Assembly: GCA_038087875.1 (NCBI GenBank)
Contig: CM075991.1
Location: 3,224,001 to 3,288,000, forward strand
Origin: Malacoraja senta
Lineage: Eukaryota
Length of the DNA stretch: 64,000 nt
Direction: 5' to 3'
Shown one piece after another: positions 1 to 64,000 of the stretch; the stretch's first letter is position 1, and each line of letters begins with the position of its first letter. The notes beneath the pieces were generated by a model. The model was not told where the DNA came from, did no database searches, and saw only the letters and a program-made list of their open reading frames with translations. The position numbers and the translations under genes are program-made.

Positions 1-96
1 ATTGAGATTAAGAATTGTTTAAGTTTCTTGTTTACTGAGACCAAACTTCATCCTCTTAGGCTATGACTTGGCCCTGGAGTTTTTATTACCACCATT

Positions 97-666
97 TTAG
101 CTTTTTTCAGACTTGTGCTGATCACGATCTACTATCGGACTAGATGTCCTAGGGATAGGTGAAGCTGAATCAAGACGAGGTACGATGTCAGAGTCTGCAG
201 ATATGTTGAGATATTCTAAGCTGTTTGCCAAATTAATGCTTGCCTGGCTAAAAAATGAAGAGTCAAAATTGGGGAGTCCACAGTTGCAGCACACCCATGA
301 GTACGACGGATGCTCGACATGCACATTATAAATGTGTTCATTCATGCCAGTACAGTTTCTGTGAAACCATGAGTCACATCCCTCACATTCAATTGCCTGT
401 TGACCATACTTTGCTGCCTTGTTGCATACCATGCACGGGTATTTGGGTTGGTAAGGGCCGGGATTCAATGCTACTTCTCCAACGAGCATGATAATTAAGA
501 AAGTATAAGTCATTGGTCTTAAATTAATTTTAGTCAGGATCCTCCCTTCCATTGCTGTAGATCTACAAGATGACTGAATAAGAAATTGGAACAAACTCAC
601 CCAGTCTTCGAAGGTGTTTTCTAGAAGTAAAGGTATAGTCCAGTGCACAGGAAAAGACTGTTCCAA
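97..666 (-). pseudogene. N-terminus of an APE-type non-LTR retrotransposon ORF: hydrophobic stretch, 2A-like motif, PHD finger; runs off the window start toward the APE domain
   Basis: LIIMLVGEVALNPG/P (motif at nt 454-480) is followed by a C4-H-C3 PHD finger (CMVC..CEGC..HRNC..WVCCNC). Reading on through stops, the frame ends ...TILNLN at nt 1-18, which resembles the first APE strand. Confidence 0.75.
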
Positions 667-919
667 TATTTCCAGTAGTGGGTTGTTAGTGATTCTATTC
701 AGAATCAGTAATGTGGTTGCAATTCATGATGTTTTAGTAGCTCAAACTGTACATGTGCCATGTTGCCATTTGTTGGGTTTCAGTGGTTGAATATCCAAGT
801 CCCAATGTAGTGTTAAAAATACATACAACGACGATAATTTACAAGATAGTAATACCTAACAGTCCACAATAAAATGCTAATGTAATTGTACTATTTTCAC
901 GAAATACTGTAAAATTCTA

Positions 920-1140
920 TTCTGACTACGAGTGCTGTTCGTACGGAGTTTGCACGTTCTTCCTGTGACCACATGTTTTTTATCCGGGTGTTCCGGTATT
1001 CTCAAACATTCCAAACACGTACAGGTTTGTCGGTTAATTAGCTTCTGTAAATTGTCCCGACTATGTAGGATAGAGATAGTCGTCGCTGGTTGTCACGGAC
1101 TCATTGGACATAAGGGCCTATTTCCATGCTGTTTCTAGAG
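920..1140 (+). mobile_element. HE1/V-SINE-like fragment
   Basis: GTACGGAGTTTGCACGTTCT..CCAAACACGTACAGGTTTG resembles the intact SINE at 14785-15100. Confidence 0.65.
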
Positions 1141-2018
1141 ATACAGTTACATCTCTGGTTTTGAGATACAGAGATACAGAGAGAACTCAGAGAGAAGTAG
1201 GTGCATTTTAATGTGTTTTATTGGGAATCCGATTGCTACTGGTTAGGGCAGCATTTATTGCCTGTCCGTAATCGTCTGAGAAAAGGTGGAGTTAAAACAT
1301 CCTCTTGAGCCGCTGTATTTTGGGTGGCAGTGTTGCACCATTTGCTGCAGTGTTTCGTTTAGATTAGTTTACAGATATAACTGGCCCTTCAGCCCACCAA
1401 GTCCACACCGACGTTGCTGAGGGAGAGGTCCCACTCCGCAGTAAGGTGAGGATCGTTGGATACTTTAGTGTGAACTTCACACTGTCCCAGTCCTGTTCTT
1501 TTCTATGTATTTTTATAGATTCAGCTTTTTGTGTCTATCTTTGGGTTAAACCAGCATCTGCATTTCCTTCCTACACTGTCTTTTCTATGTTCTATGTACT
1601 GAAGGAAGATGTCAGAAAGCTCGCAGGGTGCTGGTTACTCTTCAGATTGTACATATCCTCTCGGCCTTTTAGCAAAGAACAATTATAGTATCTGTTCTGA
1701 TCAGTGAGCTGAGTCAGAGGTGGATCCATGCTGATTGGGGGACTTCATGATGTCCTTACATAAATAAAATGCTTCATACAGAATACACTCTCCCATGGAC
1801 TGAAAAACAGAATATGAAAATCTATTAAGGAAACTGTCATGCTCTGCAAACATTAGCAGCTCACAGCATTCTCTGTTTCAGTTTCTCAGTGAAGTCTTTT
1901 TAAGTTCTACTTCAGATGTTTGCTGTACATTTTAGCATTTCATAAACCTGGTTTTCAAAGTATGTATATGATAATCCAGCACAAAATCAATAATTTGGCA
2001 TATTGTAAAAATTAGTGA

Positions 2019-2112
2019 GTCTGGGACTCGACCCGAAACATCACCCATTCCTTCTCTCCAGAGATGCTGCCTGTCCCGCTGTTTTATTCCAGGTTTTTGT
2101 GTCTATCTTCGT
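2019..2112 (+). mobile_element. Penelope-like pLTR fragment with partial hammerhead (GACCCGAAACATC)
   Basis: Similar to 10450-10530; the CUGANGA box is lost. Confidence 0.6.
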
Positions 2113-2199
2113 AATAATTAGAGAATCAGTTGTTTGTATAATTTAATTTTGGTGTCAAAAATTGCAGCTGCTTCTTATTCGGTTGGTGGGCTGAGGAAT

Positions 2200-3740
2200 G
2201 ATTGATGGAATTTAATACAGAGAAATGTGAGATGCTGCACTTTGGGAGCACTAATGGGCAAAACCTACATGTTCAACGGTAGGGTTCTGGGGAGTATTGC
2301 AGAGCTGATGAGTTTAGGAAGGCTAATTTTTTCACGCTAAGGGTGGTGGGGGTATAGAATAAGGTGCTAGAGGAGGTAGCTGAGTCAGGTACTATTGCAA
2401 CGTTTAAGAAACATTTAGACAGGTACATAGAAATATAGAAACATAGAAAATAGGTGCAGGAGGAGGCCATTCGGCCCTTCGAGCCAGCACCGCCATTCAT
2501 TGTGATCATGGCTGATCGTCCCCTATCTATAACCCGTGCCTGCCTTCTCCCCATATCCCTTGATTCCACTACCCCCTAGAGCTCTATCCAACTCTCTCTT
2601 AAATCCGTCCAGTGACTTGGCCTCCACTGCCCTCTGTGGCAGGGCATTCCATAAATTCACAACTCTCTGGGTGAAAAAGTTTTTTCTCACCTCAGTCTTA
2701 AATGACCTCCTCTTTATTCTAAGACTGTGGCCCGTAGTTCTGGACTCGCCCAACCTTGGGAACATTTTTCCTGCGTCTAGCGTGTCCAGACTTTTATAAT
2801 TTTATATGTTTCTATAAGATAACCCCTCATCCTTCTAAACTCCAGTGAATACAAGCCTAGTCTTTTCAATCTTTCCTCATATGACAGTCCCGCCATCCCA
2901 AGGCTCAATCTCGTGAACCTACGCTGCACTGCCTCAATCACAAGGATGTGCTTCCTCAAATTAGGAGACCAAACTGTACATAATACTCCAGATTTGGTTT
3001 CACCGGAGCCCTATACAACTGCAGAAGCACCTCTTTACTCTAATACTGAAATCCTCTTGGTATGAAGGCCAACATTCCATTAGCTTTCTTCACTGCCTGC
3101 TGTACCTGTAAGCCAACTTTCAGTGACTGGTGTACAAGGACGCCCAGGTCTCGCTGCACCTCCCTCTTACCTACCCTAACCCCATTGAGATAATAATCTG
3201 CCCCCTTGTTTTTGCCGCCAAAGTGGATAACCTCACATTTATCTATATTATACTGCATCTGCCACGCATCTGCCCACTCACTGAACCTGTCCAGAACACC
3301 CTGCAACCTCCTAACATCCTCTTCACAGTTTACATTGCCACCCAGCTTTGTGTCATCCGCAAACTTGCTAGTGTTGCTCCTAATTCCCTCTTCCAAATCA
3401 TTAATATATATGGTAAACAGTTGCGGCCCCAACACCGAGCCTTGCGGCACTCCACTCGCCACTGCCTGCCATTCTGAAAAGGACCCGTTCACTCCTACTC
3501 TTTGCTTCCGGTCTGCCAACCAATTTTCTATCCATGTCAACACCCGACCCCCAATACCATGTGCTCTAATTTTAGTCACCATTCTCCTGTGTGAGAGCTT
3601 ATCAAAGGTACATGGATAGGATAGGTTATATGGGCCATATGCAGGCAAGTGGGAGTAGTGTAGATGGGACATGTTTGCCGGTGTGGGAAAGCAGGGATGA
3701 AGGGCCTGTTTCCACGCTGCATGATCCTATGACTAGTCCA
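2200..3740 (+). mobile_element. Old CR1 3' remnant, split by a younger CR1 (pieces ~2200-2428 and 3606-3740)
   Basis: FNTEKCEMLHFG motif at ~2210; the sequence resumes after a duplicated AGGTACAT. Confidence 0.6.
2429..3605 (-). mobile_element. 5'-truncated CR1 LINE
   Basis: RT motifs [11 protein letters not shown] and FADD, (TTTCTATG)n-type tail, 8-bp TSD AGGTACAT at 2421-2428 and 3606-3613. Confidence 0.95.
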
Positions 3741-4549
3741 TATAACGAGCTCCTGGAGGCATACCTAGGCAGCAGTCCTGGCTTGCCATCTGTGGAACCG
3801 GGGGCGCCCACCTGGAGTGGGTCCCAGGCTAGTCGTCTCCTTCTTGTACTAGAGGACCAGTAACTGGAGGGTGGAGAGAGCCAGCGATGGCAGTGGCCGC
3901 TGGAACAAAGGGACGGGAAAAGAACCTGGGGTCTTATCTACTTGCCCTCAAGGCCGGCTGTGGGAGCCCCCCACCCCCCCCCCCCCAACCCTCCAACCCT
4001 CAACCCTCACCCCTCCCCCTCCGGGCATGAAGGCACGAAGACTGAATACAGGAGGAGAGAATGACAGTTCGCTGATGATCCGGATGGAGGCGACGGCTAC
4101 AACGGGCCTTTACAATTGAACTGACACAATGCTCAATTTACCCCTTCGGGAATGGCCAGGCCATTCATTACTCATCCCATCAGGAATAATGGTGGGATCT
4201 CACAAACCCACTCAATCATGCTTCCAACGGGAAACTAATTTATATGCAAGTCTTATAATTTTGAAAACTTATGGAAATCTTCAATATACTGTCCCTTCAA
4301 TATATCTGAAACATCAGGATTTCCAAAAAGGTAACAAATATCCAATGAGGGGAGATGAAATTGCTGTCTGATGCAGTAGCACCATCAAATAAAGTGAACT
4401 TCACACCATCTCCCAAGAATGGACATGTAGAAAAAAATTACATTGGAAATGTTTGGCCAAGTGAGGGACAAGGATGAAAGGGGTAAACATAATACATCTA
4501 GAAAATAATTTTTAACATTTGGCTCCAGAGAATATTGATGAACAAAAGA

Positions 4550-6557
4550 GGGACGACGCAGATTGGAGAATAGTGAAGTCCTTCTTTGACTCCCCAATAC
4601 ACTGGTGGGAAGCTACCTTGGAGAGCATTCGAGGTTCTTCATCCTCAAAGATGTTCAGAAAGCAAGAGAGGGTCAACGGGAATTGTACCAATTCCTGACA
4701 GACTTGCAGTATCTCATACTTTTGCATTTGAGAGGGACGAATGTGAGGGCGGAACTCCCAGAGGTGAAGTGCCAGCAGAGTTCCCAAGATCATGTTCTCA
4801 TCCAGAGTCTGCTCCATGGAGCAGGATGAGTCGCGCTCATGCTTCTCCTTGACAAAGGCTCACAAGAGTTCTGTGATCCACAGCTTTAAAAAAGTGACAG
4901 CTCGGTAACATTGTCACATACAAACACATTGAGGATCTGTAGATCCTTCTATACTGGTCTGTAAGTCAGAAAGACATAGACAGTACAGATTCCCCGAACG
5001 CCCTGAATATGGAGATCTTGGAGGACAGTAAGCTGAAGATTCTGGACCAACTAATGATCCTGGTGGATCTGACTGGCTCCACACATTCCTTTGATTTGTA
5101 TAAAATTCACGGAAGTGATGGTTTGCCGTCTGAGTTGTACTTGGCTCTGTGTGACTCGTTGGGCCAGGCCTGCTGGAAGTGTACAATGCTATGATTCAGT
5201 ATCTCAGACTCCTTGAGGAAGGGCATCATCATCCCCATATCCAAGCAGAATGGGGAGGAGGAGGATATTTGAATATCGGGGGTGTCTCTCGGTTCATCTA
5301 GGGATCAAAGATGGAACGGGTCAAAACGGGTCACGGTGCAGGTCCACAGACAAAGGTGGCAAAAGTGTATTCAACATCGCCCTCATCCTGAGGCCTACCT
5401 ACCTTCATGTGTGGCTGCATCAGGCTGTGCATAAAGCCAAAGCGTGTGAGCCCCTAGGGTCATTACCTTTTGAAGCGCTACCTGTACAGTGTTGGGAAGG
5501 TTGGCCTGGCACTGATGCCGTGCAACATGTCGGTCAGCTGTCCATTGCCGTACCACTTGTCTTTGTGGACCAGGTCCTACAGATTAACACATTTGACAAG
5601 TCCATTCGGCAGTGGTCAGCACGGAACATCCTGTAGGCACTGCAACACAAGGACTTGATGGGTCCTGTGGCATAGTTCCCTGTACAGACTGCCCAACTTG
5701 TTTGGCAAGAACTCACCAGAACTCACCAATAAACGCCAGAACCTTCCCTTGCTGATGGTGAGAAGGACCTTCCAAGTCAGATCCTTCCTGTACCATCCGA
5801 GTCTGTCAAAAGATGCATGTTGCTGCTGGGATGGCTGCTACAGGGAGGATACGGTGATAAGGTCATGTGATATAAGCAGAATTAGGCCATTCAGCCTATC
5901 ATGTCTATTCCACCATTCACTCATGGCGGCTCTATCGCTTTCTCCGAACCACATTCTCCTGCGTTCTCCCCATAACCTCTGACACCGAATATAAATTTAA
6001 CAGTTGCCCACCTCTCTGCAGAGTGTGGAATTACAAAAAGGCACTGGAGACAATTCATTGTCATGGTTCATCCCAACAGCTCCGTAACAGAGGACTATCT
6101 GATTTACGGGTTGTTCCCACGGACACGTTGATGGTCGCAGACAGACATCAAATGCTTCTGGAAGAAACATCAACATGATCAAAGATACTTATTCTTCCTC
6201 CCAAAACCTGTTGGTCTCCCAGAATAGCCTGATGTCCATCAGGGAATGTTGCCGATGGCCCATTCCAGACTATACAGGTATGTGCTGAATGAGGGATGCA
6301 CTGAAGCTTGGTATAGCCAACACCACGGGTCTATGAGGGAGGACCATAGACTAGGGTCCTTCTACTTCTGGACATGAAGGCCAGTCCAGTGGAGATGCCT
6401 CTCAAACAAGGGAAGGTGTATCACCCTTGGTGGCAACATGAGTGGCAAGGGTGTTTTGTTTAAAAATAGATGTGAGACAATGAGAATGTATGGAGAGTTC
6501 TTGCAGTTTTTATTTTGTATATACTTTTATTATAAATAAAGTTTATTTGTGGAAAAC
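4550..6557 (+). mobile_element. Decayed Tx1/L1-clade LINE ORF2 remnant with internal deletions
   Basis: Broken frames read WWEA..FFILK.VQKARE.QRE, GSDGLPSELYLAL, RKGII and FDKSIRQWSARNIL. It ends in an AT-rich AATAAAGTTTATTT..AAAA tail. A CR1 tail is inserted at ~5860-5990. Confidence 0.75.
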
Positions 6558-7189
6558 ATCTATTAATCATATACTTTATGTTAATTTTGAAATACATTTT
6601 TTTTAAAGAATCCTAATAATGTAAATATTAGATATCTTAAATAATTCTGCTCCCGTCATTATTTGAAGACATGCATTTTCCTCTTCATTCTCCTTAGTTC
6701 CTCACTATTTCTTCGTCCTGATGGACACGTGGCAACGTGTCGTCTCTCCAGAGTCCCAAGAACTGAATTGTGACCAGTAGCAGCGTAATATAAGTGTTCC
6801 AATGCAATTTTTGTGTATCTTCACTTTCTGCAGATGCGTTGTTTGTTGTATTTTGATTACGGTAACATGTTTCCTGCACTTCTTTCCTGCACTCCTGCAC
6901 TGATCTATCTCCAGTTTGTACAGGAATTCATGCTCCTTTATTCTGTCTTGGTTCTCCTCACTCTCCACTTCATCACTCAGGAGGTGGGGGTGGTACATGT
7001 GATCATTAAAACACGCAGGTTGAAAAACTGCAGCACAGTTGGCGTCCTCTGAACAACAGCCAGACAAGATATTCAGAAGGTGCACGTGTAATTAAAGTAG
7101 AAACTACATTTGTACATCTATCAGATACTCATCTTCCAACCTTTTAATAGTATGTGTAGGTGCCTTCCTGGTCTACAATTGTCCTCAGA

Positions 7190-7600
7190 CTCTTCCCAGC
7201 AGGCAGCGGAGACGCCGAGGATGGAGCCTCGAGAAACAGAGCCCGCGGCCGAGAGAGTTGAGGAGCCTGCAGCTGAGACCTGGGTCAGCGCCATGGAGGC
7301 GTCCGGAGATTACCTGGCAGCAATAGTGGAGAGGTCGGTAGATGGTGCCGACTGAGGATCGAGGATGGATCATGTGAGAGTGAAGACACCGTTGCCGGAG
7401 GAAGGACAAAGGAGGACTCGGCGTGGGAGGACCGCCGGGAGGGATGGGGTAAAGAACAATGGAGGACCCAGCGTGGAGGGACCTGGTGCGAGGTAGGGGG
7501 GATGGGGAGAACAACGGGGGACCTTTGTTTTGTATACTTTGTAGCTTTGTAAGCGCCCTTTATGTGGCGACTAGTTGCATATCTAGTTGCCATTCATTCA
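7190..7600 (+). repeat. GC-rich interspersed repeat, unclassified; related piece at ~9210-9460
   Basis: Both regions have recurring AACAA(A/T)GGAGGAC..GGCGTGG subunits. Confidence 0.35.
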
Positions 7601-7889
7601 GATATGTTTCACTGGAGGTGGCAAGTGAATAGCAATTAATGAGATCAGGACACAGACAATCAGTGTAACAACATGAATTACCAGTGCAGAAACCATTTAG
7701 AAATGTATTTAGATTTCATGGAAACTTTGTCATCTATTTAAAGATAATTTTTAAAAATCATAGATGGCATGTCCCTGATGCATTATGATTAGTTAGTCCC
7801 AAGTTTGGACTTTAAAAATCTATATTACCATCAGCAAGAAAAGACGAAGGACACTAAAGCCAGTGGGCAAGCATTGACAGAGTGCTAAT

Positions 7890-9000
7890 GATCATTAATC
7901 AGAATAAAGACACAGCAGCAATAAAATGAAAAGCAGGTTGAAATGGATAGAGGTTGGCTGGATGGCAGAAGGCAAAAAGTAGCAATAAAGAGGGATTTTC
8001 TGGTTGGCTGCGAGTGACCAGCGGAGTTCCGCAGGGGTCCTTGCTGTTGCCCCTACTCTTCGCATTGCAGATCAATGATTTGGATGAGGGGATTGAAGTA
8101 TTTGTGGCCAAGTTTGCAGATTGTGTGAAGATAGGTGGAGGGGCAGGTAGTGTAGAGAAAGCATGGACCCAGTCAAAGAACTCGGGACAGGTTGGGAAAG
8201 TGGGCAGACAAATGGAAGATGGAATACAGCATAGCAAAGTGTGGAATCATGCATTTTGGTAGTAGGAATAAAGGCATAGACTATTTCCTAAATGGGGAGA
8301 GAATTCAGAAATCGGTGGTGCAAAGGGAATGGTAGTGCTGGTACAGAATTCACAAAAAGTTCATTTCCAAGACGAATCGGTAGTAAGGAAGGCAACGCAA
8401 TACTAGCATTTATTATAAGAGGACTAGAATACAAAACAGGGATGTAATGCTGAGGCTCTATAAGGCGCCAGTCAGACCGCATTTGCAGAATTGTGAGCAA
8501 TTTTGGGCCCCATATCTGAGGAAGGATACGCTGCTGCTGAAAATGGCCCAGAGATTTACGAGAATGATCCCTGAAATGACAGGGTTAACATATGATGAGC
8601 GTTTGACAGCACTAGGCCTCTACTCACTGGAGTTTAGAAGGATGAGGGGACACCTCATTAAAAACTACTGAACAGTGAAAGGCCTGGATCGAGTGGATGT
8701 GGAGAGAATGTTTCTGGTCATAGCCTCCGAATTAAAGAAAGTTCCTTCAGGAAGGAGATGAGGAATTTATTTCATCAGAGTGTGGTGAATCTGTGGAATT
8801 CATTGCCACAGAAGGCTGTGGGGGCCAAATCAATGTATATTTTTAAGGGCAAGACTGGTAGATTCTTGGTTAGTACATGTGTTAATGGTTATGGGGAGAA
8901 GGCAGGAGAATGAGATCATGTGGGCAAAATAGTTGAACCTTTATTGAATGGCAGTAAACTTGATGGGCCCTATGGCTTTATTCTGGTTCTATCACTCATG
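7890..9000 (+). mobile_element. Decayed 5'-truncated CR1
   Basis: SGVPQGS, KFAD and LGLYSLEFRRMRG motifs plus a CR1 3' UTR. Confidence 0.9.
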
Positions 9001-10187
9001 AATATCAAAGGAAATGAGTCCCTGAGATTCAATCTTGCATTTTACCACTGTATTCACATTTATCACTCACCCGAGGTCCATTTAAATTAAAGGTTTAAAT
9101 GTCAGGTAAAAAGAGCAATTGAAGGTAAAACGTGGAATATTCCTCTTTGAACCTACCATCGGCTATTAAAGGAAGTCAAGAAAGCCACTCACTCTTATCA
9201 ACACGTTACACGGATGAGGACTTGCTCGCCGCGGACTGACTATGGAGGACCCTCTCGAGAGATGCAGCTCGCCCACCGCAGACTCCAAATCTGTCCCGTG
9301 CCGGAGCGAGAAAGGACTGAGAACAAGGGAATGAGGGGACCCGGTGGAGGACCGCCTAGAACAGTAGGCAGACCAGGCATGGGGCCGTCGAGAACAAAGG
9401 AGGAACTAACGGGCAGGGAATGGGTGTTGCCGCAGTGGCAAGCAGTAGACGACTCTTATATATAGTGGGTTCTACAAAAGAGAGGACAAAGCTTGACCTA
9501 CTATGAGGAAATTGTGAAAGGCAAGTGACTGAAGTGTCTGTGAGCGAGACCATTGAGCACTCTTTTATTTGCTTTGAGATAGTTGCAGATAAAACATGGT
9601 GGGCCCACAAGTTTAACATTTTGAATTGGGAAAAGATCAAATTTGATTGTATCAAACAGTAATTTGCTGAAGTTGACTGAAATAGGTTGTTTGTGGGCAA
9701 ATGGACGTACAGAAAAGTGTGATGAGTTCACGGCATGCATATTCCTGCTTGAGTGAAGCACAAGTGGGGGTAAGGATGCCTGGATGATGGGAGAAATTGA
9801 GGATCTGTTCAGGAAATAAAGAGCATACTTAAGAAGGAATGTCAGGAGATCAAAATGGGGGCATGAGTTAGCTCTGGCAGATAATATTATGAAATATCCA
9901 AATAGATTTTATGTACATTAAGGGGTAGAAGGTGACTTGAAAGAAAATAGAGGATTGTCACAAACCAAAACAACCATCTCTGTGTTGGGCAACTTGGGAC
10001 AGTTAATGGAGATATCTTGTGGACAATCCATATGTTACATCTTCTGGGCCTCATCCGATATAACCATGGACACTGTGGGAAGCCTGAGCACAAATTGCAG
10101 GAACCCTGGCTGATATATATGAATCATCATTAGACACAGGCGAGGTGCTGAGAGACTGCAGGGTGACTCATGTTGTGCCTTTCTTTA

Positions 10188-10562
10188 CAAGCTTGCAACA
10201 CAGCTGTATGAATATCGACTGCTCTAAATTCAAGTAACATTTGCTTTCCCTCCCTCTCCACCCTCCCCCTTCCCAGTTCTCTGACCAGTCCGAATGTCCC
10301 CTTGATTAGATGTTATCTTGTCACCTTCCCCGAGCTAACAATGACCTATTCTACATTTTCCTTGAACTGCATCCTCTTTGATGTCTTGTTTTCACTAGTT
10401 ACCCTTTTATATCTCTGTGTCTCCCTCTCCCTGTCCCATTCTGAAGAATGGTCTGGACCCGAAACATCACCCATTCCTATCCAGAGATGTTGCCTGTCCC
10501 GCTGAGTTACTCCAGCATTTGTTTCTATATTCAGTGTAAACCAGCAGTTCCTTCCTACACAT
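10188..10562 (+). mobile_element. Penelope-like element 3' end / pLTR
   Basis: SLQHSCMNIDCSKFK* resembles the LQP.GMNI.FS.F C-terminus of PLE GIY-YIG proteins. It is followed by a C-rich tract, a hammerhead motif and GCTGAGTTACTCCAGCA. Confidence 0.8.
10441..10468 (+). ncRNA. Decayed minimal hammerhead ribozyme of a Penelope pLTR
   Basis: CUGAAGA-A-UGGUC-UG-GACCC-GAAAC-AUC. Stem II and the ACGU palindrome each carry a substitution. Confidence 0.55.
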
Positions 10563-10995
10563 TGTATCTGCATTTGGATAGATAAGGTCTAATTAGGAAT
10601 AGTCAGCAATGATTGTTTTTTCCTGAAAGGGAGATCTTACCTGATGAACCAATTGGAAATCTTTGAGGCAGTACATAGCAGGATATACAAAGGAGAGTCA
10701 GTGGATGTGGTTTATCTGGATATTCAGGAGGCCTTTGATAAGATGTCAAACGTGAGGCTGCCAAAACGATGAGAGCCCATGGTATCAGAGGAAAGATACT
10801 AACATGGATAGCAGGTTGGTTGGATGGCAGAAAGCAGAGAGTGGCGATAAAGGAGACTTTTTCTGGTTGGCTTCCAGTGAACAGCAGTGTTCCGCAGGAG
10901 TCGGTGCTGATGCGCCTACTCTTCGCAGTGTATATAAATGATTTGGATGAGCGAATTGAAGGCTTGTTGGCCAATTTTGTAGATGATGCGAAGAT

Positions 10996-11460
10996 TACAA
11001 TATTACAATACAATATTACAATATTTATTCAATGTCATTTGAACCTCAGTGAGGCTCAAACGAAACTATGTTTCTACAGCCATACAAACAAAACAATTCC
11101 TACAAGACACACAAACATCCATCACAGTGAATCTCCTCCTCACTGTGATGGAAGACAAAGTCTTTTCTCTTCCCTGTGCACAATTTTTCTCCCGATGTGA
11201 AGCCCCAGGCAGGCGATGGTAAGTCCCACGGCCATTCAGGCCGCGCCGGGCGATGTCCGGCCCCGCTCCAGGTCTAAATGTCACAAAGTTGGAGCCCCCG
11301 GCGGGTGTTGGAATGTCCCGCGGCCATTAAAGGCGCGCTGGGCGATGTACGGCCCCGCTCCGGGTCGTTCCAACCCCGGGACATGGGCTGGAGAAGTTGC
11401 ATTGTGGGAGTTCCGAAAAGCGGTCTCCCACCCGGACCCGCGAGTTCCCGATATCACAGT
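10996..11460 (-). mobile_element. Non-autonomous retroelement with GC-rich body and Rex1/Babar-like 3' tail
   Basis: Minus strand reads TTTCGT-hairpin-ATGACA..AATAAA, then (TATTGTAA)-type repeats. It interrupts a CR1 and shares a CACAGTGA..TCACTGTG hairpin with 19040-19739. Confidence 0.55.
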
Positions 11461-12494
11461 CCGGAAATCGGAGGTGCAAAGGGGCGATGAGTGCTGTTGC
11501 AGGATTCCCAAATATTGAATTTGCAAGTTGAATCGGTAGTAAGGAAGGCGAATGCAATGCTAGCATATATTTCTAGATGGATACAATATAAAAACTGGGA
11601 TGTAATGCTGAAGCTTTATAACCCACTGGTCAAACTGCATTTGGAGTATTCTGAGCAATTTTGGGCCCCATATCTGAGGAAGGATGTGCTGGCATTGGAG
11701 AGGGACCAGAGGAGGTTTTTGACAATGATCCCAGAAATGATTGGGTTAATATATAATGAGCATTTGAAGGCACTGTGCCTGTACTCGCTCGAGTTTGGAT
11801 GGATGAAGGGGGACCTCTTTGAAACTAACGGAATATTGAAAGGCCTGGATAGAGTGAATGTGGAGGATGTTTCCACTAGGGGGAGTGTCTAGGACCAGAG
11901 GCCAAAGCCTTAGAATAAAAGGGTAAACATTAAGAAAGGAGATGAGATGGAATTTAATTTTGGCAGAGGCTGGTGAATCTCTAGAATTCATTGCCACAGA
12001 CAGCAGTGGAGGCCAAGTTAATGGATATGTTTAAAGTGGCGGTTGACAGATTCTTGATTAGTAAGTGTGCCAGGAGTTATGGGGCAAAGGTAGGAGAATA
12101 GCTTTGAAAGGAAAAGTTAGATCAGTCATGATTGAATGGTGGAGTAGACCTGATGGGCTGAATGGGCTTATTCTGCTCCTGGAATTTATGAATTTATGAT
12201 TTTGTACATGGGAGATCATCAATTACAAACCTGATTGAGTTTTTTTAATAAAGTGACTAAAAAGCTTGTCCAGGGCAAATCTGTAGTTGTGGTCTGTTTT
12301 TGTGCTGTATGACTCAACCAGTATCCAAAATGGTTTACATACTTTCAATCAAATGGCCACGGAAGATTCCTGACCTCTCTGTCAACTCCCTTTACCTTTC
12401 CTGGTGGCTTCCCAGCTACTTTTTGCCTGCAGCTTCGGAAAGACCGCTGCTAAAACTCCTATCTCTGATGCCCTTAACATTCCGGATTAACCCG

Positions 12495-12830
12495 AGTCCC
12501 CTAATTTGAGGAAGGACATTCTTGCTATTGAGGGAGTGCAGCGTAGGTTTACAAGGTTAATTCCCGGGATGGCGACTGTCATATGCTGAGAGAATGGCGC
12601 GGCTGGGCTTGTACACTCTGCAGTTTAGAAGGATAAGAGGCGATCTTATTGAACCATATAAGATTATTAAGGGATTGGACATGCTAGAGGCAGGAAACAT
12701 GTTCCCGATGATGGGGGAGTCCAGAAGGCAGGAACGGGGTATTGATTGTGGATGATCAGCCATGATCACATTAAATGGCAGTGCTGGCTCGAAGGGCCGA
12801 ATGGCTTACTCCTGCACCTATTGTCTATTG
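12495..12830 (+). mobile_element. CR1 3' fragment with internal deletion
   Basis: PNLRKDILAIEGVQRRFTRLIPG and a CR1 3' UTR. Confidence 0.85.
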
Positions 12831-12889
12831 AGTGCATCCAGATCCAGTTCCTTCATGCAGCTGGACATACTTCACACAGGTGTAGTCAC

Positions 12890-14184
12890 CAGGGACATGC
12901 GGTCAGGGGAGGTAGAGCCTCACCTACCATACTCCCAATGAAAATAGCTGTTAAGAAAAGTTAAGAAAAATAATAATAATAAATAAATATAAAGATTTTT
13001 CCACTGATCTGTTATAAATGTCATTTCTATGTGAATCTAATCATTTTTTATAGTAAAAATCGCAACATTTTCACAGCTCCGCTGCAAGTACAGGGAGAGA
13101 TGAGAGGTGAGGCAGCGATGAGCGTGTGCCAGATACCATCTCTATGTGTGTCACCAAAGTAATGTGTTTAAATCCCTTCATTACATGTCCTTACCTTCCA
13201 TAGTCCAGGTAACGTATTTCACATATAAAGATATTAAAATTGTGCTCGCTGGTCTCATCATAAAACTGCATTGAAAAAGCTCCAGGGGAGGCAGCGATCA
13301 CATCTGCCTCACAATGGGGCGTGTCTTGAGCCCAGTGGAGGAAGAGCGTGCGTCAATTACGTAGGCTCAGCCCACGTAATAGACGCTACCTCACTCTCCC
13401 TCCACGTTAGCTAGCCTCAGCAGCGGCGGCACAGACCAAAGATCATGGAGCGGAGCAAGATACGCCACTTGGGAAGGTAGACTTTGTCAGTACATTAGAA
13501 AGTTATTAGATTTTAAAAAAATAGATCTTTACTTATCACAATAATAAAGTCATCAATTTTTGTACTTCTGTACAGTTTTGTTTAGTTCATGTAAGGCAGG
13601 AGTCTCCAAAATATGGCCCGCGGGACACATCAGGCCCACCACCTGATTTTTCAAGCTCAGATTCGAGTCGGGGAGCGCGGCGGCCCGGGGCTGCTCTTAG
13701 TGTTGTTACCGGTTAGATCCCTCGAATTGTCAGAGCTGAGACATCACTGGGCCGCCGTGAAGAAGGGTGCAATGGTGCGGTGGGGGGTTCGGCGGCGGTC
13801 AGAATGGGATGGCTGCGGGTTATAACGTGCCATCGTTCCTCTCTCCCTTCTCTCTCTCTCCCCATTCTCCCTCTCTCTCCTCTCTCTCCCCATTCTCTCT
13901 CTCTCCCTTCTATCTCTCTCTCCCTTCTCTCTCACCCCCCATTCTCTCTCTCATTTTCTCTCTCTCTCTCTACTTTGCTCTCTCCCCATTCTCTCTCTCC
14001 CTCCCTTCTCTCTTTCTCTCCCTTCTCTCTCTCTCTCTCCCTCCCTTCTCTTCTCTATCCCTCCCTCCCAGCCACGGCTCCACCCTCTCACTCCTCGGGG
14101 AGAGGCGGTGATCAATGCAGGGAGGGCCGAGCCACTGATACTAGCCAGTGCCTCCCCAGCCATTGACCTCACCGCACGTCACTG
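12890..14184. mobile_element. Non-autonomous hAT-type DNA transposon, inserted in a minus-strand CR1 ORF1 remnant
   Basis: TIRs CAGGGACATGCGGTCAGG and revcomp CAGTGACGTGCGGTGAGG match at 15/18. Perfect 8-bp TSD GTAGTCAC at 12882-12889 and 14185-14192. No transposase ORF. Confidence 0.82.
13835..14072. repeat. (CT)-rich polypyrimidine low-complexity tract
   Basis: About 240 nt composed almost entirely of C and T. Confidence 0.95.
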
Positions 14185-14784
14185 GTAGTCACCACATTTC
14201 CCTGTACTCCCACATTCCGCTTGAGGAGCAAACTACTGCCTTACCTGCCACCCCGATTGCAGATGAAAGTGAAAAACAACTTGCCTTATCTTAACTTCAG
14301 GCTCCTCGCCGAAACCGCTCGAATCCAAGCCTCTGTACTTCACCTTAATCACAACCATTTGCAAATGCATCCACTGTAAAATAGCCACTCTGCTTGTGCC
14401 TGCCTTCCTTTAGTACAGCACTCGCCGTTTTTACTCATGTAAAGTAAAGTCTTATCGAATCCCTGGGTCCCCACCTTTCAGCTACGAAATCTCTGTTAAC
14501 AGTAACCTGCCCTTATTCATATGACAGATGACAATAAAACACCCTTGACTCATCTAACAGCTGCTTTTCAGATTTCTCAGAGTCCTCATCTTGTCAGCTC
14601 TGCAATCTCTGTTGAAACAATGGTTTAACGACATCAGGGTTTATTGACCCAATTATTTTTTTAGAATTGCGGATAAACTGATGAAAATAGGGTGGTTCTC
14701 CGAGGCAGTTGCATTGAGATCTGATAGAGGTGGTTAAAATCAAGAAGAATCTGGGCAGAGTCGATAGAAACTTTTTTCATTGGG

Positions 14785-15100
14785 AGTGCATGGCGCAACG
14801 GTAGAGATGCTGCCTTACAGCGAATGCAGCGCAGAAGACCAGGGTTCGATCCCGACTGCGGGTGCTGTCTGTACGGAGTTTGTACATTCTCCCTGTGACC
14901 TGCGTGAGTTTTCTCCGAGATCTTCGGTTTCCTCCCACACTCCAAAGACGTACATGTTTGTTGGTTAATTGGCTTGGTGTAAATGTAAACATTGTCCCTG
15001 GTGGGTGTAGGATAGTGTTAATGTGCGGGGATCGCTGGTCGGCGCGGACCCGGTGGGCCGAACGGCATGTTTCCGCGCTGTATCTCTAAACTGAACTAAG
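14785..15100 (+). mobile_element. Near-complete tRNA-derived HE1/V-SINE-like element
   Basis: A-box-like TGGCGCAACGG, B box GGGTTCGATCCC, central GGAGTTTGTACATTCTCCC..GGTTTCCTCCCAC, tail CTGTATCTCTAAACTGAACT. Confidence 0.88.
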
Positions 15101-18100
15101 AAGGGTTAATTAATATGGAAGACAAAAGTAATGAGATTTGGAAATTAGTCAGTGATATTCTTTTGTTGGAACAACAAGTAGTTAGGGTTTAGAATGCACC
15201 ATCCTGGGTTGTAATGGAGGCAGATTGAAAGATGTCAAAGGCGATGTGGGTAACTATCTGAAAGAAAATAATCTGCAGAGCTGTGAGAGAGACAAGTAAC
15301 AAATTTAGCTGGATTTATCTTAAATAGAGCCAATATGAACTCAGTGGGGAACTTGGTCTCCTTCTGTGCTCCGTTACCGTGTTAATTTGAAAATGCACCT
15401 CACAATCCCACAAAAATAAACTGCAATGATACATCCAATTTAGTTTAACATTTATTTTATTGTCCATCACCCCCCTGCCTTGTTTCAAAGCTGAATCGCA
15501 AGGGCCTCATTGATCAGCAGCGACTGCCTATTTGGAACATGACCTACTGAGGCATTTTATAAGGCTCCATTTGCCCACTCACTTCCACAGTCCAGGCACA
15601 TATCGTTATAGGTCTCTCTACTCATTTGCTTAGTGTAGATATTGTTGATTGAAACAAATAATTGGAGGTAGCTTTTTAATGTGGATTTGAAGCTTACAAA
15701 GGTAACAAAGTTTGGGAACATAGAACAATACAGCATAGAAACAGGACCTTGAACCCATAACATCTGTGTTGAACGTGATACTGACCAACTTTTATCTTAC
15801 TGCATACGATCAATGAGCTTATCCAAAAGACTGAAATGTCACTATCCAGCACCACTGCTAGACAATTCTTGAAACATGTCACGTTTTAGTCAAGCGAAAA
15901 AAAATTGTCCTCATTCATTCACAATCCTTGAATCCATCCTGTACTTTAGGCATCGTAAAATCAGAAAGACTTGAAAAGAACAAAATAATTTGAGATAGCA
16001 GTTGACAGCCAACATCAACTGTTGTGCATTACCACGAATCAATCTGCTTTTCTTTAGGTAACATTGAATGAATGAGAGGCATCTTATTGAATTATTGTAG
16101 TAAACAATTAAAATGTAGCATCTATATTCACTTGTAGGTCTTTATCAATTTTCATCCTCAAACTGTTTGATGTTTTGAAAGTTATTCTCGCAGCCTTTCT
16201 TCAAACAGGTCCCAGAGGAGAAAGCAGCATGTTAGTGCGCTGAGCATCTATGTTCGCATTTTGTTGGCAGAAAAGCTCTCTAAAATATTAAACCATTGAT
16301 TCATTGTAGCATTTCATCTGTCCTGTAAAATAAATGCACGGAACTACAGGTTAGCAGAATGCCTCTGTTGTTGAATGTAAGTTTTTGCTGCATTGCACAC
16401 AATATTAATGTGACCATCATCTAAACGTCTGTAGTTTTATAACCACCATATAGTGATGTTGGGAGTTTGGACACAGCATTTTGAATTAGCCTATGGTATT
16501 TTAGGTTAGGAGGCGCAAAGCAATTCAGTGTGTGAATGAAAGGGGTTGAACAGTTGCTTGGTGAGGAGCAGCAAAGTGTTGATTGGTTCGCTGTTTGACC
16601 TGTTGTTTTCTATTTGAATTAACTGGAGAAACATAAGATTAAATCTAAGCTCCAAAGGCCTTGAAGAAATGAAGACTGCGTGAAGCATGATGAAAGTAAA
16701 CATCTCATGTAACAGCTGGATCTGGGGCAAGCAGGCATGATGCAAGGAAATCAATTTGGAGATTTGCAGGAAATAAATTGCTCATTGGAGAAATGTTGCT
16801 TGTAAAATAGCTTGAAAATGTAAATACTGAACAGGATACAATGCTTGCACTGAAAATATTAACTTTTATATACATAAAGTTTTTAAAAATTGTCAAATAT
16901 GATGCAAAATTAACTGCTTGGAGGACCACAGCAGGTCAAGCAGCATCTCTGGAGCCAAATGGACAGTTGACATTTTGGGTCCACATCCCGCATCAGGACA
17001 TACAATGTCAACGGATAGTTGATATTAAATACTGTATGTTATCTCTTTATATTCGTTCCCTACAGTTGCATGAGCCCAACACTTTTTTTTGTCTGTGTGA
17101 CACCATCAAATGTAAACTGATGGTGGTGGGGGGGGTTGGGTGCGGTCACGGGGACGCCCGGGGTCAGGCCCGGGCTGATGGTGCTGAGGTCCAGCGGTTC
17201 GTGGGTAACCAGTTGGGCTGCAGGCCTGCACGTCTTTGCGTGGGGCGCGGTCACGGGGGACGGTCGGGGTTGGACCGGTTCTCTGACTCTGGCTCTGCCC
17301 GTGGTTCGCGGAGACTAGTTGGGCGACAAACCTGCACGTAATGGCGGGGGGTGGCGGACCCAACCTGTCACAATGTCTTTGGATTTGCAATGTGGAGCAA
17401 AGATAGAACCACTACAGCAGTTACGTGGGAGGGAAGATAGAACCACTGCGGTAGTTCTACCCTATACTTTGTGAATTGTCCCTAGTGTGTAGAACATAAC
17501 TAACGTACAGGTGATCGCTGATCGGAACTGTGTTTCCACGCTGTATCTCTAAACTGAACTAAACTAAACCAAGCTAAAAGGGATCAAAACGGTATTTAAA
17601 TGTGTAATTTTCCAGTATTCAAAACGCTTTGATACAGTAGTAAAGACAGTAGAAGAAACAAAGCAACACCAATGTACAGTACCTGTATCTCGACAACTAA
17701 AATAAAATAAAACCAAGAATCGTTCCATCCCCCTAGTAGACACTTACCCAATGATATTACCAAGTGTCTATAAGAGAGCAATTATGCATTTTGCCGATAA
17801 AGGGATCCAGTCACACTTCAAGAGAAAGTGTGTGAATGTATTGGGTCGGCCAGCATACATCCTAAAAACAAATGAATGAGTTATTGGCTTTGGGTTTGCT
17901 GTGGTCTTGCCATAGACCGTCATATTTATCTCGATACTTGGGAGGGTTTAAAATAGAGAAGCACATTTTGGAAGAAGTGAATAAAGGTGGGGGTTCGGAT
18001 CAGTAGCACCCAAAGATAGGACAGAAAGAGAGGTGGTTTATGGTGATGGGCTGAAGTGTGTTTATTCCAATGCAAGGAGTATTGTGAAGAAAGCAGACAT

Positions 18101-18139
18101 ACTTTGAGCCTGGATCGGTGCTTGGGACAATGATGATGG

Positions 18140-18269
18140 TGTGGCGCCATCTGGTGGTTGAGCCACTTATAGATTGAACCCTCGTCAGTAGAGGTGGAAC
18201 GGTCAGGTGACTGAGTTTGGCGGGAGTTTGCGAGTGAAGATCGTCATCAGTCCACTGGTGTGTCCTACA
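18140..18269 (+). repeat. 5' LTR, 3'-truncated
   Basis: Direct repeat of 21535-21668; begins TGT. Confidence 0.9.
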
Positions 18270-19039
18270 GCAGCAGCAGAGACTGCGCAGCCCCATGTAT
18301 GGCTGACGAGACCAAATATTACTACGTGGTCCGTGCGCTGGATCAGGACATTGTCGGTCGCCTTGTCCATTACCTTCACCAGCCACCAGCTGACTGCAAC
18401 TACGATGGCCTCAAAGCGCTCCTTTTGCGCACTTCGGGCTCAGCCGCCGCGACTGGGCTGCGAGACTCATGCGTGGTCCCGGCGATCGCAAGCTGTCCGT
18501 GCCTTCCGTGGACAATGTCTACGCCCAGATTTTGGTGGAATTCCCCGACATTCTACACCCCCAGTTTCATTCGGCCATCCCCAAACATGGGGTGGTGCAG
18601 CATATTCCTAACACTGGGACGCCACTCCACTCACATGCACGCAGGCCTCCCCCCGACATGCTTCAAATTACCAAGGCCGAGTTCCGTCAGATGGAGGCCA
18701 TGGGTATTGTGCGTCGCTACGACAGCCCACGGGCCTATCTGCTTCACATGGTCCCCAAAGTGTCTGGGGGCTGGAGGCCTTGTAGGGATTATCGCCATCT
18801 CAATCCTCACATCCAGGACTTCACGGCTCATCTGGACAGCGCCAAGTTATTTTCTAAAGTCGACCTGGTTCGGGGCTGTCACCAGATCCCGGTCCATCCG
18901 AACTACGTACCGTAGGCGGCTCTCATCACCCCTTTTGGGATGTTTGAGTTCCTCCGGATGCCGTTCAGCCTCAAGAATGGTGTTCAGGCTTTCCAGCGAC
19001 CGATGGACATGGTGGGCCATGGTTTGGACTTACTAATTA

Positions 19040-19739
19040 TTTAGAGATTTAGAGAGATTCCTTTATTTGTCATTCAGACCTTTCGGTCTGAACGAAATTT
19101 CGTTGCCTGCAGTCATACATATAATAATAAATGACAAAACACACAATAAACACAAATTAACATCCACCACAGTGAGTTCACCAGGCACCTCCTCACTGTG
19201 ATGGAGGCAAAAGTCTTAAAGTCTCTGTCTCTTCCCGCTTTCTTCTCCCTCTGCGCTGAGGCGATCCAGGCTTCTGATGCTGTGGCCCCGCCGGGCGACG
19301 GTAAGCCAGTCCAGCGGCCGAATCCGTGCTCCGCGACGGGCCGGCTCAAACTCCGCGGCCCGGGGTGGTCGAAGCTGCCGAAGCTGCCGCCCTCCAGTCC
19401 AGCGGACGCAGCTGGAGTTGCGGGAGCCCCAGAAAAACAGGTCACCAACCTGTGACCTGCGCGCTCCCGACGATGTCGTCCACTGGGCCCGCGGCCGAGC
19501 CTCCGGATTCAGGTCGCCACCAGTGTCCTCGGTCGCCACCGCCGGAACGCCACCGCAGCCCCGAAGTTGGCCAGCCTCGCGCTGGTAAGTCCTGGCTCTG
19601 CCTCCGGAGCCTCGAGGTCGGTCGGTCGCTCGCAGTTGGAGTTGGAGGCCGGCAGCTCCGCCATTTTGGCCTCAGCGCAGACGGAGGCAGAGAAGGGGGA
19701 TACGACAAGAAAGTCGCATTCCCCCAAAGGAAGAGACTT
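19040..19739 (-). mobile_element. Non-autonomous retroelement with Rex1/Babar-like tail, inserted at the Gypsy RT YxDD motif
   Basis: Minus strand reads AATTTCGTTCAGACC-GAAA-GGTCTGAATGACAAATAAA, then TCTCTAAA repeats. GC-rich body. The Gypsy frame GLDLLII|VDDI flanks it. Confidence 0.6.
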
Positions 19740-21534
19740 CGTGGATGATATCTTCGTCGCCAGTCACTCTGTGCTCATCTCCGGTTACCCTGTCAATGGC
19801 TCAGCGAGCATGGCCTGGCCATCAACGTGGCTAAGTGTCAGTTTGGTCTTAGTACCATAACTTTCCTCGGCCATCACGTTACCCCGCATGGTGCAGTTCC
19901 GCTCCAGGACAAGTTTGAGGCCATTCGCCAGTTTCCTCAACCATCCATGGTGAAACGTCTCCAGGGGTTTGTGGGCATGGTGAACTTTTACCATTGTTTC
20001 GTGCCAGCGGCTGCTCGGATCATGCGGCCGTTGTTCAAGTTCCTGGCCAGCAAGCAGCGGGACCTCGTGTGGGATGATGAGGCCACGAAAGAGGCGCTGG
20101 GGAAGGCGACGATGCTGATGCCCCGACCGCACTGACGGTTGACACCATTGACACCGCAGTGGGGGACGTGCTGGAGCAGTTGATTGATGGACGCTGGCAG
20201 CCCCTTGACTTTTTCAGTCATTACCTGCGACCTCCTGAGTGGCTGCACAGCAGGCAGATGCGGAGATTCTCGCTTACCGCACCGCCATTTCCGGCCGGGT
20301 GATGGAGGATGTGCGGTTTGGTGCCGCTGGTCCAACGGTTGTGTGTGATGTGTCTACTGGTCAGCTGAGACCGATCATCCCTGCACCTTGGTGTCGCCGG
20401 GTGTTCGACATGATTCATGGTTTGGCTCACCCTGCCATCCGGGCGAAGACAGCATTGATGGCGGCCAGGTTTATGTGGCATGGGTTGCACAAGCAGGTCG
20501 GCGACTGGGCCAGGGCATGTATTCCCTGTCAGACGTACAAGGTCTAGCGTCACGTCAAGGCGCCCTTGCAGAATTTTGCCTCACCTCACCGGCGGTTTAC
20601 GTTGACATCGTGGGTCTGCTGCCCCCCATGCAGGGGTTTCATTCAGCTTCTCACCGTTGTGGATCATTTCACGTGGTGGACGGAGGCTGTCCCGCTCGAT
20701 GATATCTCTGCTGCAATGTGTGCACGTGCCCTCGCTGCCCACTGGATTGCTCGTTTCGGTATGTCGATGGACATCTAGTCTGACAGGGGGTACACAGTTC
20801 ACCTTCCGAGTTATGGTCTGCCATGTCCCGGCTGTTGGGAGCTCAGCTACATCACACCATGGATTACCACCCACAATCCAACGGTTTGGTCGAGCGGTTT
20901 CACCGACACCTGTAAGCTTCCTTGAAGGTGCGGCTCACGGGTCCGGATTGGTTGGATGAGTTGCTATGGCTTCTGTTGGGGATCCGCGCGGCTCCAATGG
21001 AGGACTTGGCTACTTCTTCTGCTGAGTTGGTGTATGGCACCCCGCTTACAGTTCCAAGGGAGTTCATTCCCGCGGCACATGGGCAGCAGGAGCCGCCCTC
21101 GTCCCTGCTGGTGCGTCTCCGGGAAAAGGTGGGCACGCTTTCCCCTGTTCCGACGTCCTGTCACGGACTTACTCCTACGCACGTCCCTTCTGCCCTCATG
21201 GACTGCCAGCATGTTTTCCTGCATCATGGTGCTCACCGGACACTGCTGCAATGACCGTATGAGGGTCCTTTCCGGGTGCTGCAGCACGGCACCTCGAATT
21301 TTGTGCTCGACATGGGGAGCCGGCGAGAGACTGTTTCAGTTGCTCGCTTTCAGCCGGCTCATTGGGACATTAGTCAGCCCGTGCGCCATTAGTCAGGGGC
21401 GTCCGCCATCCGGCCCGCTTCTGCTCACGCCTTTGCCGATTGTTTTCGTGAGCAAGGGTGCTGTGTGTACGAGGTCGGGCCACCACATTCGTCTGCCTAC
21501 TCGTTCCTCCGGTTCTGGGGGGGTGGGTGAGTCA

Positions 21535-21738
21535 TTTGGCGCCATCTGGTGGTTGAGCCACTTATGGATCGAACCCTCGTCAGTTGATGTGGAAAGTTCA
21601 CGTGACTGTTTGGGTCACATGGGAGTTTGCGAGTGAAGATCATCATCAGTCCGCGGGTGTGTCCTACAGACCTTGCTAGAGCTGTGACGTGTGTGTTTAA
21701 CAGTTGTAATTGTGAATAAAGACGCGTGAATTACTACA
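21535..21738 (+). repeat. 3' LTR
   Basis: Follows the PPT, contains AATAAA and ends ACA. Confidence 0.9.
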
Positions 21739-22794
21739 ATGTGGCCATTGTGGAAATGTGGTTGCGAGAGGTATTCCAGTGGCAGCTCAATGTTCCAGGG
21801 TTTTGTTGTTTCAGATATGGTCGGGAGGGAGGCAAAAGAGGTGGAGGAGGTGCACGACTAATAAAGGAGACTGTCACAGCAGCACTCAGAGAGGACGCAT
21901 TGGACGGTTCATCTGCTGAGGTAATATGAGTGAAGCTTAGAAATAAGATTGTACTGTAATCATGAGATTATATATAGACCACCCCAAACACACACACAAT
22001 AACAAGCAGGAGATAGTGGAACAGATACATAGACAGATTTCCCACAGAGGACTTAGTAGTGACTTTGACTCCAAATTACTCATTGCAAAAGGCTTATTGT
22101 GAGGTGTATCCGTAAGGGTTTCTTGAACAATTATGTGGGTAGTCTGACCCTGGAAGGGAACATACTGGACCTTGTGTTGGGAAATGAGCTTGGCCCGGTG
22201 ACTGGTGTTTCAGTGGGAGAGCATTTCAGGGCTAGTGATCACAACTCCATCGGTTTTGATATTGTTTTAAATGCGGAAAAGACTGAACCTTACTAAAGTA
22301 CTAAACCAGGTTAAGGCAAACTACAAATTAATTAGGCAGGAGCTCAGGAGAGTACAGTGGGAGCACTGAGTCAGTGGTAATTCTACATCCGTCATGTGGG
22401 AATCGCCTAAAGACCAGTTGATTCAAGTTCAGAACTGTTCCCATGGGGATGTGGGATGAGGACGGCAAATTAATGGAACATTGGATAACCAAAGAGGTTA
22501 TAAATTTGGTCAAATGGAAAAATGGAGTGCACGCAGGATTTGAGGATGGAATCAGAGGGCCTTTGAGGAATATAAAGAATTCAACTGGGCAATTCGAAGG
22601 GTCAAAAAGGGGCCACAACATGTCTTTGTTGAGTCACATTAAAGAAAATCCCAAAGGATTTCTTACATACACTCCCTGATTGATGTAAGGGTTACATTCC
22701 ATAAATCCTAACGTAAATCAGATTTTACTCATGTTGGAATCACTTTAAAACTAGGTAGAAATATAGAACTGCACATGCAGGTTAATGCACAAAA

Positions 22795-24140
22795 TGGCAC
22801 AAAGTGCTGGAGTAACTCAGCGAGTCAGGCAACATCTCTGGAGATCATGGAGGTGACATTCTGTCTGTGCAATTCTGCTCCTTCTTGACCTCAGCGCAGC
22901 ATTTGATACTGTCGACCACACCATCCTAATTGACCGTCTCCGGTATGGGGTTGGTATTGATGGCACTGCCCTGAGCTGGTTCATCTCCTACCTCAAAGGT
23001 AGGAGTTTCTCGACTAACATAGGCAACTCTTTCTCCTCCCCAGCTAATCTCTGCTGTGGTGTTCCACAAGGTTCCATCCTTGGCCCCATTCTCTTCTCCC
23101 TGTATATGCTCCCCTTAGGCCAAGTCATTGAAAGGCACGGCATTTCCTTCCATTGCTACGCAGAGGATACACAACTCTATCTCCCCCTGAAGCCCAAAAA
23201 CCAATCAAATCTGTTTAACCTTACCCACTGCCTCGAAGATATAAAGTGTTGGATGGCCCAGAACTCCCTCCAACTAAACGAGAGTAAGTCTGAGGTCATC
23301 CTTCTCGGCCCCTTGGACTCAATCAAAATGACAGCAGGCAGCCTTGGAAGCCTTACCCCACTACTCAAACCTCACGTCAAAAACCTTGGCATGATATTTG
23401 ACTCAGCACTGAAATTTGACAAACAAGTCAATGCCGTGGTAAAAGCTAGCTTCTTTCAGCTTCGGACGATAGCTAAAATAAAATAATTCCTCCAGTTTGA
23501 TGACCTCGAAAAGATCATCCACACATTCATCTCCTCCCGCCTAGATTACCGCAACTCCCTTTACACTGGAGTCAGCCAATCTTCCCTGTCCCGCCTGCAA
23601 CTGGTCCAAAACGCCGCAGCGAGACTCCTGACGGGCACCCGAAAAAGGGACCACATCACCCCGATCCTGGTCTCTCTCCACTGGCTCCCTGTGTGGTTCC
23701 GTATAAACTTCAAGATCCTCCTCCATGTCTACAAAGCCCTCAATGGGCTTGTCCCCCACCGCTCCACCTCCAGGCCCCTCAGATCGGCCGACTTGGGGTT
23801 GCTGAATATCCCACGGTCTAGGCATAAGCTCAGGGGTGACTGTGCCTTTGCGGTTGCAGCCCCTAGACTGTGGAACAGCATCCCCTTTCCCATCAGAACT
23901 GCCCCCTCCATCGACTCTTTTATGTCAAGACTAAAGACTTATCTGTACTCCCAAGCCTTTCCTGACGTCCTTTGAGTGAGGGCTACATGTATATATGTAT
24001 GTACTTTGTTTTGTTTGTGTTATTCTTATAACAAATGTAAAGCACTTTGGCCAACGAGAGATGTTTTTTAAATGTGCTATATAAATAAATTGACTTGACT
24101 TGACTTGACATTACGGGTTGGACCCTTCTTAAGACTGATT
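22795..24140 (-). mobile_element. Penelope pLTR fragment split by L2 (pieces 22795-22860 and 24106-24140)
   Basis: Rejoined, the minus strand reads CAGTCTTAAGAAGGGTCCAACCCGTAATGTCACC..GCTGAGTTACTCCAGCA. Confidence 0.7.
22861..24105 (+). mobile_element. 5'-truncated L2 LINE
   Basis: LLLDLSAAFDTVDH, GVPQGSILGP, HCYAEDTQLY, SLHWLPV and AFAVAAPRLWN motifs. (GACTT)n tail; 7-bp TSD TGACATT. Confidence 0.93.
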
Positions 24141-25094
24141 TAATCTGCTCAGTTACTTTCTGTTACTTTCTGCTATTTCTTAAAACTCTGCTCCAGTGCT
24201 GCTGGTCAGCTGTCACTTTGTCAGCTCCCCCCTGCACTGTTGCCTCTTCCACCTTCTGCTCCAGAGTCTCTGACATCTTCATATGTCGGCAACTCTGGGG
24301 GTGAAGGAGGAGGCGGCGGTGGAAGCAGAACGGTGGAGTGGACTCAGTGAAGGTCGCCTGGAAGCAGTAGATGGTGAGAGGGGAGGGAGGCCGACAGTGG
24401 CTCCGCGTGTCTTGTTGGTGGAGGCGGCCCAAAGAAAGCTCCGTCGGCCATGGGGCTACAATATGAGCCGCATCAACAGCCATGTCAACTAGATGGTGCA
24501 GCAGCTGGTGAAGGATTGGCTGGTGCATCTTGTGAAAGATGACTGCAACTCGGCCAGGATTTGCTCCCTCATTCTCGCTCGCCTTCCAAGTGTCAATCCG
24601 ATAGGGGCTGAAGCTGGAAGATCAGCGATCCCATGCAACATTTTTGTATCCATGAAGCTGACGGGAAACCCTTGCCATCCTCCCATTGCAATAGCACAGG
24701 TCATTCAGAAATCAGGACCACCTATTGTAATTTTTTTACATGAGGGTAAGTTAAATGTAACTTGCTTGCAACAGGTGTGTCACTATTAAAAACAGGAGGA
24801 AACCAGGGAGAAAGTAGGACTGCTCAAGGATCAAGAAGGGAATTTGTGCTTGGAGTCTGGAGATGTTGGAGAGGTACTAAATGAGAACTTTGTATTGGTT
24901 TTTATCAAGGAGAATGAAATGGAGGACAGTGAGATAATTGTGGAGAACACACAATGTGGCTGCATACTGGCGCAGCGCCAGAGGCCCGGATTAGATCCTG
25001 ACCACGAGTCTGCCTGTACGAAGTATGTACGTTCTCCTTGTGACCACATGGGTGTTCTCTGGATGCTCCAGTTCCCTCCCACATTCTAAATGCG

Positions 25095-26835
25095 CTGCTA
25101 TATCATCTTTAATAATCAACCAGCATCTTCCCCACTACCGATGTAAGGCTAACTGGTCTATAATTACCCATTTTCTCTCTTAAAAAGTGGAGTTACATTG
25201 GCTTCCCTCCAGTCCACAGGAACTGATCTAGAGTCGAGAGAACATTGGAAAATGATCACCAATGCATCCACGATTTCTTGGGCCACCTCCCTGAGTACTC
25301 TGGGATGCAGACCATCAGACACTGGGGATTTATCTCCCATCAGTCCCAACATTTTACCTAACACCATTTTCTGACTAATGTGGTTTCCCTTCAGTTCCTC
25401 CCTCCCAGTAAATCCTCGGTCCCCTAGTATTTCCAGGAGATTGTTTGTGTCTTCCTCAATGAAGACAGAACCAAAGTACTCGTTTAACTGTCCTGCCATT
25501 TCCTAGTTTCCCATTCTGCATTCACCTGTCTCTGACTGTAAGGGAGCTACATTTGTCTTCACTAATCTTTTCCTTTTTACATACCCAAAGAAACATTTAC
25601 AGTCAATTTGTATATTCCCTGCAAACTTTCTTTCATGCTCTTTAACCCCCCTCTTAAATAACCCCTTGGTCCTCCTGTTGAGTTCTAAATTTCTCCCTGT
25701 CCTCTGGTTTGTAGCTTCTTCTGGCCAATTTATATGCTTCTTACTTGGATCTAACTCTATCCTTGACTTCCCTCATTACCTACGGTTGAGCCGCCTACCC
25801 AGTTTTATTTTTTCGCCAGACAGGGATGAACAATTTCTGGAGTTCATCCATGCAGTCTTTAAATTGTTGCCATTGCATCTCTGCTGTCAACCCTTTAAGT
25901 ATAATTTGCCAGTCCATTCCTAGCCAATTCCCATCTAATATCTTTAAAGTTTCCTTTATGCAAGTTCAGGACCCTTGTCTCATAATTAACCGTGTCATTC
26001 TCCATCCTGATGTAGAATTCCACCGTATTATGGTCACTGCTGCCCAAGGGGCCTTGCACAACAAGATCGCCAACTAATCCTTCCTCATTACACAATACCC
26101 AGTCTAGGATGGCTTGCCCTCTGGTCGGTTCCTCTACATATTGGTTTAAAAACCCATCCCGTATACATTCCAGGAAATCCTCCTCCTCAGCACTGTTACC
26201 AATTTGGTTGGCCCAATCTATATTTAGATTAAAGTCACCCATGATATCCGCTGTACCTTTGCTACACGCATCCCTAATTTCCTGCTTGATGCTGTCCCCA
26301 ACCTCTCTACTGCTGTTTGCTGGTCTCTATACAACTCCAACAAGAATTTTCTGCCCTTGGCTATTTTGCAGATCTACCCATATCGATTCTACAGCATCCA
26401 AGCTAATGTCTCTCCTTGCTATTGCATTAATCTCCTCTTTAACCAGCAATGCCACCCCACTTCCTCTTCGTTTCTGTCTATCCTTCCTGAATATGGACCA
26501 CCCCTGCATGTTTAGCTCCCAGCCTTGGTCACCCTGGAGCCATGTCTCCGTAATTCCAACTATATCATATCCCTTAACTACTAACTGGGCATTCAATTCA
26601 TCCACGTTTTTACAAATGCTCATCGCATTAAGACACAAAGTTTTCAGGTTAGTTTTTCTTATCTCCCTTCTAACTTTTGCTTCTGTCCTCATTTTATGGC
26701 CCACTGTCTGCTTGCATTGGGCCCCATCCCCCTGCCCTGTTAGTTTAAATGTGACCTTTCCAACACTCTCTTTCCCGTGAGCTGCACGGATACGCTTCCA
26801 CGTTGCTGACTCCACCCCCCCATTTTTAGTTAAAA
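25095..26835 (-). mobile_element. Decayed CR1 ORF2 5' half
   Basis: LCLNA, GITETW, MGDFN, SDHN and LHPRVLRE motifs. Confidence 0.92.
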
Positions 26836-27006
26836 CCCACCCGTTTCCACACTGCACCTCTCAACTAAACTAAACTAAACTTAGGGCGACACGGTGGTGC
26901 GGCAGTAGAGTTGCTGCCTTACAGCGCCAGAGACCCGGGTTTGGTTTTGGTGTGTCGAAGGGCCTGCATCCACACTGTATCTCGAACCAATACTAAACTA
27001 AACTAA
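26835..27006 (+). mobile_element. Deleted HE1-like SINE pieces (duplicate at ~41585-41750)
   Basis: GGTGCGGCAGTAGAGTTGCTGCCTTACAGCGCCAGAGACCCGGGTT head and (CTAAA)n tails. Confidence 0.7.
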
Positions 27007-27041
27007 CACCAATCGGCTGGGGATGTTTGAGATTCAGAAGG

Positions 27042-27461
27042 TGTCACACTGCCTGCTAATTCCTCTGCTGACCACTTGAGGGCGGCATAATCTGTGTTCT
27101 CTTTTGTGTTTATCCTGTTTTAGGTATTGTCACCTGTGTGTCATTATTTGTGTTACTGTCTGAGTTCCCTTTTTAAGTTCTGATGTTTGTCTCTGTTGGT
27201 GCTTTGTCTTGAATTTTTGCTGGCTGTTTCTTGTTCTCTTGTTCACCTTTACTTGTGGTTTTGACCTTTGGTCTGATCTCTCGAATTTGATTCTTCTTGC
27301 TGCAAATTTTTGGATTTTGACCCTGTGGTCTGCTTACGACCACTATTCCAGTAAAATCCCTTCTGTGTTTTAACTTGTTCCTGGCTCCTGTGTGCCCTCT
27401 GTGCTTGGGTCTACTCTGCTTTCATACCTGTTCCGGCAAGACAGGGATGGGAACAATGACA
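27042..27461 (+). mobile_element. Solo LTR (Gypsy-type)
   Basis: TGTCA...TGACA termini, 5-bp TSD GAAGG/GAAGA, T-rich body, AGTAAA signal. Confidence 0.75.
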
Positions 27462-27546
27462 GAAGAGTTTATTTTCAAATCTTACCCCCTCCCATCAAAC
27501 TCTTTACAGCCTGATAGATAAAAAAATACATCTATTGATGCTCCTG

Positions 27547-27611
27547 AACACATCATCAGTGATGTAACATGGGCTCATTGGGTGTTTCGGGTCTTTCAAC
27601 ATCAGATACCC
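27547..27611 (-). ncRNA. Candidate non-canonically permuted hammerhead ribozyme in the Hero 3' UTR (copy 1)
   Basis: GGGUAUC-UGAUGU-ugaaa-GACCC-GAAACACCC-14nt-ACAUCA-CUGAUGA-U-GUGUU. Confidence 0.45.
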
Positions 27612-29140
27612 TCACCCAGGTGACCCAGCCGTGGTTGCTCAGACCACGACTTGTGTTCAGGTGGCATTCGCTCCACCTCATGGACCTCCTCTCCTGATCC
27701 AGAGCCATCTCGAGGCCTTCTCTGCTGCCTTTGTGGTGTTCTTGATGGCTCTTCTCCTCTCCATTCCATTGATGCCCAGTGCACTCAAGGCTTTGTAGAG
27801 CGATTGCCCTGCAAAACCTCTGCAGCCAACCTCAATGGGCATACACCTTGCCTTCCAGCCTTGCTTATGGCAGTCTATGACCAGCTCTTCGTACTTGGTC
27901 ATCTTCCTCTCGTGGGCCTCCTCCAGACGGTCCTCCCACGGCACTGTCAGTTCGAACAAGACAATGTTTTTGTTCGCCTCTGAGACCAGGTGGATGTCTG
28001 GCCTCAGGGTGGTTGTGGCAATATGCTGTGCGAACTTCAGCTGTTTCACCAGGTCTACAGAAAGCTGCCAGTCCTGCACAGTCGCCAGGATGCCTGACAG
28101 ATTCCTGACGACTGTGGTTCTTGCCAGCTGCACTCCGGCCTTCACGAACGTGATCATCTGGGTGTTGGGGCGTGCTCGTCTGCAGCTGCTGATTCCCACG
28201 CTGATGACTTCTGCAATGGGGTTAAGAACCTGGTCGTGACGCCAGGTGTACCAGCCCTGCCCAAGAGCCTTTGGGCAGCAGCTCAGGATGTGTTCCAACG
28301 TTCTGTTGACTGGGCATTGCGGGCAATCCGGAGATTCCGCTTTGCCCCAGATGAAGAGGTTCGATGGGTTGGGCAAGATATCGTACACTGCCTGGACCAA
28401 GAACTTGATGCACTGTGGTTCAGCCTGCCAGAGCTCAGTCCATGTGACTTTTTGGTCCATGGCCTGCTCCCACCTTGTCCAGGCTCCCGGCTGCCTCTAG
28501 CCAACCACTCTGCCAGACCTCTCCTCCTTCACTGCTGCCCTCACTTCGACCTGGACCAGCCTGCGGCTCTCCTACCCTTTGGCCTTGTCAAACTGGGGAG
28601 TTGGGAAGATTCCCACACCAGCTCTTCCCCGAGTCACTGCTCCCACCAGGACTCCATGGCGTATCCGAGACTCTCCTTCCAGCACGGCTTCGCCGGCTCT
28701 CCGCTTCCTCCCAGTTTTCACCTCCACCACTGCCTGAGCCACCTTGGGATCGCTGGAGTCCCTGTACAGCATCACCACTCTGGCCCGAGTCACCTTAAAC
28801 TCCTCCCCCAGGGACTTCAGGGGCCGCTGGAGCTTGGTATTATTTCCATAAAGGGCGATGCTGCTAAGGCTCCTGGGCAGTTCCAGCCACCTCCTGAAAA
28901 AGCTGCTGACTTTCCTCTCCAATCTCTCTTTGATGGATATTGGGTCTTCTTAAACAAGCGGTGGCCAGAGTATCCTTGGCAAGATACCATGCTGGTAAAT
29001 CCATGCCTTGAACTTGCCGGGAAGCCCCGGCCGGTCCACCGCTCTCAACCAGCTCTCCAACTCCTGACAGGTTGCATGGACTGATGCTGTATCCTTCAGG
29101 CTGCTGTTAAACACCTTGCCAAGACTCTTCACTGGCTTTT

Positions 29141-29480
29141 CAGAGGCCCAAGAGCCGTTGGAGAGATCGCAGAGGGAGGAGCTACACCCGAGCGGTAGGA
29201 CTTAAAAAGGAGCGCGGGGTTTGTTCCTTACAGAGGCCCAAGAGCCGTTGGAGAGATCGCAGAGGGAGGAGCTACACCCGAGCGGTAGGACTTAAAAAGG
29301 AGCGCGGGGTTTGTTCCTTACAGAGGCCCAAGAGCCGTTGGAGAGATCGCAGAGGGAGGAGCTACACCCGAGCGGTAGGACTTAAAAAGGAGCGCGGGGT
29401 TTGTTCCTTACAGAGGCCCAAGAGCCGTTGGGGAGGTCGCAGAGGGAGGAGCTACACCCGAGTGGTAGGAGTTAAAAAGG
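29141..29480 (+). repeat. 90-bp tandem monomer (~3.8 copies) forming the CR1 5' UTR
   Basis: Units start at 29141, 29231, 29321 and 29411; the first three are identical. Confidence 0.97.
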
Positions 29481-29648
29481 AACCCAAATCTGTAACGTTC
29501 CAAGTTCCACTTCAAAAACAAGTGGGTTTGAGGAAGCCGCTGATTGGTGGATGCAGACAAGAGGGAGCAGCTGATTGGGAGTCAGATCCTTGCTGATTGT
29601 ACTGTATTGTAGCAGTTTGTTTTATATTCTATCCAGGGTAAGGGGAGT

Positions 29649-30584
29649 ATGAGGGCCAGGGCAGTTTACTGTTCTGGATGTCAGATGTGGGAAGTCATGG
29701 AGTCTGATAGCCCTCCAGACGTCCACATCTGCGCCAGGTGTATCGAGATGGGGCTCCTAATGGACCGTATTAGGAACCTGGAGCAGCAGATTGATGACCT
29801 ACGTCTGGTCAGGGAGAGCGAGGAAGTCATTGAGAGGAGTTACAGGGATGTGGTCACTCCAACACCACAGGAGGCAGGCAAGTGGATCACGGTTGGGAGA
29901 GGCAAGGGGCACAGGCAGGGACTAGAGAGTACCCCGGTGGCTGTACACCTTGACAATAAGTACTCCTGTTTGAGCACTGTTGGGGTGGACAGCCTACCTG
30001 GGGGTAGCGACAGCGGCCGGGCCTCCGGTATAGAGACCGGTCCTGTTGCTCAGAAGGGTAAGGAAAAGAAGAGGAGGGCAATATTAATAGGGGACTCTAT
30101 AGTTAGGGGGTCAGACAGGCGATTCTGTGGACGCAGTCGGGAGACCCGGATGGTAGTTTGCCTCCCTGGTGCCAGGGTCTGTGATGTGTCTCAACGTGTC
30201 CAAGACATCCTGAAAGGGCAGGGAGAGGAGCCCGAGGTCGTGATACATATAGGTACCAATGACATAGGTAAAAAAAGAGAAGAGGTCCTGAAAGGAGAAT
30301 TTAGGGAGTTAGGAGGGGAGTTAAAGAGAAGGACAGCAAAGGTAACAATCTCGGGATTACTGCCTGTGCCACGCGACAGTGAGAGTAGGAATGGAGCGAG
30401 GTGGAGGATAAATGCGTGGCTGAAGGACTGGTGCAGAAGGCAGGGATTCAAATTTCTGGATCATTGGGACCTCTTTTGTGGAAGGTTCGACCTGTACAAA
30501 AAGGATGGGTTGCAATTGAACCTGAGGGGGACCGATATCCTGGCAGGGAGATCTGCAAAGGCTACTGGGGAGACTTTAAACTAG
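29649..30584 (+). CDS. CR1 ORF1p (zinc finger/coiled coil plus SGNH esterase domain)
   Basis: Intact 311 aa with CSGC..CARC, IGDSIVR, CLPGA, HIGTND and DGLQL. Confidence 0.93.
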   Translation: MRARAVYCSGCQMWEVMESDSPPDVHICARCIEMGLLMDRIRNLEQQIDDLRLVRESEEVIERSYRDVVTPTPQEAGKWITVGRGKGHRQGLESTPVAVHLDNKYSCLSTVGVDSLPGGSDSGRASGIETGPVAQKGKEKKRRAILIGDSIVRGSDRRFCGRSRETRMVVCLPGARVCDVSQRVQDILKGQGEEPEVVIHIGTNDIGKKREEVLKGEFRELGGELKRRTAKVTISGLLPVPRDSESRNGARWRINAWLKDWCRRQGFKFLDHWDLFCGRFDLYKKDGLQLNLRGTDILAGRSAKATGETLN

Positions 30585-33500
30585 AACGGTTGGGGGGAGG
30601 GACTCAAATAGAGAATGCTATTAGACAGTGTGTGAGGCAGGAGGCAGAGAAGGAAAGCACTCAGACCCAACATGTAGGGGGGGAAGAAGAAAACAATAAT
30701 AAACAGAGAATAAGAGGTGGTGGGGTTCTTAAATGGGTGAGCAGAGAAACAGAGGGGTGTAAAATGCGGGCGGAAGCAATAGGTAGCAAGGTGAAAAGTA
30801 AAAGTGGCAGGCAGACAAATACAGGGCAAAAATCAAAAAGAGCCACTTTTCAACATAATTGTATAAGGGGTAAGAGCGTTGTAAAAACAAGCCTGAAGGC
30901 TTTGTGTCTCAATGCAAGGAGCATTCGTAATAAGGTGGATGAGTTGAACGTGCAGATAGCAATTAATGATTATGATATAGTTGGGATCACGGAGACATGG
31001 CTCCAGGGTGACCAAGGCTGGGAGCTGAACATCCAGGGATATTCAATATTCAGGAGGGATAGAGAAAAAGGAAAAGGAGGTGGGGTAGCGTTGCTGGTTA
31101 GAGAGGAGATTAACGCAGTGGAAAGGAAGGACATTAGCTTGGAGGATGTGGAATCGGTATGGGTAGAGCTGCGAAACACTAAGGGGCAGAAAACGTTGGT
31201 GGGTGTTGTGTACAGGCCAGCTAGCAGTAGTAGTGAAGTTGGGGATGGCATCAAACAGGAAATTAGAAATGCGTGCAACAAAGGCAAAACAGTTATAATG
31301 GGTGACTTCAATCTACATATAGATTGGGTGAATCAAATTGGCAGGGGTGCTGAGGAAGAGGATTTCTTGGAATGTAAGAGGGATAGTTATCTAAACCAAC
31401 ATGTAGAGGAACCAACGAGAGAGCAGGCTATTCTAGACTGGGTATTGAGTAATGAGGAAGGGTTAGTTAGCAGACTTGTTGTGCGTGCCCCCTTGGGCAA
31501 GAGTGACCATAATATGGTTGAGTTCTTCATTAGGATGGAGAGTGACATTGTTAATTCAGAAACAAAGGTTCTGAACTTAAAGAAAGGTAATTTTGAGGGT
31601 ATGAGACGTGAATTGCCCAAGATTGACTGGCAATTAGTTCTAAAAGGGTTGACGGTGGATATGCAATGGAAGGCATTTAAAGACTGCATGGATGAACTAC
31701 AAAAATTGTTCATCCCAGTTTGGCAAAAGAATAAATCAGGGAAGGTAGTGCATCCGTGGATAACAAGGGAAATCAGGGATAGTATCAAAGCAAAAGATGA
31801 TGCGTACAAATTAGCCAGAAAAAGCAGCATACCAGAGGACTGGGAGAAATTCAGAGACCAGCAGAGGAGGACAAAGGGCTCAATTAGGAAAGGGAAAATA
31901 GATTATGAAAGGAAACTGGCAGGGAACATAAAAACTGACTGCAAAAGTTTTTATAGGTATGTGAAGAGAAAGAGATTAGTTAAAACAAATGTAGGTCCCT
32001 TGCAGTCAGAAACAGGTGAATTGATCATGGGGAACAAGGATATGGCGGACCAATTGAATAACTACTTTGGTTCCGTCTTCACTAAGGAAGACATAAATAA
32101 TCTGCCGGAAATAGCAGGGGGCCGCGGGTCAAAGGAGATGGAGGAACTGAGTGAAATCCAGGTTAGTCGGGAAGTGGTGTTGGGTAAATTGAATGGATTA
32201 AAGGCCGATAAATCACCAGGGCCAGATAGGCTGCATCCCAGAGTACTTAACGAAGTAGCTCCAGAAATAGTGGATGCATTAGTGCTAATTTTTCAAAACT
32301 CTTTAGATTCTGGAGTAGTTCCTGAGGATTGGAGGGTAGCAAACGTAACCCCACTTTTTAAGAAGGGAGGGAGAGAGAAAACGGGGAATTACAGACCAGT
32401 TAGTCTAACATCGGTAGTGGGGAAACTGCTAGAGTCAGTTATTAAAGATGGGATAGCAGCACATTTGGAAAGTGGTGAAATCATTGGACAAAGTCAGCAT
32501 GGATTTACGAAAGGTAAATCGTGTCTGACGAATCTTATAGAATTTTTCGAGGATGTAACTAGTAGAGTGGATAGGGGAGAACCAGTGGATGTGTTGTATC
32601 TGGACTTTCAGAAGGCTTTCGACAAGGTACCACATAAGAGATTAGGATACAAACTTAAATCACACGGTATTGGGGGTTCAGTATTGATGTGGATAGAGAA
32701 CTGGCTGGCAAACAGGAAGCAAAGAGTAGGATTAAACGGGTCCTTTTCACAATGGCAGGCAGTGACTAGTGGGGTACCGCAAGGCTCTGTGCTGGGACCC
32801 CAGCTATTTACAATTTATATTAATGATCTGGACGAGGGAATTGAAAGCAACATCTCCAAGTTTGCGGATGACACTAAGCTGGGGGGCAGTGTTAGCTGTG
32901 AGGAGGATGCTAGGAGACTGCAAGTTGACTTGGATAGACTGGGTGAGTGGGCAAATGTTTGGCAGATGCAGTATTATGTGGATAAATGTGAGGTTATCCA
33001 CTTTGGTGGCAAGAACAGGAAGGCAGACTATTATCTAAATGGTGGCCGATTAGGAAATGGGGGAGATGCAGCGAGACCTGGGTGTCATGGTACACCAGTC
33101 ATTGAAAGTAGGCATGCAGGTGCAGCAGGCAGTGAAGAAAGCGAATGGTATGTTGGCCTTCATAGCAAGAGGATTTGAGTATAGGAGCAGGGAGGTTCTA
33201 CTGCAGTTGTACAGGGTCTTGGTGAGACCACACCTGGAGTATTGCGTACAGTTTCGGTCTCCAAATCTGAGGAAGGACATTATAGCCATAGAGGGAGTGC
33301 AGAGAAGGTTGACCAGACTGATTCCTGGGATGTCAGGACTTTCATATGAAGAAAGACTGGATAGACTTGGCTTATACTCGCTAGAATTTAGGAGATTGAG
33401 AGGGGATCTTATAGAAACGTACAAAATTCTGATGGGGTTGGACAGGCTAGATGCAGGAAGATTGTTCCCGATGTTGGGGAAGTCCAGGACAAGGGGTCAC

Positions 33501-33701
33501 AGCTTAAGGATAAGGGGGAAATCCTTTAAGACCGAGATGAGGAAAAACTTTTTCACACAGAGAGTGGTGAATCTCTGGAACTCTCTGCCACAGAGGGTAG
33601 TTGAGGCCAGTTCATTGGCTATATTTAAGAGGGAGTTAGATGTGGCCCTTGTGGCTAAGGGGATCAGGGGGTATGGAGAGAAGGCCGGTACGGGATACTG
33701 A
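30401..33701 (+). pseudogene. CR1 ORF2p (APE endonuclease + reverse transcriptase) with one +1 frameshift; true start uncertain
   Basis: A 925-aa ORF and a 214-aa ORF join at the G5 run 33059-33063, which is G4 in the copy near 61110. Confidence 0.93.
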
Positions 33702-34659
33702 GTTGGATGATCAGCCATGATCATATTGAATGGCGGTGCAGGCTCGAAGGGCCGAATGGCCTACTCCTGCACCTATTTTCTATGTTTCTATCTATGTTTT
33801 CGGAGACAATTAGGATTGGTGTCCCTTCGTGCTGAAGCGGAACCTGTCCATGACTTTGCCCTACTTCAGCACCAGTCACCTTGATTTTCCTGGCTTAAAC
33901 CTCATCCTTGCCCATCCAGTCAGTTTCTCCAACCCCTGCAGGATCCACCTGCCTCCTGGCAATGACTCAGTGGTGACAGTCAGGTCGTCCATGAAGGCTC
34001 TGATTCGTGGTTGGCGCACTCCTGACTTGGTCCGAGGGCCCCGGCACTCTGGCTCAGCAGACTTGACGATCATGTTTATCACCAAGGCAAAAAGGACCAC
34101 AGAGATGGTACAGCCTGTGGTGATCCCAACCTCCAGTCTGTGCCACTCTGATGTTACTGACCCTGATGAGACTGTCATGCTGGACTGGTTGTAATAGTCC
34201 TGGATGAGATCTGCCACTTGGCCCGGCACATGGTGCTTGGCCATGACTGTCGGATCAGCTTGTGTGGGAAGGAGCCATAGGCGTTGGCCAGGTCAAGCCA
34301 GAGCACTGTCAGGTCCCCCTTGTTCTCCCTGGCTTCTCTGATGAGCTGGGTCACCATTCCCGTGTGCTCTTGACACCCCGGCACTCTAGATAACCCTCCC
34401 TTTTGCACTGATGTAGCCATTGCTGGAAAGGAAGTTGGTCAGCCGCCTCGCCACTATGCTGAAGAAGTTCATAGGATCTATGCTAAAAATTATCGTAGGA
34501 TGAGGGAAGATTTGGTTAACAGGCCCAAATTAATCAAAGTGCAAACAAAATGTGTGGGAGGGAACTGCAGATGCTGGTATACACCGAAGATAGACACAAA
34601 ATGCTGGAGTAACTTGGCGGCTTGGGCAGCATTTCTGAAGAAAAAGAACAGGTGAGGTT

Positions 34660-35310
34660 TCATTATTTCGAGAGGGCTTGTATACAAAAACAGGGATATA
34701 ATGTGGAGGCTCTATACAGCGCTGGTCAGGCCTATTTGGAATTTTGTGAGCAATTTTGGGCACCATATCTGAGGAAGGATGTGCTGGTTCTGTAGAGGGT
34801 CCAGAGGAGGTTTACAAGAATGATCCCAGGGATTCCAGGATCCCAGGAAAGGGTGGGTTAACATACGATGGGTGATTAATGTCACTGTGCCTATATTTGC
34901 TGGAGTTTAGAAGAATGATGGGAGGGAGTGTTCCTCATTGAAACTTATAGCATAGTGAAAGATTTGGATAGAGTGGATATAGAGAGGACATGTCCACTTG
35001 TGGGAGAGTCTAGGACTGGAGGTCATAGCCTCAGAATTAAAGGACATTATTTTATGAAGGAGATGAGGAGGAATTTCTTTAGTCAGAGGTTGCAGAATCT
35101 GTGGAATTCATTGCTACAGAATGCTGCGGAGGCAAAGTCAGTGGATATATTTAAGGCAGAGATAGATACATTCTTGATTAGTACGGATGTCAGAAATTAT
35201 GGGGAGAAGGCAGGAGAACGGGGTTAGGAGGAAGAGGTACATCAGCCATGATTGTATGGCGGAGTAGACGAGCTGAATGGCCTCATTCTACTCATATCAC
35301 ATGATCTTAT
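34660..35310 (+). mobile_element. Decayed CR1 3' fragment; a minus-strand Penelope pLTR piece lies at ~34550-34660
   Basis: GESRTGGHSLRIK and RRNFFSQR motifs, CR1 3' UTR. Confidence 0.85.
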
Positions 35311-35479
35311 GAAGACTGGGCCAAACATGGAGACAGCAGAGATTAACCACCTCTGTTCTGCTCTGGCCAACCAAGGAGCTATGGTCTGGAGGAACCAACA
35401 GCTGCTTCACGACATTCTCCATAACCTGCAGTCTTTGACTGAGGCTTTCCAACAGAGCCAGTGACAGGCAAGTTCAAAA

Positions 35480-36525
35480 CCAGCCGCCACTTCTTTGAAG
35501 AAGTAAATAGCAGGACAGACAAAGGAGTTCCGCAGGGGTGGGTGTTGGGGCCGCTTCTCTTCACTTTGTATATTAATGATTTGGATGAGGGGTTTGAAGG
35601 CTTTGTGGCCAAGTTTGCAGATGATATGAAAATTGGTGGAAGGGCAGGTACTGTAGAGAAAGCAGGGACTCTGCAGAAGGATTTGGACAGGTTGGGAAAA
35701 TGGGCAGAGAGGTGGCAGATGGAATATTGTGTAGCAAAGTGTGGAGTCATGCATTTTGGTAGTAGGAATAATGGCGTGGACTATTTTCTAAATGGGGAGA
35801 GAATCCAGAAATCGGAAGTGCAAAGGGACTTGGGAGCTGGTGCAGGATTCCCAAAAAGTTAATCTAGAAATTGAATTGGGAGTAAAGAAAGCAAACTCAA
35901 TGCTTGCATTTATTTTAACAGGGCTTGTATATAAAAACAGGGATGCACTGCTAAGGCTCTATAAGGTGCTGGTAAAGCCACATTTGGAATATTGTGAGCA
36001 ATGTTGGGCATCATATCTGAGGAAGGATGCGCTGGCTGTGGTGAGGGTCCAGAGAAGGTTTACAAGAATGATCCCAGGAATGTGTAGCTTAGCCTATGAT
36101 GGGCGTTTGTCAGCACTGGGCCTGTACTCGCTGGAGTTTAGAAGAATGAGGGGGGACCTCATTGATACGTACAGAATAGAGTGGATGTGGAGAGGATGTT
36201 TCCACTAGTGGGAGAGTCTAGGGCAAGAGGTCATAGCCTTAAAATCAAACGACCTTTTATGAAGGAGATGAGGATAAATCTATTTAGTCGGAGGTTGATG
36301 AATCTGTCAAATTCTTTGCCACAGAAGGCTGTGGAGGCCAAGTTAGTGGATATTTTTAAGGCAGAGATAGATGGATTTTTGATTAGTACAGGTGTCAGAG
36401 GTTGTGGGGAGATGGCAGATGAATGGGGTACGGAGGGAGAGATAGATCAGCCATGATTGAATGGCGGAGTAGACCTGATGGGTCAAATGGCCTAATTCTA
36501 CTCATATCACTTCTGACCTGATGAC
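35480..36525 (+). mobile_element. Decayed 5'-truncated CR1
   Basis: GVPQGWVLGP and KFADD motifs, 3' UTR. Confidence 0.9.
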
Positions 36526-36668
36526 TTTGACAACAACACTTGATTCTACTCTTTCTGTTACTCAACCCAGCAGTGAGCCCCAGCTACCTTTACCATTATG
36601 ACAGTCACTCAGATAAATGCTGAACCTTGCTCATCAATTGCTCTCTGGCCCGCGAGCTTCAGCCATCC

Positions 36669-38796
36669 ATGGAAGGCATTTAAAGACTGCATGGATGAAC
36701 TACAACAATTGTTCATCCCAGTTTGGCAAAAGAATAAATCAGGGAACGTAGCGCATCCGTGGATAACAAGGGAAATCAGGGATAGTATCAAAACAAAAGC
36801 ATACAAATTAGCTAGAAAAAGCAGACTACCAGAGGACTGGGAGAAATTCAGAGTCCAGCAGAGGAGGACAAAGGGCTTAATTAGGAAAGGGAAAATAGAT
36901 TATGAAAAAAAACTGGCAGGGAACATAAAAACTGACTGCAAAAGTTTTTATAGATATGTGAAGAGAAAAAGATTAGTTAAAACAAATGTAGGTCCCTTGC
37001 AGTCAGAAACTGGTGAATTGATCATGGGGAACAAGGATATGGCAGAACAATTGAATAACTACTTTGGTTCTGTCTTCACTAAGGAAGACATAAATAATCT
37101 GCCGGAAATAGCAGGGGACCGGGGGTCAAATGAGTTGGAGGAACTGAGTGAAATCCCGGTTAGCCAGGAAGTGGTGTTAGGTAAATTGAATGGATTAAAG
37201 GCCGATAAATCCCCAGGGCCAGACAGGCTGCATCCCAGAGTACTTAAGGAAGTAGCCCCAGAAATAGTGGATGCATTAGTGATCACTTTTCAGAACTCTT
37301 TAGATTCTGGAGTAGTTCCTAAGGATTGGAAGATAGCTAATGTAACCCCACTTTTTAAAAAGTGAGGGATACAGAAAACGGGGAATTACAGACCAGTTAG
37401 TCTAACATCGGTAGTGGGGAAAATTCTAGTGTCAGTTATTAAAGATGGGATAGCAGCACATTTGGAAAGTGGTGAAATCATTGGACAAAGTCAGCATGGA
37501 TTTATGAAAGGTAAATCATGTCTGACGAATCTTATAGAATTTTTCGAGGATGTAACTAGTAGAGTGGATAAGGGAGAACCAGTGGATGCGTTGTATCTGG
37601 ACTTGCAGAAGGCTTTCGACAAGGTCCCACATAAGAGATTAGTATGCAAACTTAAAGCACATGGTTTTGGGGGTTCAGTATTGATGTGGATAGAGAACTG
37701 GCTGGCAGACAGGAAGCAAAGAGTAGGAGTAAATGGGTCCTTTTCAGAATGGCAGGCAGTGACTAGTGGGGTACCGCAAGGCTCAATGCTGGAACCCCAG
37801 CTATTTACAATATATATTAATGAACTGGATGAGGGAATTGAATGCAACATCTCCAAGTTTGCGGATGACACGAAGCTGGGGGACAGTGTTAGCTGTGAGG
37901 AGGGTGCTAGGAGGCTGCAAGGTGACTTGGATAGGTTGGGTGAGTGGGCAAATGCATGGCAGATGCAGTATAATGTGGATAAATGTGAGGTTATCCACTT
38001 TGGTGGCAAAAACAGGAAAGTAGACTATTATCTGAATGGTGGCCGATTAGGAAAAGGGGAGATGCAACGAGATCTGGGTGTCATGGTACACCAGTCATTG
38101 AAAGTAGGCATGCAGGTGCAGCAGACAGTGAAGAAAGCGAATGGTATGTTAGCATTCATAGCAAAAGGATTTGAGCACAAGAGCAGGGAGGTTCTACTGC
38201 AGTTGTACAGGGTCTTGGTGAGGCCACACCTGGAGTATTGCATACAGATTTGGTCACCAAATCTGAGGAAAGACATTCTTGCCATAGAGGGAATACAGAG
38301 AAGGTTCACCAGACTGATTCCTGTGATGGCAGGACTTTCATATGAAGAAAGACTGGATAGACTCGGCTGGGACTCGCTAGAATTTAGAAGATTGAGGGGG
38401 GAACTTATAGAAACTTACAAGATTCTTAAGCGGTTGGACAGGCTAGATGCAGGAAGATTGTTCCCGATGTTGGGGAAGTCCAGAACAAGGGGTCACGGTT
38501 TAAGGATAAGGGGGAAGTCTTTTAGGACCGAGATGAGAAAATCATTTTTCACACAGAGAGTGGTGAATCTGTGGAATTCTCTGCCACAGAAGGTAGTTGA
38601 GGCCAGTTCATTGGCTATATTTAAGAGGGAGTTAGATGTGGCCCATGTGGCTAAAGGGATCAGGGGGTATGGAGAGAAGGCAGGTACAGGATACTGAGTT
38701 GGATGATCAGCCATGATCATATTGAATGGCGGTGCAGGCCGAAGGGCCGAAAGGCCTACTCCTGCACCTATTTTCTATGTTTCTATGTTTCTATGT
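36669..38796 (+). mobile_element. 5'-truncated young CR1
   Basis: Near-identical to 31665-33796, with a nonsense codon at 37363 and a (TTTCTATG)3 tail. Confidence 0.96.
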
Positions 38797-39819
38797 TCAG
38801 TACCGATCGTTCCAAGGTTGCCTACATTGTGTCACTGCTCACTCGCCTGGGCAACAGCTGTTTGGGAGCAGCATACAGTTTCCTTAGAGCTCAAACATTC
38901 TACAGTTCACTGATGAGATGAGACGAGTGTTCAGTCACCCAGTCAGCAATCGAGAGGCAGCGAACCGATTGCTTCAACTCCGCCAGGTTTCCCACAGTGT
39001 GGTGGAGTATTCCATAAAATTCACACACTTGTTGCTGAGAGCGATTGGAATGCGTTATTCTCCACTTTCCAACGTGGACACGGTCATCAAGACACTTCCC
39101 AAAGGGCTTGGATTTTCTAATGTTTCTGGCCATCTATGGAGTTAATTGCATGCGTGAGTGAGTTATAGAGAGAGAGAAAAAAGTTATGAATTTCCACTTC
39201 GTTTCTGTCTGAATACATGTGCACGGTGCAGCAGCTGGTGAAGGACTGGCTGGTGCATCTTGTGAAAGATGACTGCAACTCGGCCAGGATTTGCTCCCTC
39301 ATTCTCGCTCGCCTTCCCTGTGTCAATCCGACAGGGGCTGAAGCTGGAAGATCAGCGATCCCGTGCAACGTTTTTATATCCATGAAGCTGGTGGGAAACC
39401 CTTGCCATCCTCCCATTGCAATAGCACAGGTCATTCAGAAACCAGGACCACCTATTGTAATTTTGTTACATGAGGGTAAATTAAATGTAACTTGCTTGCA
39501 ACAGGAGTGTCAGTATTAAAAACAGGAGGAAACCAGGGAGAAGGTAGGACTGCTCAAGGATCAAGAAGGGCATTTGTGCTTGGAGTCTGGAGATGTTCGA
39601 GAGGTACTAAATTAGTACTTTGTATTTGTTTTCGTCAAGGAGAATGAAATGGAGGACAGTGAAATAATTGTGGAGAACGCACTTTGTGGCTGCATACTGG
39701 CGCAGCGCCAGAGGCCCGGATTAGATCCTGACCACGAGTCTGCCTGTACGAAGTATGTATGTTCTCCTTGTGACCACATGGGTGTTCTCTGGATGCTCCA
39801 GTTCCCTCCCACATTTTAA

Positions 39820-41585
39820 ATGCGCTGCTATATCATCTTTAATAATCAACCAGCATCTTCCCCACTACCGATGTAAGGCTAACTGGTCTATAATTACCCA
39901 TTTTCTCTCTTAAAAAGTGGAGTTTCATTGGCTTTCCTCCAGTCCACAGGAACTGATCTAGAGTCGAGAGAACATTGGAAAATGATCACCTATGCATCCA
40001 CGATTTCTAGGGCCACCTCCCTGAGTACTCTTGGATGCAGACCATCAGGCACTGTGTATTTATCTCCCATCAGTCCCAACATTTTACCTAACACCATTTT
40101 CTGACTAATGTGGTTTCCCTTCAGTTCCTCCCTCCCAGTAGATCCTCGGTCCCCTAGTATTTCCAGGAGATTGTTTGTGTCTTCCTCAATGAAGACAGAA
40201 CCAAAGTACTCGTTTAACTTTCCTGCCATTTCCTAGTTTCCCATTCTACATTCACCTGTCTCTGACTGTAAGGGAGCTACATTTGTCTTCACTAATCTTT
40301 TCCTTTTTACATACCCATAGAAACATTTACAGTCAATTTTTATATTCCCTGCAAACTTTCTTTCATGCTCTTTAACCCCCCTCTTAAATAACCCCTTGGT
40401 CCTCCTGTTGAGTTCTAAATTTCTCCCTGTCCTCTGGTTTGTCGCTTCTTCTGGCCAATTTATATGCTTCTTCCTTGGATCTAACTCTATCCTTGACTTC
40501 CCTCATTACCTACGGTTGAGCCGCCTACCCAGTTTTATTTTTTCGCCGGACAGGGATGAACAATTTCTGGAGTTCATCCATGCGGTCTTTAAATTTTTGC
40601 CATTGCATCTCTGCTGTCAACCCTTTAAGTATAATTTGCCAGTCCATTCCTAGACAATTCCCATCTAATATCTTCAAAGTTTCCTTTATTCAAGTTCAGG
40701 ACCCTTGTCTCATAATTAACCGTGTCATTCTCCATCCTGATGCAGAATTCCACCGTATTATGGTCACTGCTGCCCAAGGGGCCTTGCACAACAAGATCGC
40801 CAACTAATCCTTCCTCATTACACAATACCCAGTCTAGGTTGGCCTGCCCTCTGGTCGGTTCCTCTACATATTGGTTTGAAAACCCATCCCGTATACATTC
40901 CAGGAAATTCTCCTCCTCAGCACTGTTACCAATTTGGTTGGCCCAATCTATATTTAGATTAAAGTCACCCATGATATCCCTTTTACCTTTGCTACACACA
41001 TCCCTAATTTCCTGCTTGATGCTGTCCCCAACCTCTCTACTGCTGTTTCCTGGTCTGCATACAACTCCTACAAGAATTTTCTGCCCTTGGCTTTTTCGCA
41101 GATCTACCCATATCGATTCTACAGCATCCAAGCTAATGTCTCTCCTTGCTATTGCATTAATCTCCTCTTTAACCAGCTATGCCACCTCATCTCCTCTTGG
41201 TTTCTGTCTATCCTTCCTGAATATCGACCACCCCTGCATGTTTAGTTCCCAGCCTTGGTCACCCTGGAGCCATGTCTCCGTAATTCCAACTATATTATAT
41301 CCCTTAACTACTAACTGGGCATTCAATTCATCCACCTTTTTTCACATGCTCCTCGCATTAAGACACAACGTTTTCAGGTTAGTTTTTCTTATCTCCCTTC
41401 TAACTTTTGCTTCTGTCCTCATTTTATGGCCCACTGTCTGCTTGCATTGGGTCCCATCCCCCTGCCCTGTTAGTTTAAATGTGACCTTTCCAACACTCTC
41501 TTTCCCGTTAGCTGCACGGATACGCTTCCACGTTGTTGACTCCACCCCCCCCCCCCTCCCCCACACTTTTTAGTTTAAACCCACC
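39820..41585 (-). mobile_element. Decayed CR1 ORF2 5' half (duplicate of 25095-26835)
   Basis: Same junctions and APE motifs as the first copy. Confidence 0.92.
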
Positions 41586-41785
41586 CGTTTCCACACTGCA
41601 CCTCTCAACTAAACTAAACTAAACTTAGGGCGACACGGTGGTGCAGCAGTAGAGTTGCTGCCTTACAGCGCCAGAGACCCGGGTTTGGTTTCGGTGTGTC
41701 GAAGGGCCTGCATCCACACTGTATCTCGAACCAATACTAAACTAAACTAACACCAATCGGCTGGGGATGTTTGAGATTCAGAAGG

Positions 41786-42205
41786 TGTCACACTGCCTGC
41801 TAATTCCTCTGCTGACCACTTGAGGGCGGCATAATCTGTGTTCTCTTTTGTGTTTATCCTGTTTTAGGTATTTTCACCTGTGTGTCATTATTTGTGTTAC
41901 TGTCTGAGTTCCCTTTTTAAGTTCTGATGTTTGTCTCTGTTGGTGCTTTGTCTTGAAATTTTGCTGGCTGTTTCTTGTTCTCTTGTTCACCTTTACTTGT
42001 GGTTTTGACCTTTGGTCTGATCTCTCGAATTTGATTCCTCTTGCTGCAAATGTTTGGATTTTGACCCTGTGGTCTGCTTACGACCACTATTCCAGTAAAA
42101 TCCCTTCTGTGTTTTAATTTGTTCCTGGCTCCTGTGTGCCCTCTGTGCTTGGGTCTACTCTGCTTTCATACCTGTTCCGGCAAGACAGGGATGGGAACAA
42201 TGACA
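41786..42205 (+). mobile_element. Solo LTR (duplicate of 27042-27461)
   Basis: TGTCA..TGACA termini with the same flanks. Confidence 0.75.
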
Positions 42206-42259
42206 GAAGAGTTTATTTTCAAATCTTACCCCCTCCCATCAAACTCTTTACAGCCTGAT

Positions 42260-44080
42260 AGATAAAAAATACATCTATTGATGCTCCTGAACACATCATC
42301 AGTTATGTAACACGGGGTCATTGGGTGTTTCGGGTCTTTCAACATCAGACACCCTCACCCAGGTGACCCAGCCGTGGTTGCTCAGACCACGACTTGTGTT
42401 CAGGTAGCATTCGCTCCTCCTCATGGACCTCCTCTCCTGATCCAGAGCCATCTCGAGGCCTTCTCCGCTGCCTCTGTGGTGTTCTTGATGGCTCTTCTCC
42501 TCTCCATTCCGTTGATGCCCAGTGCACTCAAGGCTTTGTAGAGCGATTGCCCTGCAAAACCTCTGCAGCCAACCTCAATGGGCATACACCTTGCCTTCCA
42601 GCCTTGTTTATGGCAGTCTATGACCAGCTCTTCGTACAAGACAATGTTTTTGTTCGCCTCTGAGACCAGGTGGATGTCTGGCCTCAGGGTGGTCGTGGCA
42701 ATGTGCTGTGCGAACTTCAGCTGTTTCACCAGGTCTACAGAAAGCTGCCAGTCCTGCACAGTCGCCAGGATGCCTGACAGATTCCTGACGGCTGTGGTTC
42801 TTGGCAGCTGCACTCCGGCCTTCACGAACGTGATCATCTGGGTGGTGGGGCGTGCTCGTCTGCAGCTGCTGATTCCCACGCTGATGACCTCTGCAATGGG
42901 TTTAAGAACCTGGTCGTGTCGCCAGGTGTACCAGCCCTGCCCAAGAGCCTTTGGGCAGCAGCTCAGGATGTTCCAATGTTCTGTTGACTGGGCATTGCGG
43001 GCAATCCGGAGATTCCGCTTTGCCCCAGATGAAGAGGTTCGATGGGTTGGGCAAGACATCGTACACTGCCTGGACCAAGAACTTGATGCACTGTGGTTCA
43101 GCCTGCCAGAGCTCAGTCCATGTGACTTTTCGGTCCATGGCCTGCTCCCACCTTGTCCAGGCTCCCTGCTGCCTCTAGCCAACCACTCTGCTAGACCTCT
43201 CCTCCTTCACCTCTGCCCTCACTTCCTCCTGGACCAGCCTGCGGCTCTCCTACCCCTTGGCCTTGTCAAACTGGGGAGTTGGGAAGATTCCCACACCAGC
43301 TCTTCCCCGAGTCACTGCTCCCACCAGGACTCTGTAGCGTATCCGAGACTCTCCTTCCAGCACGGCTTCGCCGGCTCTCCGCTTCCTCCCAGTTTTCACA
43401 TCCACCCGTGCCTGAGCCACCTTGGGATCGCTGGAGTCCCTGTACAGCATCACCACTCTGGCCCGAGTCACCTTAAACTCCTCCTCCAGGGACTTCAGGG
43501 GCAGCTGGAGCTTGGTGTTATTTCCGTAAAGGGCGATGCTGCTAAGGCTCCTGGGCAGTCCCAGCCACCTCCTGAAAAAGCTGCTGACTTTCCTCTACAA
43601 TCTCTCTACGATGGATATTGGGACTTCGTAAACAAGCAGTGGCCAGAGTATCCTTGGCAAGATACCATGCTGGTAAATCCATGCCTTGAACTTGCCTGGA
43701 AGCCCCGACCGGTCCACCGCTCTCAACCAGCTCTCCAGCTCCTAACAGGTTGCCTGAACTGATGCTGTATCCTTCAGGCTGCTGTTAAACACCTTGCCAA
43801 GACTCTTCACTGGCTTTTCAGAGACAATTAGGATTGGTTCGATGCTGAAGCGGAACCTGTCCATGACTTTGCACTTCTTCAGCACCAGTCACCTTGTTTT
43901 TCCTGGCTTAAACCTCATCCTTGCCCATCCAATCAGTTTCTCCAACCCCTGCAGGATCCACCTGCCTCCTGGCAATGACTCAGTGGTGACAGTCAGGTCG
44001 TCCATGAAGGCTCTGATTGGTGGTTGGCGCATTCCTGACTTGATCCGAGGGCCCAGGCATTCTGGCTCAGTAGACTTGAT
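42260..44080 (-). mobile_element. Hero-like RLE LINE, copy 2; continues at 52151-52204, 53827-53880, 60316-60369 and 63721-64000
   Basis: Same motifs as copy 1. An in-frame deletion at ~42638 removes ELTVPWEDRLEEAHERKMTK from the endonuclease. Confidence 0.9.
42290..42354 (-). ncRNA. Candidate non-canonically permuted hammerhead ribozyme in the Hero 3' UTR (copy 2)
   Basis: GGGUGUC-UGAUGU-ugaaa-GACCC-GAAACACCC-14nt-ACAUAA-CUGAUGA-U-GUGUU. Confidence 0.5.
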
Positions 44081-44471
44081 TTTACTTCGGAGTCACGTGA
44101 GTGACTACGTGAAGAAGAGCCCGTCCAACCGCACACGCGTCATATCGTCAGACGCATAGCGCAGTGACCGATGTGTTTGGAGTGAGCACAGCTCCTCCAA
44201 ACCGGTAAGTTAAAAGTGTTTACTTACGTTTTTCAGGTTGCTTTCTTCAGAGAACTTGTAGTTGGGAAAACACAAGTCAGAATGAAGAAAGGATGTTAGA
44301 GACGTACCGCAGGTAAACTCCAGAAAGACCGCGGGTCTGCGAGTAGCGGGCGCCCTTTTGATTTTAAATACGGGTAAATATATATACCGTTGTAGCGCCA
44401 TTAGGGCGCAAGAGAAAAAGGCCGGGTGGCCAGTAGACTCTGAACATTTTGTTCTATTCAGGACCGCATTG

Positions 44472-44980
44472 GGAGGCCAGCGCAGGGAATGCCAGGGGAA
44501 GGTCCGGGCTTAGCGTTGGCCTATAGGAGAGCCCGCGCATGAAGTGCCTGGGGAAGGTCCGGCTTAGTGTTGGCCTACAGGAGCCAGCGCAGGGAGTGCC
44601 TGGGGAGGTCCGGGCTTAGCTTTGGTCTATAGGAGAGCCAGCGCATGGAGTGCTTTAGAAGGTCCGGCTCAGCGTTGGCCTAAGGGAGAGCCAGCGCAGG
44701 GAGTACTTGGGATGGTCCGGCTCAACGCTGGCCTACAGGGGAGCCAGTGTGAGCAATGTCTGGATAAAGGAATTTTTATGCGTTGGTCTACAGGAGAGCC
44801 AGCGCCAACTATGTCTGGAGAAGGACAGTTTAAGCGTTGGCCTAGAGGTGAACCAGGGCCAGCAGCACCTGAACGAGGGCTGCCTATGCATGGGCCTACA
44901 GGAGAGCCTGCACAGCGAGCACCTGGGAAAGGGTTTACTTTGCGTAGGCCTATGGGAGAGCCAGCGCTAGAAATACCTGA
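44472..44980 (+). repeat. ~54-bp tandem repeat (~9.5 copies) in the gag region of DIRS A
   Basis: GGAGAGCCAGCG..GGCCTA recurs every 52-54 nt and encodes 18-aa units starting GEPA. Confidence 0.88.
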
Positions 44981-46750
44981 AGCAGGATGCCAATTCGCCC
45001 CCACCATGAGGAGGATTATTTCATGCAAAGATTCAGTAAATGAAATATGAGGACCAGAGCCCAATAACAGAGCCTAAAGGACCAGATTTGGCACAATATA
45101 TAACATTTGTGGTTCCAAAACTATCAGGGGTGCCATTGGTAGATAAATTAGCAATGTCAATAAATTACTTGCTCTCCCAGCAGCTCCAGGTTCTGACCAT
45201 GTATGAGCTGTCAATAAATATGAAACCCGCAGTATTGAGCATTGTAAGCAGTCTCAGTGGGGGAGGGGGGGGGGGAATAAATAAATAAATAAATGGCAGA
45301 GGGTGTTGAAATTGCTGGTCAGGCATTACGGCTTTTTGGCCAGAGGTTGGATGGAGAGCATGTGTCTGTATCACAACAAGGTTGACTTAGCACTCATGTG
45401 TAGTGCGCACTTTGAAATAAACTGTATTTATAAAAGTGCTATAAGACCTAACATATACCCTAAGTTTGGGTTCTGTACACCATCTAATATGTAATTGCCT
45501 TATAATCTGTTTTGGAAAGAATCTAGCCAAAAAAGGAATGAACCTGTCGGTGATTGGCAGATCAAATCGAAGGAAGTTTTCCCTACCAATGTGTGGTGAC
45601 TGGGGACTGTGAAGGATCAAATCGGTCTTTCGCATATTTGCGTTGTTGGCGCACTCCTCCTGAGGTATGTGGAGGTTCAATATTCCCACTAAGATCAGGG
45701 GATAACAATTGCCATAGGCAAACCCTGAGGTAGGGGGTCTGGTTCTGTAAGAGACATTAATGTTTACACTTACAAGTTGGGAAAGATTACAATTCTTGCT
45801 AAAAGAATGGCAATTTGATGTATTTATACTGTATAGTATTGTGGGGTTTAGAATTGAATTCTACCCATATTTGGTTTTCAACCGGACACATATTTCTCAA
45901 AATAAGAGAATATGCAGACTCAGGCAGAACATGAAATATTGTGAAAAAGGGATAATTAAGAAGTCAGTTCACCATCACCACCAATTTATGCCAAGTGTGT
46001 TATGAGAGCAAATAAGGATGGTGGGTGTAGAATTATTCTAGATCTGACAAGTTTTAACCCTTTTTTGTACTATAAAAAACAGTTTTTTGGAACATTTGCC
46101 AATACTATGCAGCCAATTTCAAGAAAATGCTATATGGCTAGCATAGATCTTAAAATGCATTTTACTGTGTGACTGTATATGGTAAATAATCATAGATATT
46201 TAAAATTTAGCTGGATGAGTCAACTATGGCAATTTAAAGCATTGTATTAAGGTTTAGCCTCAGCTCTGAGACTATTTGCCAGGTTGTTGGAACCAATCTC
46301 AGCATTACTAAGAAATGAGGGCCATTTGGTAATGGCCTATTTTGATATATTCTGATTGTAGGAAACACTCGGGCTACAACAGAACCATGAGTGCCAAGAA
46401 TGAAGCTCACTTTGGAGATTTATTAACCATCCAGTTAAATCGAAACGATTACCAAACACAGTTATTGATTATTTGGGTTTCATTATTAAATGAGAACACA
46501 TGGTAGTGATTCCGCCCAAGGATAAAGGCTGCGTTTAATTGGAAGTTGTATTAAGCTCATTACAGAGCACCAACCCTCAATCAGGCAGGTAGCAAGCCTG
46601 CTTTGCAAACTATTGCTTATTTTCAGCTGTACAATTTAGATCGCTGTTTTATCAGCATTTACAGCAAGCATAGATACAGGCATGGAGAATACATTTTGCC
46701 AGGCCCATGTATTTTGTTAGGCCCATGTATTTAGGGCATTTTGCCAGGCC

Positions 46751-48633
46751 CAGGGAACATAAAAACTGACTGCAAAAGTTTTTATAGATATGTGAAGAGA
46801 AAGAGATAAGTTAAAACAAATGTAGGTCCCTTGCAGTCAGAAACAGGTGAATTGATCATGGGGAACAAGGACATGGCAGGTAAATTGAATGGATTAAAGG
46901 CCGATAAATCCCCAGGGCCAGATAGGCTGCATCCCAGAGTACTTAAGGAAGTAGCCCCAGAAATAGTGGATGCATTAGTGATAATTTTTCAAAACTCCTT
47001 TGATTCTGGAGTAGTTCCTGAGGATTGGAGGGTAGCTAATGTAACCCCACTTTTTCAAAAGGGAGGGAGAGAGAAAATGGGGAATTACAGACCAGTTAGT
47101 CTAACATCGGTAGCGGGGAAACTGCTAGAGTCAGTTATTAAAGATGGGATAGCAGCACATTTGGAAAGTGGTGAAATCATTGGACAAAGTCAGCATGGAT
47201 TTACGAAAGGTAAATCATGTCTGACGAATCTTATAGAATTTTTCGAGGATGTAACTAGTAGAGTGGATAAGGGAGAACCAGTGGATGTGTTATATCTGGA
47301 CTTTCAGAAGGCTTTCGACAAGGTCCCACAAGAGATTAGGATACAAACTTAAAGCACACGGTATTGGGGGTTCAGTATTGATGTGGATAGAGAACTGGCT
47401 GGCCAACAGGAAGCAAAGAGTAGGAGTAAACGGGTCCTTTTCAGAATGGCAGGCAGTGACTAGTGGGGTACCGCAAGGCTCAGTGCTGGGACCCCAGCTA
47501 TTTACAATATCTATTAATTATTTGGACGAGGGAATTGAATGCAACATCTCCAAGTTTGCGGATGACATGAAGCTGGGGGGCAGTGTTAGCTGTGAGGAGG
47601 ATGATAGGAGGCTGCAAGGTGACTTCGATAGGCTGGGTGAGTGGGCAAATGCATGGCAGATGCAGTATAATGTGGATAAATGTGAGGTTATCCACTTTGG
47701 TGCCAAAAACAGGAAAGTAGACTATTATCTTAATGGTGGCCAATTAGGCAAAAGGGAGATGCAACGAGACCTGGGTGTCATGGTACACCAGTCATTGAAA
47801 GTAGGCAGACAAAAGGGTATCGGCCCGAAACGTTGCCTATTTCCTTCGCTCCATAGATGCTGCTGCACCCGCTGAGTTTCTCCAGCATTTTTGTGTACCT
47901 TCGATTTTCCAGCATCTACAGTTCCTTCTTTAACACATTGAAAGTAGGCATGCAGGTGCAGTAGGCAGTGAAGAAAGCGAATGGTATGTTAGCATTCATA
48001 GCAAAAGGATTTGAGTATAGGAGCAGGGAGGTTATACTGCAGTTGTACAGGGTCTTGGTGAGACCACACCTGGAGTATTGCGTACAGTTTTGGTCTCCAA
48101 ATCTGAGGAAATACTTTCTTGCCATAGAGGGAGTACAGAGAAGGTTCACCAGACTGATTCCTGGGATGTCAGGACTTTCATATGAAGAAAGACTGGATAG
48201 ACTCGGCTTGTACTCTCTAGAATTTAGAAGATTCAGGGGGGATCTTATAGAAACTTACAAAATTCTTAAGGGGTTGGACAGGCTAGATGCAGGAAGATTG
48301 TTCCCGATGTTGGTGAAGTCCAGGACAAGGGGTCACAGTTTAAGGATAAAGGGGAAATCCTTTAGGACCGAGATGAGAAAAACATTTTTCACACAGAGAG
48401 TGGTGAATCTCTGGAACTCTCTGCCACAGAAGGTAGTTGAGGCCAGTTCATTGGCTATATTTAAGAGGGAGTTAGATGTGGCCCTTGTGGCTAAAGGGAT
48501 TAGGGGGTATGGAGAGAAGGCAGGTACAGGATACTGAGTTGGATGATCAGCCATGATCATATTGAATGGCGGTGCAGGCGGGAAGTGCCGAATGGCCTGC
48601 TCCTGCACCTATTTTCTATGTTTCTATGTTTCT
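46751..48633 (+). mobile_element. 5'-truncated CR1 inside DIRS A
   Basis: RT ORF pieces 46831-48537 and a tail; internal deletion at ~46879. Confidence 0.95.
47808..47935 (+). mobile_element. 128-bp Penelope-like pLTR insertion
   Basis: AAGGGTATCGGCCCGAAACGTT hammerhead half, then GCTGAGTTTCTCCAGCA. Perfect 15-bp TSD CATTGAAAGTAGGCA at 47793-47807 and 47936-47950. Confidence 0.85.
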
Positions 48634-50537
48634 ATTTGCCAGTTGCAGTTATTACTGGAATACTATGATGGATCATGATTGTCTCAAAAGCTTCCAGAGA
48701 TCCTGGTTGAAACACCTTCCATTATGCTACAGACTAATTTTAGTGCTCTAGGTTGGGGGCATACATAAGTATTTCCAGCTGTGGAGGTAGATGGAATGTG
48801 GGGAAAGTACCTTTGATCCAATAACAAGGGATCATTTAATGAGAGTTTTAGGAACAATTTATGGCCTAAAGCTTATTGCTCTAATATGCAAAGTTTGCAT
48901 GTTTAGGTATAGATTGACACTACGGAATAGAAACGTATGTTAATCATTTGAGTGGTATGAAGTCAGAATCTTGTGATAGACTGGCTAATGTGATCTGGAC
49001 CTGGTGTTTTTACAAGAATATTTGGTTTGGCAATCTACCTACCTGGTAGATTCAAAATAATTGCAGACTCATGGTCATGTAAATTCAATGATAATACAGA
49101 ATGGATGTTGGATCGTGACAAATTTAGTAATATTGTTGCATGGTTGGTGACTTGTTTGCATCCAGACTTAACCACCAATTACCTAAATATGTGTCATGGG
49201 AACCTGATCCTGGGGCAGTAGGATGTTTCTCGCTGCATTGGGGTAGAATGTTTTTATATACATTTTCTCCATTTTTGCCTCATTTAGTCAGTATATACAG
49301 AAGATCAAACAGGACTCCGCTTCGGGAGTATTGGTGGTACCAGATTGGACCTACAAAACCATGGTACCCTCTGGTGATAAAAATGATCACAAAGCCTCTT
49401 ATGATTTTCCCAAAACAGAATTAACCTGTTTGTGCACCCTATAACTGATGATTCACATCCTTTACATAATCGTATTGGTTTGTTGATTTGCAGATTCTAA
49501 GGAGTTCCATATATTGGAAGAGGACTATCAGATCGTATTGTGGATATTATTGCAACCTGGAGGGATAGTACCCAGAAGCAGTACATTTCTTACATAAGGA
49601 AATGGGATATGTTTTGCTTAAGGCAGAATATTACATATCACACTACAGACATCTCAGACGTGTTAGAGTTTCTGTCAACTCTTTATTTTTTATTGGCAGT
49701 TAAGCTATAGTGCTATCAATACTGCAAGGAGTGCTTTTTCTGCATAGCTATGGAGGGAATCAGAATAAATTCTTGTAGGGTTACACCCTTTGGTCTGTAG
49801 ATTTAGGAAGGGAATTTTCAATTCTAAGCTTCCTAGGCACAGCTTTACAAAAATCTGGAATATAAGAGATATGTTATGCTTTTTCGTTAATGGACTCCTA
49901 TTGCAGTGCTGTCCTTGGCCTAAATTACCATGAAGGTAGTCATGCTCAGGGCACTGGTTTCAGCACAGAGAGTGAAAACATTGCAGAAACTACGAATAGA
50001 CATGATGGAAATAGCAACAGATACTATTATGTTCTATGTCTATGATTTGCTTAAATAGAGTAGACCTGGAATCACAGGATGTAAGTTGGGGTTTTCAGCA
50101 TATCCTACGGATCCACGTCTATGTGTAGTATCACATTTACAATGTTAGATTGAAGCCACCAGAACCTTAAGAGGTGCAGTATCAGCATTTTATTAGCCAT
50201 AAATAATTGCATAAGAAAGTGTCGGTTCAGACTATTTCAAAATGGCTGAAGCAGGTGTTGCTTGATGCAGGTATTGATACTGACAAATTTAAATCTCAAT
50301 CCATCAACATTGGCGGCCAAGGATTTGGATGTTCCAATAGAACATATCCTCGCGGCCGCAGGACAAAGTGAAAGAATGTTTCACAAGTATTACCATAAGG
50401 AGATTATAGTACCTGTGGTTATTTGGTGGTGCTATTTTGGATTTAGTATTAAGTTTCCTCTTGTGATAAAGGGGTTACTATTGTGGTGATAAATTAACCA
50501 TTAACTGGTTGCATCCATGTTGTGGTTATGCATTGTT

Positions 50538-51726
50538 AGAAACATAGAAACATAGAAAATAGGTGCAGGAGTAGGCCATTCGGCCCTTCGAGCCTGCACC
50601 GCCATTTGATATGATCATGGCTGATCATCCAACTCAGTATCCCATCCCTGCCTTCTCTCCATACCCCATGATCCCTTTAGCCACAAGGGCCACATCTAAC
50701 TCCCTCTTAAATATAGCCAATGAACTTGCCTCAACTACCCTCTGTGGCAGAGAATTCCACAGATTCACCACTCTTTGTGTAAAAAATGATTTCCTCATCT
50801 CGGTCCTAAAAGTCTTCCCTCTTATCCTTAAACTGTGACCCCTAGTTCTGGACTTCCCCAACATCCGGAATAATCTTCCTGCATCTAGCCTGTCCAACCC
50901 CTTAAGAATGTTGTACGTTTTTATAAGATCCCCCCCTTAGTCTTCTGAATTCCAACGTGTACAAGCCGAGTCTATCCAGTCTTTCCTCATATGAAAGTCC
51001 TGCCATCCCAGGAATCAGTCTGGTGAACCTTCTCTGTACTCCCTCTATGGCAAGAATGTCTTTCCTCAGATTAGGAGACTAAAACTGTACGCAATACTCC
51101 AGGTGTGGTCTCACCAAGACCCTGTACAACTGCAGTAGAACCTCCCTGCTCTTATTCTCAAATCCTTTTGCTATGAATGCTAACATACCATTTGCTTTCT
51201 TCACTGCCTGCTGCATGTACATTTTTACTTTCAATGACTGGTGTACCATGACACCCAGGTCTCGTTGCATCTCCCCTTTTCCTAATCGGCCACCATTCAG
51301 ATAATAGTTTTCTTTCCTGTTTTTGCACCAAAGTGGATAACCTCACATTTATCCACATTATACTGCATCTGCCATGCCTTTGCCCACTCACCCAACCTAT
51401 CCACCTTGCAGCCTCCTAGCATCCTCCTCACAGCTAACACTGCCCCCCAGCTTCGTGTCATCCGCAAACTTGGAGATGTTGCATTCAATTCCCTCATTCA
51501 GATCATTAATATATATTGTAAATAGCTGGGGTCCCAGCACTGAGCCTTGCGGTACCCCACTAGTCACTGCCTGCCATTCTGAAAAGGACCCGTTTACTCC
51601 TACTCTTTGCTTCCTGTCTGCCAGCCAGTTCTCTATCCACATCCATACTGAACCCCCAATACCATGTGCTTTAAGTTTGTATGCTAATCTCTTATGTGGG
51701 ACCTTGTCGAAAGCCTTCTGAAAGTC
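50538..51726 (-). mobile_element. 5'-truncated CR1 inside the DIRS A 3' region
   Basis: RT C-terminal half plus tail. Confidence 0.95.
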
Positions 51727-51817
51727 ATTTATTGTTGATTGCTTTACTTATTTAGTCAATCAATGCAGTGAGACGCCTGGATTTGAATCTACGGCGTGAA
51801 AACACAGAGCTTTGAAA

Positions 51818-51930
51818 TCTTCACGTAGTCACTCACGTGACTCTGAAGTAAAATAGTAAGATTAAACGAGAACTTACCAGTTTGAAATTTGATCTGTATT
51901 TTAAGAGGAGTTACATTGAGGGACTACGTG
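51818..51930 (+). repeat. DIRS A internal complementary region (ICR); further copies at ~53494-53606 and split 55169-55203 / 60018-60095
   Basis: Reverse complement of the left terminus joined directly to the reverse complement of the right terminus. Confidence 0.93.
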
Positions 51931-52204
51931 CCCTTCAATCCCACTCTCATAAAGATCGAGCTGGTAGTTCTAGTCTTTACGTATCTTACTATCATACTTC
52001 AGTAATTGTTGTCTGTGATTTCACTCCGCTGCTTTGAAGATTGACGCATGTGAGGCTGGACGGGCTCTTCTTCACGTAGTCCCTCAACGTAACTCCTCAT
52101 AAAATAAAGATCAAACTTCAAACTGGTAAGTTCTCATTTAATCTTACTATGATCATGTTCATCGCCAAGGCATAAAGGATCACAGAGATGGTACAGCCTG
52201 TGTT

Positions 52205-53402
52205 ACATAGATACATAGATACATAGAAAATAGGTGCAGGAGTAGGCCATTCGGCCCTTCGAGCCTGCACCGCCATTCAATATGATCATGGCTGATCATC
52301 CAACTCAGTATCCCGTACCTGCCTTCTCTCCATACCCCCTGATCCCCTTAGCCACAAGGGCCGCATCTAACTCCCTCTTAAATATAGCCAATGAACTGGC
52401 CTCAACTACCCTCTGTGGCAGAGAGTTCCAGAGATTCACCACTTTCTGTGTGAAAAAGTTTTTCCTCATCTCGGTCTTAAAGGATTTCCCCCTTATCCTT
52501 AAGCTGTGACCCCTTGTCCTGGACTTCCCCAAACATCGGGAACAATCTTCCTGCATCTAGCCTGTCCAACCCCATAAGAATTTTGTACGTTTCTATAAGA
52601 TCCCCTCTCAATCTCCTAAATTCTAGCGAGTATAAGCCAAGTCTATCCAGTCTTTCTTCATATGAAAGTCCTGACATCCCAGGAATCAGTCTGGTGAACC
52701 TTCTCTGCACTCCCTCTATGGCTATAATGTCCTTCCTCAGATTTGGAGATCAAAACTGTACGCAATACTCCAGGTGTGGTCTCACCAAGACCCTGTGCAA
52801 CTGCAGTAGAACCTCCCTGCTCCTATACTCAAATCCTCTTACTATGAAGACCAACATACCATTCGCTTTCTTCACTGCCTGCTGCACCTGCATGCCTACT
52901 TTCAATGACTGGTGTACCATGACACCCAGGTCTCGTTGCATCTCCCGTTTTCCTAATCGGCCACCATTCAGATAATAGTTTTCTTTCCTGTTTTTGCACC
53001 AAAGTGGATAACCTCACATTTATCCACATTATACTGCATCTGCCATGCCTTTGCCCACTCACCCAACCTATCCAAGTCACCTTGCAGCCTCCTAGCATCC
53101 TCCTCATAGCTAACACTGCCCCCCAGCTTCGTGTCATCCGCAAACTTGGAGATGTTGCATTCAATTCCTCATTCAGATCATTAATATATATTGTAAATAG
53201 CTGGGGTCCCAGCACTGAGCCTTGCGGTACCCCACTAGTCACTGCCTGCCATTCTGAAAAGGACCCGTTTACTCCTACTCTATGCTTCCTGTCTGCCAGC
53301 CAGTTCTCTATCCACATCCATACTGAACCCCCCAATACCATGTGCTTTAAGTTTGTATGCTAATCTCTTATGTGGGCACTTGTCGAAAGCCTTCTGAAAG
53401 TC
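52205..53402 (-). mobile_element. Chimeric CR1 (recombinant)
   Basis: 3' part matches the 60370 copy; 5' part matches the 50538 copy. Confidence 0.9.
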
Positions 53403-53880
53403 ATTTATTGTTGATTGCTTTACTTATTTAGTCAATCAATGCAGTGAGACGCCTGGATTTGAATCTACAGCGTGAAAACACAGAGCTTTGAAATCTTCAC
53501 GTAGTCACTCACGTGACTCCGAAGTAAAATAGTAAGATTAAACGAGAACTTACCAGTTTGAAGCTTGATCTTTATTTTAAGAGGAGTTACATTGAGGGAC
53601 TACGTGCCCTCCAATCCCACCCTCATAAAGATCGAGCTGGTAGTTCTAGTCTTTACGTATCTTACTATCATACTTCAGTAATTGTTGTCTGTGATTTCAC
53701 TCCGCTGCTTTGAAGATTGACGCGTGTGCGGCAGGACGGGCTCTCCTCCACGTAGTCCCTCAACGTAACTCCTCATAAAATAAAGATCAAACTTCAAACT
53801 GGTAAGTTCTCGTTTAATCTTACTATGATCATGTTCATCGCCAAGGCATAAAGGATCACAGAGATGGTACAGCCTGTGTT

Positions 53881-55077
53881 ACATAGATACATAGATACAT
53901 AGAAAATAGGTGCAGGAGTAGGCCATTCGGCCCTTCGAGCCTGCACCGCCATTCAATATGATCATGGCTGATCATCCAACTCAGTATCCCGTACCTGCCT
54001 TCTCTCCATACCCCCTGATCCCCTTAGCCACAAGGGCCGCATCTAACTCCCTCTTAAATATAGCCAATGAACTGGCCTCAACTACCCTCTGTGGCAGAGA
54101 GTTCCAGAGATTCACAACTCTCTGTGTGAAAAAGTTTTTCCTCATCTCGGTCTTAAAGGATTTCCCCCTTATCCTTAAGCTGTGACCCCTTGTCCTGGAC
54201 TTCCCCAACATCGGGAACAATCTTCCTGCATCTAGCCTGTCCAACCCCATAAGAATTTTGTACGTTTCTATCAGATCCCCTCTCAATCTCCTAAATTCTA
54301 GCGAGTATAAGCCAAGTCTATCCAGTCTTTCTTCATATGAAAGTCCTGACATCCCAGGAATCAGTCTGGTGAACCTTCTCTGCACTCCCTCTATGGCTAT
54401 AATGTCCTTCCTCAGATTTGGAGACCAAAACTGTACGCAATACTCCAGGTGTGGTCTCACCAAGACCCTGTACAACTGCAGTAGAACCTCTCTGCTCCTA
54501 TACTCAAATCCTCTTACTATGAAGACCAACATACCATTCGATTTCTTCACTGCCTGCTGCACCTGCATGCCTACTTTCAATGACTGGTGTACCATGACAC
54601 CCAGGTCTCGTTGCATCTCCCCTTTTCCTAATCGGCCACCATTCAGATAATAGTTTTCTTTCCTGTTTTTGCACCAAAGTGGATAACCTCACATTTATCC
54701 ACATTATACTGCATCTGCCATGCCTTTGCCCACTCACCCAACCTATCCAAGTCACCTTGCAGCCTCCTAGCATCCTCCTCACAGCTAACACTGCCCCCCA
54801 GCTTCGTGTCATCCGCAAACTTGGAGATGTTGCATTCAATTCCTTCATTCAGATCATTAATATATATTGTAAATAGCTGGGGTCCCAGCACTGAGCCTTG
54901 CGGTACCCCACTAGTCACTGCCTGCCATTCTGAAAAGGACCCGTTTACTCCTACTCTTTGCTTCCTGTCTGCCAGCCAGTTCTCTATCCACATCCATACT
55001 GAACCCCCAATACCATGTGCTTTAAGTTTGTATGCTAATCTCTTATGTGGAACCTTGTCGAAAGCCTTCTGAAAGTC
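53881..55077 (-). mobile_element. Chimeric CR1 (recombinant, second copy)
   Basis: Same switch pattern as 52205-53402. Confidence 0.9.
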
Positions 55078-55719
55078 ATTTATTGTTGATTGCTTTACTT
55101 ATTTAGTCAATCAATGCAGTGAGACGCCTGGATTTGAATCTACGGCGTGAAAACACAGAGCTTTGAAATCTTCACGTAGTCACTCACGTGACTCCGAAGT
55201 AAAATAGTAAGATTAAACGAGAACTTACCAGTTTGAAGTTTGATCTGTATTTTATGAGGAGTTACGATGAGGGATTACGTGAAGACCCCGTCCAGCACGC
55301 ATGCGCGACATTCTTCAAAGCAGCGGTGTGGAATCACAGGAAACACAATAATTGAAATAAACATAGTAAAGAAAAGGAGAACTAAGATACCTGTTGATCT
55401 ATATATTTGAGGGTGGGAGCGGAGGGCACGTAATCCCTCATCGTAACTCCTCATAAAATACAGATCAAACTTCAAACTGGTAAGTTCTCGTTTAATCTTA
55501 CTATTTTACTTCGGAGTCACGTGAGTGACTACGTGAAGATTTTAAAGCTCTGTGATTTCAAACCGTGTAACAGTTCATACTTCACTCGCTGCCGAAGTCA
55601 TTCAAGGGAGGAAGTATGTTATCGTAATCAACCATAATCTGTTTATAAACAATAATGGTATCTATTAAACAATAACAAAAGACAAAATGCTCCCCTGGGC
55701 TTAAATTATATATTTTTGC

Positions 55720-56680
55720 AGATTTTAAAACTCTTTCTGCAAATAACACAGGTTCTGCTAGCGGCTTGTGGTAGAACGTTTGGAACGTTTTCTCCATGTT
55801 CATTCTTTTAGCCGCCGATGTGGATGCTGCCCTGGTGGAGTGAGATGTATATACATCAGTATCTACTCCAGCAGCTCCCAGTACCTGCTTGAGCCATCTC
55901 GCGATGGTTTGGCTCGACACCCAACCATGAGGTTTCTTGTGGCTGACCCATAAGGCTTTTTTATTTATTTATTTATTATTATTTTATTTTTTTTCCTTTC
56001 TCCCTCGAGAATCTCTTGTTGTGTTGTTGTAAGTGAATAAGTGAGTCATGACACACAACCGTAGGTCAGGTGGGTATGCCCGGAAATCCATAACTAGGAC
56101 TCAAGTTCCTTGCTTGCTCTGCTTTAGCAGCTCCTGAATGGTGAATGAGACCCGGTCTGGTGTTATAACCATGTTGTCCAGTCGCAGTAAGTGGAGGGAC
56201 TGGACTCTTTGTGCTGAGACTAGTAGCATCAGCATGACCGTTTTCAGGGTTAGCTTTTCCAGGGTGAGAGACCTGGCTGGGGACCATCCCCTTAGGTATG
56301 TCAGGACCACACTGACATCCCAGATTTGTGTATACCTAGGTCTAAGAGGGTTGGAGTTGACGATACTCCTCATGAGTTTGATCACCAGCGGGTGAGACCC
56401 TATGGCCTGTTGTCCTGGCACCTGTTTTAAATAGGCTGACAGCGCATGTCTGGCAGTATTGATGGCGCTGTGGCTCAATCCTTCATTATGGTGAAGGCCC
56501 CCCAGGAACTCCAGTACATTGGTTATGGTTGCAGATGAGTACGTTGTCCCAGTAGTCGAGCAGTATCTTTCCCACTTCCTGATGCTCGATAGGTATTGTT
56601 TCCTGGTGGACATACGGTGTCATCATGTTGATGGTCCTGTCAGATAATCCCAGTCCCAGCAGTGGTCTTTTGATAATCTG
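55720..56680 (-). pseudogene. DIRS B tyrosine recombinase (frameshifted)
   Basis: LVSAQRVQSL (R), SHSTRAAS (HxxR) and TFQTFYHK (Y). Confidence 0.88.
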
Positions 56681-56699
56681 CAACCCAGTAGGTTAATTT

Positions 56700-57113
56700 T
56701 GGCATGGCATGGATGACTTATGCCTGATACGTCAATAGGTCTGGGCTACTGGGAAAGGTCATAGGAGTATCGATGACCATGTCGAGGACCACTGGGAACC
56801 ATGGCTGTGTAGGCCAGTTGGTACTATCAAAATACCTGAAGCAGAGTCCATCTGTATTTTGCGTAGTACCCTACAGATTAAGGCAGAAGGGGAAAAAAGC
56901 ATAGAAGAAATCGGTCCCCCAGTTCAGCGCGAATGCATCTATCGCTGCTGCCTCAGGGTGTGGTTCCCAAGGGACATACATTGGTACGTGGTGATTTAGT
57001 CTGGATGCAAAGAGATCGATATCTGGTGTGCCATATTGGTTTGTAATTTTAGCAAAAGCTCTAGGATTTAACACCCATTCGGTGTTTATCATTGAATTTG
57101 CATGACCTGGCAC
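56700..57113 (-). pseudogene. DIRS B N6-adenine methyltransferase-like domain
   Basis: EW.L..DIDLFASRLN..DAF..NW..YAFFPF (YAFPPF-like). Confidence 0.8.
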
Positions 57114-57119
57114 TGTATT

Positions 57120-58400
57120 TAGCTTACCTGGTAGGTAAGTTGCTGATAGCCAAATATGTCTATCGACCCACCATTACCAGATTGTGTTGACCCAATTGTC
57201 ACATGATATCGATTTTATTCCGGTCATATGGTTAATATAGGCCACCACCGTGATATTATCAATTTGTAAATGAACATGCAAGTTGTGCATATTCCTAGAA
57301 TATGCTTTAAAACCATAAAACGCACCCAACATTTCCAAATAATTTATGCCCAGTGTTTGTAGTAAAGACGAGTCTAGGTTAGTCCATCTACCACCTGTGC
57401 TGGATATGGTATTAGTTGCTCCCCAGCCTTGAGCACTGTCATCTGTTTGTATAGTTAACGTTGGGTTATTGATGATGATAGGGCTGGAACTATGCCAAAT
57501 GTGTTATATCCACCATTGTAACTCTGATATTGCTTCAATGGGTAGTTTCATGGATATGTCAAAGTGACCTGCATGTCGTTTCAACGCCTGTACTTTTGCC
57601 CTTTGTAGGTGCTGATAGTGCAGGAGTCCAAATTGTGTAGCTGAAAATGCTGCTACCATTTTGCCAATTACTCTTGCCACTTGTCGGATGGTTGGTCGAT
57701 TGCTTACCATTAAATTGTTGCACATCTGTGCCAATTCTGCTGCTTTACCTTTTGGCAACGTTACAGACATGTGGATTGAGTTAATTGTGAATCCCAGATA
57801 GTCCATAGTTGTGGATGGCGTCAACTTAGATTTATCTGGATGTATGACAAACCCAGGGTTTCAAACAATTGTTTGGTAGCTAATACAGCTGATTTAGCCA
57901 ACTCCATGGTTTTGCCAACTATTTGGATATCATCAAGATACGCCATGACAATATGTCTTTGTTTTGTTAATGTTGCCAAGGCTGGTTTTAATATCTTGGT
58001 AAATAGTCTAAGGCTGATGTCAACCCATTAGGCAACACTTTATACTGCCATAGTTGCCCCATCCAGGTAAATTTTCAGGTATCTGCGATGACCCTTGTGA
58101 ATGGGTACTGAATAGTAGGCATCTTTTAAATCAATGCTTGCCATAAAGTATCCTTTGGAAATCAGTTGTTTAGCAGTTACAAATGTTTCCATTTTGAAAT
58201 GTACATACTTAACAAAGGTATTTAGTGAGGTTAAGTCAATGATGATGCGACATCCACCATCTTTTTTGCTTTTGGTAAATATATTTGAGACAAATTCCAA
58301 AGGATCATGTTTGGATTTCTCAATGACACCCTTTGTAAGTAACCTCCCCAGTTCTGCTTGAGCCTCTAGTTCTCTTTGACTGAGAGGGTAAAGACCCTTT
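57120..58400 (-). pseudogene. DIRS B reverse transcriptase / RNase H (frameshifted)
   Basis: KSKKDGGCRIIIDL, ASIDLKDAYY, YLDD at ~57930 and DYLGFTI. Confidence 0.9.
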
Positions 58401-60369
58401 GGGGTACGTGCTGAACTGGTGGCATGTTTTCTTGAATGAACTCTATTTTGTATCCCCGAATACTGTTAAGTATATAACTATCATTCGTGAGACACCTCCT
58501 GTTAGTACAGACCTCCTGTTAGTACAGTTCCCCATTTACATGCTGGTAGGAACCAGACCCACCTACCTCCATAGTTATGGTAGTGTTCCTTTCTTCCGTT
58601 TGTTCATCCGTCGTTATACTGCTGGATGTACTGCTGATGTACTGCTGATTGGGGGTGGCGCATTTTCCATGGGGTCCGCTCTGGGCTCTGGCCTAAAAAG
58701 GCTTTCGGGGATAGTATGCGGACCCCGAGCTTTCACCAGTTACCTAAATTTGACCTTGACTGGTGGACGCGGTGGGGTACTGCCGTCTGGTTTTTTGTGT
58801 GGGTCTGCTCGTTCCGGGGCCTGCCCACATAAGGCCAAATGCTTTGGACTCTTCCTCCAGGTCTTTCACTTGTCCTTCCAAATAACAGGATCTGCGGCTC
58901 TGAGGCCGGTGTTTTACACAGTCCTGCAAACCTGGGATTGAGGGCAGGTCTTATTCTCTCCTTGCGGAGGTTATTTATCTCATATTGGGTGTAGCACAGC
59001 AGAGCCAGAGTGTCTTGCTGGTTTGTGGTCATATCCACCCCATCCACGGAACGAGCATAGGCTGTTATCCCTGTCGTCAGGAGCTTGAGGATTTTAGCTC
59101 CTGGTTCCAGATACTCTGTCCCCCCCCCCCAGATTTGGCTGTTAACAGCCGGTACATTGAGCGAACTGCAGTTTTCCAGCTCTAGTGCCTCATTAAGTAC
59201 CTGTCTTGTAGGGGTTTGAGGGACAGGTGGTTGATGCTGGCCGCCAGTTTTGGCTCCAATGGCCGCCCTGCTCGTGGTGAAACCACGTAGCGAATCTCCA
59301 CACCCAGCAGCTCTTCCTGATCCTGTACCCCAAGCGTACTCCCGACATCTTCAGCCAATGACCCCTGTTCCTGACCAGCCCAGCCCTGGTCGCCAACGCT
59401 GCCCTGCTTTGAGGGGAAAGCGATGGCCAGTGCATTGTAGAGCACTGCTGTGGGAGTGCCTGATCACCCTGGCGAGACTGCTCTAGCTCCTGAAGCAAGT
59501 CTCGCTGGAGCAGTTGCTCCATGAGCCTTTCCATTTGGCTCAGGCGGCTAGCTCTGCCGCTCTAAGGCGGACCCTCCTCATAACCGGCCGGTTTTTTGTT
59601 TTTGTTGTTTTTTTTTAACTTTTCCTCCAGCCCGCTGCCGCTCATCAGGCTACGCTAGCGGGACTGGGCTCGGCTCGGTCTCGATGAGGGTGGACCGCCG
59701 CATATGCGGTCCAGGTGCCGCCTCTCGCCCCCCACTGATGGAACACTCCCGTTCTGTTGGAGTCGAACGGGGGGCGGTTATCTTCCTTTGCCGTGCTGCT
59801 CCTGTTCCCAGTTCCTCTGGAATACAGAGCAGAGCACAGCTTGCGGATTACGACCTCAGTGTAAGACTTACCTGATGGTCCGCTGTTTAGTTTTCACCGA
59901 CGTGTAGCGGGAGCGCCTGTACTCCCGGTCGTCGCTGTTGCACTGCGTGAACGCTAATGTCGCGCATGCGTGCTGGACGGGGTCTTCACGTAGTCACTCA
60001 CGTGACTCCGAAGTAAAATAGTAAGATTAAACGAGAACTTACCAGTTTGAAGTTTGATCTGTATTTTATGAGGAGTTACATTGAGGGACTACGTGCCCTC
60101 CAATCCCACTCTCATAAAGATCGAGCTGGTAGTTCTAGTCTTTACTTATCTTACTATCATACTTCAGTAATTGTAGTCTGTGATTTCACTCCGCTGCTTT
60201 GAAGATTGACGCGTGTGCGGCTGGATGGGCTCTTCTTCACGTAGTCCCTCAACGTAACTCCTCATAAAATAAAGATCAAACTTCAAACTGGTAAGTTCTC
60301 GTTTAATCTTACTATGATCATGTTCATCGCCAAGGCATAAAGGATCACTGAGATGGTACAGCCTGTGTT

Positions 60370-63300
60370 ACATAGATACATAGATACATAGAAAATAGGT
60401 GCAGGAGTAGGCCATTCGGCCCTTCGAGCCTGCACCGCCATTCAATATGATCATGGCTGATCATCCAACTCAGTATCCCGTACCTGCCTTCTCTCCATAC
60501 CCCCTGATCCCCTTAGCCACAAGGGCCGCATCTAACTCCCTCTTAAATATAGCCAATGAACTGGCCTCAACTACCCTCTGTGGCAGAGAGTTCCAGAGAT
60601 TCACCACTCTCTGTGTGAAAAAGTTTTTCCTCATCTCGGTCTTAAAGGATTTCCCCCTTATCCTTAAGCTGTGACCCCTTGTCCTGGACTTCCCCAACAT
60701 CGGGAACAATCTTCCTGCATCTAGCCTGTCCAACCCCATAAGAATTTTGTACGTTTCTATAAGATCCCCTCTCAATCTCCTAAATTCTAGCGAGTATAAG
60801 CCAAGTCTATCCAGTCTTTCTTCATATGAAAGTCCTGACATCCCAGGAATCAGTCTGGTGAACCTTCTCTGCACTCCCTCTATGGCTATAATGTCCTTCC
60901 TCAGATTTGGAGACCAAAACTGTACGCAATACTCCAGGTGTGGTCTCACCAAGACCCTGTACAACTGCAGTAGAACCTCCCTGCTCCTATACTCAAATCC
61001 TCTTATTATGAAGACCAACATACCATTCACTTTCTTCACTGCCTGTTGCACCTGCATGCCTACTTTCAATGACTGGTGTACCATGACACCCAGGTCTCTC
61101 TGCATCTCCCCATTTCCTAATCGGCCACCAGTTAGATAATAGTCTGCCTTCCCGTTTTTGCGACCAAAGTGGATAACCTCACATTTATCCACATTATACT
61201 GCATCTGCCAAACATTTGCCCACTCACCCAGCCTATCCAAGTCACCTTGCAGTCTCCTAGCATCCTCCTCACAGCTAACACTGCCCCCCAGCTTAGTGTC
61301 ATCCGCAAACTTGGAGATGTTGCTTTCAATTCCCTCGTCCAGATCATTAATATAAATTGTAAATAGCTGGGGTCCCAGCACTGAGCCTTGCGGTACCCCA
61401 CTAGTCACTGCCTGCCATTCTGAAAAGGACCCGTTTACTCCTACTCTTTGCTTCCTGTTTGCCAGCCAGTTCTCTATCCACATCAATACTGAACCCCCAA
61501 TACCGTGTGATTTAAGTTTGTATCCTAATCTCTTATGTGGTACCTTGTCGAAAGCCTTCTGAAAGTCCAGATACAACACATCCACTGGTTCTCCCCTATC
61601 CACTCTACTAGTTACACCCTCGAAAAATTCTATAAGATTCGTCAGACACGATTTACATTTCGTAAATCCATGCTGACTTTGTCCAATGATTTCACCACTT
61701 TCCAAATGTGCTGATATCCCATCTTTAATTACTGACTCTAGCAGTTTCCCCACCACCGATGTTAGACTAACTGGTATGTAATTCCCCGTTTTCTCTCTCC
61801 CTCCCTTCTTAAAAAGTGGGGTTACGTTTGCTACCCTCCAATCCTCAGGAACTACTCCAGAATCTAAAGAGTTTTGAAAAATTATCACTAATGCATCTAC
61901 TATTTCTGGAGCTACTTCCTTAAGTACTCTGGGATGCAGCCTATCTGGCCCTGGTGATTTATCGGCCTTTAATCCATTCAATGTCTTCCTTAGTGAAGAC
62001 GGAACCAAAGTAGTTATTCAATTGGTCCGCCATAACCTTGTTCCCCATGATCAATTCACCTGTTTCTGACTGCAAGGGACCTACATTTGTTTTAACTAAT
62101 CTCTTTCTCTTCACATATCTATAAAAACTTTTGCAGTCAGTTTTTATGTTTCCTGCCAGTTTCCTTTCATAATCTATTTTCCCTTTCCTAATTAAGCCCT
62201 TTGTCCCCCTCTGCTGGTCTCTGAATTTCTCCCAGTCCTCTGGTATGCTGCTTTTTCTGGCTAATTTGTACGCATCATCTTTTGCTTTGATACTATCCCT
62301 GATTTCCCTTGTTATCCACGGATGCACTACCTTCCCTGATTTATTCTTTTGCCAAACTGGGATGAACAATTTTTGTAGTTCATCCATGCAGTCTTTAAAT
62401 GCCTTCCATTGCATATCCACCGTCAACCCTTTTAGAACTAATTGCCAGTTAATCTTGGCCAATTCACGTCTCATACCCTCAAAGTTACCTTTCTTTAAGT
62501 TCAGAACCGTTGTTTCTGAATTAACAATGTCACTCTCCATCCTAATGAAGAACTCAACCATATTATGGTCACTCTTGCCCAAGGGGGCACGCACAACAAG
62601 ACTGCTAACTAACCCTTCCTCATTACTCAATACCCAGTCTAGAATAGCCTGCTCTCTCGTTGGTTCCTCTACATGTTGGTTTAGATAACTATCCCACATA
62701 CATTCCAAGAAATCCTCTTCCTCAGCACCCCTGCCAATTTGATTCACCCAATCTATATGTAGATTGAAGTCACCCATTATAACTGTTTTGCCTTTGTTGC
62801 ACGCATTTCTAATTTCCTGTTTGATGCCATCCCCAACTTCAGTACTACTGCTAGGTGGCCTGTACACAACACCCACCAGCGTTTTCTTCCCCTTAGTGTT
62901 TCGCAGCTCTACCCATACCGATTCCACATCCTCCAAGCTAATGTCCTTCCTTTCCACTGCGTTAATCTCCTCTCTAACCAGCAACGCTACCCCACCTCCT
63001 TTTCCTTTCTCTCTATCCATCCTGAATATTGAATATCCCTGGATGTTCAGCTCCCAGCCTTGGTCACCCTGGAGCCATGTCTCCGTGATCCCAACTATAT
63101 CTTAATCATTAATTGCTATCTGCACGTTCAACTCATCCACCTTATTGCGAATGCTCCTTGCATTGAGACACAAAGCCTTCAGGCTTGTTTTTACAACGCT
63201 CTTACCCCTTATACAATTATGTTGAAAAGTGCCTCTTTTTGATTTTTGCCCTGGATTTGTCTGCCTGCCACTTTTACTTTTCACCTTGCTACCTATTGCT

Positions 63301-63720
63301 TCCGCCCGCATTTTACACCCCTCTTTTTCTCTGCTCAAGTTTAAAGTCTCCCCAGTAGCCTTTGCAGATCTCCCTGCCAGGATATCGGTCCCCCTCAGGT
63401 TCAAGTGCAACCCATCCTTTTTGTAGAGGTCGAACCTTCCACAAAGGAGGTCCCAATGATCCAGAAATTTGAATCCCTGCCTTCTGCACCAGTCCTTCAG
63501 CCACGCATTTATCCTCCACCTCGCTCCATTCCTACTCTCACTGTCGCGTGGCACAGGCAGTAATCCCGAGATTGTTACCTTTGCTGTCCTTCTCTTTAAC
63601 TCCCCTCCTCTCCCTAAATTCTCCTTTCAGGACCTCTTTTCTTTTTTTACCTATGTCATGGGTACCTATATGTACCACGACCTCGGGCTCCTCTCCCTGC
63701 CCTTTCAGGATATCTTGGAC
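60370..63720 (-). mobile_element. Long 5'-truncated CR1 (part of ORF1 + ORF2) inserted in Hero copy 2
   Basis: 512-aa and 353-aa ORF2 pieces; 5-bp TSD GTGTT at 60365-60369 and 63721-63725; two internal deletions. Confidence 0.96.
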
Positions 63721-64000
63721 GTGTTGATCTCAACTTCCAGTCTGTGCCACTCTGATGTTACTGACCCTGATGAGACTCTCATGCTGAACTGGTTGTAATA
63801 GTCCAGGATGAGATCTGCCACTTAGCCCGGCACATGGTGCTTGGCCATGACTGTCGGATCAGCTTGTGTGGGAAGGAGCCATAGGCATTGGCCAGGTCAA
63901 GCCAGAGCACTGTCAGGTCCCGCTTGTTCTCCCTGGCTTCTCTGATGAGCTGGGTCACCATTCCCGTGTGCTCTAGACACCCCGGCACTCGAGATAAGGC

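Follow-up and report, generated by a model that had tools for sequence, protein, structure and literature searches.

The window, that is, the whole 64,000-nt stretch analysed here, carries on its minus strand at 42260..43823 a 5'-truncated and broken copy of a Hero/Zebulon LINE, with a frameshift, an early stop and an internal deletion, and at the 3' end of this copy lies an RNA motif of about 120 nt (42404-42286, minus strand). The frame upstream of the motif encodes the C-terminal part of the RT protein, the C-terminal 271 amino acids of which are 60% identical to Q7T1J8_TETNG and 57% identical to Q76IN2_TAKRU, which we take to be Zebulon and HEROFr. The 120 relatives listed lie at 53-79% identity, the majority of them with PF00078, and Pfam gave no family for two C-terminal Hero fragments. 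The R-x-D..E..K columns, presumably the restriction-like endonuclease motif, are invariant in the Hero proteins, and with a single ORF combining RT and a C-terminal restriction-like endonuclease and a position near the known Hero proteins the element belongs to the Hero clade. At least three Hero families are present in the genome, at about 80, 63 and 43% identity to P0002. Family 3 is young and retains an intact 1181-aa frame; its copies are more than 99% alike and include the multi-unit arrays L073 and L074 (G000:C1:16631600-16636900; C5:8158000-8163300). Two protein scans of viral contigs found no Hero relative. Hero fragments were seen in three bacterial assemblies (L156-L158), where they are most likely host DNA carried into the records.

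A second copy of the motif lies on the minus strand at 27541..27663, with the triplet AUC instead of GUC and five of six pairs in stem III. The segments 24495-29145 and 39225-43823 that contain the two copies are duplicates of 96-97% identity and have about 3 kb of 3' flank in common, and they therefore go back to one insertion rather than to the two insertions assumed in an earlier note on this DNA; both window copies are decayed and originate from a single 5'-truncated insertion that was duplicated. The hammerhead letters which that note had quoted for 42354-42290 of the minus strand are read directly in the window, and, as it had stated, stem III is fully paired in the 42 kb copy and stem I in the 27 kb copy (6/6 each). 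The central 18-nt piece occurs twice in the window (42323-42340 and 27580-27597), for a chance expectation of 0.07. Two of the note's measurements have to be revised: the motif is about 120 nt long and not 65, and it does not begin 66 nt after the stop, since the TGA in question (42423-42421) is TGG in nine of nine copies at other loci (L052-L060), which places the family's stop at 42402-42400, inside the motif and 52 nt before the predicted cut. The fixed 3' end of the element lies approximately at 42256..42265 (minus strand), 88 nt past the cut and devoid of poly(A); copies at other loci enter unrelated flanks at about the same distance, and one of them enters the element's own 5' UTR. Searched with Rfam at gathering scores, the 64-kb window contains no hammerhead family, and only U2 reaches the threshold, with a U2 snRNA-like sequence at 1653-1793 (plus strand; 48 bits, just over the gathering score) that is probably a pseudogene. 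The window further holds several copies of an APE-type LINE with RT and endonuclease domains (30389-33178, plus strand; 60470-62017, minus strand; 50537-55303), three fragments of an APE-type LINE repeat at a spacing of about 1675 nt, and a unit of about 90 nt repeated head to tail at 29140-29300, where the 27-29 kb Hero copy has its 5' junction.

Read 5' to 3' along the minus strand, the motif begins with the 5' strand of helix Y (42395..42404), which contains the family's stop codon and pairs 10/10 with 42295-42286, and continues with hairpin Z of 8 bp (42370..42394), the last base of which stands directly 5' of G10.1. The 5' strand of stem II (42365..42369, GGGUC, with G10.1 at 42369) follows, still 5' of the cut site, and then the 5' strand of a helix P4 (42358..42363), whose position in the wiring is that of the stem I-II helix of the published type SGC. 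An nGA (42355..42357), the non-bulged strand of a kink-turn pattern in which GA stands opposite a 3-nt bulge and GA, leads into the 5' strand of stem III with the GUC triplet (42348..42354), behind which the cut is predicted between 42348 and 42347, and into the 5' strand of the covarying stem I (42342..42347). After a 5-nt linker come the 3' strand of stem II (42332..42336, with C11.1 at 42332), G12-A13-A14-A15.1 with the 3' strand of stem III (42323..42331, found both in the alignment and in the helix-only search), the 3-nt bulge and GA with the 3' strand of P4 (42311..42322), the 3' strand of stem I with the C3-A9 core CUGAUGA (42296..42308) and, directly after A9, the 3' strand of helix Y (42286..42295). 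P4 and stem I each have one mismatch in the window copy. The strand order is Y5' - hairpin Z - II5' - P4 - nGA - III5' - UH(cut) - I5' - linker - II3' - GAAA - III3' - bulge GA - P4' - I3' - CUGANGA - Y3', and seven helices and the hammerhead core letters are contained in this element of about 120 nt.

The hammerhead letters are genuine, and the Hero/Zebulon LINEs sampled have conserved them. Relatives were collected by protein search only, which yielded 79 metagenome and three genome-contig loci from the best 80 of 378 relatives. A descriptor of the core in S-G-C order matches 48 of these 82 loci, or 45 of 65 when only loci that extend 200 nt or more beyond the ORF match are counted, and has no match on the reverse strand, in the upstream 700 nt or in 10 shuffles, so that a hammerhead core in non-circular order at the Hero 3' end, as first proposed, is borne out. 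Twenty sequences, of which 16 belong to the 82 loci, served to build a covariance model that matches 70 of the 82 (again the best 80 of 378 relatives). Eight of the 12 misses end no more than 150 nt from the ORF match, and L078, L120, L132 and L134 are true misses; three of the matches (L114, L115, L158) stand away from the matched ORF and not directly behind it. The carriers have 28-100% protein identity (median 50%) and are scattered over a quick tree, with Q7T1J8_TETNG and Q76IN2_TAKRU among or beside them; the tree, with 137 columns and 32 of 78 inner branches open, indicates spread and not history. One branch (L134, L137, L148) has UUGA where CUGA is expected at the start of the core and is variable thereafter, and may have a decayed or altered core. 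L146, on a long branch, has the motif at 2377-2496, some 450 nt past the ORF match, and its P4 spacing is longer. On viral contigs a loose S-G-C pattern gave 93 matches, and none of the 80 examined has a 4-bp stem I.

Support for the helices comes from 20 sequences, selected with a regular Z length and three of them from family 1, that were aligned with MAFFT without regard to structure; in this alignment 91.2% of the cells in 41 pairs are paired as compared with 64.9% after shuffling, and 32 pairs show double changes. Covariation over these pairs is 0.700, against 0.221 for shuffles, which ignore relatedness, and 0.095-0.130 for slid alignments. Stems I, II (with its upstream strand) and III covary as the three stems of a hammerhead, with 93, 93 and 98% of their cells paired, and the covariation of stems I and III across families, which had been anticipated, is seen in the pairing counts of 28 families as well. 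Double changes occur in ten of ten pairs of helix Y and in seven of eight pairs of hairpin Z in the same 20 sequences. A search for the helices only, in which no core letters were used, finds 52 of 67 loci at the threshold of at least 21/26, none in reverse complements and one in shuffles, and recovers the letters of the hammerhead core in 20-27 of 27 families. N7 varies freely in these families (12/4/5/6), and position 17 holds C, U or A, with G in 0/52 loci; the H17 rule holds in the 52 loci. The predicted cut at 42348/42347 stands. The preference for the hammerhead spacing 1/3/7 in the helix-only scan is slight (22.2, other spacings 20.7-22.1).

The earlier note had formed stem II from GUGUU and GACCC after one extra U, and here the evidence points elsewhere. 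Among 28 families under 80% identity, 26 form at least 4 bp between the strand before GAAA and a strand 5' of the cut site, which lies 19-20 nt (once 23 nt) upstream of U16.1; with the strand after CUGANGA a length of at least 4 bp is reached in two families at offsets 0-2 and in nine at offsets 0-12. With swapped partners the same length is reached by 35% for the upstream and 6% for the downstream strand. Of the 28 families, 28, 27, 27 and 24, respectively, form pairs 2-5 of the upstream stem (p=0.0005 each), with three or four Watson-Crick types per pair, and position 10.1 is G in 27. A downstream stem of the GUGUU/GACCC type is paired in 12-15 of 27-28 families per position (p 0.047-1.0), and on the alignment 60% of its cells are paired with a covariation of 0.257, as compared with 0.239 when slid by one column; it was rejected, its pairing being at chance and no better than the slid control and its strand belonging to helix Y. 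In the window copy GACCC pairs 5/5 with GGGUC (42369-42365) at -7.1, versus +0.3 for GUGUU/GACCC, and what the note had regarded as a competing hairpin actually supplies the true strand of stem II. CUGANGA is hence not joined to stem II by 0-2 nt: the 5' strand of stem II lies upstream of the cut site, and the backbone is open between A9 and G10.1.

The opening is occupied by helix Y and hairpin Z. Helix Y pairs the bases after A9 with a strand at the far 5' end of the motif, and in 27 of 28 families it starts at offset 0 from A9; hairpin Z takes up the stretch as far as G10.1, and in the window copy Y measures 10 bp at -14.8 kcal/mol. The counts for Y and Z leave out L092, L121, L139 and L144, and L098 was dropped after the descriptor search on account of a wrong G block. 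As a permissive swap control for Y is weak (mean 7.3 vs 9.8), this helix rests on the per-position pairing counts and the covariation in the alignment. Each of the six positions of P4 is paired in 24-27 of the 28 families. A short linker between stems I and II, which had also been predicted, measures 0-10 nt in the 28 families (3-6 nt in 20). A kink-turn consists of a 3-nt bulge followed by tandem G-A / A-G pairs between two helices. This sequence pattern, GA opposite a 3-nt bulge and GA, connects stem III with P4 in 23 of 28 families, with U at L3 in 22, and the loop probably folds as a kink-turn that would bring stem III back onto the I-II helix. Closed into a ring, the fold has the S-G-C order, with P4 connecting the 5' strand of stem II to the 3' strand of stem I at their far ends. 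Helix Y would be stacked end to end on Z, which would place the entry of A9 beside the exit of G10.1, and the core would in this way close without a covalent A9-G10.1 link. A nested fold prediction for family 1 forms Y and Z (z = -5.6) and takes GGGUC into a different long hairpin, so that misfolding may limit activity there. We are all but certain that the motif is a deeply conserved fold with a complete hammerhead core and a wiring outside the six described orders, and cleavage after NUH by the predicted ribozyme is very likely.

The S-G-C order itself has been published as type SGC by Eckert et al. 2023 from metatranscriptomes only (PMC10085705), and is therefore not undescribed. No hammerhead in Hero was found in the literature searched. 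Type SGC (HRIMA-1 and variants) was validated in vitro with rates of 0.007-0.19 per min, and the six orders follow from the assumption that CUGAnGA and the neighbouring paired bases are uninterruptible (PMC10085705). The Hero motif shares with type SGC the S-G-C order, the short I-II linker, a helix (P4) that links stems I and II on their far sides, and an insert between A9 and G10.1. In our reading of oligos CEW334, 660 and 671, SGC-1, -2 and -3 have one extra U between A9 and stem II (PMC10085705), and in the hammerheads of Penelope a base at the 5' end of stem II is left unpaired (PMC4209133); the A9/G10.1 position therefore tolerates insertion. In type SGC, however, block C is one piece and the break in the chain falls between stem III and the I-II helix, whereas in the Hero motif the latter side is closed by the kink-turn pattern and the chain is open at A9/G10.1, with Y and Z, which puts it outside the six permutations of Eckert et al. 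Furthermore, type SGC comes from metatranscriptomes, while the Hero motif is genomic and resides in an autonomous LINE clade. The Hero motif would work like an SGC ribozyme without being one by the definition of Eckert et al.

Within the literature searched the term type-SGC occurs only in Eckert et al. 2023, and 'Hero' occurs 0 times in the available text and supplement of that paper (PMC10085705). Neither a Hero hammerhead nor a break at A9/G10.1 was found in this literature, including the available parts of PMC3088659, PMC6155905, PMC7650587, PMC13580325, PMC13725137, PMC4640811, PMC10162972, PMC6765202, PMC11014351 and bioRxiv 2026.07.22.740005; Weinberg 2015, Repbase reports, subscription journals and the closed supplements of bioRxiv 2026.07.22.740005 may bear on the matter, and PMC13725137 mentions hammerheads with additional helices, citing Weinberg 2015. 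For Zebulon and HEROFr (Q7T1J8_TETNG, Q76IN2_TAKRU) no ribozyme was found described in the same literature.

The motif lies within a head-to-tail repeat, and insertions can exceed one unit, as in Penelope-type elements. The element's 3' end recurs at the 5' side of several copies, over 74 nt in L062, about 500 nt in L065, about 50 nt in L066, 21 nt in L068, 38 nt in L075 and more than 520 nt in L073/L074. In a study of 2003 by Bouneau, Zebulon is said to have a partial-tandem structure. The arrays of family 3 show a spacing of 3953-3958 nt at four places, with a cut-to-cut distance of 3954, and eight related loci have unit-period repeats, some of which are perhaps assembly wrap-arounds. In four contig sets compared with family 3, a single 3921-nt contig covers the junction and the cut site; it may be DNA. 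A ligated circle and a genomic tandem are the same in sequence. The distance of the 3' end from the cut differs by family (88 and 206 nt).

The 5' ends of family 1 were taken from 40 junction matches to L065:4481-5180, duplicates and the query included. Twelve of the 40 begin at least 54 nt upstream of the cut, none falls between -53 and +20, 11 lie at +21 to +82 and 17 at +107 to +180. The crowding of ends 20-180 nt behind the predicted cut may mark stalling of the RT at the fold or trimming of a linear end. For family 3, at least 16 of 40 copies picked by their 5' UTR alone, 23 of which were unread, run through the upstream cut site, and one more stands one unit away from such a copy. As copies cross the cut site in both families, the template is often continuous there, although uncut RNA would give the same genomic continuity.

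These observations can be joined in one mechanism. A read-through transcript of a more-than-unit Hero copy would be cut at two ribozymes to give one unit (3954 nt in family 3), the ends of which would be held together by stem I and about 27 bp more (Y, II, P4, III), to be either ligated or crossed by a template jump. Target-primed synthesis by the RT of the element would then start internally, at a fixed position 88-206 nt behind the cut, and proceed up to or past one round. This course would explain the continuity across the cut site, the fixed 3' end and its lack of poly(A), 5' repeats that can have any length, multi-unit arrays included, and the way in which long repeats are renewed. Given the head-to-tail structure, the last 80-90 nt or so would not be lost on cleavage, as these bases would stand at the 5' end of the unit-length RNA just behind the cut. 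We regard it as probable that the motif is a hammerhead of the SGC/GCS/CSG class opened at the new point A9/G10.1 and that it serves unit-length cutting with clamped or ligated ends and an internal RT start; a circular or looped template is slightly favoured. The full combination, a seventh natural hammerhead topology with its core closed by stacked helices and a kink-turn, clade-wide in Hero, and retrotransposition via ribozyme-made RNA circles of about 3.6-4 kb with internal target-primed initiation, is put forward tentatively, at slightly less than even odds.

The ribozyme could also cut without the template becoming a circle, either freeing a linear RNA from a host co-transcript, like the HDV-like ribozymes of R2, or cutting slowly while the downstream copy stays intact, and long repeats would then stem from uncut multimers or template jumps. 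Consistent with this are the 11 of 40 family-1 ends that fall slightly inside the predicted RNA start (+21 to +82), the stretch of 74 nt around and ahead of the cut in which none of the 40 lies, and the slowness of SGC ribozymes. We nevertheless consider it unlikely, for 12 of 40 family-1 matches and at least 16 of 40 family-3 copies cross the upstream cut site, multi-unit arrays exist, and a daughter starting at the cut would be without the upstream half of the ribozyme. Slightly less likely still is a non-catalytic docking structure for the element's RT/endonuclease, hammerhead-descended or hammerhead-like, with tandems arising from read-through and unequal crossing-over. Such a structure would agree with the absence of insertion ends at the cut site, the position near the RT start site and the occupation by Y and Z of the bases expected to follow A9, but the full catalytic letters, a free N7 and no G17 emerge from a search for helices only, the distance to the 3' end varies between families (88 and 206 nt), and the upstream strand completes stem II with G10.1-C11.1, so that the helices complete a ribozyme and do not exclude one. 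Most improbable is an ordinary type-SGC hammerhead in which block C is uninterrupted and a weak downstream stem II follows one extra U: family 1 could form four of five such pairs in the layout of the validated SGC ribozymes, but the stem attains 4 bp in only 2/28 families, its 60% pairing does not surpass the slid control, and its downstream strand is bound in the 10-bp covarying helix Y.

The preferred reading, a cleaving motif with unit-length products and an internal RT start, has parallels in the hammerheads of Penelope-like pseudo-LTRs (PMC4209133, PMC11167929) and in retrozymes (PMC4918200), which share with Hero a ribozyme in a repeated end, partial-tandem insertions, a proposed circle template and an internal RT start. 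For Penelope hammerheads a cut, ligated and circular template was proposed (PMC4209133), and internal RT initiation was demonstrated for a Penelope-like element (PMC11167929). The hammerheads of these elements are of type I or III and often minimal and dimer-dependent, in contrast to the self-contained double-pseudoknot motif of Hero, and Penelope-like elements belong to a different retroelement class with a GIY-YIG endonuclease instead of a restriction-like one. The HDV-like ribozymes of R2, L1Tc and RTE (PMC6765202) likewise are self-cleaving RNAs that process the transcript of a non-LTR retrotransposon, but they are of a different class, lie at the 5' end and define the 5' junction, while the Hero motif is part of the 3' repeat and is traversed by insertions. 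If the preferred reading is true, the assumption of three unbreakable hammerhead blocks with six possible orders falls, a non-circular class previously without a known host is placed in animal genomes at high copy number, and there is a mechanism for how Hero/Zebulon lack a poly(A) tail and insert as partial tandems; it would also suggest that a LINE clade reached the circle strategy of Penelope and retrozymes independently. Ribozyme products clamped by more than 30 bp would be relevant to RNA circularisation and R2-like insertion tools.

A mixed tandem was observed as well: at L111:3-1317 and 3733-5039, two Hero units that are no more than 70% alike follow each other in head-to-tail orientation with the spacing of one unit and a motif in each, possibly as a result of a template jump or of insertion into a relative's end.

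Follow-up and report, generated by a model that had tools for sequence, protein, structure and literature searches.

A model for DIRS-1 of Dictyostelium discoideum was reportedly put forward by Cappello in 1985. Members of the DIRS1-like superfamily carry ITRs and an ICR that is complementary to both termini (PMC3266345, in excerpt). DIRS-1 has ATT at both ends, AAT at the ICR centre and no target-site duplication beyond the common trinucleotide; it is about 4.8 kb long and contains gag-like, RT and tyrosine-recombinase (YR) genes. Integration is described by a rule in which a 3-bp junction is matched to the target (excerpts of PMC3266345 and PMC7192593). The pathway consisting of a circle and a tyrosine recombinase was regarded as established in the initial annotation of the present locus; according to the excerpted text of PMC7192593, it is instead a model, largely without experimental test, and the cDNA in Dictyostelium experiments was mostly linear and single-stranded. 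Homing of DIRS elements into pre-existing DIRS copies has been reported for Dictyostelium centromeres (PMC2665215) and for zebrafish (PMC5941688), both in excerpt, and the excerpt on Dictyostelium describes a strong preference for self-insertion, with a target called unresolved. In the open-access text searched, no paper naming the ICR as a DIRS target was found.

The elements in our window (the whole analysed stretch of 64,000 nt) share the architecture of DIRS-1 listed above. Unlike DIRS-1, they belong to a family present in thousands of copies in a 1.94-Gb animal-type genome, in which several protein-divergent lineages have nearly identical termini and ICR. The family also occurs in related organisms. 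The nested element, DIRS B, occupies positions 55206..60016 of the minus strand, excluding both AAT copies, and measures 4814 bp counting one AAT. Its 33-nt ITR cores (55277-55309, plus strand; 59959-59991, minus strand) are identical, and its own ICR (55398-55539, centre ATT at 55503-55505) is complementary to both of its borders at 93-97%. All reading frames are broken; the coding remnants, on the minus strand, comprise YR (55717-56701), RT (57090-58202) and a gag-like region (58646-59793). The RT remnant matched the ORF of a better-preserved family relative (RVT_1, 65.5 bits) with 77% identity over 242 aa (tblastn, E 1e-142). The YR remnant was 64% identical over 314 aa (tblastn, E 3e-127) to the ORF of one relative, which scored 31.1 bits for Phage_int_SAM_4 and, under the cut-off, 25.6 bits for Phage_integrase; the remnant's identity to the ORF of a second relative (Phage_integrase, 29.8 bits) was 63% over 285 aa. 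The element's own pieces scored under the cut-offs in the Pfam scan (RVT_1 16.7 bits; Phage_int_SAM_4 23.9 bits). Methyltransferase and RNase H domains were not listed in the general Pfam scans of window pieces and relatives' ORFs. DIRS B is thus a decayed DIRS1-like retrotransposon, with RT, a tyrosine recombinase in place of a DDE integrase, ITRs, an ICR and the end trinucleotides.

The host, DIRS A, is a full element of which both ends and body remnants are present. Its 5' end (44078..44115, plus strand) consists of ATT and the left terminus l (TTTACTTCGG...) and leads into the ITR core; it is identical to the 5' end of B at 35/35 bases (blastn-short), and a matching core lies in reverse complement in A's right ITR. 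The decayed body (45291..50423, plus strand) retains gag-like (45291-45542), RT (46110-46733 and 48756-49031) and YR (49507-50423) remnants, with 35-44% aa identity to natural ORFs of family relatives (tblastn, E 1e-10 to 1e-53); Pfam gave no match on its short ORF pieces. A plus-strand LINE (46751-48635) splits these remnants. The tandem array that follows (50537..55168) is built of minus-strand LINE 3' pieces (50537-51726, 52208-53402, 53884-55077) alternating with A tails plus 56 nt of A flank, with a period of about 1675 bp. Each tail comprises a pre-ICR, the ICR, a 142-nt spacer and the right ITR, which ends in CTTACTAT at 52150 and 53826. The ICR centres (AAT) of units 1 and 2 are intact (51852-51854, 53528-53530). 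The rest of the third tail lies beyond B (60096..60371, plus strand), with the spacer, the right ITR ending in CTTACTAT at 60315 and the 56-nt flank. The array is closed by the 3' end of a full-length minus-strand LINE (60372..63626; RVT_1 100.8 bits, Exo_endo_phos 48 bits, and Lipase_GDSL_2 28.7 bits, under its cut-off).

DIRS B splits the third copy of A's ICR, as the initial annotation had it. The period of the array is 1671-1676 bp with a single exception of 6489-6490 bp, and removing B restores the spacing (6489 - 4814 = 1675). The junction 37-mer CACGTGACTCCGAAGTAAAATAGTAAGATTAAACGAG occurs five times in the window, on the plus strand at 51834 and 53510 (the uninterrupted upstream ICRs), 55185 and 59999, and on the minus strand at 55487; shuffled sequences contained none. 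Both borders of B read GAAGTAAA|ATAGTAAG, and B is flanked by 113-nt direct repeats in the plus orientation. The left repeat (55169..55281) is composed of the left half of A's ICR (l'), AAT (55203-55205) and the 3' terminal 76 nt of B with B-type bases, the right one (59983..60095) of B's 5' terminal l', AAT (60017-60019) and the right half of A's ICR. The AAT is a 3-base overlap common to both ends of B, and the border may equally be placed before or after it. The repeats mismatch at three positions after AAT, +61, +62 and +70, where the left shares the B-type CGATGAGGGATT with B's own ICR, and the right shares the A-type CATTGAGGGACT with array units 1 and 2. At +50, the A-type base is A (empty paralogs and units 1-2) and the B-type base is T; the right border has T, which is also found at the equivalent place in A's own right ITR. 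The diagnostic bases therefore bear out the initial reading of a B-type left and an A-type right border. The accompanying statement, that the crossover could not be placed within ~95 nt of identity, holds only in part: the repeat is 113 nt long, and the B-type T at +50 of the right border allows the exchange to be localised to some extent.

A's ICR is uninterrupted not only in units 1-2 but also in paralogous blocks on contigs C1502 and C5692, which have a single A tail, without the LINE and without the array. The presence of B in A's ICR is therefore a true insertion, and these empty sites confirm that B inserted, in inverted orientation, into an ICR already in place, at the position equal to the circle junction. 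The existing empty paralogs rule out the order in which B came first and the A tail halves later. The left-border signature of the window might theoretically also arise if the 142-nt spacer between r' and r were inverted; this is ruled out by the complete 4.8-kb guest and the right border. The array with B was assembled five times (on the window's contig C15, C173, twice on C3258, and C4760), with spacings of 1675 and 6489 and private base differences in each copy. The window configuration is one old event, and the assembly contains at least five copies of the whole three-unit array with B. We also considered that the assembler might have threaded a B copy into the array through the shared terminal sequence, which has thousands of copies (8736 for a 34-mer); moreover, Logan contigs of public reads reach only 60-100 nt in this repeat, bridging no border and not spanning B. 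However, the private differences among the five copies argue against a one-off misassembly, and the two-sided architecture recurs at seven other loci in other hosts, which makes an artefact extremely improbable.

The genome was surveyed with exact and gapped sequence patterns, and eight independent two-sided ICR-nested insertions were found (the window, WIN, and L001, L012, L042, L043, L045, L049 and L096), in which host and guest subtypes differ. An ICR right half adjoined 9/3731 anchored 5' ends (5 independent), that is <0.3%. Right-border-type matches numbered 14 (13 after subtraction of one false positive) versus 8589 intact ICRs, corresponding to about 0.16% of ICRs occupied. The left-border pattern was unspecific, with 21 matches, several of them one-sided. 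One-sided junctions between an ICR half and an element end were found at L034, L036/L037, L039, L046, L048, L050, L095 and L097, and head-to-tail circle-type junctions, r|AAT|l, numbered 31. Three candidates were rejected: a variant ICR (L041), a self fold-back extension with the guest's own private variant (L033) and a false positive of the general right-border pattern (L099).

Ordinary insertions of the family had AAT after the 5' end in 54/57 cases and before the 3' end in 39/41. Over a few bases, their target flanks are similar to the circle junction (A.TAA|AAT, compared with AGTAA|AAT in the junction arm): A was found at -5 in 24/41, T at -3 in 25/41, A at -2 in 23/41 and C at -1 in 0/41, and AG followed AAT in 9/57 (hand count). 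The AAT+ATT density of 0.0395 per base corresponds to about 7.7e7 sites in the genome, so that random choice of AAT would give ~0.4 ICR hits among 3731 ends (about 8.6e3 ICRs), versus at least five independent ones seen (Poisson P ~7e-5, hand calculation). There are about 32,000 GTAAAATAG sites in the genome; roughly one in four GTAA-AAT-AG 9-mers belongs to an ICR, yet the non-ICR sites of this type were used by 2/40 ordinary insertions. The genome-wide count proposed in the initial annotation thus gave a divided answer: ICR occupancy exceeds the random AAT rate, yet seems not to exceed that of the other GTAAAATAG sites. The notion of the ICR as a preferred landing pad does not agree with these counts. 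Insertion into the ICR can accordingly be predicted from the known 3-bp rule of DIRS integration, and the ICR does not stand out as a privileged site; as a self-target, it is hit recurrently but seldom, and seems to be favoured no more than sites with the same core. The locus resembles the DIRS-into-DIRS homing of Dictyostelium and zebrafish; in contrast to the Dictyostelium case, the target is known here to the base (the ICR centre), yet it receives a very small share of insertions.

How B entered the ICR can be compared with two kinds of well-described recombination. As in phage lambda-type att, Cre-lox and FLP-FRT systems, a junction-bearing circle would meet a matching chromosomal site, the orientation would be set by an asymmetric overlap, and the insert comes to lie between two complete sites. 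Here, however, the overlap has 3 bases, most targets match the donor at only a few flanking bases, the full site (the ICR) is not preferred, and the role of the enzyme is deduced from sequence. Campbell-type plasmid integration and ends-in gene targeting likewise leave the homology duplicated on both sides of the insert, but in our events the 3-base centre lay within every exchange interval, and homology is not needed for ordinary insertion in this family. We favour the recombinase over homologous recombination: B probably came to lie, inverted, at the AAT centre of A's ICR when a circular copy was integrated at this AAT by the tyrosine recombinase, as would be normal for the family. As a duplex, the ICR would repeat the circle junction (...GAAGTAA-AAT-AGTAAG...) and so offer the preferred core in the sole orientation that the asymmetric AAT permits, which would force the guest to be inverted. 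No special affinity would be involved, the ICR being simply one of the many good core sites in the genome, and segmental duplication would then have copied the array with B.

The recombinase account carries no observed enzyme activity or circle, and its predicted product is the same as that of homologous recombination. Without a recombinase, the B junction might have recombined with A's ICR through roughly 113 nt of near-identity, either from an incoming circle (Campbell) or from linear cDNA with ends that match the two halves of the ICR (ends-in), the main intermediate in Dictyostelium according to the excerpted PMC7192593. Such an exchange would give exactly an insert flanked by homology in the form of 113-nt direct repeats. 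The B-type T at +50 of the right border resembles a short conversion tract; it is unexpected for an exchange confined to AAT and needs a later conversion or mutation. The 31 head-to-tail tandems are also the product expected when a circle recombines with a resident copy, but tandems and nested copies stand at 31:9 in raw counts, far off the roughly 43:1 ratio of homology lengths (own arithmetic). Moreover, the interval in which host-type bases switch to guest-type bases includes AAT in 8/8 events (46-98 nt wide, about 46 nt in three), with a switch outside it in none and one possible conversion base, that at +50 in the window. If exchange were uniform over 113 nt, the joint chance would be ~0.02 (own arithmetic), although the test is weak and CpG sites are among the diagnostic bases. 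Host and guest often belong to different subtypes with indels within the homology, ordinary insertions require only a few bases of it, and an imperfect match of 113 nt is a short one for animal cells to recombine efficiently. We therefore regard homologous recombination as possible but the less likely route.

The initial annotation had also suggested a possibly reversible integration, with an att-like exchange as one of two options. An ICR with special affinity, and low occupancy due to frequent precise excision or to loss between the 113-nt repeats, would be compatible with the rebuilding of a complete l'|AAT|r' at both borders in direct orientation, and with the one-sided junctions of ICR halves and element ends. 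Nevertheless, a recombinase recognising the whole site would be expected to give far more ICR hits than the 14 (13) right-border matches, and the counts, including the 2/40 insertions at non-ICR GTAA-AAT-AG, indicate no preference for the full site over partial ones. ICR occupancy does not exceed that inferred for other GTAAAATAG sites, and neither an excision product nor a polymorphic empty site was seen, so we judge a true att-like site very unlikely.

It also appears doubtful, though less remote, that circle junction and ICR work together as a pair of recombination sites common to protein-divergent DIRS lineages. If they did, recombination among junctions, ICRs and ends would produce nested copies, head-to-tail tandems, one-sided junctions (chromosomal rearrangements) and exchange of termini between lineages. 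Such a pair would account for ~96% identical ICRs in elements with about 40% protein identity and would give the unexplained DIRS-into-DIRS homing in Dictyostelium a defined target. DIRS integration has hardly been tested by experiment, and the genome analysed here provides a natural sequence record of it; the same census could be transferred to Dictyostelium DIRS-1, for which the excerpted PMC2665215 describes the strong self-insertion preference. We must also note that the self-target is rarely used and is, in consequence, not a driver of clustering in this genome. Taken together, the AAT ends, the junction-like targets, the 31 circle-type tandem junctions and the repeated ICR insertions support a circle that would integrate by a 3-bp exchange.

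DIRS B does lie nested in the ICR (internal complementary region) of DIRS A; the insertion is genuine, resolves cleanly, and is what the known model of DIRS integration would lead one to expect. The guest, on the minus strand, interrupted the third DIRS A tail with 4814 bp, resulting in a spacing of 6489 versus 1675. Its 33-nt ITR cores were identical (55277-55309 and 59959-59991), and its own ICR (55398-55539) was 93-97% complementary to both borders. DIRS B was flanked by 113-nt direct repeats (55169-55281 and 59983-60095) differing at three positions; the left repeat carried B-type bases and matched the guest's own ICR, and the right one carried A-type bases and matched array units 1-2. An AAT was common to both ends of DIRS B (55203-55205 and 60017-60019). 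The spacing and the diagnostic bases agree with the initial annotation, which had correctly described DIRS B as splitting the third ICR of DIRS A. The frames of the minus-strand recombinase (55717-56701), RT (57090-58202) and gag-like (58646-59793) remnants were broken; better-preserved relatives matched RVT_1 (65.5 bits), Phage_integrase (29.8 bits) and Phage_int_SAM_4 (31.1 bits).

In this eukaryotic assembly (1.94 Gb, 6182 contigs), the split ICR was located within a nest of transposable elements. The host, DIRS A, is DIRS1-like, lies on the plus strand, and is full length yet decayed. Its 5' end (44078-44115, +) reads ATT, then TTTACTTCGGAGTCACGTGAGTGAC..., and is followed by gag-like, RT and recombinase remnants (45291-45542, 46110-46733, 48756-49031 and 49507-50423, +), with a LINE (46751-48635, +) inside the body. 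Four parts make up the tail: pre-ICR, ICR, a 142-nt spacer and a right ITR whose last bases are CTTACTAT. We also observed six degenerate copies of a tandem 52-53-nt unit (44496-44976) in the 5' region, preceding the gag-like remnant. The empty-site paralog of the DIRS A target reads gacttg-ACG-atcatg (34055-34080), and the filled site gacttg-ATT...ACT-ATG-atcatg (44063-44080 and 52143-52166); the original target of DIRS A was therefore apparently not an ATT site.

On contigs C1502 and C5692, a single DIRS A tail with an intact ICR directly followed the body. In the window, the body was separated from the tail by a 1.2-kb LINE 3' piece, and the 56-nt flank of DIRS A was followed by a full LINE. 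The LINE piece, tail and flank formed a unit repeated three times with a period of ~1675 bp (array region 50537-63626). In units 2 and 3, the LINE piece starts like the downstream LINE and stops where the LINE piece within DIRS A is truncated, so the array probably originated by unequal crossover between the two LINEs. A 30-mer spanning the DIRS A 3' end and flank had 16 matches genome-wide, which comprised blocks spaced 1675 and 6489 on C15 (the contig of the window, which covers 3224001-3288000), C173, C3258 (two blocks) and C4760, and single tails without DIRS B on C1502 and C5692. The array with DIRS B is a segmental duplication of at least five copies, and C1502 and C5692 retain the pre-LINE, pre-array state. 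Because the block copies share both spacings yet carry private substitutions, the comparison indicates that DIRS B entered the ICR of DIRS A once and that the block was duplicated afterwards. The duplicated, individually distinguishable B-containing blocks also argue against misassembly of the locus; contigs stored for public runs were only 60-100 nt long in this repeat, and none spanned DIRS B. In the LINE, the upstream ORF piece (63102-63626, -), adjoining the endonuclease and RT ORFs, showed a weak GDSL-lipase/esterase-like match (28.7 bits, below the cut-off).

Genome-wide, the ICR junction 34-mer occurred 8736 times, and 3731 5' ends were anchored by GCGCATGCG...CTTCACGTAGTCAC. Sixty ordinary copies were fetched (20 B-type and 40 of any subtype), leaving 57 right and 41 left flanks after duplicates and unanchored rows were removed. 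AAT lay directly after the 5' end in 54 of 57 copies and directly before the 3' end in 39 of 41. As stated in passages of two papers (PMC3266345, PMC7192593), DIRS1 elements start and finish with a trinucleotide, usually ATT, whose complement is the 3-bp junction of the circle, and their integration is thought to be a recombination with an identical genomic trinucleotide; AAT at both ends of this family is that published rule. The left target flank was similar to the junction arm AGTAA-AAT, with A at -5 (24/41), T at -3 (25/41) and A at -2 (23/41) relative to the AAT, and C never occurred at -1 (0/41). AG immediately followed the AAT in 9 of 57 targets, and GTAA preceded it in 5 of 40 (hand count, leaving out the tandem case L026).

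Among the 3731 anchored 5' ends, nine abutted an ICR right half, as at the right border of a nested copy (five being copies of the window's event). Head-to-tail junctions with another element numbered 31 (not de-duplicated). A looser anchor gave 14 right borders, one of them a false positive (L099), against 8589 intact ICRs at equal stringency. The left-border pattern occurred 21 times and is not diagnostic alone. After candidates had been fetched, eight independent events with an ICR half at both borders were found, namely the window's and those at loci L001, L012, L042, L043, L045, L049 and L096; their host and guest subtypes varied, and the host flanks differed. One-sided and fold-back cases were kept out of this count. 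Junctions were one-sided on the left at L034, L036/L037, L039 and L046, and on the right at L048, L050, L095 and L097; an ICR half met an element end at the AAT, and the element's other end abutted unrelated DNA. Such junctions could be rearrangements, formed when an ICR recombined with the end of a resident element, or the result of later deletion. L033 (~227-771, script orientation) was rejected as a nested event, being a self fold-back extension in which the added arm has a private variant of the guest itself. Its 3' end continues for ~120 nt (l' half-ICR plus pre-ICR) mirroring its own ICR region, with the variant GTCTCTCACG common to both, and looks like the product of snap-back synthesis on the ICR. 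In the 31 head-to-tail junctions (e.g. L002-L005, L007, L008, L026), one AAT separated the 3' end of an element from the 5' end of the following one, exactly as in a circle junction.

The density of AAT plus ATT in the window (0.0395 per base) corresponds to ~7.7e7 sites, versus ~8.6e3 ICRs. As ~0.4 ICR insertions would be expected by chance among 3731 ends and at least five independent ones were seen, the ICR is favoured over random AAT. The sequence GTAAAATAG occurred 32,230 times, at least 8,589 of these being ICRs, and non-ICR GTAA-AAT-AG sites were used by 2 of 40 ordinary insertions (L016, L078). Equal use per site would place ~2% of insertions in ICRs (a wide interval, n=2), versus the 0.13-0.24% seen; hence, in this small sample, the ICR is not favoured over sites sharing the same short core. 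Caveats to this comparison, besides sample size, are that ICR targets have increased over time and that nested copies can be lost between the 113-nt repeats. Our reading is that the ICR gets hit through necessarily containing the family's best core, without special recognition. The proposal that the ICR is a self landing pad holds as regards recurrent nested insertion, but the term is overstated, since such insertion is rare. The 3-bp rule and DIRS-into-DIRS insertion are already on record (PMC7192593, PMC3266345, PMC2665215, PMC5941688). We found no paper naming the ICR as a target in searches of open-access text.

Regarding the mechanism, a circular copy of DIRS B probably underwent ordinary recombinase integration, the route we favour. 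We consider it less likely that a circle or linear cDNA joined the ICR by homologous recombination. Recombinase integration is consistent with the AAT rule in nearly all copies, the junction-like target flanks, and the little and imperfect homology between host and guest. It also agrees with the position of the exchange, as judged, for each two-sided event, by comparing its two borders with the guest ICR and with the right ITR of the host. The interval in which host-type bases switch to guest-type included the AAT in all eight events and was ~46 nt (-18 to +25) in L001, L012 and L045; the joint chance is ~0.02 if exchange is uniform over 113 nt (hand arithmetic; some markers are CpG sites). 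Either mechanism yields an identical product, and homologous recombination would fit the lack of preference for the full site, as well as the Dictyostelium experiments, which gave mainly linear single-stranded cDNA (PMC7192593). It would also suit the B-type T at +50 of the window's right border, a position occupied by A in units 1-2 and in both empty paralogs. This single T points to a short tract of conversion or to a subsequent change; the right ITR of DIRS A itself also has T at the matching place. Since a complete site in direct orientation is regenerated at each border, integration might, on paper, be reversible.

The proteins of DIRS A and DIRS B were only 35-44% identical. Their left terminal 35 nt were identical, and their 113-nt ICRs differed at ~4 positions (44078-44115, 45291-50423 and 51818-51930 versus 55204-60017). 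Other guests were 85-95% identical to DIRS B in the termini and 65-75% in the bodies. The likeness of the termini reflects either extreme constraint or exchange between lineages.
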